Of a DNA stretch of 64,000 nt, positions 1-64,000 are shown one piece after another. Both the position numbers and the translations under genes were made by a program. The DNA comes from Massalongia carnosa (lineage: Eukaryota): contig OZ287082.1 in NCBI GenBank assembly GCA_965645245.1, forward strand, positions 434,001 through 498,000, given 5' to 3'. The number at the start of each line of letters is the position of its first letter. Within the stretch, counting starts at the first letter, position 1. The notes beneath the pieces were generated by a model. The model was not told the origin of the DNA, ran no database searches, and saw nothing but the letters and a program-made list of their open reading frames with translations.

Positions 1-3
1 TCC

Positions 4-1541
4 TTAGACATCGCTGTGAATTAAGTCCAGCGGGTGCTTGCCTGGTTGGATGGGGGCCCGGTGTGGTTCTACTTGGGACTGAGCGATAGCGCACGGAGGA
101 CAGGCGTCTTGGGGCGGGGGCTTGGTGAGGTCCATTCCTTTTGACATTTCAGCGAGCTTGAGAATGTTTTGATTTCCAAGATGGCCTAAACGAGCGTGCC
201 ACATTTTTATCGCCTCGCTATTAATTGCAGCGAGAGCGAGAGCGGCTTCAGAGACGTTCCACATATTCAAGATATACAGATTGTTGTCCTGGCGGCGAGC
301 GATGATACCATAGTTCCCGATTTCAATTCCCTCTGGTACAATCTTCAGGGGACATCCATCTCGTTGTAATTGTCCTTGGGAGATGAGATTTAGGCCTCCG
401 TCCGGAACGTATAACACATCGAAAAGAGGGAACTCCCGAAGACCCTCGTTAACGGCACACCACAACATGACGTTACCTATTCCTTTGGGAATTAATACTC
501 CTCCAATACCTTGAATTGGAGGGCAATCGGATGTCTTGAATAAGGTGAAGATGGAGCGATCGTGGGTAATATGTTGGCTAGTTCCAGAGTCACAGATCCA
601 GAGCTTAGATATTTTGGTTATATCCGCGGTGGCCATGTAGGCGCAGAAGGCTCCTTTGGTTGAGTCATTGTTTCCGGTTGGCTTTTGGCTTTGACCTTGA
701 CTTTTGGAATTCCTACGACGCTTATTAAACTTACGCTGTGAGTCTTGGTTAACGAGGTGTGGATATTTTTCACGACACTCGTTCTCTACGTGATATTCTT
801 TTCGGCAGTGGTTGCAGAACTTGATGGTCTTGGTGATGATTCGAGAATGGGCTGTTCCGGGTTGAGCTCCTGCTTGGGTTTGAGCGTTTGAAACAGCTGC
901 CATTGCGATTACGGCCTTATCGCTGGACTTGCTTGGGTTGGTCACCGTGTTTTGGAAATGCTGCATAGCCTGACTTAACGTGTGCTTGGGTTCACCCATT
1001 TCATTGAAAGGATCATGATCCTGAGCGTATCGTTCGAAATAGCTGTTGTATTCGAAGCCTAAATTGGTATGGAAGCGATAGATAAGCCAGTTTTCGTCCA
1101 GGCTTAGCTTGCTTGAGAAGGTGCGAAGCTTATTGACCGTGGCGCGAAATTGGATAACGTAGTCTGCAGGGCTGCTGCAATTCGATAGGATAAGGTGTCA
1201 TTGAGGAATCCCGAACCGCGAGGCTTATAGTTTGACTCAAGCAGGTCCCAGGCGACGGAAGCAGTAGTATGGTCTTCTATATCGGTGTAGGCATTTCCTT
1301 CACAAGCTAATCGAAGAGCAGTGCAGGCCTTATCTTGGCCCTTTTTCCATTTGTTGAAGCCATCATTGGGAGCGTTTGGGCGTGGTGCAGCTTCGGTGTT
1401 ATCACAATAGATCCAAAGATCTATCATTTTGAGGCAATCTCGCATAGCTCGCTTCCATGCTGGATAACCCTCGTGGTCCACTAGCTTAGGGATCCTATCA
1501 ATAGCGCTATAGGACCCCGATCCAGAGATTTTTTCACTCAT
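4..1541 (-). pseudogene. copia gag-pol polyprotein, frameshifted near 1190
   Basis: ORF 1104..1541 (gag N-terminus) and the frame of ORF 4..999 are parts of one polyprotein in different frames. Confidence 0.85.
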
Positions 1542-2145
1542 GATGGAAAGGGTTTATTGGAAGAGCTTGATAGATTGTCCTTGTTAACGGACTGGCTTGA
1601 ACTGGTGTTTGGTTTTACCGGATTCCGACGGAGTGCTATTATAAGTGCTTGGTGACTTGGTTCTGGCTCTTAGATCGAAAGGATCACAGTCGCTGGGCGG
1701 TTCTAGGTCCGATTTTGATGTGGACTGACCGGGAGTGACTGGAGGCTCAGGGATGATGGTACAAAGCAATCCAATTTTGATTGATCTGAGTTATCCTCTA
1801 AGAGAAAAGCAACGATTTCCGCACTAGCCGCCTGTAATGTATGTTGTGAATCCCGTTCAAGCCTTGTTGCCGGCCTATTATTTGGTTGAGGCTTTGAGAG
1901 TCATTGGATCTCGGCAAGAGTGCCACGTAGGAATGGGGCAGTAATTGATATAATAGATCTAAATGCAGAAGCAGATGCAGGTGCAAAGATAGATTTGAGG
2001 CGTTTAGTTGTGCATTTGGGGTTGATAAATCGAGAGCGTTTTTTGTTGCTCGAAGCCATATCCTGCAGTCTTATAACGGATACGCAGATGCTGACTATGA
2101 ATAGAGTGCAAAATCGATTACAGGGAGATTTGGTTTCATCCCAAT

Positions 2146-2640
2146 GGATGTCACATTCCCGGTTTTTTGTTGGGAACGTAGATCATCCGAGACATCTGGA
2201 TGTCACATTCCCGGTTTTTTGTTGGGAATGTAGATCATCCGAGACATCGAAGTGAATGTCACATTTCCGGTTTTTTATTGGAAATGTAGATCATCCGAGA
2301 CACCTGGATGTCACATTCCCGATTTTTTTGTTGGGACTGTAGATCATCCGAGACATCAAAGTGAAGTGGATGTTACATTCCCGGTTTTTAATTGGGAACG
2401 TACTAACACGGAGTAAAAATGGGGAAAAATTGACGATACATAGATGGGTTATAAAGGGTTGATTTATTTGTAATATAGAAACATATCCTAAAATAGTTTA
2501 GTGTCATAACCTTAGGTTGAATACACTTAATGAATAAATAAAAATAAAAAAATTGGGAACGTAGATCATCCGAGACATCTGGATGTCACATTCCCGGTTT
2601 TTAGTTGGGAATGTAGATCATCCGAGACATCGAAACGAAG
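2146..2640. repeat. six ~52-60 bp hairpin-forming tandem repeats in the copia 5' leader
   Basis: Unit ggatgtcacattcccggttttttgttgggaa(c/t)gtagatcatccgagacatc; fifth unit split by a LINE-tail insertion. Confidence 0.9.
2403..2551 (+). mobile_element. extremely 5'-truncated LINE insertion (3'UTR plus A-rich tail only)
   Basis: Matches the LINE 3'UTR at ~12412-12566; TSD attgggaacgta on both sides. Confidence 0.9.
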
Positions 2641-2874
2641 TGCAAGGAGGTGCCTGTTAAAATATTTGTTAGCGTTTATTTAGTAAGGGCCAAAGAAGAA
2701 GCCGGGCGCCCGATAGTAGTGCTTAGCCATCTCAAACACTGCCGACTATTTCAAATGTGTCGATTTTTGGTAGGAGATTATTCGCGACGGTAATTGTTTG
2801 CGACGGTAAGGAGGCTTGTGTTAGGGTAGGTAAAGTAAGACAAGCAAACACATGTAAAGAGGCGCCCTGCGGCC

Positions 2875-2886
2875 GGGCTCATAACC
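2875..2886 (-). promoter_or_regulatory. primer-binding site GGTTATGAGCCC (half-tRNAiMet type, as in Ty5/copia)
   Basis: Plus strand gggctcataacc, directly internal to the LTR. Confidence 0.85.
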
Positions 2887-3083
2887 TATCAAAAGGTAGT
2901 ATAGTAGATAGAGGATAGAACGCTTGCTTTTGTTCTATATAGTGGGAATAGCTAGATTTATAGACAATGTACGGTATCCTAGTATTAGACTAGCGATACG
3001 TCTAGCCATTAGCGTGCGTCATACTCGTGCGGTAGAAGGCGAGTGCGGCTGAAATGAAGTAGCCTGATTTGTACATTCTAACA
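2887..3083 (-). repeat. copia 5' LTR (~197 bp, TG...TA)
   Basis: Begins TGTTAG on the minus strand exactly where LINE sequence stops (3084) and ends next to the PBS; partner LTR is outside the window. Confidence 0.7.
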
Positions 3084-3500
3084 AAATCAATGGCAAAAAT
3101 GCAAATCAAAAGGAAAATACTACGAGAAATTCGAAATGAAACCTGGCATATCTAGTTTTTATTATTTATCAAGCAACTGTTCCAAATTGATATTTGCTAT
3201 AATTATGCAATTAAAATTCGGACATGGCTATTTTCGATCATATTTACATCGATTGAAAGATTATAATTCCTCAAAATACACAAATCGATGCAATTAACGA
3301 CAAACACCTGAAAACTTGTTATTGAATTGCATTCACTATTTCGATGAAATTCAACTTATGAAACAAACTGTAGATACTACTATCAACTTGAATATGTTGT
3401 TTAATACCAAAATCGGAAATGACATTTTGATTAAATTCATTGTCAATAACAAAATCGCGAATAGAAAATGGATACTAGGACAGCTTGATAACGAAATTGC
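3084..3500 (+). pseudogene. LINE ORF2 C-terminal remnant
   Basis: Homologous to ~11877-12290; contains stop codons. Confidence 0.85.
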
Positions 3501-3502
3501 CA

Positions 3503-5759
3503 TGACACTCATCAGCAATAAGCCAACCCCCAAAACATCGGTACCCTATATTTTGATATACTGAAACTTTCCCAACTTATTCTCCTCATTCTTCTCATTC
3601 ATTTGAGCCTACCAGAAGCTTAAACCCATCAGAATTGGGTACAGGAGAGCTCTTCCACTGCTCCTGCAGAGTTTTCCTCGCGGTCTGTCCGCCCCTTAAC
3701 CAAAAAGCGCGTCCAAAAAATCTACAAAACACAAAAACACCAACAACAACGTCAAAACTCGCTCGATTTTCGATATTTCTTCGGTTTAATTGTCGCATAG
3801 ATCTCATCTATTATCACAAAAATTATCTACAAAATATCATCACTGTCGCGTAACTGTACAACCTGTTCTCGAGACAACAAAACTTCTTGGTTTTCATTTG
3901 AAATTTAAGGTTACCGGTACCGTATACACTATTCCATTTTGGGTTTTTTCGATTTTCGTTGAACTGCCGACCAACAATCTGCTGAAACGAAGGGGAAAAA
4001 CGTCTGAAATAGGGTTAAACCAAAGGCCCTGTTTCAGGCTAACCAGAATAGGAAGTCTCCTCTCTCTCATTGTACTTGATTTTTATTTCTGGATCAAGAA
4101 CATTTTTTAAAAAAAAAATAAAAATTTTTCTGTTCGATCGTAAAATTCTTATTATATTCCATATATCGTAGTGTCAAGGTAAAGAGTTAAATAAGATCTA
4201 TTGCCTAAGCGAGGAACGGTCTATTTTAACTCGACTAGGATTTATTTGACTTGTTATTGTCAAATAAATAGGGTTTGGAAAGCAAGAGTCTTTAGACCAG
4301 TAAATCGGTGTAAAAACTCTCTATTCTGACTATTACGTCCGGGGAACGTCAGAATAAATTATTTGGTGGCGATAAAGGGGATATAGCAAAGGCAACATCG
4401 ATTATTTATAAATCCATGTTTAACGCGGTAATGAACCGCCGGAATATACCAAGGACACCACCCCCAGCCGGTCCCGCCCCCCTATCGACCCCTTACCCGG
4501 CCCCCCCCCGACACTCCCCGGGACCATCTCCGGTGGCGTTGATAGGGAGCTCACCCCGTCTTGAACCTATGGATCAAACTCGCGAATATGCATCAGCCCC
4601 GTCAACACCGACACCAAAGGCAACGAAATTCCCATCGGGTCCATTTTCCACTATCTTGCCGATGCCTTCATTGAACTTAAACATTGGATCAAGCCCACCA
4701 ATCAAACGAAATAAAAGACGCACATTTGACGAACATTCGAGAGATAGCCAAGAAGCGATCAATCGGGCAAATTCAATTGAGCTTCTAAAGTCGGCCAAAA
4801 AGCCATTATTGCAATCATTTGTACTGGACCAAAATCCACAAACGGCTATCGTAATTGACAACGTTAATTCGTTGATTTCGAAAAAATCAATCAATTTACA
4901 AACATCCTTAGATATGATTAACTATAAAATGGGCATAGTACTTGATCAAACTAGTCATCTTTCCTCAAAAACGTCACAACAACAAACGACTCCACTACAG
5001 AATGGTCCAAAAATCCAAAAACCTGTTGTTAAATTGAACGAAAATTCAATTATCGAAAATCAGACCATTCGCAAAGGAGCTACCGGGGTCTCTGGTAACA
5101 ATGTTAGCACAACCGGTACATGGAGTCAAATGCTTGGAAAAGCAACCGAAAACTCCGAAAATTGGACTACTATTCAAAGGAAAAGTTCGAATCATAATTC
5201 GAACAAAGTCGATCGATTTGATGCAATCAAGGCCAGACGACTCGTGATTTCACCGAAAAATCCTGACGCTCAAATCGACTCTATGAAGTTGCGTGATCAA
5301 ATTAACGCGCTATTAAAAAACGCAAATTTAAACATCATCGTCAATACTGTTGAAAAGTCCAAAACCGGTCAGAATATCGTTCTCACCACTAGCCCTGACA
5401 ACAATGCCGAAGAATTGTTGAAAAATAAATCTTCATGGGAACACATTTTCGAATCACAAAGAATTCGAAAAGACGAATCCTGGTTTAAAGTCATAGCACA
5501 CGGAGTAAATATCTCGTTATTCGATAATAACATGCAATATTTGCAAACCGAAATCGAAAAATACAATTCGAATATGCAACTATGCGATTTACCAAGATGG
5601 CTTGCTAGGGATCGTCAAAACAAAGTCACGTCATCGGTAGTTTTGACTTTCAATAATCAAAATCAAGCGTCAAACGCGTTAAGAGGCCTGAATATCGCGG
5701 GTAGACATTGTGACACGGAAATATTTGATTCCGTTCGTCCAAACACGCAATGTATTAAC
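3503..5759 (+). mobile_element. LINE copy A (divergent subfamily): 5'UTR plus ORF1 (from 4416) truncated by copy B
   Basis: ORF1 similar to 6653..8311; breaks at SVRPNTQCIN, just before the zinc knuckles. Confidence 0.88.
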
Positions 5760-6652
5760 ACCAAAGACCACCTATCGAAACACAAGTACCGCAACTTTTG
5801 ATGCTCTAAAACTTTCACAGTCAATTGAACATCTCTTTCTCAGTCATTTGAGCTCCTCCAGAGCAAAAACGGACTCAGATTGAGTGTAGGAGAGCTCTAG
5901 CAAAGCTCCAGCAGAGATTTTCTGCTGGTCGCACGCGACCGACGTGATAAAGCGCGCTCTAGAAGTTGGAAAAAACAACAAATACCAACAACCTCACCAA
6001 AAATCGCTCTTTTTTCTTGTTTTCTTCTGTTCTGTTGTCGCATGACCTTCAATTATCACTATAAAAATTATCTACAAAAATTATCTACTCTCGCGGGACT
6101 GTACAACAACTGTCGCGACGTCAGAGTCTTCTAAAGTTCATTCCTCATTTAAGGTTACGGGAACTTCCGCAAGCACAAATTTTCATAGCATATTTCACGT
6201 ATAATTTTTGCACATTCCATTTTCGGCTTTATAGATCTTCGTTGAACGGCCGGTCAACAGATCACTGAAAAGAAGGGGAAAAACGTCTGGAATAGGATTA
6301 TACTAAAGGTCCTGTTTCAGATTAATCAGAATAGGAAGTCTCCTATTGTCTTACATTGCATTAAAATTTATCTTTATTGAAAAAAGCAAAAAAAAAACTT
6401 TCATTATTTTCACCTATTGTAGTGTCTGGTAAAGGGTTAAATAAGACTTACTGCCTTAGCGAGGAACGGTCTATTTTAACCCGATTAGGATTTATTTGAC
6501 GCGTTATAGTCAAATAAATAGGGATAGGAAAGAAAGAGTCATTTGACCAGTAAACAAACAGGTGTAAATTCTATTCTGACTAGTACGTCCGGGGAAAGTC
6601 AGAATAAATTATTTGGTGGCGATAAAAGGGATATTGCAAAGGCAAAAACACT

Positions 6653-8311
6653 ATGCTCAATCGAAGATTTAACCCGATAGGTCATAGACCAAATCGATTG
6701 ATACCAACAACTCCTCCCCCAGGCCCCCCTCTACAACATCTATGGGTCCCCCCGAGTACTCCCCCGTGCCCCCCCCGAACCGACTCCCCCACGCCATCTT
6801 CGGTAGCGATAATTGGGAGCAACCCCCTAACCGTAGAATCCACGGAGGCCATGGACCAAACGCGAGAATTTTCGTCCGCACCGTCCACACCCACCCCGAA
6901 AACGAAACCTTTTGTCGCGCCATCTGGTGAATTCAGTACCAATCTGCCCATGCCATCATTGAATTCTGATATTCGACTGAGTCCACCAATTAAACGCAAC
7001 AAAAGACGAACATTTGACGAACATTCGATTGAGAGTCAAGAAGTCATCAATCGATCAAAATCGATTCAACTATTGAATACGGCAAAAAATGCATTATTAG
7101 AGTCATTCGTAATAGATCAAAACCCCGAAACGGCTATGGTCATCGATCACGTAAATTCTCTACTGGCAAAGAAATCGATCAAGCCAAAAGCAACGTTAGA
7201 AATGATTGATTGGAAATTGAATAGGGTGCTAGAACAAACTAGCCAAATTCCAGAAACAAAGAGACAATCGGTGCATCCTATACAGACAAAATCGAAGGGA
7301 AATTCAAATGGAAATTCGAATTTGACTCAAAACGTCAACCCAGAAATTCGGAGCGAAACCGCCGGAGTCCCAGGGCCGCAGGTCAACGATACAGCTAGAA
7401 CATGGAGCCAAATGCTCGGAAAAGCGACTGTCAATTCCGAAAATTGGACTACCGTTCCTCGATCCAAAAAAACAAACAAGAACAACAACAATAATTCGAA
7501 TGCGAACAAATTCGATAATACTGACGATTTCAAGGCGATCAAATCTCGACGATTGATAATCACACCGAAAGCTCAAATCGGCGATATCGATTCACTGTTG
7601 CTTCGAAACCAAATCAATTCGCTTTTTAAAGACGCGAAATTGACTATCGTTGTTAACACGGTCGAAAAGTCCAAAACGGGTCAAAACATCGTTCTGACTA
7701 CTAGTCCTGATAACACTGCTGAAGATTTATTGAACAATAAATCAATATGGGAGCATTTATTCGACCCACGAACAGTTCGAAAGGACGAATCGTGGTTCAA
7801 AGTCGTCGCACACGGTGTAAATATTGCAACATTTGATGAAAACATGCAATATTTGCAAGACGAAATTCAAAAGTTCAATTCGAACATGCAATTATGCGAT
7901 GTTCCCAGATGGCTAGCACGTGATCGTCATAACAAGATCAAATCATCCGTTGTTTTGACATTCAATGATCAGAATATGGCCTTGAACGCGTTAAAAGGAG
8001 TCAATATCGCGGGCCGACATTGTGACACGGAAATATTTACCTCCGTTCGTCCAAACACACAATGCATTAATTGTCAAAAATTTGGACACAAGAATTATCA
8101 ATGCAAAAGTCAAGCGAAATGCAGCATATGTGCGCAAAACCATGAAACACGCAATCATGAATGCACAACATGCAAGTCAAAAATTGCTTGTGCACACGCC
8201 GTCGTCAAATGCGCGAATTGCAACAAGAATCATCAATCCAATGATGAAAATTGTGAAATGGTTATATCGTTAAATGTTCGAAAATCGACTGACGAATTAG
8301 CCGCTTTGTAA
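6653..8311 (+). CDS. LINE ORF1 (gag-like nucleic-acid-binding protein with C-terminal Cys/His knuckles)
   Basis: 552 aa open frame; CINCQKFGHKNYQC, CSICAQNHETRNHEC, CANCNKNHQSNDENC. Confidence 0.92.
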   Translation: MLNRRFNPIGHRPNRLIPTTPPPGPPLQHLWVPPSTPPCPPRTDSPTPSSVAIIGSNPLTVESTEAMDQTREFSSAPSTPTPKTKPFVAPSGEFSTNLPMPSLNSDIRLSPPIKRNKRRTFDEHSIESQEVINRSKSIQLLNTAKNALLESFVIDQNPETAMVIDHVNSLLAKKSIKPKATLEMIDWKLNRVLEQTSQIPETKRQSVHPIQTKSKGNSNGNSNLTQNVNPEIRSETAGVPGPQVNDTARTWSQMLGKATVNSENWTTVPRSKKTNKNNNNNSNANKFDNTDDFKAIKSRRLIITPKAQIGDIDSLLLRNQINSLFKDAKLTIVVNTVEKSKTGQNIVLTTSPDNTAEDLLNNKSIWEHLFDPRTVRKDESWFKVVAHGVNIATFDENMQYLQDEIQKFNSNMQLCDVPRWLARDRHNKIKSSVVLTFNDQNMALNALKGVNIAGRHCDTEIFTSVRPNTQCINCQKFGHKNYQCKSQAKCSICAQNHETRNHECTTCKSKIACAHAVVKCANCNKNHQSNDENCEMVISLNVRKSTDELAAL

Positions 8312-11300
8312 TGGCAGGACAGCATTCGTTGACAAACATCGAAAATACACAAAATGTTAAATTTATTCAACATAATTGTGCAAAGTCAACGAATGCAATG
8401 ATATCGTGTTTGGAATATGCTTTATCAAATCAAATTGATATTGTTTTGTTTCAGGAACCATGGACACGAGATCAAAAAACAATATCACATCCGTTCATTT
8501 ACATGTATTATGCCAAAAATAGCGACTTATCGCTCGAGAGTAGCTATATTTGTCACAAATGGCAATTCCAAACTGCAATGCACGCCTAGAACGGATCTTA
8601 TTGACGATTCCGATATGCAAATTATTGAAATTACAATTGATGAAGTTCGAAAAGTGCAGATTTTCAATATTTATAACGAAAAAAGTCAAAGTGATCGAGA
8701 AACATACACGATCGATCGACTTTTAATCCAATTATAACCAAAATCAACTGATCAATTCGTCATCTGTGGAGATTTCAATGCACATTATAACTGGTGGAAT
8801 TCGAAAATTCAACAAGCAATTCGATCAGAAAATCTTGTCAAATGGTTGAAATTAAACAGGTGTAGCTTGATAAACACACCTGACTTATGTACATACTACG
8901 CCCATTCTGGAAGTTCTTCATCTGTTATTGATTTAACTTTTGCAAATTCTAAAATCGAAAATGCAATTACAAATTGGTCAATCGATGAAAACGCAGTCAC
9001 AGGTTCAGATCATGAAGTCATCCGATTTGAACTAATCGCATCTTTCAAAAACTTGACGTCACATGCAACCGCATTATCGAATAAATACAATTGCAATAAA
9101 GCTGATTGGAATAAATTCGCGAAGTATCTAGACGAAAATTCAACCATCTACGAATCACAAGTTCAAAGTTTATTGAATAATCATCAATTCGACGAATCAG
9201 CGATATATTTGCAAAACGTTATCAAAAACGCGGCTGAAATGTTTATTCCGAAAACGAAAATTTGTGCAAAATCGAAAAATTGGTGGTCGCATGATTTAAC
9301 TGAACTTCGAAAAACCATGTGCAGACATCGTCGAGAATGGAAGAATTATCCGTCCGATTTTAGTCATCGGACGTTTAAACATAGTCGAATCGAGTATTTT
9401 CATGCAATTCGAAAAGCAAAACAACAAACCTGGTTGACTTTTCTAGAAAATGCAGCGAATAAAGACGTGTTTACCGCGTATAAATATACTAAACCGCGCA
9501 TATTCGAAAAAATACCGCCGATTCTACATGAAAACAAGCTAAATGTTCAGTTTAATGACAAATGCGATGCATTTGTGTCAGCAATGTATACAAAAAACCC
9601 ATTTATTGACGATAATGAGGAAGATTTATCAAATCAAGACAGCGTAAATGATGATAATTGGCCAGATTTGACCGAAAACGAGTTGAAAAATGCGATTAGT
9701 TTATTTAATCCGAAGAAAGCATGTGGACCTGATGCAATCAATTTTACAATTGTTCAAAAATCGTTTCAATCGTTGAAAAACGTGTTTTTCATGATTTATT
9801 CGAAATTCATTCGAATCGGTTATCACCCGTTATGCTGGCGGACAGGACTCGGTGCAGTTCTGAAAAAACCTAATAAATCGGACTATTCGTTTCCAAAATC
9901 ATATCGAATTATCACATTATTAAATTGTCTTGGTAAAATTGCTGAGAAAATCGTTGCAAATCGACTAGCCTACTTCGGCGAAAATTCGAATTTACTCGAT
10001 ATCGAACAGATGGGCGGACGCAAAAATCATTCTGCAATTGACGCAGTAATGAACGTTGTTCATGATATTGAAATTGCAAATAGAAATAAAAACGTCTTAT
10101 CATGTTTATTACTCGATGTCAAAGGCGCATTTGACTTTGTCTCGATTAATCAACTGCTAAATGTTATGAAAAAGCTGAAATTATCTCGCATAATAATTCA
10201 ATGGGTCAAGCATTTCATGACAAAGCGATCGATCAATTTGATATTTGATGAAAATTTAAGCAAAACATATTATGTCGAATCAGGAATTCCACAAGGCTCA
10301 CCAATCTCGCCTATTCTATTTCTGATTTACATTCGTCACTTGTTTCCGAAAATACGAATGAAATTCAATGCACATTCTCCCAGTTTTATTGACGATGTTG
10401 CAATATATGTCGAAAATAAAACTGCAAAACAGAATTGCAAAGAAATCGAAATCATAGTCAAAACGGCCTTTGATTGGGCCGCATCGAATAATGTCAAATT
10501 TGATGACGATAAATCCGAGCTGATTCACTTCGAAAAGACAAGAAATGTATCGAAAGACACATTGGAATTACCAAACGGGACAGTACTAGAACCAAAAAAT
10601 GTAGTCAAATGGTTGGGCGTCTGGTTAGACCGAAAACTAAATTTCAAAAAACACGTCGAAACGCGGATCTCTTCTGCGAATCGATCGTTTTTTGCAATTC
10701 AGAATTTGATGAAATCCGAATGGGGTCTGAAACCGACCGCATGCAGACAGCTCTATATGTCATGCATTATTCCTATTTCGGACTACGGCTCAGAAATTTG
10801 GTATAATGGTCAAAAGAAATATGAAAAACTATTTCAGAACCTACAAAATCAAATGATTCGAAAGATTTTAGGAACTTTCAAAACCACACCTATTCAGGCG
10901 ATGGAAATTGAATCACATGTTTTACCAGTTAAACTTCGATTATTAATGAAAAATCAAAAATACGCAATTCGATTATTGAAGATTGCCGAAAATAACCCTA
11001 TTTGTCAAAGAATTCCAAACACATATTCGATAAAATTCGAAAATATCGGTTTTGACACAAGTTTATGGAACAACAAATATGCCGAATGGAACGAAGACGA
11101 AAAACAAACAAATAAACGACATCCTAGTCAGCTTATTCGCGTTCTTCATTCCGTTTCCGATATAGTTCACAAAACGGATGAATTTGAACAATCAAATCAT
11201 TTTATTAAACCTTGGAAATCGCCTTGCAAAATCAAATTTCAAATCGAAAATACAAAGGAATCTGCTAAATCAAGTTATTATTCGACCTTATCCAAAATTA

Positions 11301-12325
11301 AATCAATGAACTCCGATAAATCCCGAGTTTTACTTTATACAGATGGATCGAAAATCGAATTTGCAACGTCTGCAGTCACATTTGCGCCAATTATGAGGAA
11401 TTGGAGTAGTATTATCAATAATTTTGATCGATTTATCGAAAAAGATTGTCTGATCAAGTATCATACGATTTCGAAAAGCTGGAAATTAAGCAAACAGTCA
11501 AGCATTAAAAATGCTGAACTGCATGCAATTTTACAAGCAATGAAATGGGTCTATAAATTGTCTAATACTAATATTTTATCGAACTTGGAAAAAACGATTT
11601 GGATTTTTTCTGATAGTATAAACGCGATAAACGAAATTCAGAACTTGAAAAATCATATTTTCGCAAGACAAATTCGAAAGCTCGCAAAACGCTTATTTGA
11701 AAGCAATTATCAGGTGATTTTGCAATGGGTTCCGAGTCATTCGAATATTACCGAAAACGAAATTGCAGACAAAATAGCAAAGACGGGCCATAATCAAATC
11801 CTAGTCGAGTCCTCGGCTATAACATTTGATTATGTAAAAGATCAAATAAATCAAAATATGCTAACCACATGGACGAATCAATGGCAACAATGCAAATCAA
11901 AAGGCAAATACTACGAGAAATTCGAAATGAAACCTGGCATATCGAGATTTTATTATTTATCAAACAACTGTTCCAAATTGATATTTGCTACTATTATGCA
12001 ATTAAAATTCGGACACGGCTATTTTCGATCATATTTACATCGATTGAAAGATTATAATTCGTCAAAATGCTCAAATCGATGCAATCAACGACAAACGCCA
12101 GAACACTTGTTATTGAATTGCATTCACTATTTCGATGAAATTCAAAACATGAAACAAACCATCGATACTACGATCAACTTGAATATGTTGTTTAATACAA
12201 AAATCGGAAATGACATTTTGATTAAATTCATTGTCAATAACAAAATCGCGACTAGAAAATGGATACTAGGTCAGCTTGATGACGAGATTTTCGAAACTGG
12301 AGGTTGGGGAGAGATCGAACAGTAA
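8311..12325 (+). pseudogene. LINE ORF2 (APE endonuclease - RT - RNase H - C-terminal Cys/His), disrupted in the APE domain
   Basis: QHN..QEP..GDFNAH..SDH; GIPQGSPISP and SFIDD; YTDGS..AEL..FSDS..WVPSH..NEIAD. One-nucleotide insertion near 8494 relative to copy D and TAA at 8735. Confidence 0.93.
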
Positions 12326-12566
12326 AATCAGAAACGATTTATGCTGAAACATTCACGAACTTACAAAGAAAAATTTTAAAATCGATATTCTTCGATTACT
12401 ATAGGTTGTTACTAACACGGAGTAAAAATGGGGAAAAATTGACAATACATAGATGGGTTATAAAGGGTTGATTTATTTGTAATATAGAAACATATCCTAA
12501 AATAGTTTAGTGTCATAACCTTAGGTTGAATACACTTAATGAATAAATAAAAAAAATAAAAAAAAA

Positions 12567-15002
12567 GGAGCATTTGACTTTGTTTCGATTAATCAATTGC
12601 TAAATGTCATGAAAAAGCTGCATTTATCTCGCATAGTTATTCAATGGGTCAAGCATTTTATGACAAAACGATCGATCAATTTGATATTCGATGAACACAA
12701 AAGCAAAACGTACTATATCGAATCTGGAATTCCACAAGGTTCACCAATTTCGCCAATTCTATTTCTGATTTATATTCGTTACTTATTTCCGAAAATACGA
12801 ATGAAATTCAATGCTCATTCACCTAGCTTTATAGACGATGTTGCAATATATGTCGAAAATAAAACTGCCACACAGAATTGCAAAGAAATCGAAATTATCG
12901 TCAAAATAGCTTTTGATTGGGCCGCAACGAATAATGTCAAATTTGATGACGACAAATCTGAGTTGATTCACTTCGAAAAGTCAAGAAATGCATCAAAAGA
13001 CAAAGTGCAATTACCAAACGGGACAATACTAGAACCGAAAAATTCTGTCAAATGGTTAGGAGTCTGGTTAGACCGAAAACTAAATTACAAAAAACACGTC
13101 GAAACGCGAATTGCTTCTGCAAATCGATCGTTTTTCGCAATTCACAATTTGATGAAGTCTGAATGGGGACTAAAGCCAACTGCATGCAGACAGCTCTATC
13201 TGTCATGTATTATTCCTATTTCGGACTATGGCTCAGAAATCTGGTATAACGGTCAAAAGAAATATGAAAAGCTATTTCAGAATCTGCAAAATCGAATGAT
13301 TCGAAAGATTTTAGGCACATTCAAAACCACGCCTGTTCAGGCGATGGAAATTGAATCGCATATTTTACCAGCCAAGCTACGATTGTTGATGAAAAGTCAA
13401 AAATACGCAATTCGATTATTGAAGATTGCCGAAAATAATCCTATTTGTCAAAGAATTCCCAGTACCTATTCTGTGAAATTCGAAAACATCGGTTTTGACA
13501 CTAGTTTATGGAACAACAGATATGCTGAATGGAACGAAGACGAGAAAAAATCGAGTAAACCTCATCCTAGTCAGCTTATCCGTATTCTTCATTCCGTTTC
13601 GGATATAGTTCACAAAACTGATGAATTCGAATCAGTAAATAATTTCATCAAACCATTGAAGCCATCTTGTAAAATCAAGTTCCAAATCGAAAGATCCAAA
13701 GAAACAGTAAAGTCAAGTTATTATTCGACTTTATCAAAAATCCAATCAATAAACGCCGATAAATCGCGAATGTTACTCTATACCGATGGATCAAAAACCG
13801 AGTTTTCAACTTCCGCTGTCACATTTGCACCAATTATGCGAAATTGGAACAATTTCACCGATAACTTCAATCGTTTTATCGAAAAAGATTGTCTCCTCAA
13901 ACATCATACGATTTCGAAAAGCTGGAAATTAAACAAACAGTCAAGCGTTAAAAACGCTGAACTGTATGCGATACTACAAGCAATAAAATGGGCATACAAA
14001 TTGACAATTGCGAATATTCTCTTCAATTTGGAAAAACCGATTTGGATTTTTTCCGATAGCATAAACGCGATAAACGAAATTCAGAACTTGACAAATCATA
14101 CTTACGCAAAACAAATTCGAAAATTCTCGAAATGCTTATTCGGAAACAATTATCAGGTGGTTCTACAATGGATTCCTAGTCATTCGAAAATCGTCGAAAA
14201 TGAAATTGCAGATAAAGCAGCAAAAGCGGGACATAGTCGAATCCTAGTCGAGTCTTCGATAATAACATTTGATTATGTAAAGGGTCAAATAAATCGAAAT
14301 ATGTTAGCCACATGGGAGAATCAATGGCAACAATGCAAATCAAAAGGCAAATACTATGAGAAATTCGAAATGCAGCCGGGCAAATCGAGTTTTTATTATC
14401 TGTCGAATAATTGTTCGAAATTAATATTTGCGACTATTATGCAAATGAAATTCGGACACGGTTATTTTCGATCATATCTGCACCGATTGAAAGATTATAA
14501 TTCGTCAAAATGCACAGGGCGCTGCAACGAACGTCAAACGCCAGAACACTTATTGATGAATTGCATACATTATTCAAATGAAATCCTAAACATGAAACAA
14601 AATATCGATACCACAATTACTTTAAAAATGTTGTTTAATACTAGGATCGGAAATAATATTTTGATTAAATTTATTGTTGATAACAAAATCGCGACTAGAA
14701 AATGGATGCTAGGTCAGCTCGATGACGAAAATATCGAAACGGGAGGTTGGGGAGAGATCGAACAGTAAAATTAGAAATGATTTATGCTGGAATATTTACG
14801 AGCTTTACAAAAACAAATTGTAAAATCGATATTTCGATTACTAAAGGTTGTTACTAACACGGAGTAAAAACGGGGCAATATTGACGATAGATAGTTGGGT
14901 TATAAAGGGTTGATTTATTTGTAAAATAAAACCATATCTTAAAATAGTTTAGTGTCATAACCTTAGGTTGAATACACTTAATGAATAAATAAAAATAAAA
15001 AA
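12567..15002 (+). mobile_element. 3' part of a related LINE subfamily (RT C-half, RNase H, tail); frame open to 14768
   Basis: 723-aa ORF paralogous to copy B ORF2; own 3'UTR and tail. Confidence 0.92.
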
Positions 15003-15282
15003 CGAAATTGTCGAAATTGGAGGTTGGGGAGAGATCGAGCAGTAAAATCAGAAATGATATATGCTGAATCATTTACGACCTTATAAAGACAAATTGTAAA
15101 ATCGATAACTTTTCGATTACTATAGGTTGTTTGTAACACGGAGTAAAAACGGGGAAAAATTGACGATACGTAGATGGGTTATAAAGGGTTGATTTATTTG
15201 TATTATAGAAACATATCCTAAAATAGTTTAGTGTCATAACCTTCGGTTGAATACACTTCATGAATAATTAAAAATAAAAAAA
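15003..15282 (+). mobile_element. LINE 3'-end fragment with tail
   Basis: GGWGEIEQ* end plus 3'UTR. Confidence 0.85.
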
Positions 15283-15464
15283 TAGCTCCATCTGGTGATT
15301 TTACTACCAATTTACCTACGCCGTCATTAAATTCGAATATTGGACTAAGCCTGCCAATCAAACGTAATAAAAGACGAACCTTTGACTAGTATTCGATTGA
15401 AAGTCAAGAAGTTATCAATCTAACGAAATTAATTCAACTACTAAATACGGCTAAAAACGCACTA
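15283..15464 (+). pseudogene. LINE ORF1 internal fragment
   Basis: Matches the APSGEFSTNLPMPSLN...AKNAL region; has a stop. Confidence 0.8.
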
Positions 15465-18169
15465 TTTTTTTTATTTATTCATTGAGTGTATTAAACCTAA
15501 TGTTATGACACTAAAATATTTTAGGATATGTTTCTATAATACAAATAAATCAACCCTTTATAACCCATCTATGTATCGTCAATTTTCACCCGTTTTTACT
15601 CCGTGTTAGTAACAACATATAGTAATCGATAAGTTCGTAAGTGTTTCAACATAAATCATTTCTGATTTTACTCTTCGATCTCTCCCCAGCCTCCCGTTTC
15701 AACAATTTCGTCATCAAGCTGACCTAGTATCCATTTTCTAGTCGCGATTTTGTTATTGACAATGAATTTAATCAAAATGTCATTTCCAATTTTTGTATTA
15801 AACAACATATTCAAGTTGATAGTAGTATCGACATTTTGTTTCATGTTTTGAATTTCATCGAAATAGTGAATGCAATTCAATAACAAGTGTTCATTTTTCG
15901 ATTACTATAGGTTGTTACTAACACGGAGTAGAAATGGGGAAAAATTGACGATACATAGATGGGTTATAAAGGGTTGATTTATTAGTAATATAGAAACATA
16001 TCTTAAAATAGTTTAGTGTCATAACCTTAGGTTGAATACACTTAATGAATAAATAAAAATAAAATAAAAATAACAAGTGTTCGTGCGTTTGTCGTTGATT
16101 GCATCTATTTGTGCGTTTTGACGAATTATAATCTTTCAATCGATGTAAATATGATCGAAAATAACCGTTTTTGAATTTTAATTGCATAATAGTTGCAAAT
16201 ATCATTTTGGAGCATTTGTTTGATAAATAATAAAAACTCTATACGCCAGGTTGCATTTCGAATTTCTCATAGTATTTGCCTTTCGATTTGCATTGTTGCC
16301 ATTGATTCGTCCATGTAGTTAGCATATTTTGATTTATTTGATCTTTTACATAGTCAAATGTTATCTCCGAGGACTCGATTAGGATTCGATTATGTCCTGT
16401 CTTTGCTGTTTTGTCTGCAATTTCGTTTTCGGTAATTTTCGAATGACTCGGAATCCATTGCAAAATCACCTGATAATTGCTTTCAAATAAGCGTTTTTCG
16501 AGCTTTCGAATTTGTGTTGCGAAAATATGATTTTTCAAGTTCTGAATTTCGTTTATCGCGTTTATGCTATCAGAAAAAATCCAAATCGTTTCTTCTAAGT
16601 TCGATAAAATATTAGTATTCGACAATTTATAGACCCATTTCATTGATTGTAAAATCGCATGCAGTTCAGCATTTTTAATGCTTGACTAGTTGCATAACTT
16701 CCAGCTTTTCGAAATCGTATGATACTTGATCAAACAATCTTTTTCGATAAATCGATCAAAATTATCAATAATATTATTCCAATTCCGCAGAATTGGTGCA
16801 AATGTGACTGCAGACGTTGCAAATTCGATTTTTGATCTATCCGTATAAAGTAAAACTCGGGATTTATCGGAGTTCATTGATTGAATTTTGGATAAGGTCG
16901 AATAATAACTTGATTTTGCAGATTCTTTTGTGTTTTCGATTTGAAATTCGATTTTGAATGACGATTTCCGAGGTTTAATTAAATGATTTAATTGTTCAAA
17001 TTCATCAGTTTTGTGAACTATGTCAGAAATGGAATGAAGAACGCGAATAAGCTGACTAGGGCGTCGTATATTTGTCTGTTTTTCATCTTCTTTCCATTCT
17101 GCATATTTGTTGTTCCATAAGCTAATGTCAAAACCGATGTTTTCATATTTTATTGAATATGTGTTTGGAATTATTTGACAAATGGGATTATTTTCGGCAA
17201 TCTTCAATAATCGAATTGCGTATTTTTGATTTTTCATTAATAACCGAAGTTTGACTGGTAAAACATGTGATTCAATTTCCATCGACTGAACAGGTGTGGT
17301 TTTGAAAGTTCCTAAAATTTTCCGAATCATTCGATTGTGCAAATTCTGACATAGTTTTTCATATTTCTTTCGACCATTATACTAAATTTCTGAACCGTAG
17401 TCCGAAATAGGAACAATGCATGACAAATAGAGCTGTCTGCATGCGGTCGGTTTCAGACCCCATTCGGATTTCATCAAATTCTGAATTGCAAAAAATGATC
17501 GATTCGCAGAAGAGATTCGCGTTTCGACGTGTTTTTTGAAATTTAGTTTTCGGTCTAGCCAGACGCCCAACCATTTGACTACATTTTTCGGTTCTAGTAT
17601 TGTCCCGTTTGGTAATTCCAATTTGTTTTTCGATACATTTCTTGTCTTTTCGAAGTGAATCAGCTCGGATTTATTGTCATCAAATTTGAAATTATTCGAT
17701 GCGGTCCAATCAAAAGCTGTTTTGACTATGATTTCGATTTCTTTGCAATTTTGTTTTGCAATTTTATTTTCGATATATATTGCAAAATCGTCAATAAAAC
17801 GGGGAGAATGTGCATTAAATTTCATTCGTTCGGAAACAAGTGACGAATGTAAATCAGAAATAGAATAGGCGAAATTGGTGAACCTTGTGGATTTCCTGAT
17901 TCGACATAATTTGTTTTGCTTTTGTTCTCATCGAATATCAAATTGATCGATCGTTTTGTCATGAAATGCTTGACCCATTGAATTATTATGCGAGATAATT
18001 TCAGATTTTTCATGACATTTAGCAGTTGATTAATCGAGACAAAGTTAAATGCGCCTTTGACATCGAGTAATAAACAGGATAAATCGTTTTTATTTCGATT
18101 CGCAATTTCGATATCATGAACGAGGTTTATTACTGCGTCAATTGCAGAATGATTTTTGCGTCCGCCCAT
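15465..18169 (-). mobile_element. degenerate LINE ORF2 3' half with tail
   Basis: Fragmented RT/RNase H ORFs from 18169 to 15668; tail at 15465. Confidence 0.9.
15893..16068 (+). mobile_element. tail-only LINE insertion into the minus-strand LINE
   Basis: TSD aataacaagtgttc at 15879-15892 and 16069-16082. Confidence 0.9.
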
Positions 18170-18626
18170 TTTTTTATTTATTTATTTATTCATTAAGTGT
18201 ATTCAACCTAAGGTTATGACACTAAAATATTTTAGGATATGTTTCTATAATACAAATAAATCAACCATTTATAATCCATCTATGTATCGTCAATTTTCCC
18301 CCGTTTTCACTCTGTGTTAGTAACAACCTATAGTAATCGAGAAATTAGCGATTTTACAATCTGTCTTAGTAAGTTCGTAAGTGTTTCAACAGAAATCATT
18401 TCTGATTTTACTGTTCGATCTCTCCCCAGCCTCCCGTTTCAACACTTTCGTCATCAAGCTGACCTAGTATCCATTTTCCAGTCGCGATTTTGTTATTGAC
18501 AATGAATTTAATCAAAATGTCATTTCCAATTTTTGTATTGAACAATATATTCAAGTCGATATTAGTATCGACATTTTGTTTCATGTTTTGAATTTGATCG
18601 AAATAGTGAATGCAATTCAATAATAT
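18170..18626 (-). mobile_element. LINE 3'-end fragment
   Basis: LLNCIHY...GGWGEIEQ* plus 3'UTR and tail. Confidence 0.88.
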
Positions 18627-18650
18627 CGATTTATTTATTAACGAATAACA

Positions 18651-21297
18651 ACACACCTATCGAAACACAAGTACCGCCGCTTTTGATACTCTATAACTTT
18701 AACAGTCAATTGAGCCTCTATTTCTCAGTCATTTTAGCTCCTCCAGAGCAAAAACGCTCTCAGATTGAGTGCAGGAGAGCTCCAGCAAAGCTCCAGCTGA
18801 GATTTTCTGCTGGTCGCGCGCGACCGACGTTATAAAGCGCGTTCTAGAAGTTGGAAAAAAACAACAAATACAAATAGCACCACCAAAAATTGCTCTTTTT
18901 CCTTGTTTTCTTCTGTTCTGTTGTCGCAAGACCTTCAATTACTAATGTAAGAATTATCTACAAAAAATATCTACTCTCGCGAAGTCAAAGTCTTCTAAAG
19001 TTCATTCCTAATTTAAGGTTACGGGAACTTCCGCAAGCACAATTTTCACAGTATATTTCACTTATAATTTTTGCACATTCTATTTTTGGCTTTATAGATC
19101 TTCGTTGAACGGCCGGTCAACAGATCACAGAAAAGAAGGGGAAAAACGTCTGGAATAGGATTATACCAAAGGTCCTGTTTCAGATTAATCAGAATAGGAA
19201 GTCTCGTATTATATTACATTGCATTAAATCTATTGTTATTGAAAAAAGCAAAAAAAAAATATTATTATTTTCACCTATTGTAGTGTCTGGTAAAGGGTTA
19301 AATCAGAGTTACTGCCTTAGCGAGGAACGGTCTATTTTAACCCGATTAGGATATATTTGACGCGTTATAGTCAAATAAATAGGGATAGGAAAGAAAGAGT
19401 CATTTGAGCAGTAAACAGGTGTAAATTCTATTCTGACTAGTACGTCCGGGGAACGTCAGAATAAATTATTTGGTGGCGATAAAATGGATATTGCAAATGA
19501 AATAAAAAAAAAAACACTATGCTCAATCGAAGGTTTAACCCGATAGGTCATAGACCAAATCGATTGATACCAACAACTCCACCCCCAGGCCCCCCTCCGA
19601 AACATCTATGGGTCCCCCCGACTACGCCTCCGGGGCCCCCCCGAACAGATTCCCCCGCGTCATCTTCGGTAGCGATAATTGTGAGCACCCCCCTAATCGT
19701 AGAGTCCACGGAGGCCATGGACCAAACGCGGGAATTTTCGTCTGCACCGTCCACACCCACCCCAAAAGCGAAATCTTTTGTCGCGCCTTCTGGTGAATTC
19801 AGCACTAATCTGCCCATGCCATCATTTAGTTCTGATAAACGACTGAGTCAACCAATTAAACGCAACAAAAGACGAACATTTGCCGAACATTCGATTTAAA
19901 GTCAAGAAGTCAACAATAGAACAAAATCGATTCAACTATTGAATACGGCAAAAAATGCATTATTGGAGTCATTCGTACTAGATCAAAACCCCGAAACGGA
20001 TATTGTCATTGATCACGTCAATTCTCTACTTGCAAAGAAATCGATTAAGCCTAAAGCAACGTTAGATATGATTGATTGGAAATTGAATAGGGTGCTAGAA
20101 CAAACTAGCCAAATTCCAGAATCGAAGAGATAATCGGTGCGACCTATACAAACAAATTCGAATTGAAATTCAAATGGAAATTCGAATTTGACTAAAAACG
20201 TTAACCCAGCAATTCGGAACGAAACCACCGGGCTCCTGGGGCCGCAGGTCAATGACACAGCTAGAACATGGAGCCAAATGCTCGGAAAAGCGACTGTCAA
20301 TTCCGAAAATTGGACTACTGTTCCTCGATCAAAAAAAACAAACAATAACAATAACAACAATTCGAATGCGAACAAGTTCGATAATACTGACGATTTCAAG
20401 GCGATCAAATTTCGACGATTGATAATATACCGAAAGCTCAAATCGGCGATATCGATTCACTATTGCTTCGAAACCAAATAAATTCGCTTTTTAAAGACGC
20501 GAAATTGACTATCGTTGTTAACACGGTCGAAAAGTCCAAAACGGGTCAAAATATAATTCTGACTACTAGTCCTGAAAACACTGCTGAAGATTTATTGAAC
20601 AATAAATCAATATGGGAGCATTTATTCGACCCAAGAATAGTTCGAAAGGACGAATCGTGGTTTAAAGTCGTCGCACACGGTGTAAATATTGCAATATTTG
20701 ATGAAAACATGTAATATTTGCAAGACGAAATTCAAAAGTTCAATTCAAACATGCAATTATGCGATGTTTCCAGATGGCTAGCACGTGATCGTCATAACAA
20801 GATCAAATCTTCCGTCGTTTTGACATTCAATGATCGAAATATGTCCTTAAACGCGTTAAAAGGAGTCAATATCGCGGGCCGACATTGTGACACGGAAATA
20901 TTTACCTCCGTTCGTCCAAACACACAAAGCATTAATTGTCAAAAATATGGACACAAGCATTATCAATGCAAAAGTCAAGCGAAATGCAGCTTATGTGCGC
21001 AAAATCATGAAGCCCGCAATAATGAGTGCACAACATGCAAATCGAAAATTGAGTGTGCACAGGTTGTCGTCAAATGCACGTATTGCAACAAGAATCATCA
21101 ATCCAATGATGAAAATTGTGAAATGGTTATATCGTTAAATGTTCGAAAATCGACTGACGAACTAGCCGCTTTGTAATGGCAGGACAACATTCGTTGACAA
21201 ACATCGAAAATACACAAAATGTTAAATTTATTCAACATAATTGTGCAAAGTTAACGAATGCAATAATTTCGTGTTTGGAATATGCCTTATCAAATTA
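18651..21297 (+). mobile_element. LINE copy C (B subfamily): 5'UTR, ORF1 pseudogene 19519-21176, start of ORF2
   Basis: Close to copy B, with several stops and a frameshift. Confidence 0.9.
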
Positions 21298-21346
21298 AAT
21301 TGTGCAACACGTTAATTAATAAACATCCGTATTATCTTCGGGAAAC

Positions 21347-24300
21347 TAGAAAGACCACCTATCGAAACACAAGTACCGCAACTTTTGATACTCTAAAACT
21401 TTCACAGTCAATTGAACACCTCTTTCTCAGTCATTTGAGCTCCTCCAGAGCAAAAACGGACTCAGATTGAGTGTAGGAGAGCTCTAGCTAAGCCCCAGCA
21501 GAGATTTTCTGCTGGTCGCACGCGACAGACGTGATAAAGCGCGCTCAAGAAGTTATAAAAAACCACAAATACCAACAATATCACCAAAAATTGCTCTTTT
21601 TTCTCACTTTCTTCTGTTCTGTTGTCGCATTACCCTCAATTATTACTACCAGAATTATCTACAAAAAATATCTACTGTCGCGGTACTGTACAACAACTAT
21701 CGAGACGACCAACTTTTTTGAAGTTCATTTCTCATTTAAGGTTACGGGAACTTCCGCAAGCACAAATTTTCACAGTATATTTCACGTATAATTTCTGCAT
21801 ATACCATTTTAGGCTTTATCGATCCCCATTGAATGGCCGGTCAATAGATCACTGAAAAGAAGGGGAAAAACGTCTGGAATAGGATTATACCAAAGATCCT
21901 ATTTCAGATTAATCAGAATAGGAAGTCTCTTATTATCATACCTTGCCTTAGATCTATTTTTATCGCAAAAAAGTAAGAAAAAACTTTCATTATTTTCAAC
22001 TATTGTAGTGTCTGGTAAAGGGTTAAATAAGATTTACTGCCTAAGCGAGGAACGGTCTATTTTAACCCGATTAGGATTTATTTGACGAGTTATTGTCATA
22101 TAAATAGGGATAGGAAAGCAAGAGTCGTTAGACCTGTAAATTGGTGTAAATTTCTATTCTGATTAGTACGTCCGGGGAACATCAGAATAAATTATTTGGT
22201 GGTGATAAAAGGGATATTGAAAAGGCATATCGATATATTAATCAAATCATGTTCAATCCGGTACTCCCTAGGACTCGACGAATTATATCGTGAGCCTCCC
22301 CGGGAACACCCCTGAGCACTCCTCAAAACCCTCCCCAAATGGAATCTCCGGGGCTCTCGTCAGTAGGACTTATAGAAAAATCGCCTGTACTTGACGAGCC
22401 TATGTATCAATCACATGAATATTCGTCCGCCCCGACTACGCCGACCCCAAAAGCAACCAAATTCCCATCTGGACAATTTACTACCAATCTACCCATGCCA
22501 TCGTTAAATTCTAATATAGAATTAAGCCCGCCCATCAAACGTAACAAACGAAAAACATTCGACGAACGAGTAGAGGAAAGCCAAGAAGCAATCAATCGAG
22601 CACAATCGATTGGATTACTCAAAACGGCTAAAACCGCGTTATTGAAGTCATTTGTCTTAGATCAAAATCCAGAAACAGCAATAGTCATTGATAATGTCAA
22701 TTCCTTATTGACAAAAAAATCAATTAATATCAAAACAATACTAGACATGATAAATTAGAAATTGGACAAGGTAATTGATCAGACTAATAATCGAACCTCA
22801 GAAACAACGCGAAAATCGACTCGGGTTCAACAAGTCAATATGACTGAAAATCCAAATAAAGTCGTCAACACGAACGCACGAAAGGAAACCGCCGGGGTTA
22901 CGAGCACGATGGTCAATAACACGCCTACATCATGGAGTCAAATGCTTGGAAAAGCAACTGCGTATTCCGAAAATTGGACAACTGTTTCCAGATCGAAAAA
23001 TTCGAGTCAAACCTCGAACAAACTCGACAAAACCGACGAATTAAATGCAATCAAACTCAGACGACTGATAATTACACCAAAAATTCAAATCGGCGATATC
23101 GACTCATTGAAACTTCGAGATCAAATCAACGCGCAATTCAGCAACGCGAAGTTAGATATCGTAATCAACACGGTCGAAAAATCGAAAACCGGTCAGAATA
23201 TCGTTCTCACTACTAGTTCGAAAAACACTGCTGCAGAATTGTTGGAAAACAAATCTATATGGAAACATATGTTCGATGCACAAAGAATTCGAAAAGACGA
23301 ATCCTGGTTTGAAGTGATCGCACATGGAGTAAATATTGCAACGTTTGATCAAAATATGCAATATTTGCAAAATGAAATCCAGAAATTCAACCTTAACATG
23401 GAATTATGCGATTTACCCAGATGGCTAGCGCGAGACCGCGAAAATAAAGTCAATTCTTCGGTCGTTTTGACTTTTAACGATCGAAATCAGGCCTTAAACG
23501 CGTTAAAAGGCGTAAATATCGCGGGAAAACACTGTGACACGGAAATATTTACTTCCGTTCGTCCGAATACACAATGTATTAATTGTCAAAAATTCGGACA
23601 TAAGCATTATCAGTGTCGAAACAAATCAAAATGCAATATTTGTGCACAAAATCATGAAACACGAAATCATAAATGCATAACATGCAAATCGAAAACTGCG
23701 TGTGCACACGTAGTTGTGAAATGTGCAAACTGCAATAAAAATCATCAATCAAATGATGAACATTGTGAAATGTTTACTGCATTAAATCCACGAAAATCGG
23801 CTGACGAATTATCCGCCTTATAATGGCAGGACAGCATTCGTTGGCAAATATAGAAAATACTCACAATGTCAAATTTATTCAACACAACTGTGGAAGGTCA
23901 ACGAATGCAATGATTTCGTGTTTGGAATATGCTTTATCAAATCAAATTGATATTGTTTTGTTTCAGGAACCATGGACACGAGATCAAAAAACAATATCAC
24001 ATCCGTCATTTACATGCATTATGCCGAAAATAGCAACTTATCGCTCGAGAGTAGCTATATTTGTCACAAAATGCAATCCCAAACTGCAATGCACGCCTAG
24101 AACGGATCTTATTGACGATTCCGATTTGCAAATTATTGAAATTACAATTGATGAAGTTCGAAAAGTGCAGATTTTCAATATTTATAACGAAAAAAGTCAA
24201 AATAATCGAGAAACATACACGATCGATCGACTTTTAATCAAATATCAACCTACATCAACTAATCAATTCATCATATGTGGAGATTTCAATGCACATCATA

Positions 24301-24677
24301 ACTGGTGGAATTAGGAAAATCAACACGCAGTTCGATCAGAAAATTTAGTCAAATGGTTGAAAATAAACAAATGTAGTTTGATAAACACACCTGATTTATG
24401 CACATTCTACGCCCATTCTGGAAGTTCATCATCTGTTATTGATTTAACATTTGCAAATTCCAAAATCGAAAATGCAATTACAAACTGGGCAATCGATGAA
24501 AACGCAGTCACAGGTTCAGATCATGAAGTCATCCGATTTAAACTAATCGCATCTTTCAATAATTTGACGTCACATGCAACCGCATTATCGAATAAGTACA
24601 ATTGCAATAAAGCCGATTGGAATAAATTCGCGAAGTTTCTAGACGAAAATTCAATCAACTACGAATCAAAAGTTCAT
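21347..24677 (+). mobile_element. LINE copy D (third subfamily): 5'UTR, ORF1 pseudogene ~22249-23823, APE part of ORF2, 3'-truncated
   Basis: ORF1/ORF2 homology, TAATG junction at 23821. Confidence 0.9.
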
Positions 24678-25070
24678 GATTCAAGCGCTCAAACTTTCTA
24701 AGAGATGGAGTATATTACTAGCGTTCACAATCGACGGTTTCATAGCTTGGGAGGTGAATCATGGCTCTATATTATCAGATATTCTGAATAAATTCGTCAG
24801 GCTCAAGGTTTTACCATACTGCGCTGGAGGTAATGGTCCTCGTTCGGTTTTGATTATGGATAATGCCTCTATACATTGGAATGAGGAATTGAGGATCATG
24901 TGTCAGGATGCATATGTTTTGCTGGTTCATTTTTCTCCGTAATTACCCGATTTTAATTCAATAGAGACTTCATTCTCTATTCTTAAGGCCTGGATTAAAC
25001 GTCACAGTAGTTTAATTGATTCATATATAGAGGAATCTGGTGGATTTGGGAGATTTTTAGAAGATGCACT
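24678..25070 (+). pseudogene. Tc1/mariner (IS630-like DDE) transposase remnant
   Basis: RWSIL..FTIDG, PRSVLIMDNASIH, degenerate SPDFNPIE-like (P*LPDFNSIETSFSILKAWIKRH). Confidence 0.8.
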
Positions 25071-25483
25071 TGTTAGATGGTGTCAGGGTCCTGGCCTGAC
25101 CCGACATGCTCTGGTGGTCAAGGGACAGCGTGACTCGCCTAATCAGTAGCGCGCGTCGCTTGACTGGCTAGCGCACCCACGGTAGATTATGTTTAGGAGT
25201 TCAGCGATGATTATTCTTTTCTTTCCTTCCTTGTAGTTAAATTCTAGTTCATAGCTACTGAATAATATCAGGGCAAGCTGCCTGACATAATTTAACTACC
25301 TTTAATGCTTATTAGTACTCTTCCAGTCTTCTAGAACTTTCAGTACATTTAGAAAGGGACAACGACCTGCTCCTTTAGCTTTCCAGAACGACCACTCGTG
25401 AGAATCCGAGCTGGTCCTCACTCCAGAACCTTTAGATCTTCCAGAATCGAAAGACAGAGCTCTTTCACCTCCAGAACACAGTC

Positions 25484-27088
25484 ATGAGTTCGAAAACTCC
25501 CCTGACTGCTCGAAAGGCCGGCGCTCCTCGCGAAGACGCTCAAGCAGGCCCTGCTTTTAACACTCGCGCCCGTTCCATGTCCCGTCATTCGGCTCGCTCT
25601 GATAGTATGCCAGGGACGTTCGAAGACTCCGAGCTTACACCCGGTGAGCAGATGGGAGACGAGACAGAATGCACACCAGAAAAGACCCCGAAGGCTGGGT
25701 CAGGAAATGAGAAGGAAGGGGCTCGCGAGATTGACATCTCGGAACATCCATACTACGAACGAGAAACTCGGAAACATCCCGCACGATACAAAATTCGCAA
25801 CCTAGAAGACTTCCGAAATGCCGTCCTAGACGAGAACGAAGGTCCTTGTTGGTATGAGTTTTTGTCCAGAGCAATTCCTTATGACAAAACACTGTACGAA
25901 AAAAGCTTCGGGCTTCATGAGAAGCTTATCAAGACCAAGAAGCATTTAGAACAATATAAGCAGATTAATGACCGTTTCGCTGACGAAAAGGATGAAGACG
26001 AACGCCAAATCCTTCTTGCTCAAGAAGAGCTTTCGCATAAAGAAATTGAGTTGGAAGAAGCCCTCCAGGCCCAACAGGACTTACAGAAAGAGAAGGAGAA
26101 ACTTGAGCGACGGCTAGCAGCTCCCGACTCCTCTCGTGGCCAACGGGAGGACACTGCTACAACCCAGAGCACCACTATAAATCCCCAGAACTGGCGTCCA
26201 CGTGCCATTCACCCCAGCAAGCCTCTGAAAGGCGAAGACGCTGAGGAATATAGTCCTTGGCAATACTCACTCCGAAACTAGCTTAAGACCGATTCTCCGC
26301 TTTACGCCAACGAGGGCGAAAAGGTCAGTTATGCTCTATCGCAAATGGAAGCGCCTATCTTTGGGGCTATGCACTCCTGGGTCGTCGACATGGGCGACTC
26401 TCTCACCATTGACGCTCTGTTCGACGAGATCGAACATTATATGGGCATACATCTCCAGAGTCGAGATGCCAAGAAAGAACTCATCACCATCACAATGAAA
26501 AGTGGTGAAAGTGTAAGCGAGTACTATCATCGAATTTTTAAGCTTTGGCAAAAGGCCAAAACCCCCATCGACGAGAGGATAGAGAATTTTCTTGTAACAT
26601 TGAAGCCAAGCATCTCTAATTCACTAATGGGTTCAGTTTTCACCGACTTTCGTCCCTTGCTCGACGAAGCTAGGAGAATCGAAGATCGACGCAAGGATCT
26701 CGCTCACTACTTTCCTCGGCCAGAGAAGTCTGGTCCGTCAAAGAACTCTGGTCGCGAAGGTAAGTCCTCGAGTGGACAAACCTCCATTTCCGATTCTTGT
26801 CAATCGAGTGCAAAAGAGAAGAAGTCGGGTGATCATCCAAACTCCAAGTTCAGCGCCACGATAGTCAAACCCGCTGGTTGGATAGGGGTTTGGTACGATC
26901 CTGACCCCAACCCCAAAAAGTTGGAGAAGGAAGAGCGAGAGACATTGTCGCGTCAGGGACGCTGTTGGGCATGTCGGGGGTCAGGTCATCGAGGAAACGA
27001 CTCGATCTGCCCTCAATTTAAAGAAAAAAAGCTTAACACTACAAGAATTGTTGAGATAGACTCTTACTCCGAGTCGGGAAAAGCTTAG
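25484..27088 (+). pseudogene. gypsy 1 gag with in-frame TAG at 26279
   Basis: ORFs 25484..26281 and 26345..27088 share a frame; knuckle CWACRGSGHRGNDSIC. Confidence 0.85.
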
Positions 27089-30000
27089 TCCTTGATCAAA
27101 ATCGCGATCAAGGACGTCTTAAGAAAGATGTCATTTGTGAAATTGGTAGCGCTGAAATGAAGACAGTAAGGGTCTCTAGTTGTGCTGTCCTCGATACTGA
27201 AAAGAAGATCGAGGGCAAGCATCTAGTATTTAAAACTAGCATAGCTGGAATTAAAACTCGTTTACTTGTTGATAATAGAAGTGAGGCTGAGCTCATTGAT
27301 GAATCCTTCGCGCGTGTAAATAAACTGAATACCTCCAAATTAGAAACGGGTGTTAAACTGACCCTTGGAAACGGAGAGGTTGCCCAACTTCTCACGCGGA
27401 CCGCCCTAGTCGACGTCAAAATCGGGGATCATCAAGAACAAGTCCTTTGCTATGTAGCAAAACTGGACGTGTACGCGATTATTCTAGGAGATGGGTGGCT
27501 ACAAACTCACAACCCCAGCATTGACTGGAAAGAGCGAATTATGAAGTTTAACTCTGCCGATTGCTTGGAAATGGGATGCCTTTCGCGTGGAATAACCTGC
27601 ACCGAATTTGCTGTTGGAAGTAGGGCAAAGAATAGGATCGGAACAAAAGACGATATCGAAGTCCTTCCGGTCAATGCGAAACATTTCTTTCGGATGGTTA
27701 GGAAGAAAGATCACGAGGGATACTTATGGACTCCCCGAGAACATAAGACCTTCTGTGCCACAACCACTGGGGCCGTCACCTCAAAGGATTACGACAAGTT
27801 TATGAAAGGCAAACCCGAGTACTCCCGAGAAGAATTGTTAAAGAAAATTCCCTCAGAGTATCATAGCATGATAGAAGTCTTTATGAAGCATAAAGCAGAC
27901 GAACTACCGGAACATCGTAAGGAGGATCACGAGATCAACCTCATGGACGGAAAAGAACCCCCTTATATCAGGAACTATAAGCCTATGTCAGAACAGGAGT
28001 TGGAAGCTGTCAAGAAGTATATTGACGAACATATGGGAAAGGGATTCATTCGTCCCAGTTCGTCGACAGCAGCTGCTCCAGTCCTTCTAGTTCGAAAACC
28101 AGGTGGTGGACTGAGGTTTTGTGTGGACTATCGAGCCTTGAATGCCATCACAGTAAAGAATCGATATCCTATTCCCCTAATTAACGAAACGCTCGGAAAA
28201 CTCTCCCAGGCAAAACGCTTCACGAAACTAGACGTTATTACGGCATTCAATCGTCTTCGAGTAAAAGAAGGACATGAATGGCTTACCGCTTTTAACACAA
28301 GATATGGCCAGTTCGAATATCTGGTCATGCCTTTCGGTTTATGCAATGCTCCAGGGACTTTTCAGAGTTATATAAATAATTCGGTTCGGGAATATTTAGA
28401 CGTCTTTTGTACTGCTTATCTGGATGACGTCTTGATCTACAGTGATAATGAGGAAGAACATTAAGATCACGTCTTGAAGGTTCTTAAACGCTTGGGGGAA
28501 CGAGGACTCCAAGTTGACATTGACAAATGTGAATTCTCGGTGACTAAAGTAAAGTACCTCGGACTTATAGTCACCACTGAAGGAATACAAATGGATTCCG
28601 AGAAGATTGAAGCGATTTTGAAATGGGAAACTCCGGAGTCCGTGAAGGACGTGCAAGCTTTTTTAGGCTTTGCAAACTTCTATCGACGATTCATATCAAA
28701 GTTCTCTCAGCGTACAAGGTCTCTGACGGAATTAACAAAAGGAGAACAAATAACCACCAAGTCGGGCAAGAAGAGAACCCGATATAACGTGTTCATCTGG
28801 ACCGAAGATTGTAAAAAAGCTTTCGAAGATTTGAAAGAGGCCTTCACTACTGCACCAGTGTTAGCGCACTATGGTCCTTCTCTAGAGACATGGATAGAAA
28901 CAGACTCTTCGGATTTCGTCACTGCCGGAGTCTTATCTCAGATGCATGACGGAGTGCTCAAACCGGTAGCATATTTCTCCAAGAAGATGACACCGGCCGA
29001 ATGTAATTACATGATATATGATAAGGAACTCCTCGCTATCATAAAGAGCTTCGAGGTCTGGCGGCCCGAGGCAGCAAGTGCTGCGCCTGACCAGCCAATC
29101 AAAGTTTATACTGATCATAAAAACCTGGAACACTTTATGACGACAAAGCAACTGAACCGCAGACAGGCCCGATGGGCTGAATTCCTTTCGGAGTTCAATT
29201 TCAAAATCATGTATCGACCGGGCAGACAAGGCGAAAAGCCGGACACACTTACTCGACGCTCTCAAGATCTTCCAAAAGGGTTTGACGACTCTCGACAACA
29301 ACATCAATTCCAGACATTGCTACAGGAGCATCAACTAGACAATGACGTAAAGAAGGCTTTATCAGTGATCTTCTGTGCAAACACAAGAACAAATGACACT
29401 GACGAAGAAGCTGAGGAACCTCAGGCCATCGAGGACTATGAAGAGGCTCAGGGTCAGATTTTAAATGAAAATCCGGTGAAAGAACTAGGCGACGATTCGG
29501 AAGAAGATCCATCAGCGAAACGTCTAGAAGAACTAATTGAAGAAGCTTATGAAAAAGATGAAGTAGTTCAAGACATAATCGCTGCCAAAACACGAGAACT
29601 TCGCAAGCTTCCATCGCATCTTATAAAGAAAGGGATCAAATTAGCCATGGGAGATCTCAAAGTGAAAGATGAAAGACTATATGTCAAAGAAAGGCTGTAT
29701 GTCCCAGATCATGAACCCCTTCAATTATGCCTGTTGCAGAAACATCACGAACCTCCTCTGCAAGGACACCCGGGATATAAAAGCATGTATCAGTCACTGA
29801 TGGAAAACTACTTCTGGTTCGACATGAAGGATCACTGCAAAAGATACGCAGTGAACTGCTCCATTTGTCGAAGGTCAAAATCATACAATGTCAAGAAACA
29901 GGGCTTACTGAATCCTCTACCCATACCGAACAGAAAATGGACAGACGTCTTTTTAGATTTTGTGGAGTTTTTGCCGGAATGTCGGCGAAGGAATAGAGTG

Positions 30001-31149
30001 TATCAACACATATTAGTGATAGTAGACCGTCTAACAAAAAGACGATTATACGAACTGCTTACGTCACTCTCCACCGACGAATTAATGGACGCCATGTCTC
30101 GACGACTCTTCTCCTCGTATGGCTTTCCATTGTCAACGGTAAACGATCGAGGCAGTCAGCTGACTGCTCATCTGTGGAAAAGAATTTGTGAAAGATACGG
30201 AGTAAAGATAAAGTTCTCTTCAGCGCATCATCCAGAAACGGATGGTCAAACTGAGAATGCAAATAAAGTAATGAAGAACTACCTTCGATCATACATCAAT
30301 TATGCTCAGGACAACTGGGTCGACTATCTTTCAGATGCCGAGTTCGCCGTCAACAATTATGTTAACGTTTCGACAGGAATGACACCATTCTTCGCAGATC
30401 ACGGCTTTCATCCTCGTTCGGGAATAGAGCCTCCAGGAACATATGAAGAAAAGGGAAAAGCCGAGATACTTCATGCTGACAAAATAGTCGCTCGCCAGGA
30501 AGCAATGCGAGAATGGTTAAGAAATCAGCTAACATGGGCCCAGGAAGAACAAACACGACATGCTAACAAAGATCGTCAACCGCACCCAGAATACAAAGTG
30601 GGCGATTTAGTGTACGTTAATGCTAAACATTTCGTATCAGAGCGTCCAAGTCGTTCCCTCGGGTTTAAAAACGTTGGTCCCTGGAAAATGGTTAGGATAA
30701 TCGATAACAAGGCATATGAGCTTGACATACCAGAGCATTTAAAGAATGTGGGACTCACCCCAATATTTTATCCATTGAAGTTGTATCTCGCTCCGTCCAA
30801 TCCGTTCCCAGGGCAAGTACTGCCTCCCGGCCCACCTGTCTTGATCACCGAGATCGATGAGGAGGCAACACATGAAGAGTGGGAAATCTTAGAGATAGTG
30901 GACTGTCGAGAGACAAGGAAATTTGGGGTACAGTATAAGGCTACATATATTGGAAATTGGGACGAGTGGAACGCTGACCCACCTTGGCAACCCTGGACCG
31001 ACTTCAGAAAGTCTATCGAAAAGGTTCTGCAATATCATAGAGAACATCCTCGAAAACCGAAGGCGCCAGAGGACCTCACAGGGATGGATCAGACGATCGA
31101 TAACGTCAGACCATCTACGGAAACCGTAGATGGACCCGATGAGGCTTAG
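27076..31149 (+). pseudogene. gypsy 1 pol (PR-RT-RH-IN-chromodomain) with in-frame TAA at 28462
   Basis: LLVDNRS (degenerate protease site), YLDD, ETDSSD..KELLAI, integrase HHCC and DDE, C-terminal chromodomain EEWEILEIVD. Confidence 0.92.
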
Positions 31150-31827
31150 CTTCGAATAAGGGATTATTCGTTTCTTTAGTCAAGAACTGGATGAACGGAG
31201 CGGATTATTCACGACTCCGAGACGTCGTCCATAGAAGGGGGGGTGGTGTCAGGGTCCTGGCCTGACCCGACATGCTCTGGTGGTCAAGGGACAGCGTGAC
31301 TCGCCTAATCAGTAGCGCGCGTCGCTTGACTGGCTAGCGCACCCACGGTAGATTATGTTTAGGAGTTCAGCGATGATTATTCTTTTCTTTCCTTCCTTGT
31401 AGTTAAATTCTAGTTCATAGCTACTGAATAATATCAGGGCAAGCTGCCTGACAGATGGTAAGAACTGTTAGAGGGTAAGTGTTAGATAGTAAGAACTGTT
31501 AGACTACTATCATGGGCATCCGTCTAGTGCCTATCTTTGGTGACCCTACCACGGGGGCCGAAGTGACCTCTGGGGACCGAGAATCAGTAGACCAGCTGAC
31601 TCCCTATGAAAGGGGGTCGCCGGAAAGTCTTCAATGTGACTGCTATATAATGAGTAGATAGCTCACATATAATCCACGCCTTCAATGATAATCATGCTAT
31701 TATACCTACAAAGTGAAGCTATATTTTCATAGCACTACAGGCTATTAGTGAAGATGTTTCACATGATGCCGGTGCATTGTTTCGACAGTCTAGTATTGAA
31801 TAAAACTCATAAAAATCAATGTCCTCA

Positions 31828-32641
31828 TCAGCTACTGTCTTCCGTATCATCCTCCTCGTCCTCCTCATCCTCCTCATCCTCCTCGTCCTCCTCGTCCTCC
31901 TCGTCCTCCTCGTCCTCCTGATTGTCCTCCTCCTCTTCCTCCTCCTCGTCCTCGTCAAGGTTCTCCTCCTTCTCCTCTCCCTCCTCCTCGTCATTCAAAG
32001 CCTTTTATGTAGTCCTAGTAGTTAGCGGACGTACATTGAAGCTTGGCCGGAAATTCTTTGGCAAAGATTGACTAGAGGAACGTGATTCTGATGGAGGAGG
32101 AGGAACAATTATAGGTTCAGAATCGTGCTCGGATGATTGCTGCTTCAATTGTCTAGCAAATTTGCTGACATCGCGAGCCAAACGTATGCCGATGCCAGGT
32201 TCGATTCCCATTTTCTCCCATTTTTCCTCATAAACAGTACCTTTCAACTGCTGAATGGTTTGCTTTGTAAATCAGAGTGAACAAAACAGGCTCGGGCTCA
32301 GGCTCAGGCTCAGGTTCAGGAGCACTAGATAGCTCAGAAAGACAAGGAGAAGGCGTACTACTGCGAGTCGGACGGACATTCCTTGGCTCGGGGAGGAGGA
32401 GACGATTAGGAGGTAAAGGCGAAGCCGAAGGAGAAGCTGGAGGAGATGGTAAAGGTAGACGTGATGGAAGATCAGGAATACGAGCATTTAAACTTAGTAA
32501 TGATGATCTAGGAGGATTGATTCTAAGTCTTTGTTTAAATGAATGTGCTGAGTTCCTAGGTAATTCAGTAGTAGATGCCCGTTTTCATGATTGTTTGGAG
32601 GGCTGTTTTGAAGGCTATTTAGGAGGCTGTTTTCGAGGCAT
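31828..32641 (-). pseudogene. degenerate gene: Pro/Ser-rich N-terminus, acidic (E/D) repeat tail; product unknown
   Basis: Reading frames broken by stops; GAG/GAC trinucleotide tract at ~31845-31993 is in frame after a premature TAA. Confidence 0.45.
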
Positions 32642-32859
32642 GATGACTGGAATAACTACGTTGAAAGTTCATACAAACGACAATTAAAAGGATATCATTA
32701 ACTATATTATCCTATAGACTGCAAAGGGCAGTGTGAAGGGGAGGAGGGCTATTAGCTACTGCACCAAATTCTGGTGTGTGGTCCAATTCTGTCGCTTATT
32801 TTTTTTTTTTACCGCGCAGTTTCGGGGTTCAAAGTTCGGCACACCATTTTACAAACGGG

Positions 32860-34135
32860 TGTAATAAGCATATTTATCTTGTGTAAGGTTTTTTACGTTA
32901 CTCAAGTTTAAAGATTAAAAATTTTGATATACGAAAATTTTGAAGTTTTTAATATTGTTTTCATGATTTACTTTATCAAATCACGTGCAATTTTCTAAAT
33001 TCTTTCAAATATCAAGTTCTTGTAAAGAAATTTATTTTTGACATATATAATGATTCTTATGTTACTCGATTTTTAAAATTCCAATATTTGATATTCGAAA
33101 ATTTTGAAGTTTTCAACAGTGTTTTCATGAATAACTTCATCAAATCACGTGCGATTTTTAAAATTCTTTCATATATTGCATTCATCTAAAATAACACATA
33201 TTTAACATATATAATGTTTCTTACGTTACTTGATTTTTAAAATTTCAATTTTTGATATTCGAAAATTTTGAAGTTATCTGTAACGGTTCGACCAAGCGTG
33301 GTGCGGACGGCAGGACCTACAGCGAATATAGCAGGAGTCCCAGTTATAGTAGAATAGAGCTTGGTCTGCGGACTAAGTATTGTGCCTTTTGGTCGGGAAG
33401 GACAGGTGGCGCAATGGTAGAAATCTATTCACTATCTCGCTTCGTCACAGAATACTTAGTCATCAATCGGTGTACCAGTCGTGAGTTCGATTCCTGACCT
33501 GAGTTCCTCAATTTTTCGCCTTGCTTCGACGGACTGAAGCTAGGACGAAACGGGAAAGCGTTGGATGAAAACTCTCTAAGTCGGATCGGCGAGGGCAGTA
33601 CGCTAAGAAGAGCCCATTCTTCGGGGCTAACTATAACTAGAAGCGGCTAGGGGCTAGCCGCAGCTAGACGGGCGGTAGTGTAACGGTTCGACTAAGCGTG
33701 GTGTGGACGGCAGGACCTACAGCGAACATAGCAGGAGTCCCAGTTGTAGTAGAATAGAGCTTGGTCTGCGGACTAAGTATTGTGCCTTTTGGTCGGGAAG
33801 GACAGGTGGCGCAATGGTAGAAATCTATTCACTATCTCGCTTCGTCACATTATCAACAAAGTTTTCATGAATAACTTTATCAAATCACGTGCGATTTTCG
33901 AAATTCCTTCAAATATTGCATTCTTCCAAAAAAATGCATATTTAACATATATAATGTTTCTTACGTTACTCGATTTTTAAAATTTCAATTTTTGATGTTC
34001 GAAAATTTTGAAGTTTTCAACAGTGTTTTCATGAATAACTTCATCAAATCAAGTGCGATTTACAAAATTTTTGATTATTCGAGCTTTGCATGCAGTTAGT
34101 CATGTTTTATAAATACAAAGTTTCTTACGTTATAG
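32860..34135. repeat. AT-rich tandem repeat, 164-bp period, ~4 units, interrupted by TRIM-1
   Basis: tta(c/t)gtta anchors at 32893, 33057, 33221, 33961 (after removing the 576-bp TRIM plus TSD) and 34125. Confidence 0.88.
33279..33849 (+). mobile_element. TRIM (non-autonomous mini LTR element) copy 1
   Basis: 171-bp LTRs 33279-33449 and 33679-33849, TG..CA, TSD ttatc, 229-bp non-coding interior. Confidence 0.93.
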
Positions 34136-34332
34136 CTTCAATAAAATCATATTGAGAAAAAACTTCTGCTTCCCATTCGCTGACTGGAAACCTGCAGGTT
34201 TCCATTCGGATTAATTCCGGACCTGGTTATTCCGCTTCCGTCGGCCAATCGGAACGGCTCCTGAACGGAAAGCTGCAGGTTTCCAGAGAAAACTATGGTT
34301 AGGACTCAGTTATCGATTCGAAGACGACTAAA

Positions 34333-35853
34333 TTGAGGAAGCAATTGACCCGGGACAGATGCCAGCGTATCTTTATGTTGAGTCCGGATGGGTTGATTTC
34401 CTGGGCAGTGGCCTTCATGCCTACTATATTGATAGCAAATGAAATATCCCAGAGTCAATATGATTACCTACTTGAGAATATCGAGCCGGATAAAGCCCAG
34501 GTCTGGCCATCAGAGATTCATAATATGCTAGATCAATTAGGAGCTGAAGAGCCGTTACAAGGGTCTCACAAATACCAGCAGTTTCTTAAAGGCAAGATCC
34601 CCGCCAAGTGCGAAGTCCAGCAAAAAGGCTAATGAGTCACCAGCCTTCAAAGATAGAGCAAACGCCTCAAGTCCCAAGAAACGAAAGCGCGGGTCTAAAC
34701 AATTATCGATGGCGCCGGTTGCTCAGATAGACAAGCGTAAAATGGAACTTCCACTATATACAATGCACCACTAACGATATATACAGCAGAAATCGAATTT
34801 GCATTCTCACAAGCACCAATAGAAAAGCTACCGCTCTTGATAAACTTCATTCTCCAAGTGATACAGAGCAGCCAGCTTTATGACGATGAAAGGGCAAGAC
34901 AAGAGCCACGTACAGGGTGTATAACTGTGTTCATTCGACCGAGGAACCAGGATGGCAGCATCAACATAGTAACGGGGTCGCAAGTGTGCTACGCTGTGCG
35001 AAACGCTCTCAGTCTTATTAGGCAGGAGGTTCCGTGAATCTTACTGCCTTGCCGCTTATCAATTCAACCTCAGATCCAGCCAGAACTTTAGCGGAGAAGT
35101 TAGTGATGTTGAAAAATTCCGCGTCTCCAATCCTCAAATATTCCGCTTTAGCTACCTCTATCTGTCTGTTTTTTTCATCGGGCGGAAATATGATTGATAT
35201 TATGTCTTCTGGTTCTCCGTTGAGTGCTTTAGCTCCCTCGAGTGATTTGTCTCCCTATATTGTAGTTACGAATTAGCCTCGAACAGGAAATGTTGCAGAA
35301 CTTGTATGCTGCTACCTCCGCCATAATCGACCGACGACAATATGACGTGATAAAAGGCACCCGCTTCGAGAGTTTCTCTGCACCACGTCAACTGAAACTC
35401 CCCTATACTATGAAATGTGTCCTTACTTCAACTGTTGATGTCAACTTGAATTTCGAACATGTACCACTTATAAAACGGCTTGTGGGGTTATGGGAAGGCG
35501 TTGGAAGGTATGAAGAATTACTGTTACATCAGTAGCTGTATAAAATTGTACGGTAGATCGGATATCCAGTATTCACCTCGCGAGACACCGGAGAAGGGGA
35601 AGTTAGAGATGTAAATAGAGGCGTGCTGCGCAAGAAGCGGGAGATGTGAGTGGATTTGATGAAATATATTGCCGTCGCAAACGTTGATGCCCAACAGATG
35701 AATACAGTGAGAATGGTCTTCACGGCGGAATGGTTGATGTTACTGGCGGAGCTGGGTGGGGTTAGACAACTGAGACATTGCTGTCGCTCTCAAAACCAAG
35801 TCCGTTGGTTGTCCGTTGGTTGCGATCCTAGATGTTGTAAGAATAGGATATGA
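34333..35853 (+). other. possible fragmented or multi-exon hypothetical gene
   Basis: Run of same-strand short ORFs with intron-like signals; no recognisable domain. Confidence 0.25.
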
Positions 35854-36432
35854 GCAGAATTATTCATTTTGCGTTGTTAAGTACTGTGTGATTTGCTGCG
35901 TACCGAAGCAATCCGAAGGTGGCCGGTAAGAATCCGGGCGTACTTTAGGCTTTAATGCGCCACCAAGGAGTGAGACCGGGGTCTTTTGTTTAGCAATCCT
36001 TCCCACATGCGCATCAAGTCTCAACGGAAAAGTTTCATGATGACGCAAGGTGTGCCTTATGCATGTTGAAAAGTTTCTGGAACGTTCCGCTTGAAGCCAA
36101 GCGGAAAGAGCTCACCGAAAGTTGAGCAAGCTTGGGGGCCTTAAAGGTGCATGTGACTCGGCTGCAGCTACAGTAGCGCAAAATGCCTCAGGCGTTAGGA
36201 TTCATGGAAATTACAGAGCGGCATCGACGAGAGGTTACTGTTATTCAAAAGTCATAGCAAAAGCAGAACGTTGATAGCCAACTAACGCCTTATAGTCCTT
36301 TAAGACTACTAGAAGTTTCTTTAGTATAATTTCACGATGAAGGTTTGAGCGCGATGCTGGTCTGCAGCACGGGACAGCATGCCAGGGTCTTTCACAAACT
36401 TCTCCAGAAGTATTTCCCATTCTTGCTCAACG

Positions 36433-37003
36433 TGTAACGGTTCGACCAAGCGTGGTACGGACGGCAGGACCTACAGCGAACATAGCAGGAGTCCCAGTTG
36501 TAGTAGAATAGAGCTTGGTCTGCGGACTAAGTATTGTGCCTTTTGGTCGGGAAGGACAGGTGGCGCAATGGTAGAAATCTATTCACTATCTCGCTTCGTC
36601 ACAGAATACTTAGTCATCAATCGGTGTACCAGTCGTGAGTTCGATTCCTGACCTGAGTTCCTCGCTTTTTCGCCTTGCTTCGACGGACTGAAGCTAGGAC
36701 GAAACGGGAAAGCGTTGGATGAAAACTCTCTAAGTCGGATCGGCGAGGGCAGTACGCTAAGAAGAACCCATTCTTCGGGGCTAACTATAACTAGAAGCGG
36801 CTAGGGGCTAGCCGCAGCTAGACGGGCGGTAGTATAACGGTTCGACCAAGCGTGGTGTGGACGGCAGGACCTACAGCGAACATAGCAGGAGTCCCAGTTA
36901 TAGTAGAATAGAGCTTGGTCTGCGGACTAAGTATTGTGCCTTTTGGTCGGGAAGGACAGGTGGCGCAATGGTAGAAATCTATTCACTATCTCGCTTCGTC
37001 ACA
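36433..37003 (+). mobile_element. TRIM copy 2
   Basis: LTRs 36433-36603 and 36833-37003, TSD caacg, same 571-bp length. Confidence 0.93.
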
Positions 37004-37723
37004 CAACGAGTTCACTTGAAGGTAGGCTCATATTTGAGAAAATCCCATGACGACGCAAGATTGCCCCCTTCAAATGACGACATTGGTCATCAATATCGTA
37101 AGACTGTGGGCGCATAAGATCTGACAGCACATAGGTAGCCGAAAGATCAACAAGTCGACCCATCAAGAAGTTTTCTTCCTTTATATCAGTATCATAAATC
37201 TGAAGACGATCCAATATGTTCCGATGTTCAATCATCTGCTCTGGAGTGACGAGGTTGAAGTTGAAATGAGGACCCTCAACGATCTTCTTCACTATGAGCT
37301 TCAGCGGATCCTTCTCCGAAATTTGAAATCTTCCGATGCACAGTTCTGGAGGGACCTCAAACCAGCCGTAGGCTTCGATATCTGGTGAGTTGACTTTTGC
37401 CTCGGAGTCGCCTTCAATAACTGAATACGCCTTCAACTCGCGATCGAAGGACTAAGTTCATAGCCGGCTCTCGAAAGAATGTAGCCGTAATTAAGGTAAT
37501 AGTAGGCCTTAAACTAAGAAACTAATAAGCATAAATACGCATAGAGATGGGAAGCGCACATAAGAATACCCACCACCTTCAATGCCACAGCGTTGCCATT
37601 AGCAAAAGAGACTATGCTACCTTCATATACATCACCAGCATCCCCACTACCAAGCCTCCTTGTAATGGAGATATCGCTTGGCTTTATTGTCGATAGATAT
37701 GGTAGTGCTGTGTAATAAGCCAT
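37004..37723 (-). pseudogene. small kinase-like gene (FTA2-like fungal family), hit by gypsy 2 at its ATG and by TRIM-2 near its 3' end
   Basis: LGSGDAGDVY..VALKV (Gly loop and Lys), intron(s), ELKAYS..AYGW..DIKEENF..RLVDLS. Confidence 0.6.
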
Positions 37724-38075
37724 GTGTAGCACGTCGACCTAGATAGAAATCTAATAGGGACTATGTACGAAAACTAGTAAGATGAAGAAAGAAAGCTATG
37801 TACAGATCGCCGGTTAATAAACACTCATACCCGTGCTAAGCCTAATGCAGGTTTTCATCACCGTCGTTGAACTGCTCATACCACGCGTGTTAATAATGTC
37901 GCTACAAGCAGTGCTAAATCCGTTTTCGGTTAGATAAGGTGAATAGCACTACGTCATTTGCTGCCTGAGGTTAGAGCGTTGTAATCCGTGACATTACCCC
38001 CTTCTTTAGATCGCGAATCACCTGATCGCGATTAGCGCCGTTCTTGTCAGGTGACGTAATTCCCGTTGACTGTTG

Positions 38076-41000
38076 TCAACCTGGTGCGAAATTCCACCGT
38101 GGTTTGCTAGGATAGCGCAAATAGAAATCCTCCACTACCTCCTTAGCATTTTCAAATCCATTAGCATCGTACCAATCTGGATCTTCCGGATGGTCCTTCC
38201 ATTTGACTCGAAATTGCACCTTTCCTCTTCGCCTTCTGGCATCCAGCACGTCATCAACTTCCCATTCTTCCTTACCTTCTATCACTACCGGAGGGGCTGG
38301 ATCATTGATCTGCCCTGGTAATGGATCCTCCGCGGCCTTTCTCAATAGACTAGTGTGGAATACATTATGAATTTTCATCGATTCGGGCAGAGCAAGCCTG
38401 AACGATGACCCAATCATCTTGTCTATTCGGTACGGTCCGATCATCTTGTGGTCCAGTTTCTTCGAAGTTCTCTCGGTATGGATATTTTTCGTTGACAACC
38501 AAACCATATCGCCCTCTTCATAGCTGACCTCCTTTCGATTCTGATTAGCCACCCTTTGCTGTCTATCCTGGGACTTCTTCATGTTTTCGTGAACGAACTC
38601 CCAGGTTTTCTTCATCCTTTCGGTGATATTTTGGGCACGTTCCTTAGCTAACCTTTCTCGAGTAGTATCTGCAGATAGATCAACCACATCGAAACTCATC
38701 CTTGGTTCATATCCCTTTGTGGCCATAAACGGTGTCAACTTGGTGGAGGCCGATTCGCAAGCATTGGCCGCAAACTCCGCCATCGGTAGTAGCATCACCC
38801 AATCATCCTGGAAATAGTTTACATAGCTGCGCAGGTGTCGCTCCATTTCCTGATTGGCTATCTCGCTTTGGCCATCGGTTTCCGGATGAAATGCTGTGGA
38901 GAGTTTGGCCGTTATACCCAGTATTTTGCACATCGTTTTCCAGACCGTCGATACAAACTGCGGTCCCCGATCGGATACTATGCTACTGGGCAACCCATGG
39001 TATTTCCAGACGTTATTGATCAACAACTTCGCCATTGCTTCGCTCGTGGTTCCATGTTCCTCGGTAGTGCATGGTATGTAATGCCTTTCCTTCGATAATC
39101 GATCTACCACCATAAGAATCGCATTGAATCCTTCGCCCGACAGTGGAAGGCCCGTTACGAAGTCTAGTGATATATCCTGCCATGGTTGTTCGGGTATAGA
39201 TAATGGCCTCAACAAACCATTGTACTTATCTCTAGGTGCTTTCGCGCGTCTGCACACATGACAATTCCGTACATACCGTTTGATATCCGCTTCCATTTTG
39301 GGCCAGTAGTAATTCCGAGTTATCATCTCCAAGGTTCGAGCGACGCCAGGGTGCCCTACAGCTGGCTGATCATGAATCTGACGGATTACCTCCAGTTTCA
39401 ATTCATCCTGTGGGGGCACCCATAGCTTATTCCGCTTGTATAGCAAGCCGTCCTTGACCTGACAGTCTTTTAACGCCGGCGAGTTTTCCGAGTCTGAATC
39501 AAGTCCAGTGCTTGCAGCACTCAATGCCTGACGCATATTATTGCAATCCTCATCTGTGAAATTGCCCTGCCTTACCTTTTCTTCCAAGGTCTGAACAGTC
39601 TCTTCCGTTTCTGTCTCGATGGGCGCCAGTTCGATGCGATTGCGGGGCAACAGAGTCTGTAGCTGATGCTGTTGGCGTTCGTCCTTCTCATCCTTGGGTT
39701 TATCATTGGGTCTCCGGGTTAGAGCATCAGCCTTTTCATTATTTTTACCCGTTTGATAAACGATGACGAAGTTGAACTCAGATAGGAATTCCGCCCATCT
39801 AGCCTGTCGACGGGTCAACTTTTTGGTAGTCATGAAAAATTCCAAACTCTTGTGATCGGTGAAGACCTTTATAGGTATTTCTGTGCCTTCCAATTCTGGT
39901 CTCCATTGTTCAAAGCATCGAATGATAGCTAACAGTTCTTTATCGTAGATCTCGTAATTGCACTCGGCCGGGCTCATGTTCTTTGAGAAGAAGGCTACCG
40001 GATGCAACTCGTCATCCTCACCCATTTGGGACAGAATACCCCCACTGACATAATCCGAAGAGTCTGTTTCTAACCAACACTGTAGTTTTGGATCGAAATG
40101 AGCAAGAACAGGTGCTTCCACCACTCGATCCTTCAGGTCCTGGAACCCCTGAGCGCAAGCTTCGGTCCATTCGAAGATTCTATCCTTCTTGGCCAGTGCA
40201 TTTAATGGTCCAGCTAGTTTGGAAAAGCCTCGAATGAAGCGCCGATAGAAGTTGCAAAAACCTATAAATGATCGCACCTCGCGAAGACAGGTAGGAACGC
40301 TCCATTCCATGATAGCCTTTATCTTTTCCGGGTCCATCTTGATACCATCCGTGCTGATGATCAGGCCCAAATACTTCGTTTCAGTGACGTGGAATTCACA
40401 CTTATCCACATCGGCTTGAATGCCTGCCTCTCTTAACTTGGTGAGCACTCCCCTTACATGCTGACGGTGTTGTTTCAGATTTCTGCTATAAATCAGAATG
40501 TCATCCAGATAGGCCGTACAAAATTTGTCTAAGTATTCAAAGAGGACATCATTAATGAAGTGCTGCCACGAAGCCGGTCCTCCAGTCAATCCAAATGGTA
40601 ACACCTTGTATTTATAGGCCCCAAACCGTGAGTTGAAGGTGGTGAGGTCCTCCGACGCAGCCTCCATCCGAAGTTTATGAAAGGCCTGACGAATATCTAT
40701 TTTGGAGAATATTTTAGCCTCTTTCAACTGAGCCAACGTTTCCTCGATCAAAGGTATTGGATAACGATCCTTTTTAGTGATCTGATTCAGCCTTCGGTAA
40801 TCTACGCAGAACCGTAATCCACCACTAGGCTTTTTCGCTAACAGAATGGGCGATGAGCATGCGGCATGGCTTGCTTCGATAAAGCCTTTCCTGAGATTGT
40901 CTTCTAGATATTTCTTGACAAACTCCAGTTCTTTCTGGGACATGCTCCGAAGAGGACTATATCCATGATCTTTACCCCCTTCGAGCAGTATCTTGTGCTC

Positions 41001-41888
41001 ATGCAATCTATAGGGTGACAACGTATCAGAATCTATCTTCGAAAACACGTCCAAAAACTCGTGATACTCCGGCGGCACTACCAACTTTGGATCAGTAGGA
41101 GGCCTCGACTCCTTATTCAACTGATCGTCTATGTCCTTCATCGAGATCGCATAGACTTTTACCGCCTTACAGTGAGTAAGATATCGGTAGGAGTCTGCAC
41201 CAATGATGGCTACATCAACCGGTTTAGATGGTTTCGGATCGATCCTCGGAACTTCCTTTGGGATTGGAGTAGCCTCCGGTTTATCTTCCATGATAGATCG
41301 ACGCAATATCTTTCGGGGTGAGATCACTATAGTCAACTCCTCATCCGTCGATTTTTTATTGATCGTTTCCAGTTTCCTAGGAGGTTCTATCAACTTAGGA
41401 GCACCCGGGTGGGTGCAGTGTCCAGGCCAGAACATGATTTTATCGCAACTCATGTCCAGAATGACTCCATGCTTTCGCATCCATGGTTTTCCTAGTATCA
41501 TTTTATGCTGCCCCAGCTGTGTAATCAACAGAGGCGAGATTGTTTCCCTATGATTCTGCACGGTGAGGGTAGGATAGATGGCGTGGGTGATAGGTTTACC
41601 CAAGCGGCCATCGAAACCTCTCACCGGCTTCGGTTTCGTCAATCGCTGCGGTGATAGTTGCAGTCGTTCACAAATCGTGCGCACCATCTTTTCATCAATA
41701 AAAGCATGTCCTGTAGCACCAGTGTCTAACAGAGTAACAAGCTCTATTTCTTCCTGATTGCCTAGTTTACATGAAGTAACAAGAGGTTCATCGGTAAACA
41801 AATCACCAGGCAAACAAGAGGATGAGATCAAAAGAGGTTTATCATAGTCATCTACACTCGCGTCTTCGAGGGAGATCAGTCTTTTTTT
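38076..41888 (-). CDS. gypsy 2 pol (PR-RT-RH-IN-chromodomain), open; reached by -1 frameshift
   Basis: LLDTGATG, YLDD, integrase HHCC/DDE, EEWEVDDVLDARRRRGKVQFRVKW. Confidence 0.93.
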   Translation of the reverse strand, partial: KKRLISLEDASVDDYDKPLLISSSCLPGDLFTDEPLVTSCKLGNQEEIELVTLLDTGATGHAFIDEKMVRTICERLQLSPQRLTKPKPVRGFDGRLGKPITHAIYPTLTVQNHRETISPLLITQLGQHKMILGKPWMRKHGVILDMSCDKIMFWPGHCTHPGAPKLIEPPRKLETINKKSTDEELTIVISPRKILRRSIMEDKPEATPIPKEVPRIDPKPSKPVDVAIIGADSYRYLTHCKAVKVYAISMKDIDDQLNKESRPPTDPKLVVPPEYHEFLDVFSKIDSDTLSPYRLHEHKILLEGGKDHGYSPLRSMSQKELEFVKKYLEDNLRKGFIEASHAACSSPILLAKKPSGGLRFCVDYRRLNQITKKDRYPIPLIEETLAQLKEAKIFSKIDIRQAFHKLRMEAASEDLTTFNSRFGAYKYKVLPFGLTGGPASWQHFINDVLFEYLDKFCTAYLDDILIYSRNLKQHRQHVRGVLTKLREAGIQADVDKCEFHVTETKYLGLIISTDGIKMDPEKIKAIMEWSVPTCLREVRSFIGFCNFYRRFIRGFSKLAGPLNALAKKDRIFEWTEACAQGFQDLKDRVVEAPVLAHFDPKLQCWLETDSSDYVSGGILSQMGEDDELHPVAFFSKNMSPAECNYEIYDKELLAIIRCFEQWRPELEGTEIPIKVFTDHKSLEFFMTTKKLTRRQARWAEFLSEFNFVIVYQTGKNNEKADALTRRPNDKPKDEKDERQQHQLQTLLPRNRIELAPIETETEETVQTLEEKVRQGNFTDEDCNNMRQALSAASTGLDSDSENSPALKDCQVKDGLLYKRNKLWVPPQDELKLEVIRQIHDQPAVGHPGVARTLEMITRNYYWPKMEADIKRYVRNCHVCRRAKAPRDKYNGLLRPLSIPEQPWQDISLDFVTGLPLSGEGFNAILMVVDRLSKERHYIPCTTEEHGTTSEAMAKLLINNVWKYHGLPSSIVSDRGPQFVSTVWKTMCKILGITAKLSTAFHPETDGQSEIANQEMERHLRSYVNYFQDDWVMLLPMAEFAANACESASTKLTPFMATKGYEPRMSFDVVDLSADTTRERLAKERAQNITERMKKTWEFVHENMKKSQDRQQRVANQNRKEVSYEEGDMVWLSTKNIHTERTSKKLDHKMIGPYRIDKMIGSSFRLALPESMKIHNVFHTSLLRKAAEDPLPGQINDPAPPVVIEGKEEWEVDDVLDARRRRGKVQFRVKWKDHPEDPDWYDANGFENAKEVVEDFYLRYPSKPRWNFAPG

Positions 41889-43153
41889 GACTTCGGCTCA
41901 ACATCTAACTCGTTAATGATGGCTGTCATCTTTGATTTCTTTTTAGGACAGTCCCTTGAGGGATGTCCGACCTCCTTGCAATTGAAGCACTTCCCTTCCC
42001 TGCTCAACCGCTCCCGTTCCGACTCCGATAGATAGGATCCTACGGTCCAGGACGACAAGGTCGATGGCGATGAAGGGGCACGAGACTCGGTGCGAGCATT
42101 TGGTGCCACATAGGTTTTGCTTTCGGTGGTAGCGGTAGGGGTGTTCGCCGGGACCACTACACTGGTTGGTTTTTTTCCTTCGGCAAAGCGTTCCATCCTA
42201 GCCTTGCTACGATCCACATCCTTCAGAGCCTGATACATGCGCTAGCAACGCTGAGCGAACGCATATAGGTCGGTTGGTTCGTGATCGCCGGTGGCTAGCT
42301 GACGGCGCATATCTAGGTTGAGCTTGTGTTTCAACTCACCGATTAGGGTAGCCTCATTGTGATCCAACTCGGCGGCCAAACGCTGAAACTCCGCCCAAAA
42401 GGTATTGAAGTCCTTTTGACCCTGTCGCAGAGAACGGAATAGGTTCATGGCAGTCTGTTTGCGGTTCGGATCTCCATAAATTCGTTCCAAATGATCAAAC
42501 ATTTCCTCTGCAGTAAGAAAAGGTTTGATAGCATTTTTTCGGAGACGAGGTTCCAAATGGCCCATAGCCTCTCCGCCGACTCGGTTTTCCACATAGGCCT
42601 TTTTAAATAGCTCGGTAGGCATATGGTCTTCATTAGCTGCTAATTTGCTGCGCATTTTAGTCAACCAATGATCGATACTCGGTTCTTTTCCATCGATAAA
42701 AACCGGTGGGTCGGGAAGTTTCATCGACTTCCATAAAGATTCTTCGCTCTGATTGGATCGTGCAGGGGAGCCCTGCAGGTCATGTGGAGGTGGAAATGGT
42801 GGTGGTGCATTACTCCCTGCAGGTGCAGTAGCTGCGGCCATCCGCCGAGCCTCTTCAAGTTCTTCCTTCTGGTATTCAATCATACCTGCTTGGCGATTGA
42901 TTTTGATCTGACTATCTTCTAAACTAAGCACAAGCTTATTATGTTCCACCACGACCTCCTCATAGTCTGACTTCATGTCTCGTATTATAGCCAAAACTGT
43001 TTCTGCATCCTCCTGCACCCAGTGCCGAAGATGTTGTACTGTTTCTATCCTCCATGGTGAGTCAGCCCCGGGGCCTTCTTCACCGATGTCTATGGGCGGG
43101 ATGAGAGACTCCCGTTGATAGTAGGTGGGTGTTTCGTTCGCGGATCTAGCCAT
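41876..43153 (-). pseudogene. gypsy 2 gag with in-frame TAG at 42242-42244
   Basis: QRC*RMYQ; knuckle CFNCKEVGHPSRDC. Confidence 0.85.
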
Positions 43154-43857
43154 TTCTATCGCTCTTCCTTACTCGGCTCTGTTGAGTATAGTCCAGTTTC
43201 GTTCGTGATCGGATTGTTATCGGATCTACTATCATATGCTGAGGATAGTCCTAGGATTTCGGATCTGGTTCGTGTTTCGGGTGCTGACTGACTGACGGAC
43301 TGACATACAGTTGGGTGGATTGTTTTATATCCTCCACAAGGGATAGCAAGATTTAGAGTGATCTTACTAGTTGTGTAGCACGTCGACCTAGATAGAAATC
43401 TAATAGGGACTATGTACGAAAACTAGTAAGATGAAGAAAGAAAGCTATGTACAGATCGCCGGTTAATAAACACTCATACCCGTGCTAAGCCTAATGCAGG
43501 TTTTCATCACTGTCGTTGAACTGCTCATACCACGCGTGTTAATAATGTCGCTACAAGCAGTGCTAAATCCGTTTTCGGTTAGATAAGGTGAATAGCACTA
43601 CGTCATTTGCTGCCTGAGGTTAGAGCGTTGTAATCCGTGACACCATGAGTATGATGGTTAATGAACGAGAACAGTGAGTAGATTTTCAAGTGATTATAAC
43701 GTCGGATCGGATAAATCTCGGTCTTAAAATAACCCGGGCCGAGGCCTGGTTTCTAAATTTAGCATATACACGCATGTGACGCGCTCGAAAGCATATTGAA
43801 ATGAGCGTTGTAAAATTGAGAAGTAACTAAGAAAGTATATCTAGACTTCGCCTATTT

Positions 43858-45022
43858 CTATTCATCATAATAATCATCTTCCTCAGAGTCTGCATTGCCA
43901 GTCTCTCTACTGTTTGAATTCACCACATTTACAAACTTAGGGGCGGAGCCATACTTCTTTCCGTTTAGCACAGAGGTATAGGTTTTCTTTGCAGGGCGAA
44001 CTATCTTGCCCTTTTTAAGTTCAGCAGGCTTTTCCTTCACAATCATAGTATGAAGAGGCAAGTATGATGGAGCGTGGCTACGGCCAGTGCCATGCTCTTC
44101 GGGTTCTGTTGCGATGATCAAGAGCATAATCCAAGCGCCAAACCCGGTAAGACCTCTTCGCTTCGTCGCCCACGGGAAGACTGCCATCTCAACTCCAGAA
44201 GCATCTTCTGGCGCAAATGAGTCAAGGCTCATGCTTGAAAATGCCTCACTGACACCGGAATGTCCCGAAAGACGTTGTGTCCCGGGTAATGGCGCTGCAG
44301 CACGTTGCGGGAGGGCCCGGCGGCTCTGGGGTCTTGAATTGGTACCTTCAAAGGAGACCCTCATCACTACTATCTCGCGCTCGTTGACGATAAAGGCATA
44401 TCGAGATTTGGCCAGTCTTGCGTAATGAGCCCCCTGGCGGAAAGGCGGCAAGTTATCTTTCTTCTCTTGAGCGTTCCCATTCCAAATGAAGTCGGGATAA
44501 AACTTGTTTCCAGACTTCGTATCCCCCGGACTGTGGCAAACCCGGCGAATTAAGTTACCGTTTTGTAAGGCCGTACAAGTCCAGTCTGGTGAGTTCGACA
44601 GGGAGACCTTAAGCAAAGTAAGCTTTGTACAACATCGGGGAAAAGTGGACTATTACATTAGATCTAAGGTCACAGAGACTATCTGCTCCAAGCCAGATCT
44701 CTCGGCCCAGTGTGGACTTGAGATTCTCGAAGAGTTGCCCTATACTGACTTGGAAAACTGCAGCAAGGAGGTTTTCAATCGAGTCCTCAGCGGTGACGTA
44801 CGTCATCTGGTTTGGAGGTTTCTTGAGAGATGAACAATCTACAGATGAGTTCCAGAGGTAACCATAAAGATATTCGAACGTCTGTACATTGAACTCTTCC
44901 CAATCCATCACATCAGCAGCCGTAACGTCAGGCCAATCTTTGTGCCAGGAGTTTCCAGTATCATTTCCCAAGTTCTGAATTTTTGGAAGGGCTGCTTGGG
45001 CGATGAATTCGTTGAACTTCAT
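43858..45022 (-). CDS. hypothetical protein with PD-(D/E)xK-like motif (two ORF pieces; intron or frameshift)
   Basis: PDW...PGDTK...Q..HYARLAKSRYAFIVNEREIVVMRV. Confidence 0.55.
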
Positions 45023-45133
45023 CTTTCGCGCGCCGTCGGATGTAGAAGTTGAAATGCTGATATCATCAGTTCATCAAACTACAAGTTCCATTTGATAAAG
45101 GATTACCTTAGGATGTCTAAGACAGGTACTATC

Positions 45134-45773
45134 CACCACAGAACGCATCAAGGAACGCTGGGACTCCAAATGGAAGACGTACCAGAACCGCATTCCCCGC
45201 CCGACAGAGGCACAGTTGGGATCTCTCAGTAGGACGAGACTGAAGATTCACAACAACCTGATGAAAGCGGAAAGCGCGCTAACCACGCAAATCCGCACCG
45301 AAAAAATAGGCTTGGCAAACTTCCTGTTCAATCGTCGGGTACCGGGCGTTATGACCCCGGCCTGCTCGTGCGGATGGCAGAAGCAGACAGCCAAACACAT
45401 CATTCTACATTGCAGGCTAATCGACGGCAGATACGAAGTGCTAAATCAAATAGGCACCAACGACTATCGAACGATCATGAGCTCGTCGAAAATGTTGAAA
45501 AAACTAACCACATGGATAATAAAAGCAAATTTGCTGACCCAATTTTCACTAGCATCGCAACTGTTATACGAGTGATAACTCTCATTTTGTCAAGGATTTC
45601 ACAGAACATCGAGCGAAGAATGCAGTCCAGAAACGGAACACGTTTGGAATAATGGCGCAGTCTGCATGGTTTTTATCCCTTTAAAAGGTTTTCCCTGTAA
45701 GAATAAGTAGATAGCCCGCATGGGCCGGCCTTCGGCCGGTGTCAGATCGGTACAAGAATCAATCATCATCATC
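45134..45773 (+). mobile_element. 5'-truncated LINE of a second family with (ATC)n tail
   Basis: 15-bp TSD aagacaggtactatc (45119-45133, 45774-45788); ORF2 end QIRTEKIGL..CSCG..QTAKHIILHC; ccggccTTCGgccgg hairpin before the tail. Confidence 0.9.
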
Positions 45774-47182
45774 AAGACAGGTACTATCAAGTTGAAACAT
45801 CTTAATAAACAGAAACAGAAGTGTACTTATATGGGCAAGTGGCTCAAATGGAGCCAGGGCAACATTGCCTGGAAATTGGAGGGTTGTGGTCGAGTCTGAT
45901 ACTGCGACCAAGCAACATTACGTCCCACGGCGATGCCGTTCGCATACACGGCGCAAAAGCTTATCATAGCTTCTGTACGGCGTTGTCGGGCTGCATCTTG
46001 TTGGAGGCATACAAATCCAAGAGTAGAATGTCGCAACCTATTTCCTGCATACACAAGACCCCGCAAACGATCCTAGCTTAAAATTTCGAGCCACTAAATC
46101 CTTGCACCCCATCCTGGGTTTTTCTTCATTTTCTTCTCGGCACCCAACTTTGGTTTTTGTGTCGGGATTTCTTTTTACCTATCTTGGGCTCTCCATATCT
46201 AAAATTTCCCTTCAAACCCATTTCTCAAAGCGGGGATAAAGGTATGTGTTTGCAGCGTTTGAGGCTTTCAAAGGGAATCAGGTATCAAGGTCACGTGATG
46301 TCATTGTTAATGCCTTACTATTTGCCCTGAACATCAGGCGAATATCGTCACATGTTCCAAACGTACCTCGGTTGCTAACTAAGACTTTGCGTAGCAGATG
46401 AAATAAATAGCTTACCTCGAAGTGTGAAGATGATGCTTAATCTTTGGTCCAGGCGCAAGCGCCTTCAGTAGTCGTGAGTTACGCAGAACAACGTGCGCTG
46501 CGCAAAGGGAACTGAAATCTGAGGGACCCGCTAGCTGCATAGCATATCTACCTGTTCCTGCGTAAAATGGCAGATGCCATTCGAGCGCTATGAGAAACCT
46601 CCAGAACTCCCTCTAGAACTCCCTCCAGAACTCCAGACACCATTATCCAATGCTCCCTTCAGAACTTCCTCCTCAGAACTCCTCCTTCAGCCGTCGTCAG
46701 ACGCCAACAATCCTTTTCATATTATACAGTACCCGCTTGACCTGGGAACGTGGGACTTGGTTGGATTAATCACGTGGGCTCAAAATGACCGTTTTTAGTT
46801 TAGGCTTTCCCACGTCGACCGCGCTATGATGAGGGGGGTGCACAGCCACAATAAATCACATGATATAGAGTGGCTAGCCGAAATATCCCGGCATACAGTG
46901 GACGGCTGACGAGATACCCAACTTTTCTTTTCTACGTCCCAAGTCGCCATCCCCGCACCCACCCTTTTGCTGACCCGATCCCAGCTTGATTTCTACCTTA
47001 CCCTCCAAGGGCTAGTCTCAGATGCAGGTTACTGTGTCGTCAGTGATGGTTGCCGCCAGGATATATCTTGCTAACACTCTAGCGTGTACTCATTACCCTC
47101 GTCCTGTCCATAGCTCGAATCCACACTGTCCGTCGGCGGCAATACAAAACAACTTCCCACCCCACCCTCATTCACCTTCCCT

Positions 47183-48818
47183 ATGGCCACTTTTGCTAAA
47201 AAGAGGCGGTACACCGAAGCAGAACTTTCGCAAGACGATCCTCATTCACCACCTTCAAAGAGATTCAAACCGCCGCCGGCCTTCTGGGACAACTTGTCCA
47301 AGATCCCATTGACACGCTCGGCGCTAGAGGAGCTAAAACGAAGGTACACTGGTCGGTCTTGTATACAGCTCAAAGTCAAGAAGCCACGTACTCGAAGCGC
47401 TGTTCGCGAGTTTAAGCAGAAAGCTCAACCCATCGTACCTGTTTTTAAGTATCTGCTAAAGGCTCCTCAAGCGGGTATAACTCAGCTCAAATCCTTCGCT
47501 AGACAAGGTGGCCCAGACTTGACCAACCTGAGAGGGGTATGTAATATCTGGTATTATTAATTAGCGTCTGTTACTAAACTCTCTCTAGTTTTCCAGGCAT
47601 ACCATGAGTTCAAGTCGGTCTGGTTCAAAACGGCGAAGGTCAACGGATCCTAGTTCGGCGACTAGCAAGAGTAGGAAATCTACAACACCTTATGATCGTG
47701 GGTTTGAACAGAATCTGATCGATCATGGTGTGTACTTGGACAACAGAGCACGAACGCCTGAGAACTGGGAGGAAATAAAAGAGAGATTAGCAATTCCAAG
47801 ATCCTCACTCTCACCCTCTAAATTCTCCGAGACCGCATTTAAGGCATTTCGGGCAAGCGATTTCCGAGCGAAGGATGAAGACGATGTAATGATTGATATC
47901 GTTCCAGTTATCTCTGGTATACACCAGGACAATCACTTCTCAGCAAGAAAAACAAAGTTTGGAAACTTAGATCCACTCACAGATGGCACTATAGCCCCTG
48001 CTAATCCGGATCTCTTCTATGGTACTCGCCCTGAACAGCTTGATCGGCGGATTCGCGACAAGCTTAGCGGCCATATCATTCCGTCGACAATGGAAGATAA
48101 ACCAATGGCGCCAAGTTTCTACTTTGAAGCGAAGGGGCCAGATGGATCTGCTGCAGTCGCAAGAAGACAGGCTTGCTATGATGGTGCTGTAGGAGCGAGG
48201 GGCTTGCAGAGTCTTCAGTCATACGGGCAAGACGAATCAATATACGATAACTGTGCTTATACCATTACCTCAACCTATCATGACGGCACACTTAAGATGT
48301 ACACTACCCATATTACCCCACCGGTAGGCCCTGGGAAGCCGCCAGAATATCAGATGACTCAGATCAATACTTGGGGCTTAACTGGTAACGCTGATACCTT
48401 CCGGCAAGGTGCTACAGTGTTCCGGAATGGCCGAGACTTAGCTAAGGAATGGCGCGAAGGATTCGTCTCAGCTGCAAATGAGAGAGTAGATTCTCTAAAC
48501 ACAGAGCCACTAGTTCTCGAATCGTCAAATCTCAGCCGTCCCTCAGACACTACAGACACACACCTCGCCGAAGAATCTGAGGCCTCGGCTGACGAGTCTG
48601 CTTCCAGTGCGTCCTCGCATCCCGTTAAGGAGGCTGAGACCGTATACACCTCATTCTCGCACCCCGATAGGGATGACATCTCGGCTGATGAGCTCGACCA
48701 TACCTCATACGTGATGGCTTCTTTCAAGCGTCCTGGCATGGGATCGAAGAAGACAGATTCCAAGGATCCGCGCTATGGTGCTGGCACATCTAGTCGGAGG
48801 CGTCAATCCAAGAAATAA
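47183..48818 (+). CDS. uncharacterised fungal protein with restriction-endonuclease-like motif; intron 47537-47588
   Basis: GTATGT..CTAAA..TAG intron joins the two ORFs in frame; PDLFYG...FEAKGPDGS..ARRQACYDGAVGARG. Confidence 0.75.
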
Positions 48819-50344
48819 ATTGGGATGATCGGATGGACTTGTCGAAAGAACTTATACTTGCTGCGAATAATAATTGCAGAACGGTGCTGACATGAACTGT
48901 AACTCAGCGCAATAGCATTGTTCACGTGCTCGTAAATGAAATCTATGTTTGGCTGTCCATGCTCGAGGCCACATGGAAACTTGGCTCGCCTAACGACCTT
49001 TTGTTATCAATCAAAGCCAACTTCAGCTCCTAACGACACTAGGGGACTCATACTGACCAAACTCTCAATCAATTACTTGGTGCCTTGAGTACGTGTCTAA
49101 AGATTTAATGTGCTTAGATTGGAGCTGTGTTGATTTTCTGGGTCTTTCAAGGGGTAAGGAGGGTTGCATACGCTAGATTTATCCTTAAAGGTTGGACAGG
49201 CAGTGAGTCATGCTACCCTGTATGCCCCAACTTACTTAGCCGTCAATGCACGCATTGAGCTGGATTGTGATTTCTTGTTGGTCAAACTTGCGGCAAGGTT
49301 TGTTTGACCCTAGAAGGTGTTCGCTGCTAAGAACGCCTGCGCGGGCGTGGAATGTAGGATTATCCCTAGCAGAAAATGGGGGGAGGGATGTGGGCTCTAT
49401 TTTCGAGAGTCTAAGCATCGAAGTTACGTTGATGTCAGTAGATAAGAAAGCTGTGGAGGGTCCGAGCCAACATAAGGGCCTATCCGGGCCGCAACCTGCC
49501 TGATAGAATGGTTAGTATCCTTTGGACCGATGCACTCCTTGGGAGCGTATCGGGTAAAGGCGGCTATTTCTTCGGAGACTAGGTTGCCAAGGGACGCGAT
49601 CTCAATCAACAAACAAGAGTTAATCTATCCCTTAAACTATAAGATGACTACCGAGTCTTTCATCAACATCTGCCTCTTCTCTCTCTCCAGCTTACAAGTT
49701 ATATGTAAGTGGAAGCTTCGGACTGATATACGTATCATCATACTAATACACGCTTTGTCTCCTCAGAAAACGAACTCAACCTATCGAACATTATGCAATC
49801 CAAAAACATCATGCTTATCAACTCTGTCGCCGCCGACCAACCTGACCAGATCTGTTATGATGAGGAAGGCGGCACCAGCCCCTGCCCAAAGTGTGGAGTC
49901 GAGATTACAAACACCCAGGAACGCCCTTTCTGCAAGTAATATCGTCTTAAGCTTGTAAGTTCCGCTCAATTCCTATATTTTCTACTACCTATACTCAGGG
50001 GAACAGGATCAAACATCTTCTATGGGAGGCTGGAAGACATTAAGTTGCAACTAGAGCGGTGCCTATATAGAGCTCGAGGGAGCTGTCTACTAGCTAGTAT
50101 AACTTATTTATTCAATTAACCTTTTATTACTATTGTTAATTTTCATCATACTCAAATTGACTACGACATTATCTACCAGGACTAGTGACTGTAATTATAT
50201 TTATGATTTGTCTGATGCCTCGCCTTCTAGTTTATCTCCTGCTTCATCTACCTCTGATAGTTCCATTAACAAAGATCTGGTATGCTTGGGCTTCGACTTC
50301 GACTCTCGCGTCATATCCTTGAAACTTCCATGTTCCTGAGTATA

Positions 50345-51055
50345 TCAGCCTTCGGTCTTTAAAGAGACAAGGGACCGTACCAGGAGAAATGCACGAATTA
50401 GAGGGCCATCAGTCAATTTCTTCATTTGTAGGCTGGAACCTGCTGGATCTTTGTAGAAAGGTGCCTCAAACCATTCTGGGAAATACCCCCCATACTCCCA
50501 ATCTATTATTGCAAGGATCTTCAGCGTCTGTGGATGGACAATGATATTGGATTGTGAAAGATCGTTGTGACAAAAAACGTAGTCTTTTGTTTTTGATGGC
50601 TTTGTTGTCCACTGTAGAAACTCCCAGGCGTTATTCAGAATTCGGGGCGGCGGACATACAATGCCGCTTGGGCCTCCCATGCGGTTGGACTTGAGGTCTC
50701 GTAACGCCTTCCGATGCTCTTCAACCTCCTCTATAACTTTACTTTGATCTTCAGGACATAGCTCTTGCATATCAAGTCCATCAATACGCTTCGTCCATAA
50801 GTAAAAGCATCCGTCTTTGGTATAAGTATCGAGGATCTCAGGTAAGGGAATATTCGTCGCCTGCCTAAGGAACTGGATTGTCGCAGCTTCATTTCGGAGT
50901 CTATTTTCGCAGTCATATGGAATATATACACGATCTTTAGATTGTGCATACTCGCTCGGCTTTAGGGTTCTTTTCAAGAAACGATCTTTGTAGCGTCTGT
51001 AGTGCTTGTCAGTGACAGTGAGCTGCCACTCTGGGCTGACATCCATAGCTTCCAT
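50345..51055 (-). CDS. APH/choline-kinase-like phosphotransferase
   Basis: NEAATIQFL..IPLP, CHNDLSQSNIIV, IIDWEYGG; the 3' end may be spliced. Confidence 0.85.
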   Translation of the reverse strand: MEAMDVSPEWQLTVTDKHYRRYKDRFLKRTLKPSEYAQSKDRVYIPYDCENRLRNEAATIQFLRQATNIPLPEILDTYTKDGCFYLWTKRIDGLDMQELCPEDQSKVIEEVEEHRKALRDLKSNRMGGPSGIVCPPPRILNNAWEFLQWTTKPSKTKDYVFCHNDLSQSNIIVHPQTLKILAIIDWEYGGYFPEWFEAPFYKDPAGSSLQMKKLTDGPLIRAFLLVRSLVSLKTEG

Positions 51056-51319
51056 GGAGTTGCGAGCTAGATAATCAGAGTGTGACGCATTGAATAGGCG
51101 TCAATAAGGGGGATGGCGCAGTCGTGGTGGTCGCGAGTAGCTACACGTGGATAAGGTCAGCCGGTATACGGCAACAATCATCAGGATTGCCCCGTTTGTA
51201 ATTTGCCTAAGGCCACTGTCCAGCTTGAGCCTCATGAGTAAAGTAAAATCACGTGCTCGGCTACCTCGATCCGAACATTTTCCCTGTTTGCATTCTCGTC
51301 TGTCGTTACAATCATTGCG

Positions 51320-52949
51320 ATGACTTCTCAAGAATTTACCCTTCCACTTCTACGAGGTAATACTACATTAGAAGTTGCCCTTGAGCAGGAGGAAAACATA
51401 CTACTTGACTTGGCATACCCTAAGCAGCGAGTGGATTTCTTTGTATGGCTCAGGCGTCATCGCAGAGACATCGAAGATACTGTGTCATATCATCTTGGCC
51501 TGACTCGATCAGAGACATGTCGGGTTGGAGAAGTGAAAGAGTGGATACACGGCAGCTTCAATGTTTGCATACCCGTTCACATCGATAACTGGAACAAGCA
51601 CCCCGGAAGACGAGTCCTCATCAGATTCCCTTTACCCTACAAGATAGGAGAATCGACACATCCTGGCAACGCAGAAGAGAAACTCCGCTGTGAGGCTGCT
51701 ACATATATTTGGATACAAGACTACTGCCCCGATGTTCCAATATCTTACCTATGGGGGTTTGGATTTGCTGGTGGTCAAAGTGTATATGACTCAAATGCAT
51801 TCTAATGTTTACTCCTAAAGCTAATTCAAACTTGTTTAGTTTACCAAACCTCAGAACGCACCTTTCAAGCCTAGATTGTTTTGGTACCTTCGAAGATTTA
51901 TATCATCATTGTTCGGATCTACCTTACACGATCGTTATATAAACCACCGCCGTCAATGTCTCTTAGAGCATGGATACCTGGTCATGGACTACATTGAGAG
52001 CACAGGCGTGAAGATACTTTCGGAGACATGGGATGAATATCGCTATAGCCAAAGTCAAAGGTTGAACCTCTTCAGAGATCTATCTCGTATCATGCTTTCC
52101 ATGAGTCAATTCTCTCTGCCTCGTATTGGATCTTGGACACTGGACTCAAATGGGGTCTTACAGCTTACCAACCGTCCTTTAACCCTACAGCTTCAACAAT
52201 TAGAGAACGGAGGCATTCCCACCAACATCGATAGGAACTTGACTTATTTAGCAACAGATTCGTACTATCTCGATCTCTTATCTTGCCATGATAGGCGTTT
52301 AGAGCATCAACCAAACTCTTTGAACGATGAGAGCGATGGCCGTGCCCAGATGGCAAATCTTACTATCATGCGGGCGCTTCTATCGCGTTTCACGAACCAA
52401 GAACTTCGTCATGGACCATTTCTTTTCAGGCTCACAGACCTCCATCAAAGTAACATCTTTGTGGACGATGATTGGCATATCAAATGCCTAATTGACCTTG
52501 AGTGGGCATGCTCACTGCCGGCTGAGACATTACATCCTCCATATTGGCTGACTAGTCGTCCTGTAGACGCCCTTCTCGGTGAACACCTCGATGCCTTCAG
52601 CAAGGCACATCACGAATTCATGGAGGTTTTCGAAAAAGAGGAGAAATCTCTTCCTCATATGAATGGTAATAGTTCGTACCGGACAGACATAATAAGGACT
52701 GGTTGGAAGATCGGAAACTTTTGGTATTTTGAGGCCTTAAATAGTCCTAAAGGGCTGTATAACATTTTCCGTGGTCATATTCAGCCAAGGTTTGCATCAT
52801 CTCATAATGTTGATCCGGAATTCCCACGGATCCTGTCAGAGTACTGGACTGAGGATTCAGAGGGGTTTATAAACGCAAAGGTTCGAGATAAGGAGGCGTA
52901 TGAGAAAAAGCTGCGTTGGACTTTCGAAGATGCTTCTAAGAACATCTGA
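51320..52949 (+). CDS. APH-like phosphotransferase family protein; intron 51782-51839
   Basis: HGSFNVC, EKLRCEAATY, TDLHQSNIFVDDDWHIKCLIDLEW; intron restores the frame. Confidence 0.88.
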
Positions 52950-53098
52950 AAGCCCGCTTTCAAACAGCTATTGTCATGCAGGTGGTCTCAAAAATTGCAA
53001 AATAAGATAGATTTGAGATTGCCTAAAAGTCTACCTATCACCATGTTTGTGAATCGCATCGGCTTGCTAAGCAACTCATCTCATATATTCCTCGCTCG

Positions 53099-53338
53099 CT
53101 ATAGCCCTCGTTTACTCCTAGCGTGATCCCCTGAGGATGAGAGTTGATTCATTGTTTTCCCATCAAGGAGACCTCTGGTAACAGCTGCTCGATCCTCGTG
53201 TATCCTCTCTTCCTCGGCAGCGGCGGCAGCCTCAGCGGCAGCCTCAGCGGCGGCTTCAGCGGCGGCCTGGTCAGCGGCGGCCTGGTCAGCGGCGGCCTGT
53301 TCCTTGGCGGCGCGCTTTGCGTCTTCTTCGCTAGGCAT
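53099..53338 (-). CDS. small Ala/Glu-rich hypothetical protein
   Basis: 79-aa ATG ORF with low-complexity AAADQ/AAAE repeats. Confidence 0.35.
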   Translation of the reverse strand: MPSEEDAKRAAKEQAAADQAAADQAAAEAAAEAAAEAAAAAEEERIHEDRAAVTRGLLDGKTMNQLSSSGDHARSKRGL

Positions 53339-53791
53339 CTTAAGCTCTATACTCGAATCATCAGTCTAGTATTGGGGGCAAGTTATGTAGACTCTCTAAA
53401 TACATCGGAAAGTCCTCTGAGGCTGATGAATAGGGGGGCGAATTTCTGACCAGGTCTCTGTAATCTTTGAAGGCGTGAGGTAGTTTCGGGGAAAATCTGC
53501 GAATTTGCTACTCCTGAGAGGTTCTGGTGGGAAGTAGTCCCCGTTATAACATAGTTGAGACACGGGGCAATCTCTATTTGGAAGTGGCAGCATATACCTC
53601 GGTGAGATATAAATCTTGAAGCATGACTTATTGCGGCACTTTCTAAATGCGGCAACGTGATATGTGTTTATGCATGACGAACTGCCACAGGGAACGGCCC
53701 GAGCCAATGTTAGTTTGGCAGCTTATCATCGGCTACAGCACCAAGTCATTTGACACGCATATATATACGCAATGTGCTATCGAAAACAACT

Positions 53792-54371
53792 TTTTTATTT
53801 TATTAATTCATTAAGCGTATGCATCCTAAGGATATGACGCTGTGACTGCTATTTATGTACATAAACAACAATCAGGAAGTGGAAACCTGGCCCCTAGGGT
53901 AAAACCACTCCCTTGTTTCATGTTGAACGCAACAAGATCGTTCTTCTACCACGCGGTGCATACACCCAGATCTTCAAGCGCTAGGAATCCTATAGACTCG
54001 ATGAACTAGACAGTGTATTTCCACACGTTCGACGAACGTTCTCTCTCTTAAACGTTTTGATTCAATGAAGGAAAGACTGGCCGTGATCGAGGGCAGATCG
54101 TGGTGTCGTATAAATGAAGGTGTATAAGTGTGGCCATTCTGAATGAATGGGCTTTTTCGATGTGGTGAAAGGCTTCCGCCTGAGGGGTGTGGCCATTCCG
54201 AATGAATGAGCTTTGTATGTGTGCCTTCGAGGTAACGAATGATCAGTAGAGACGTTGATCGTTCAAATGGCCACCAAGGTGGACTTCCGCGTTGGCGATG
54301 ATCAGATATTGGCCACCTCCGAGGAGGTGTTGATAGCCTGCACCACGTAGAGGTTTCTGACCCAGCAGGCC
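53792..54371 (-). mobile_element. non-coding SINE-like retroposon with 5' HDV-like ribozyme and LINE-type 3' tail
   Basis: 13-bp TSD atcgaaaacaact (53779-53791, 54372-54384); A-rich tail; 3' stem-loop homologous to the LINE tail. Confidence 0.85.
54300..54371 (-). ncRNA. HDV-like self-cleaving ribozyme (predicted)
   Basis: GGCCTGC(P1) TG GGTCAGAA(P2) ACC(P3) TCTACGT(L3) GGT(P3') GCAGGCT(P1') AT CAA CACCTC-CTCG-GAGGTG(P4) GCCAA(J4/2) TATCTGATC(P2'). Confidence 0.8.
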
Positions 54372-55239
54372 ATCGAAAACAACTATTCACGTTCTGCGGT
54401 CACCAATGAAATGAATATCGGTGATTCATATATAGACTTCCTGGGATATCTAACGCTGCCATTCCGATAGGCAACAAGGGTTGATGACTCACGTTACTGC
54501 ATTTAGAAATGGCCATTACAAGTCTAGCTCATTGGCTATAATCCTTTTCGTTCACCGAGTGGAGGTGCGTACGATATTCAGTTGCTTTGATTGGATGAGA
54601 TGGAAATCGGCGATGCTCTGCATTTGGTTACGGTTTGCGGCCCGGGCCGTTCTATAACAGTGATTTGCTGAAATCCGTCGAACCTGAGCGACCTTGGCTG
54701 GAATCATCAAATCATGATGCGAGCCTTTAATATACAGAGTTAAATGTACTTTTCTGCATATAGCCCAGACGGCTACTGAACAATGACGTGCCCTGAGTCA
54801 TCGGCCCTGTGGGAGCTTCTGCTTGTTGGAGGCCTGCAAATGTATTTATTATGATGCACAGTACAGCCAATAAAGAAACGAAGGGGCGAAGGCAGAGACA
54901 CCGGGAACGGCCCTGGCCAACACTAAAGAGATGGCAGACTTGGTTGTGTAGGTGGGATTCGATTGAAAGTCGACGGCTCAAACGATTCCCACCATCCTCA
55001 GGCACCACACGGTAACAGCCGTCAGCACTTCGGCCGCGACAGATCTCTAACTTGCGCGCAATCACCATCCATCGATGCAAGACAACTCGCCCATGTACGC
55101 TACGCTCATCTTTTCGGATGCTTCTTGTCATTGAGCGCCTTTTTTCCATTCCGTGGATATATTGCCTTACCCGCATTCGTTATCTCTGGAAGTCGCGTCT
55201 CGCCTACATTTTCAGACGTGGCCCTCTCTCCCAGCTCAC

Positions 55240-55500
55240 GCTCCGGTTGACTGCGACAAGTGCAATCGGTCGTTTGGCAGTCGACAACAACACCTGAATT
55301 CTCCAGCTCATGCTCCAATGTGCAACGAATGCGACCGGTCTTTTGGCAGTCAGCAGGCTCTTAACCAGCACCTAAGCTCCCCAGCTCACGATCCGGTATA
55401 TGAGTGCGACGAGTGTGATCGATCGTTCGGTAGCCAGGAGTCCCTCGATCAGCATCTTAGCTCCCCAGCTCACGCTCCGCTACACAACTATGACTATCCT
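55240..55500 (+). pseudogene. C2H2 zinc-finger repeat gene fragment
   Basis: Three Cx2C-x-RSFGS...QHLxSPAH units; no coherent start or end. Confidence 0.7.
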
Positions 55501-55742
55501 GTAGTATTGGCTCTTAGTGCCATAAATTTCCAAAGATCCCGTACAAGAGGGCCCCCCTCCTCAACCAAGGCCATAAACATAGCATCTTCCGTCATTACAT
55601 CGGAATTGGCAACAACATATTGACAAACCAACTCTCTCAGTTTATCAATTCCATTATCCAAATCAGGGGTCCTCTCATCTGTGTATGTGTACCGCGCAAG
55701 ATCGACGATGTATTGAACTTTCAGTGCGTCGAGACGAAGCAT
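55494..55742 (-). pseudogene. fragment resembling the C-terminal helical part of fungal BTB/POZ proteins
   Basis: LARYTY..TPD...DKLRELVCQY...FMALVEEGG.LVRDL. Confidence 0.5.
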
Positions 55743-56002
55743 GCTTAGCGTTTGGTGGATAGGACGCTGAACACTTGGAGAATAGCCTTCAAGCTAGCCT
55801 GCTAACATCACTAACCCACGAGAATCCATAGAGATAAGTCAGAAGAGAGAGGCCAGAAGCCAGAAACAGCTGATATAAGGGCTCAAGGAGTTAAGAATTT
55901 ACTTTAAGAAATGTACATGTATATTAGTAATAGTTGCCCTATCGGGTTAGCCGCCGGGTGTTAATAAATTGTGTGTGTGTATATCTAGAGGCGCATACAA
56001 AT

Positions 56003-58941
56003 TCATACCAACTGTATATTTCCAATACTTGCTTCGCCGTCTCTAACATCTGCTACGGAAACCTTTCCCCGCAGGACTTTCTGTGCCCACACGAGACGAG
56101 TCCATTTACTTGGTTTCTCTTGCTCCTTCCCAAAGTTAAAGGACTTAAGCCACCGATGAGTCTGCCGCCTTCTCTCTAGTCGTGCCACAAATGTGATTAT
56201 CTGACACAGACACAAGGTCACAAAAATGGCAATAATAACGACAAAAGCTAATGGCTCGCCGCCCGATGTACCTACGTATATGACGATCGCTAGGATCCCG
56301 TATAATAACAAGACAAAAGCAATAACAAGCCATTGGGAGAGCACCCGCATCTCTTTGCTAGGTAGAGGTGAAAATGGCCGCCTGCGTAATAGATGGTTGG
56401 GGTCAAGAGTAGCTAGGGTCGCCAAGACGTTAGAACCTCTGTGCGTTGGATTTAGGAGGTCATCACCTACCAGCCTGCATAACAACTCTCCGCTGAGATG
56501 GCAAAAGTGTGAATTCAACTATAGGGATATCGTCAAGTGTTTGCGAGGATGCTTGTTTCCATTGAGTAGGATTCCAAATTTTGAAGGGCCGGTCGTAGTT
56601 CACAAGGATATCGTGCATAGAGTCCTCAAGCCCTTCTATGATTCTGAACTGAGCGCCAACTCCTGAGATACCACTTATAGACGTCGATCCCCCTGATTTG
56701 TCGATGAAGAGATATAGACGTTGTGCCGCCTGGCGAGCACCGGCGGACTCGTTCTGACTGTATTCGTCGAGTTGGATAACCAGGTCGAGGTCACGGGTGT
56801 AATCGACCAAGCGAAATTCTTTCGGCTGATTGGTCGAGTCTATCTGTAGGGCAATGTGATCAAATGACCCTTGCGCCATGAGCTCCAGGTCAAGAGTGTA
56901 GTAACGATCATTGGAAAGACGCAAGCGAGGGCCATCGACAAGCTTCGACCCAGAGATCGTCTGAGGGACCCAACTATCTTCCGCATAATCAGGATAAACA
57001 TCACGGACTAAGCCTGGCGTGTATAGTATGGACGCAGGCAATTCCTCGCAGCTTCGGATCAGGAGGTGGAGACGGTTTTGAGTGGCGGTCTGGGCTACCC
57101 GTTGGCTGTCAAAGTCTAAGATGCTAGCTAATATAATCATAGGATCACCAGTCTTCGTGGCAGAACGTTCTATAAGATTGTTCCAAGCGAAGATTAATTG
57201 AGAGACTCTTGAAGCGTCTATCCTATAATGTTTCTCGAGTTCCAGGCCTTGACGACGGTCATCTCCCAGGATTTCTTTCAGGGTAAGTGGAACAGACTGT
57301 TTGTATTTCGCTAGCAGTTTTGATCCAACAGTTAGGTCAGGTTTGTGTCCACTTCGCCAGTATCTCGATGGTTCAGGCAGTCCGGTCATCTTCCACAGGT
57401 CGGACATGTTCAGTGAGCAATCGCAGAATTTTAACCGTAACACTCGAGCTATGCTTCCTTCTTCGAGGGTCCATGCTCGTTGCATCCATCGTGAAAGGTA
57501 CACTCGCGCAGCGATTTCGTCAAAGTCAGATTTTCTTGCTATATGTTTTTCAAGCCCGGAATCAATGACTATAACTTCGAGAGCACCTCCATACACTGGC
57601 GTAATATGTCTGAGAGATTTATTTTTCATCTTCTCTGCCCAATCAAGAGTTATCGGGCCATGTGAGAAGGTATTGGGAATGCACAAGGTGTCCAGCCAGA
57701 AGTAGAGGCGGTTATCTGTGCGACGGATCAAGTTGGCGAAAAATGCAACAAACTTATCGATGATAAATACTTCACCTTCGATGCTTTTCCGTCGCTGCAG
57801 CATGATCGACGTCAAAGCCTTGAGCTGGCAAAGCCTGATTGAGTTTGAGCTTTTGTTACCCATACCGTCGGACCAAATATGGGATATTGCAAAAAAGGGC
57901 TGTTTCCTATCCCAAGTATGAAGCTTCAGATCGAGGTTCGAAGCCAGTATGATTGCACAGAGCTCAGGGGTTGAGATCGGGCATTCGGGACATGTCAGAT
58001 GCTGTGTACTGAGATCGTGCAGACGAGGGTACTCGATTCCAAGCGGTAGGTCGTAGGCAATGCATTTCTGTTCATTTCGACATCCGCTGTGGTCTGAAGA
58101 GATGTTGGAGATGCCATGAGAATCAAGACTGTCTCTTGGAGCAAGATTCGAAAGTAATGCCAGGAAGTTGACGGTGCAGTAATCAAATGTAGAGCAAACC
58201 GAGAGTGCGGATGTTGGACACCAGCCCCGAGCCTCGAAAAGCCTGCAGAGCAGTGCCACTGGTGGGGATAAGGGCTCAAGACGCTTTCCTCCGGGAAGAG
58301 GTACCAAACCTTGCTTTCGGTTTCTACGTGCCACTTCCTGAAAGCATATACCACAAATTGCTTTTAGCAACAGCTTCCAACCAAGGATAGGCTCGTGTAT
58401 CACGGTCGCTATAATTGTAGACGTCCTTCACTATTGACAAGAAGATCTTGATAGAGAGTAGGACTTCCTCGCATCGCGGACTTGCTATGCCGGTGAAGGC
58501 AATGTCGAAACGGTCGCTGGCCTCGATAGCTTTCCCAAGGGTCGCCAAAATATCCTTCTTTCGGGTCTTTGTAACATTGTTATGCGCTTCATCGAGAATA
58601 CCAGGAAGATCGGGTTCTGGGCAGCAAATCTTTCCAAAATTGATGACATCCCCGGCATCAGACACGATAGCCGATTTTAGGTCGCGAATAGGAATTCCCG
58701 AAACAAAAGATAGCAGGCTGAACAGGAGCCAGCATTGTGCAATAGCCAATGCGTCATACTCTTGCATTCGAGTTACGTGAAAGATTTGTCTGTCCCTCTC
58801 GAAAGACTGCTGGTCTTGATCGAAGTCAACTCGATTCTCAAACCACTCAAACGATACATCGTTGTTGTGGTAGAGAGGTGACTTCAGAAACGGTATTGGA
58901 TTTGCTTCAAACCCTTGCCTAGGCTTATATAGTGACTCCAT
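56003..58941 (-). CDS. HET-domain protein with C-terminal transmembrane segments; frame break near 58330-58400
   Basis: AISHIWSDGMGN, FWLDTLCIP, VYGGA.EVIVID, SRWMQRAWTLEEG; probable intron at ~56470 into a hydrophobic last exon. Confidence 0.8.
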
Positions 58942-59211
58942 GATGATTTGGTAAAAGTGTAGCTCGTAACGTACCGCCTAGTGTGGATTTTCGGCCCGAT
59001 ACCCGAGTTCAATTTCGAGAGGTGGGCTAGCTCCGCTACTTATACCCCCTTATTGCGAAAATGAGACCTAATATATCAGGCAAGGAAAACAACACCCTCA
59101 CGACTTCTGTAATCCCTATCACTGCCACTGCCACCCCCCGTCAAATCATGATCGTTTGGATAATAGCACTAACTGTGTCGAATCCAAACGGCTCCACTAT
59201 TGACAACAATT

Positions 59212-60534
59212 ATGACGCTTCTCCGCCGAGCGTCGTTTGACCCAGGCATACCATCTGGCGAATTTTCCGAGCAATGGACGTATCCAGGTGATGTCTTTTC
59301 AGTTCTCCTGATTCTTGGAGGCGATGTTGTGAGAAGGGCGCTTGCCCAGCTAGCGGGCACTGGTTTGACGCCAGTAACTTTTTCATTTGGTCTGTATTTT
59401 CAACCCCTAATGGCATTTGCTCCTAAATTGTGCGCTGACAGAATCGTAACAGGATGGGTCGCCTACGCCGTCACTGCCGTCGTCTCTGCCGTTGGAGAGA
59501 ACAAACTCATGCCGCTGCCGGATTGCACGTGCAAGGTCATCAACGGCGAGTCGAGTTATGTGCGCGACAATACTAGCTGGATACTGGGACGCATCATGAG
59601 AGATTACGAGAACTGGATGGATGATGCGATACGCGTGCGAGTCAAGGAGATGATTGAGGAGAGGTACCAAGCCGACTCTGAACGTGCCGAGAAGAAAAAG
59701 CCCGGTTCAGAAGTAAACATAACTCGTCGCACACAGGCAGGGCTCTGTGTGTCCTTCTATCGCGCCGGGCAGGCTAAAAAGGGTGCAATCTACCCTGATA
59801 AGGTGTATCTCAGCGGCTTCTTTGTTGCTCTGCTCCAGCTTGGCGTTGCGGCTACTCCATGTGGAATATGGGGAGACTGGTCGATTCTGCTCATCACTGC
59901 CGCTGGCATTGGACTGGCGTTCGTATCTGGCTCGCTCTCTCAATGGCGGAAGGAAAAGTGGGCATGTCGAACTGACCATGGTAAGACCGTGGTATTGACG
60001 CGCGGAAACGGTGCCCAGCATGCCATTGTTATCAGCGACTCCGACGGGATAGGTCTTGATCTAGAAACTCTAGCAGCAGGCCAGGCCAATGTCGATGTGT
60101 ATACTTCGTGTTCTTCCCGCATCCTCATTGGAGTACTTGCGGCGTTCTGGGTTTTGCTGCTTATATCTGCATCAGGCATTAAGAAAAACACCTGGTTTCT
60201 TCTTGGCGTCGGAGGTATTGGCATAGTTCAAAACATCTTCGTTGCGGGCTGGCACCGGAAACCCGAAGCTTTTGGCTTGCCACTCCACTACCAGGGCGTC
60301 ATTGGGATGCCCAAGGTGATGGATGCACTATACGAAGTCGAGAAGGCGCACCCTGGGCTCGGCTTCAGTATGCGCGAAACATTTTTCCCTGGCGGCATGC
60401 TCAACGATGATGAGAAGAAGGAATGGGCACGGTGCGAACAAATAGTGAAGGATATCAAGGCCGCGAAGGCTGCAACGAAAGCAGCATCTCAGACACAAGC
60501 ACAGCCGGTTTCAGTTGTTCAGACTTGGGATTAA
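59212..60534 (+). CDS. multi-pass membrane protein of unknown function; in-frame 63-nt intron 59390-59452
   Basis: Long ORF with several hydrophobic helices; GTCTGT..GCTGAC..CAG intron gives PVTFSFG|WVAYA. Confidence 0.75.
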   Translation: MTLLRRASFDPGIPSGEFSEQWTYPGDVFSVLLILGGDVVRRALAQLAGTGLTPVTFSFGLYFQPLMAFAPKLCADRIVTGWVAYAVTAVVSAVGENKLMPLPDCTCKVINGESSYVRDNTSWILGRIMRDYENWMDDAIRVRVKEMIEERYQADSERAEKKKPGSEVNITRRTQAGLCVSFYRAGQAKKGAIYPDKVYLSGFFVALLQLGVAATPCGIWGDWSILLITAAGIGLAFVSGSLSQWRKEKWACRTDHGKTVVLTRGNGAQHAIVISDSDGIGLDLETLAAGQANVDVYTSCSSRILIGVLAAFWVLLLISASGIKKNTWFLLGVGGIGIVQNIFVAGWHRKPEAFGLPLHYQGVIGMPKVMDALYEVEKAHPGLGFSMRETFFPGGMLNDDEKKEWARCEQIVKDIKAAKAATKAASQTQAQPVSVVQTWD

Positions 60535-60684
60535 TGAGCTTGTTAGGTCTAGCAGAAAATGCCTGGGCTGTCCTTGTACTTAAATGAGAGGGACAGAAAG
60601 TCGAGGCTAGTTTAGCCTTTAAATATGTAATACCTTAGTTGAATTGTAAAATAAATCCATACTCTGGAAACGCAAGGCTATAAA

Positions 60685-63494
60685 GGGTCGGGATACGGCA
60701 ACACCCTATTAGCTACCTTAACACCCTACTTTGCTACCTTCACACCCTACTTGGATAAATTCACACCCCCGAAAAAGTAACCGCAAAAGGAAAAGTTTCC
60801 GCCCCCCCTTTCCCGAGTAGGGTAAGCGGTGCGAAATTCTGTCGCCCATGTTTTCGAACATCAGGAATCAGAGTCGATTGGCACCATGTTGGCCATTCGC
60901 ACCTTGATTTCAAGCTACTAAACTTAAAGCAGACTAGCTACCTCATTTCCTGCCTGATCTATCGCTGCTTCATTCAACCCTCATTTTCGCCGTCTCCATC
61001 TCTGACATCTCCCTCACCTCCCTGATTCTCTCGCGCATTCCGAGCACTTCTTCGAATCCCTCGCGCACCTCGAGTCCCTCGAGTCTCCTGCGCATCCTGC
61101 GTCCCCCGCGTCCCCCGCGTCCCCCGCGTCCCCCGCGTCCCCCGCGTCCCCCGCGCATCTCCACCACCTCGATCAGCTCGATCAGCTCGAGCTCTTCTGC
61201 CTCGCGCCCTTGTCGGGGCTGGATCCGCCCGACGAATGACCCGTTCCACATCCGCTGGCACCTCTTCATCTTCTGCCGTCTCCATAATAACTCGCTCGAA
61301 TTGAGAAGTTTGTCGACCCGTAGAGGCATTGAAAGCTTGAGTTCTTCTGTTTTCCGCTCCCGAAGGTCGTCCACGAGGTCGAATAATGTCTGGTTCTTCC
61401 ACTATCAGCAGATTGAAATCATTGGCGGGAGCGTTTCTTTCAAATCTCCAATGTGGATGAACGTCTTCCAGCAATAAACTTCCTTCGCCATACAATCTTT
61501 CCTGAATTCTATGACTGCAAGGCAGTCCGGTGCTGGTTGTAAAAGAATTCGTACATGCTGGCAGAGCCGTCGGTCTCCCGGTCAGTAAATCGTACTGAGA
61601 ATTAATTCTTCTGATTGCCTTAGTACTGATGAATGGAGATATTTGCTGAAAAATTGATTTCCGAAGATCTAGCGGATGTCGCGTTTTGTCCTCATTCAAT
61701 TTGATCCAATAGTTATGATACTCGTTCACCAATAAAAGACTGATTCCGTCCACCACCGTTTTCAGATCTCCGGTCGACGTTCCTAATTGACGTTTGATCA
61801 CTGCATGCCCTCCCTCACCTCGAGAAGTAGTGGTGGTGTCAAAATGCAGTACTCGATTGGTAAAGCATCTTACGAAATGCTGAACATGAGTAATGTAGGT
61901 GGTAGCCAGATATTCCACTACCTCATACTCCTTGTATTTGATCGAAAACTGACCCCAGAGCTCCCATAGTATGACTTCCGATGAGGCGTAAGTTATCGCT
62001 TTCCATTCCGCAAAGAAGGTGTCCCATTCTTCCTTGCTGAATTGTCTTTTGCAATTGGCGACGACATTCTTATTGATATGCCAAATGCAAAGCAGATGAT
62101 TGGTACGAGGAAATTGCGCACGAAGAGCAAGCATCAGACTTCTTTCCATGTCGGTGACAATGACGGTCGGATCTGGAAGCTCCATTTGCAAATATAGAGC
62201 TTTGACTTGCCTCAAAACCCAGGTGTAGTCAAATTTTGTCTCACTGGCCATGAAGCAAAAAGCCACATAGAAATTGGTATGCAATGCGGTTTGACCGCTG
62301 ATGATCAGAAGAGGCATTTTGTAGCGATTGGTTTTATAAGTGCAATCCATGATCAGAACCTCATAGTTGGACTTTAAAAAAGTTCGGGAACTTCCTTTTA
62401 CAAAGAATAAATGAGTTATCTGATTGCGATCCTCCTCATTCTTTTGCATTTGATACAACCAATCGTCGCTCTGATCAAGCTCTCAAATCAATGCCTGTAT
62501 GGGAGTCAACGGTCCCAAAGCCTCGCGACGAAGTTGAGCCTTGAGATTGTAGATGTCTCGAGGTTTGATCATGGGATTGACGACTCGAGGATTGGCCGGA
62601 TCATCCCAATTGATTCCGGTGGTAAGATCAGGTATGCGCAGACTCGAAATCACTTTCGATGGAGCAGTCTGAACAGTTAGCTGACGCGATATCTCATCTT
62701 TTACCTCGGCGGTGATAGCCATCTTTCGATGCACTGGATGAGCCCCTGCCAAACTCGAGGCATGATTATGTTCCGATTTGACCACTTCCAAAAACCAGAT
62801 ATCAGACTCTTTTTCCCGAATCGCAATCATTGAAAAGGGACAAGCAATGGCTCTGCTGGCAGTATGACGACGACTTTGTCCGCGAGGTTCTCTTACTCTG
62901 CCTCCTCGATCGCAAATCAACCAAGCTTTGCGCGTATTTCCATCCTTATTCTTCTTCGTACGAACGAGAACAATTGCATAACCGCGCGGGCCAGCATGCT
63001 CATTGACTCGTTGAATCAAGTCTTCCAAAGACTCAAAGGATTGTCCTTCTTCCGGAGCAGTAAGAGGTGCTGAAGCTGACGAAGGGGGAGAAGCTGGCGG
63101 AGGGGGAGAAGCTGGCGGAGGGGGAGAAGCTGGCGGAGGGGGAGAAGCTGGCGGAGGGAAGGCAGATGCGACTCTTTCGAGGATGATGAGATTGGGAGCG
63201 GAAGAATTGGATTCGGTATCAAAACCATTGAACGTGTCATCGGAAGATGACATTCTGCAGGAGTAAGAAGGTTGCGGCGAAATTCCATGATGCGACGAAA
63301 TTTTGCGAAAGATGAAGCGAAATTTCAGGTGCGGCAAAATTTCGCGCCGCTTACCCTAATTGGGAAATGGAAGGGGGCGGAAACTTTCCCTTTTGCGGTT
63401 ACTTTTTCGGGGGTGTGAATGTATCCAAGTAGGGTGTGAAGGTAGCAAAGTAGGGTGTTAAGGTAGCTAATAGGGTGTGCCCGTATCCGCACCC
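60685..63494 (-). mobile_element. MULE (Mutator-like) DNA transposon with ~160-bp TIRs
   Basis: gggtcgggatacggcaacaccctattagctacc... is inverted at ...ggtagctaatagggtgtgcccgtatccgcaccc. Confidence 0.9.
60974..63253 (-). pseudogene. MULE transposase (FAR1-like DNA-binding domain, DDE core, SWIM-like finger, AT-hook) with one in-frame TGA at 62483-62485
   Basis: MDCTYKTNRYKMPL, VTDME, LCIWH, RGEGGH, GLPCSH, RPRGRP. Confidence 0.88.
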
Positions 63495-64000
63495 ATATTA
63501 TATATGAGAGACATATAAGCTGTAAGGAAGTGCGTATAAGCGGCGCCTACCGGCGCCCATACCGGCTAATCCTTATGTAGGGGTCCCCCGTTTCACGTGT
63601 GATAGGCTCACAGGGGATGGGTCATGAACTCAGTCAACGCAAAGGGGAAACCCAATGTATTGGTAGTTCTCAATACAAGAATCTCAAGCTAAGGAAGGAA
63701 AAGGGGCACGCGCCCTGAATAATTATCCGGAAACGCAAGGAACTCTAAAATAGAGAGTTTTAAAAAGTCTGCAACACTGTACAGTCAAACATTATAATCT
63801 TAATGTTCATGAGTTTCAAGGTTCAATTTGAAAGAAAAATTATAATAACTATATCTTGTGTTCCTCTATTTCATACTTTGATTTGTTAGCAGGTTTCCGG
63901 ACAAATATTCAGGACGGGTGAGGGGTCAAGGGATCTTACATGCAGGAGGCACGGCAGTAAGCGAGATGAGGTCACGTGCTAAGACTGAGATAGCGATAGA

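Follow-up and report, generated by a model that had tools for sequence, protein, structure and literature searches.

A probable retroposon with a predicted HDV-like ribozyme at its 5' end and a LINE-type tail in an apparently fungal genome

What kind of element begins, at its very first base, with the fold of an HDV-like ribozyme, ends like a LINE, and encodes next to nothing in between? The question is raised by an ORF-poor insert of 580 nt at positions 53792-54371 (minus strand) of the 64-kb window, by which we mean the whole stretch of DNA analysed here. As an earlier note on this locus had claimed, the insert is bounded by an exact 13-bp target-site duplication (AGTTGTTTTCGAT), found at 54372..54384 on its 5' side and at 53779..53791 on its 3' side (minus strand; D2 of the repeat search, 13-nt exact core). 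Read on the minus strand from 54371 to 53792, it starts with the letters GGCCTGCTGGG and ends with ...TAATGAATTAATAAAATAAAAA(A), and the leading A of AGTTGTTTTCGAT could instead be part of the A-rich tail at the opposite end. The description of the insert as ORF-less was right in that nothing longer than 44 aa is encoded; however, one ATG ORF of that length, the only one of at least 30 aa lying wholly within the insert, makes ORF-poor the more accurate term. A target-site duplication, an A-rich 3' end and a lack of coding capacity, the three marks of a retroposon, are all present, and terminal inverted repeats are absent. The absence of a tRNA, 5S or 7SL head, also claimed earlier, agrees with our searches, as ARAGORN found no tRNA in the insert and the Rfam E-value scan no 5S, 7SL or tRNA family; the head with a pol III promoter that defines a SINE in the strict sense is, in fact, missing from this element.

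The first 72 nt of the element (54300..54371, minus strand) are predicted to form an HDV-like self-cleaving ribozyme on the basis of alignments to the Rfam models RF02682 and RF00094, a structural descriptor, shuffled sequences and an MFE fold. G1 is position 54371, the first base after the duplication, and cleavage is predicted directly 5' of it. The nested double pseudoknot of HDV-like ribozymes fits these 72 nt apart from P1.1, with P1, P2, P3, P4 and J4/2 all found as expected for the class. P1 (54371-54365/54341-54335, nt 1-7/31-37) includes a G1-U37 wobble; P2 (54362-54355/54308-54300, nt 10-17/64-72) has 8 pairs with A65 bulged, seven of them contiguous and recognised by the descriptor (nt 10-16/66-72) and the eighth, A17-U64, read by hand; P3 (54354-54352/54344-54342, nt 18-20/28-30) is ACC/GGU, with UCUACGU as L3 (54351-54345); P4 (54329-54324/54319-54314, nt 43-48/53-58) is a plain hairpin; and J4/2 (54313-54309) reads GGCCAA, in which C60 (window 54312) is the candidate catalytic residue, at a position that we take to be that of C75 of HDV. 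GGCCAA aligns to GGCuAA in both Rfam models, where C60 lies opposite the model's C, and L3 together with P3 (ACCUCUACGUGGU) is letter-for-letter identical to the F. prausnitzii HDV consensus (RF02682). Both models place their G1 at 54371 and align over their full length, RF02682 with 26 bits (gathering 44; model positions 1-74 of 74) and RF00094 with 25.2 bits (gathering 50; model positions 1-89 of 89), so that neither reaches its gathering score, at a whole-window E-value of 1.1, in models that leave P2 unscored. These were the sole ribozyme-class matches to Rfam in the window, and the nested part of the fold was retained in the MFE folds of both nt 1-76 and nt 1-120. The HDV-like fold that had been proposed, with G1 right after the duplication, is thus supported by two full-length, sub-threshold model alignments and by the descriptor.

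Such a fold by itself is not rare per window, because the descriptor counts in the window resemble those in shuffled sequence. The descriptor, made of P1, P2, P3, P4 and C-N-R-A and omitting P1.1 and all other sequence, accepted 3 of 128,000 starts in its loose form (mean of 18 dinucleotide shuffles, 3.9) and, in its strict form, which asks for a P4 of at least 5 bp and a P2 of at least 7 bp, a single start, the element's own (shuffle mean, 0.28). The chance that the fold would start at the base fixed by the duplication, which the duplication fixes independently, is about 3e-5 (loose) or 2e-6 (strict). The two pairs expected of P1.1 are not both formed, as U23-A38 is the only Watson-Crick pair and C22/U39 are mismatched; a one-pair P1.1 exists in natural ribozymes such as CPEB3. 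None of the majority differences from the window copy falls within 54289-54371 among the variant places listed, which makes it probable that the weak P1.1 is shared by the family as a whole and did not arise by mutation in this copy alone. Loss of P1.1 is described as a severe defect in TvSIDER1c (PMC3383444), and the number of P1.1 pairs is described as variable among retroposon ribozymes (PMC4035085). In the flank of the window copy, GAU at -3 to -1 is able to pair with A38-U39-C40, and the modelled extension of P1 could impede cleavage at this particular locus. Searches with a degenerate ribozyme-core pattern returned 2 loci in the metagenome collection, both GC-rich chance matches without BLAST similarity to the element, no match in the viral collection, and only 2 Streptomyces chance matches among prokaryote genomes.

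At the opposite end, element nt 531-580 are 79-86% identical to six LINE 3' ends, which bears out the tail match first claimed: the element and an autonomous LINE of its genome have a common 3' end. The longest copy of this resident LINE, whose tail is homologous to that of the element, lies at 5763..12556 (plus strand) and carries an ORF1-like frame (6626-8311, plus strand) and an ORF2 frame with APE, RT and RNase H (8738-12325, plus strand), while the other tails end at 2550(+), 15001(+), 16064(+), 15465(-) and 18171(-). A protein atlas search with the LINE ORF2 found generic APE-RT-RNase H clusters as look-alikes and indicated no clade. The shared end comprises a stem-loop of 5 + 5 pairs (53814..53841, minus strand), delimited by covariation comparison and presumed to be the recognition site for the LINE reverse transcriptase, followed by the A-rich tail TAATGAATTAATAAAATAAAAA (53792..53813, minus strand), which sequence comparison places in the same type as the LINE tails; the tail 23-mer occurs at 4 places with at most 3 mismatches, where 0 are expected. 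Over the 10 pairs of the stem, 96.7% of cells in the comparison of the element with the LINEs are paired and 2 pairs are changed on both sides. Element and LINE tails differ at 5 of 28 stem-loop positions, and the four differences in the stem all belong to compensated pairs, of which there are two (C-G/U-A and U-A/A-U); the U-A/A-U pair cannot be accounted for by C-to-T decay because its changes are transversions. What the element has in common with the resident LINE is only about the last 50-57 nt, and it is accordingly not just the 3' UTR of that LINE; derivation from the 3' UTR of a longer autonomous LINE was an outcome that the earlier note had named as fatal to its proposal.

The resident LINE (5763..12556) may be related to the LINE that mobilises the element. 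The window's LINE copies are old, with an AT-rich sequence (GC 0.31-0.36), and, as had been claimed, their 5' ends appear free of ribozymes: both Rfam and the descriptor were negative for HDV-like or other ribozymes at four of them (about 5763, 18654, 21350 and 3533), which represent two subfamilies. The 5' end that a SIDE has in common with its partner LINE is therefore not found on the LINE copies in the window. The non-coding body between head and tail (element nt 73-530; 53842..54299, minus strand) resembles nothing else in the window, LINE UTRs included, and a transition-collapsed (R/Y) BLAST between the body and the remaining window sequence scored 75.7 bits at best, within the shuffle range of 66-104. 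The body contains an internal duplication with a spacing of 59 nt (54128..54223, minus strand; D1 of the repeat search), which consists of two 37-nt units, 84% alike, with a CCATTC..GAATGG hairpin in each.

The expectation of a multi-copy family was examined in public sequencing runs, where contigs of X1, X3, X6 and X7 (four organisms, four studies) cover 53776-54386 alone, to the exclusion of the flanks; X1 probably derives from the window's own source and X6 has near-identical flanks, so that these two do not count as strongly independent organisms. In X1, 1,995 contigs and pieces give a summed depth of 242,158-1,222,152, compared with 774-810 in the flanks, that is, about 300-1,500 times the flank depth, although summed depth is not a copy number. 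In all four runs, depth rises in the bins containing 53791 and 54371. Among the best-supported loose ends listed, with 157 further ones beyond these, contigs end at 54371 (X1, 13; X3, 3; X6, 5; X7, 1), at 54372 (X1, 5; X6, 4) and at 53791 (X1, 9), and the mutual agreement of the loose ends at 54371/54372 is low, 0.42-0.59, as expected of unlike flanks; the ends at 53791 have unlike flanks as well. Because of this pile-up on the interval and of the unlike-flank loose ends at 54371/54372 in all four runs, the element belongs to a family whose 5' end is fixed. Many dispersed copies are indicated in each of the four runs, from depth and loose-end tables rather than from individual copies. A single copy is contradicted, and the ragged 5' ends that would have spoken against the proposal were not seen among the best-supported loose ends listed, which fall at 54371/54372. 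In organism D, 53800-54371 is matched with 17 differences by a 2,051-nt contig, which continues into unlike sequence beyond both ends.

The window copy differs from the X1 family majority at 12 of 580 places, and 11 of these 12 differences are G/C-to-A/T transitions in the window copy. We considered a RIP signature, but only 3 differences lie in a CpA context, which points to ordinary decay and not clearly to RIP. Of the 66 variant places, the 40 listed all fall in the other about 500 nt and none in the ribozyme. Family variants without about 57 nt at the internal duplication (joint 54107->54165) were seen in X1 and X6. A head-to-tail joint (54371->53802) was seen once in the run contigs, and a joint between 53835 and 54332, with undefined intervening sequence, in one X1 contig. 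The RNA runs X19 and X20 contained 0.04 of the sampled words, which has no bearing on expression, and the word shares of 0.05-0.38 in runs labelled lichen metagenome have no bearing on habitat. What was seen in silico comprises the element's boundaries and duplication, the fold starting at nt 1, the covarying common tail and the fixed-5'-end family in four runs.

In our opinion, the element probably belongs to a high-copy family of non-LTR retroposons that are non-autonomous, have their 5' end made by self-cleavage and are copied in trans by a LINE, and that may be termed SIDE-like or ribozyme-type SINEs; catalysis, the mode of transcription and the identity of the copying LINE are the steps that we infer. 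A transcript reading through a copy from a promoter nearby, or one started at an internal promoter that escaped detection, would fold its first about 72 nt as the HDV-like ribozyme, which would cut directly 5' of G1 and leave a freed RNA that begins at the element's first base and retains the ribozyme. The 3' stem-loop and the A-rich tail of this RNA would imitate the 3' end of an APE-RT-RNase H LINE, whose ORF2 protein might nick an A/T-rich target, prime on the tail and copy the RNA as far as its 5' end, with the 13-bp duplication as the result.

Other readings of the locus have to be weighed against this one. That the insert is not a retroposon at all, but a DNA transposon, an artefact of assembly or unique DNA that happens to lie between two direct repeats, would agree with the presence of one copy only within the window; we regard it as extremely improbable given the exact duplication, the A-rich 3' end with its LINE-type tail, the lack of terminal inverted repeats and the pile-up of contigs on the exact interval in four runs, and two X1 contigs, moreover, cross both junctions of the window locus with 0 differences. 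A fixed 5' end, on the other hand, is equally expected from an internal promoter and cannot separate promoter from ribozyme. The 5' end could in that case be a transcription start at G1 and the fold inactive or coincidental, making the element a promoter-headed SINE of unknown head type, in keeping with the weak P1.1 and the sub-threshold Rfam scores; promoter activity is plausible anyway, as Pr77 of L1Tc is described as both promoter and ribozyme (PMC3383444). We nevertheless find this explanation unlikely, since a full P1-P2-P3-P4-J4/2 fold lies at the exact base at the low chance given above, L3 and P3 moreover match known HDV ribozymes in sequence, a point not counted in that chance, neither ARAGORN nor Rfam detects a pol III head, and the listed variant places spare the ribozyme.

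A stronger competitor concerns the origin of the head rather than its action. The element might, like NARTc or RIME, be a true, internally deleted SIDE of an autonomous LINE subfamily absent from the window, with the same ribozyme head and the same tail and hence a single origin for both; head and tail might both be found on a younger LINE subfamily outside the window. The element is young, as judged from its few differences from the X1 majority, and the window LINEs are decayed; the differences in the stem-loop fit a different, younger master LINE; the X1 contig that joins 53835 to 54332 makes it possible that this head and tail also flank different bodies; and most published ribozyme-headed non-autonomous elements are described as so derived (PMC3414825). 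Against this derivation stand the four LINE 5' ends in the window, from two subfamilies, at which no ribozyme was detected, and a body unlike the LINE UTRs even with transitions collapsed, and we consider it a real possibility, though one with less than an even chance of being correct.

Retroposition of a self-cleaved RNA, which we favor, leaves room for a bolder proposal, namely that fungi have abundant SINE-like retroposons headed by an independently captured HDV-like ribozyme and thus chimeric, with an orphan ribozyme joined to the tail of a LINE. We advance this proposal tentatively, as we would not expect it to prevail over its alternatives. If it were true, a function would be found for many of the fungal HDV ribozymes of PMC5640933, as heads of retroposons of this type. 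The present element would offer a testable role for fungal HDV-class ribozymes, would widen the range of retroposons with a ribozyme-defined 5' end, known from animals and trypanosomatids, to include an apparently fungal genome and a LINE with APE-RT-RNase H architecture, and suggests that a ribozyme-headed element can attain very high abundance. Annotators who rely on pol III heads will overlook or misclassify such a family. The "new fungal SINE class" of the earlier note is supported as far as a ribozyme-headed, LINE-tailed retroposon is concerned, but the label is overstated, as NARTc/RIME/SIDER, R2 SIDEs and R2/R1 SIDEs are published examples of the design. No report of a ribozyme-headed retroposon in fungi was found among the titles and abstract openings of the open-access literature; a ribozyme head with a LINE tail is already known from flies and trypanosomes.

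Comparison with known systems places the element within a recognizable design. The first 77 nt of NARTc/RIME/SIDER1 of trypanosomatids (partners L1Tc and ingi) are an HDV-like ribozyme that cuts 5' of +1, the last about 30 nt and the A-tail are common to the LINE thought to copy them, and these elements are dispersed, present in high copy number and also found in tandem, with units split by the ribozyme (PMC3383444, PMC4035085). The element is like them in being short and non-coding, in its ribozyme head and LINE tail, and in its head-to-tail joint; it differs in host kingdom and in that their LINE has the same 77-nt head, also a pol II promoter, whereas the LINE copies in the window are without the head. 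Among other retroposons with a ribozyme at the 5' end, the Perere-3 element of Schistosoma mansoni is likewise a dispersed non-LTR element, and duplications adjoining its cut site were taken as evidence that cleavage defines the transposed RNA; its ribozyme, however, is a twister variant, the element is autonomous, and the duplication contributes to P1 (PMC8501958), unlike the HDV-like fold, which needs no upstream sequence. Classical fungal SINEs related to tRNA or 5S, such as the AfuSINEs, are also short, non-coding, duplication-flanked and presumably copied by a LINE, but they have pol III heads (PMC5063351), and none is detectable in our element. As to fungal ribozymes themselves, Li & Breaker 2017 described HDV variants with 230 representatives in 26 ascomycete species, with "widely variable gene associations" and with cleavage demonstrated for two (PMC5640933); the main text of that paper contains neither "transposon" nor "retrotransposon" and proposes no mobile-element role. 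In that variant the cut site has a C-G, P4 contains an E-loop and an additional base lies between P2 and P3, whereas the element has a G-U, a plain P4 hairpin and a fit to the general consensus except for P1.1. R2 SIDEs and R2/R1 SIDEs resemble the element in combining a 5' HDV-like ribozyme and a LINE 3' end with nothing coding (PMC3414825), although they are confined to rDNA, co-transcribed with 28S and rare, and the present family is dispersed and very abundant. In hybrid SIDEs, moreover, the ribozyme of one LINE is joined to the 3' UTR of another, with the 14-bp duplications of the latter (PMC3414825), which is the very design of separate origins raised for the head and tail of the element described here.

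The insert occupies 580 nt of the minus strand, from 54371 down to 53792, between the two copies of a 13-nt target-site duplication (54384-54372 and 53791-53779, minus strand), an exact pair that was read from the sequence and recovered by the repeat search as repeat D2. With slashes for the insert borders, the minus-strand layout is ...GTGAAT AGTTGTTTTCGAT / GGCCTGCTGGG ... TAATGAATTAATAAAATAAAAA(A) / (A)GTTGTTTTCGAT AGCAC.... The earlier note had described this insert as ORF-less and devoid of a tRNA, 5S or 7SL head, and both descriptions held: the only ATG ORF of 30 aa or more that is fully contained in it encodes 44 aa, ARAGORN found no tRNA, and no match to tRNA, 5S or 7SL emerged from Rfam with the E-value limit set to 10. 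BLAST of the element against the 64-kb window returned no second copy. The element contains an internal duplication with 59-nt spacing (54128-54223, minus strand), each unit of which contains a CCATTC..GAATGG hairpin adjoining TGGCCA.

The first inserted base, 54371, is also G1 of an HDV-like fold, as had been proposed. At permissive thresholds, two Rfam models were matched over their full length, namely RF02682 (F. prausnitzii HDV ribozyme; 54370-54300, 26 bits vs a gathering score of 44) and RF00094 (HDV ribozyme; 54373-54298, 25.2 bits vs 50). In the RF00094 alignment, base 1 of P1 is 54371, and the two unpaired leader positions are the final two bases of the duplication. This head was the only ribozyme-class match of the Rfam scan in the whole window, with a whole-window E-value of 1.1, and hence the ribozyme claim could not rest on covariance models alone. 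As read from the sequence, and numbering from G1, the predicted fold consists of P1 (nt 1-7/31-37, with a G1-U37 wobble), J1/2 (U8 G9), P2 (nt 10-17/64-72, seven contiguous pairs plus A17-U64, A65 being bulged), P3 (nt 18-20/28-30), L3 (UCUACGU), J1/4 (AUCAAC), P4 (nt 43-48/53-58, with a CUCG loop) and J4/2 (GGCCAA), whose C60 lies opposite the conserved C of both models in the Rfam alignments. The element's ACCUCUACGUGGU is, in fact, the RF02682 consensus letter for letter, and the sole defect of the fold is P1.1, where U23-A38 can pair and C22/U39 cannot. Separately, the GAU at positions -3 to -1 (54372-54374, the end of the 5' duplication) is complementary to the AUC of J1/4 (A38-U39-C40; 54332-54334), a pairing that might lengthen P1 by 3 bp in the window copy and perhaps hinder cleavage at this locus; modulation of HDV-like ribozymes by upstream pairing is known (PMC3383444). 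Because it depends on the flank, this complementarity probably arose by chance at the target site.

To gauge the fold against chance, we used a descriptor of our own, whose only criteria are pairing and a C-N-R-A after P4, in a loose form (P1 7 bp, P3 3 bp, L3 6-8 nt, P4 ≥4 bp, P2 ≥5 bp) and a strict one (P4 ≥5 bp, P2 ≥7 bp). The loose form found starts at 54371, 23922 and 11353, that is, at three of the 128,000 positions on both strands, vs a mean of 3.9 in dinucleotide-preserving shuffles (n=18), so that a loose HDV-like fold is to be expected a few times per window. The strict form matched at 54371 only, with a shuffle mean of 0.28. The chance of a fold starting on exactly that base and strand is ~3e-5 (loose) or ~2e-6 (strict), figures that exclude sequence likeness to known HDV cores. 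It is indeed the position that provides the real argument for the fold, as this first base is set independently by the duplication and by the ends of the family.

The family itself is strikingly abundant. Words of the 580 nt were present in 20 of the 23 listed public sequencing runs, which came from 13 studies and were labelled as one of nine coded organisms or as "lichen metagenome" (best share 0.64). When the contigs of four runs, each from a different coded organism and study, were aligned to 53400-54800 at a likeness of at least 80%, X1 gave 1,995 contigs or pieces (flank depth 774-810, summed element-bin depth 242,158-1,222,152), X6 gave 126 (0-6 and 191-871), X3 gave 26 (0 and 7-27) and X7 gave two (0 and 3-32); summed depth is not copy number, and we take these figures to mean "very many copies", with no count implied. 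Depth stepped up in the bins containing 53791 and 54371. Among the loose ends listed, where a contig continues into sequence unlike the window, 54371 accounted for 13 in X1, three in X3, five in X6 and one in X7, with an agreement of 0.42-0.59, which indicates that the flanks differ; 54372 accounted for five in X1 and four in X6, about the number expected if one flank base matched by chance, and 53791 for nine in X1. These depths and loose ends agree with the many copies with unlike flanks and a common 5' start that the earlier note had anticipated. Since 157 more loose ends exist beyond those listed, there are surely truncated copies too. A 2,051-nt contig from organism D, one of the coded organisms, carries 53800-54371, from which it departs by 17 differences and two gaps of one base each, and unrelated sequence beyond the element on both sides. 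Two X1 contigs crossed both junctions of the window locus with no differences, which makes X1 the probable source of the window. Subfamilies are seen in which internal segments are replaced or missing; in X1 and X6, for example, members skip ~57 nt at the internal duplication, whose unit number therefore differs between copies. One X1 contig joins 54371 to 53802, so that an element tail, 10 nt short of its end, is fused directly to the G1 of another copy, a head-to-tail pair resembling the L1Tc/NARTc tandems. Between the window copy and the X1 majority there are 12 differences, 11 of them G/C-to-A/T changes in the window copy. The best-supported 40 of 66 variant places all fall in the other ~500 nt and none within 54289-54371; as no difference between majority and window copy is listed there among these 40, the window ribozyme, weak P1.1 included, is probably the family's own, assuming that the best-supported rows were kept in the table.

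At its other end, the element resembles the resident LINE, as had been claimed. Element nt 531-580 matched six other places in the window by BLAST at 79-86% identity, all of them 3' ends of copies of one LINE family, whose longest copy (~5763-12556) has an ORF2 frame at 8738-12325 with endonuclease, reverse-transcriptase and RNase H domains. The common tail is a stem-loop of 5+5 pairs followed by TAATGAAT(T/A)AATAAAA.... Five positions of the 28-nt stem-loop are unlike between the element and the LINE consensus, four of which make up two compensated pairs (element vs LINE: C-G vs U-A and U-A vs A-U), the fifth lying within a bulge; the A-U/U-A swap does not stem from C-to-T decay, because it involves transversions. 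Of the cells in the stem-loop alignment, 96.7% are paired, and both sides have changed in two of the 10 pairs, a result that only 15 of 500 shuffles reach and that, with six distinct rows only, is statistically weak. A compensated stem would be expected of a structure recognised by a reverse transcriptase. Upstream of ~nt 522 the element and the LINE have nothing in common, even with transitions collapsed, and hence the insert is not merely the 3'UTR of that LINE. The LINE 5' ends in the window (~5763, ~18654, ~21350, and ~3533 for a ~70%-identical subfamily) showed no HDV-like or other ribozyme in a whole-window scan and two close-up scans with laxer filters, and the descriptor had no match on the plus strand, in agreement with the earlier note. 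Given that the LINE copies in the window are decayed (GC 0.31-0.36 over 8-25 kb) and the element is only ~2% from its family majority, the LINE actually moving it probably belongs to a younger subfamily located elsewhere.

These LINEs form a nest at 2100-24700, where one APE-RT-RNase H family is present in seven or more copies, full or partial, alongside the ~70%-identical subfamily (3533-5758); they lie in both orientations, are AT-rich (GC 0.31-0.36) and are inserted beside or inside each other. The window also holds a Ty3/Gypsy-type LTR retrotransposon (25078-31453, plus strand) with two 210-bp LTRs 100% identical and a pol (protease, RT, RNase H, integrase) split over several frames, hence a young insertion with frame breaks; a second such element (37723-43642, minus strand), perhaps intact, which has a gag frame, a pol frame open over 1,273 aa and 271-bp LTRs of 99.6% identity; a cluster of 170-570-bp repeats at 32884-37006 (e.g. 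33279-33849 vs 36433-37003, 98.4% identity); and a Mutator-like DNA transposon (60685-63494) in which inverted repeats of ~160 bp, 91% alike, enclose minus-strand MULE transposase and FAR1 DNA-binding frames. Host-like frames are a C2H2 zinc finger at 55135-55623 (plus strand), ~760 bp away from the 5' end of the element and on the opposite strand, and a 654-aa frame at 56463-58427 (minus strand) whose match to the HET domain is weak (E 7e-4, short of the Pfam cut-off).

The observation is therefore confirmed and the reading of the earlier note, a non-coding retroposon copied in trans by the LINE ORF2, is supported; that the element is a ribozyme-headed, LINE-dependent retroposon we consider quite probable. 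Its anatomy, its family and the fixed ends are direct observations, and from them we infer catalysis, a source of transcription and a partner. A transcript across a copy would fold the HDV-like domain co-transcriptionally; the predicted ribozyme would cut 5' of G1, the released RNA retaining it; a LINE ORF2 protein would then capture this RNA by its 3' stem-loop and A-rich tail, and target-primed reverse transcription all the way to the 5' end would generate new copies starting at G1 and flanked by duplications (13 bp here). The main rival explanation is that the fixed 5' end comes from an internal promoter starting at G1, for which a precedent exists in Pr77/L1TcRz, promoter and ribozyme both, and by that same precedent the two are not exclusive (PMC3383444). 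A separate origin of head and tail is possible, but we rate it as somewhat less likely than not.

The ribozyme-headed retroposon favoured here appears to extend this design to a kingdom and a type of LINE without earlier report of such elements: no description of a fungal retroposon that is non-autonomous and headed by a ribozyme was found in the literature searched, most subscription journals, Repbase and Dfam lying outside that search. The fungal SINEs described in PMC5063351 are tRNA- or 5S-headed. HDV-class ribozymes are known from fungi, with 230 variant representatives in 26 species (two of these ribozymes were shown to cleave) reported by Li and Breaker (PMC5640933) to have "widely variable gene associations", the words "transposon" and "retrotransposon" being absent from the main text; the variant described there has a C-G cut-site pair and an E-loop, and the element's ribozyme has neither. 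For the twister variants of Perere-3, functional evidence was drawn from duplications that directly adjoin the cut site of the ribozyme (PMC8501958). The logic of the element is, in fact, that of two published systems: NARTc, RIME and SIDER1, which have a 77-nt ribozyme head and ~30 nt of tail in common with L1Tc or ingi (PMC3383444, PMC4035085), and the SIDEs of R2 and R2/R1, the hybrids among which join an R2 ribozyme to an R1 3' end and move with 14-bp duplications of the R1 type (PMC3414825).

Follow-up and report, generated by a model that had tools for sequence, protein, structure and literature searches.

The sharing of a covarying 3′ tail between a LINE and a SINE is well established (PMC3747384, PMC3472496), and the stringent pairs on record include UnaL2/UnaSINE in the eel, LINE1-1_ZM/ZmSINE in maize and, in fungi, Mg-SINE/MGR583 and SINE2-1_BG/Tad1-24_BG (PMC3747384). 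Some metazoan SINEs carry ribozymes of the hammerhead or HDV-like kind, and hundreds of intergenic HDV-like copies are unassigned (PMC6765202). As for ribozyme-headed parasites, in the literature examined they have been described so far only for the rDNA-bound SIDEs of Drosophila and for trypanosomatid elements. The Luptak-lab surveys reportedly include a few fungal HDV-like ribozymes. No precedent for a fungal SINE headed by a ribozyme was found in the portions of the literature consulted, a matter on which HDV-like ribozyme surveys and Repbase could bear, and ribozymes are not mentioned in the text consulted of a Blumeria transposable element paper (PMC10648671). Centromeres made of transposon clusters were reported for 34 of the 49 fungi of a recent atlas (10.64898/2026.09.17.752431). 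The subject of the present analysis is a dispersed fungal parasite at whose 5′ end, judged by its sequence, a self-cleaving ribozyme seems to stand in for a promoter head, and whose presumed helper is devoid of one.

The window (the whole stretch of DNA analysed, 64 000 nt) is a nest of retroelements. It contains, at 53792..54371 on the minus strand, a 580-nt non-autonomous, SINE-like retroelement flanked by 13-bp target-site duplications (TSDs), the 5′ copy of which (54372..54384, minus strand) is flush with the first base of the element, G1, while the 3′ copy is at 53779..53791 (minus strand). Genome-wide, the family has about 110-115 copies of 500-800 nt (109 heads and 115 tails with two mismatches at most); the variation in length is accounted for by a 59-bp tandem unit, which is present in about 1.5 copies here (54128..54214, minus strand) and in higher number in other subfamilies. 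A sample of 59 distinct copies, biased to the best-scoring matches, was fetched; 55 of them have a full 5′ end, and TSDs, mostly of 13-16 bp, are present in 54 of these 55. Young copies are 97% identical, which points to recent activity. The element is short, interspersed, TSD-flanked, non-coding (its longest ATG frame has 44 codons) and ends in a LINE-like tail, as does a canonical SINE (definition taken from PMC10886601), but it lacks the Pol III head of such an element, with its internal boxes and its origin in tRNA, 7SL or 5S RNA: ARAGORN found no tRNA gene in it, there was no tRNA, 5S or 7SL among the Rfam matches with E<=5 over 53000-55500, and a simple pattern search revealed neither an A box nor a B box. 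What an earlier note on this DNA called a SINE is not one of the canonical Pol III type, a point which that note missed. The last 42 nt are the only stretch common to the short element and the LINE of the window (E 3e-9; next best E 0.47). A SIDE derives both its ends from autonomous elements via internal deletion; here these 42 nt alone match the resident LINE and no ribozyme-headed LINE was found among the loci examined. The short element works like a hybrid SIDE, the donor of its ribozyme not having been found among these LINEs.

Two sets of sequences that might have belonged to other elements turned out to be members of the same family. Tails with a TAA loop, considered as those of the true helper LINE, all belong to a longer subfamily of the short element, and heads with distant or absent tails, considered as ribozyme-headed LINEs, are copies that are decayed or interrupted by other elements. 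We also noted a copy with intact TSDs from which the entire 3′ hairpin is deleted (L277; G000:C9, about 513.3-514.1 kb), and two copies with identical flanks that lie on different contigs and are interrupted by different insertions (L271 and L272; C10:1.69 Mb and C16:1.02 Mb); the latter two belong to a longer segment that is duplicated or mobile.

The 3′ end of the short element forms a bulged hairpin of 28 nt (53814..53841, minus strand), recognized by pattern, fold, alignment and covariance model; its 28-nt counterpart in the LINE is at 12509..12536 (plus strand; pattern, fold and covariance model), and further LINE-type hairpins are found at 2500, 14951, 15230 and 16015 on the plus strand and at 15485 and 18196 on the minus strand. 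A degenerate pattern retrieves eight copies in the window, seven of LINE type and one of SINE type, against none in 100 shuffles, and 468 in the genome (52 Mb, 25 contigs), where the reversed-pattern control gives 0; the covariance model ranks the same eight window sites at E <=4e-8, the next site being at E 0.18. Both the LINE and the short-element tails fold into the same bulged hairpin (z -1.7 and -2.3, respectively), folding energy alone being weak evidence for such a structure. The two hairpins differ at 5 of 28 nt. Four of these differences make up two compensatory pairs, T-A to C-G and A-T to T-A from LINE to short element, that keep Watson-Crick pairing exactly as the earlier note had claimed; the fifth, an A to C change in the 3′ internal loop, is present in the sequence printed in that note and was left uncounted there. 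According to a post hoc simulation, the probability that five random substitutions produce at least two compensatory pairs is 0.001-0.003. In its first form, the hairpin finding adds a good new case to a rule already known, that of shared, covarying LINE/SINE tails. Other details had to be amended. The TTA loop, said to be fixed, is TAA in 20 of 100 listed SINE-type tails, and ATA, ACA, GTA and longer loops occur in related LINEs. The CAT bulge was also said to be fixed: as a sequence it is, since CATA is invariant in all 14 rows of the alignment described below, but as a 3-nt bulge it is not, since the T most likely pairs with a G (a U-G pair in 12 of the 14 rows) and leaves a 2-nt CA bulge.

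The earlier note had proposed that covariation be examined on a larger alignment, and there it proved significant. The LINE set consisted of the best 80 of 460 confirmed metagenome loci plus two fungal-type LINEs (L161 and L162) from contigs of metagenome-assembled prokaryote genomes (MAGs), 82 in total; the other 58 loci of the prokaryote genome scan, which are weak RT matches, were left out. The C-terminus of ORF2 is reached in 52 of the 82 loci and about 40 extend to the A-rich tail, each of these carrying one of two related bulged hairpins; one metagenome LINE insertion (L151/L158) is without the 3′ lower stem. One row was kept per family (single linkage, 60% amino-acid identity), near-duplicates of one large family as well as L087, L104, L110, L142 and L147 were dropped from the tail alignment, and six tail start points were set by eye; alignment with MAFFT, which is blind to structure, comprised 12 family rows, the window LINE and the short element. 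The 13 LINE families show 35-47% ORF2 identity to the window LINE. Pairing is maintained in 92.1% of 140 cells versus 80.3% after shuffling (0 of 500 shuffles reach the observed value, and likewise 0 of 500 for the score), two-sided changes are seen at 7 of 10 pairs (1 of 500 shuffles) and in 23 cells (0 of 500), slid registers pair at 18-42%, and RNAalifold, unaided, returns the same 10 pairs. When mapped on the ORF2 tree of the 13 families, 15 changes of both partners fall on the same branch; when the partners are permuted the number is 3.5 +/- 1.9, and 0 of 100000 permutations reach the observed one, these being approximate Fitch counts. For the second tail type (9 rows, 7 families), 97.8% of the cells are paired and 8 are two-sided (0 of 500), the number of covarying pairs taken alone being not significant (122 of 500). 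Among the covariations of the tails, many consist of double transitions (C-G to T-A), a pattern that RIP-type mutation could mimic; double transversions, fewer in number, are found in the short element's own pair, in L146 and, for the second tail type, at column 7-33. At pair 16-25 there are 4 two-sided changes against 0 one-sided ones. The CATA on the 5′ side and one C in the lower stem do not vary in the alignment, the apical loop does.

Taken together, these data support the hairpin as a conserved RNA structure, with covariation over 13 LINE families, and they show the comparative signature of a stringent LINE/SINE pair, i.e. a conserved, covarying 3′ stem-loop that lies in the only stretch common to the LINE and to its dependent element. 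We infer that the reverse transcriptase recognizes the hairpin, which would then serve a group of Tad-like fungal LINEs with RNase H as the recognition element at the 3′ end of their RNA. A covariation-supported motif for so large a group is a ready substrate for studies of RT-RNA recognition. On the side, L161 and L162, fungal-type LINEs with a hairpin tail, come from records titled Pedobacter and Lapillicoccus MAGs, and they are probably eukaryotic contamination.

At its other end, the short element begins with a sequence of 72 nt (54300..54371, minus strand) that fits an HDV-like ribozyme, an assignment based on a match to Rfam model RF02682, on a descriptor match and on the coincidence of the element's 5′ end with G1. 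Set against the defining features of these ribozymes (PMC4836649), the sequence accommodates a nested double pseudoknot with a P1 of 7 bp, a wobble between G1 (54371) and U37, a P2 of 7 bp, a P3 of 3 bp, a 7-nt L3 with the U and the G of the active-site reverse wobble, a P4 hairpin and, in J4/2, a C at 54312 that is putatively catalytic and precedes C-A-A, as the descriptor has it. For P1.1 there is one possible pair, U-A, the next position being C-U; it is weaker than the C-G pair of characterized HDV-like ribozymes. The RF02682 model, which was built on a bacterial family, gives the head 26 bits at an E of 0.043 and so leaves it short of the gathering score, which is 44; the two best Rfam matches, both below cut-off, are HDV ribozyme families and cover the first 72-75 nt. 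Searching the genome with RF02682 gives nine matches at E<=10, six of which belong to the short-element family, the best at 33.6 bits and none above the cut-off of 44; of the 14 control genomes, 7 yield weak matches as well. The pseudoknot does not emerge from minimum-energy folding. A loose ribozyme descriptor finds about 8 unrelated matches in 1.37 Mb, so that it would match base 1 by chance with a probability of about 1e-5. Viral contigs contained no exact match to the ribozyme core or to the tail pattern.

The strongest evidence for the ribozyme is positional: the TSD abuts G1. In 49 of the 55 full-length copies it ends at G1 (0 to +2), flush in 29 and 1-2 nt into the GG in 20, an overlap that is due to microhomology; the end is elsewhere in 5 copies, and the TSD was not found in 1. 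G1 itself is retained in 54 of the 55 copies, the base at -1 is random, and the same 5′ boundary (54371) is seen in contigs from four public runs with four organism codes. The cleavage site predicted from the fold coincides with the first base of the element. Changes diagnostic of subfamilies affect 2 of 72 columns in the ribozyme, 2 of 47 in the tail and 54 of 453 in the body (p 0.02 by Fisher's test for the ribozyme against the body), with private substitutions distributed evenly; such an avoidance of the ribozyme and the tail is to be expected under selection on source copies. The short-element copies compared show no compensatory change inside the ribozyme, because the family is young.

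The presumed helper family is represented in the window by a Tad-like LINE of about 6.8 kb (5762..12560, plus strand, the start being approximate), which has 99% identity with copies whose ORF2 frame of 1343 aa is intact. Its ORF1 (6626..8311, plus strand) has a Cys/His-rich C-terminus and shows no Pfam family above cut-off; its ORF2 frame (8738..12325, plus strand), interrupted near the start in the window copy, specifies an APE endonuclease, a reverse transcriptase and an RNase H. Neither a chromodomain nor another targeting domain was detected in ORF1 or in the C-terminus of ORF2. We call it Tad-like and set it beside Tad1 because of this layout of two ORFs and of the APE, RT and RNase H domains; the nearest named ORF2 relatives are from ascomycetes (Lasallia, Sclerotinia and Pyrenophora), and these homologues make a filamentous ascomycete the most likely host. 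In many copies the 1343-aa frame is uninterrupted, at 98-100% identity. The 16 full-length loci fetched around ORF2 matches lie mostly inside other LINE copies; TSDs of 12-15 bp could be identified at 6 of the 16, and the 5′ junctions are ragged. As a side observation, a conserved hairpin-rich stretch precedes ORF1 in the window (4170-4400 and 6420-6640, plus strand, and also about 19290-19480); it is common to the 5′ UTRs of two LINE families that are only about 69% alike, and could be an IRES-like or promoter element.

Several searches bear on the identity of the helper. No HDV fold was found at the 5′ ends of the LINEs of the window, Rfam revealed no ribozyme in 10 of the 82 related LINE loci, and the descriptor returned only loose, chance-like folds in these loci. 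Genome pattern searches yielded, among the matches listed, no LINE with the tail or the head of the short element (tail types were counted by pattern among these matches); there was no ORF2 match upstream of 20 non-LINE tails that were fetched (19 SINE-type and one orphan), nor within 17 loci of unusual head-tail spacing. The ORF2 search met with only the resident family among the 54 scored of 1517 candidates, a sample biased to close copies. Among the matches listed and these 54 candidates, the resident family is thus the only candidate helper seen.

The LINE and the short element are distributed very differently. LINE copies form one block per contig, blocks being 30-128 kb in size and amounting to 3.1% of the genome: 69 of the 69 exact LINE tails listed for contigs C1-C6, 53 of the 54 ORF2 matches and all but about 5 of the 70 tails of a second LINE subfamily are inside blocks. 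Exceptions are a second block on C7 and singles on C10, C19 and C20. The block of the window is AT-rich, with a GC content of 32-35% versus 46-49% in the arm. Apart from the exceptions on C7, C10 and C19, the copies are confined to one block per chromosome, as for centromeric retrotransposons, and since there is one block per contig and transposon-cluster centromeres are common in fungi, we infer that the blocks are centromeres. The short element is scattered over the chromosome arms; none of the 100 heads listed is in a LINE block, where 3.1 would be expected if they were uniform (P 0.04), and it is certainly not enriched there. Of the 19 LINE copies examined in blocks, 5 are 5′-truncated to <700 nt, the size of a SINE, so that being short is not in itself enough to free an element from the blocks, and removal by length alone seems an unlikely explanation.

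A few other features of the genome deserve mention. On C7 (G000) there are two LINE blocks, as well as short-element insertions at mirrored positions (0.12/2.63 Mb, 0.526/2.157 Mb and 0.55-0.67/2.11-2.13 Mb for these features) that agree in their flanks (L073/L075) or in a rare variant (L237/L238); this is an inverted duplication, an isodicentric chromosome or a haplotype mis-join. Three orphan tails of 50-70 nt (L250-L252, at C2:1237578, C8:226210 and C9:895246), two of which are outside LINE blocks, have LINE-type stems and the ancestral internal loop and are possibly relics of an older LINE subfamily. In the window, a tandem repeat with units of about 50-60 bp (2130-2640) adjoins a copia-like element and is interrupted by a 5′-truncated LINE tail with its TSD. 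On the arm side, near the short element (47589-63355), are a DUF7924 gene, two kinase-like (APH) ORFs, a weak HET-domain ORF and a MULE/FAR1 transposase.

In our view the short element, being non-autonomous, probably parasitizes the resident LINE family, with the hairpin as the recognition element, by a mechanism in five steps. The element, having no Pol III head, would be transcribed by read-through from a host promoter. Its HDV-like ribozyme would then cleave 5′ of G1 and free the element RNA, as the fold and the boundary suggest, which would give the precise 5′ end. The 3′ end would be formed, probably by ordinary cleavage and polyadenylation, at or after an array made of a TGTA-containing motif (53854..53861, minus strand), a possible 3′-processing efficiency element, of the hairpin and of an AATGAA motif with the A-rich tail (53792..53813, minus strand). 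The LINE ORF2 protein would bind the hairpin through its shape, the invariant CATA and the internal loop, to the exclusion of the apical loop, and target-primed reverse transcription would generate the TSDs, which at 12-16 bp are observed to be like those of the LINE. Lastly, the LINE would accumulate in one nested, AT-rich, centromere-like block per chromosome, while the element mobilized in trans would insert across the arms; the two distributions are observed, their cause is conjectural. A broader proposal, which we put forward as possible and with less assurance, is that of a class of fungal SINE-like elements with an active HDV-like ribozyme where the Pol III promoter head would be, joined to a recognition hairpin common to the clade of Tad LINEs; these elements would be mobilized by a centromere-homing LINE and yet escape its centromere targeting. 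If this were true, centromere targeting would act in cis, through the LINE RNA, the ORF1 protein or co-translational assembly, and would involve more than the endonuclease and RT alone. The genome offers a natural paired experiment on centromere occupation by retrotransposons, with the same presumed enzyme and opposite distributions.

Other readings of the two ends of the element have to be weighed. One is that the hairpin serves mainly in 3′-end processing or stability, by positioning TGTA and AATGAA or by blocking decay, and that the RT recognizes the A-rich tail only, as in LINEs of the relaxed type. In favour of it, 14 of 21 elements have a TGTA within the 60 nt upstream of the hairpin, as against 10 of 63 control windows, the hexamer most often seen upstream of the poly(A) sites of Aspergillus oryzae is AAUGAA (PMC3111234), and one TSD-flanked copy has no hairpin. 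This single copy may nevertheless be explained by skipping of the RT or by a later deletion, whereas the invariance of CATA in 14 of 14 rows inside the hairpin, and the fact that the hairpin is the sole LINE-derived part kept by the parasite, fit recognition by a protein, stem-loop recognition being moreover the described rule for stringent LINEs (PMC3747384, PMC3472496). We find this reading improbable and retain recognition of the hairpin by the RT. As to the 5′ end, the HDV-like sequence could be a catalytically dead relic that now acts as an internal promoter, with transcription starting at G1, in the manner of the trypanosome Pr77 DNA. The weak P1.1 and the sub-threshold Rfam score would agree with this, as would the precedent of Pr77, which is both promoter and ribozyme, and of the SIDERs, some copies of which do not cleave (PMC4035085). 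Yet all the positions of the catalytic core and all the helices fit the descriptor, the head region is conserved between subfamilies, and a P1.1 of a single pair occurs in the L1Tc ribozyme, which is active (PMC3185411), that of CPEB3 having one G-C plus U-U (PMC4836649). A dead relic is, for these reasons, quite unlikely in our opinion, and we keep to a ribozyme that would be active; the roles of promoter and ribozyme are not mutually exclusive.

It could also be that the helper is a different, non-centromeric and ribozyme-headed LINE, rare, unassembled or recently extinct, and that the likeness of the tails reflects common ancestry only. In the 3′ internal loop the short element has a C, as do most relatives, and the resident LINE an A; the three orphan tails combine LINE-type stems with this C, and the different genomic distributions of the two elements could point to such a helper. 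Against such a helper stand the ORF2 search, with its bias to close copies, as well as the pattern matches listed and the 17 loci of odd head-tail spacing, none of which disclosed it, and the absence of an HDV fold at the 5′ ends of the window and metagenome LINEs examined; furthermore, the 97% likeness of young copies speaks for recent activity. We therefore judge that another helper is unlikely, and compare the pair formed by the short element and the resident LINE with the systems described so far.

By its ORFs of about 560 and 1340 aa, its APE-RT-RNase H order and its A-rich tail, the LINE resembles those of the Tad1 clade, such as Paracoccidioides RtPc5/PbNLR1 and Tad-CgT (PMC4427930), from which it differs in being concentrated in one block per contig. 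These blocks are like transposon-cluster centromeres in that there is one gene-poor cluster of nested transposable elements per chromosome; the fungal example of the atlas is LTR-based (10.64898/2026.09.17.752431), whereas the presumed centromere clusters here are dominated by a LINE that has a dispersed parasite. As in the stringent pairs, the short element has only the 3′ tail in common with its LINE and shows compensatory changes in the 3′ hairpin, but, unlike the two fungal pairs, which are tabulated as tRNA-promoter SINEs (PMC3747384), it has neither a tRNA or 5S head nor A and B boxes, and its hairpin can be traced over 13 + 7 distant LINE families. The trypanosomatid NARTc, RIME and SIDER, with their Pr77 or L1TcRz sequence, come close to it as dispersed short retroelements that have an HDV-like head of roughly 77 nt and a P1.1 of one pair (PMC3185411, PMC4035085); their autonomous partner bears the same 5′ hallmark, whereas the partner LINE here has an unrelated, ribozyme-free 5′ end. 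Finally, the R2 SIDEs and the R2/R1 hybrid SIDEs of Drosophila are likewise non-autonomous, lack a Pol III promoter, carry an HDV-like ribozyme at their exact 5′ end and have a 3′ end recognized by a LINE protein, a property which the present element would share (PMC3414825). They are specific to rDNA sites, are co-transcribed by Pol I and have their ribozyme from R2 (PMC3414825), while the short element is fungal, dispersed in about 110 copies and has a ribozyme whose donor was not found; in the R2/R1 hybrid SIDEs, as here, head and tail come from different sources (PMC3414825).
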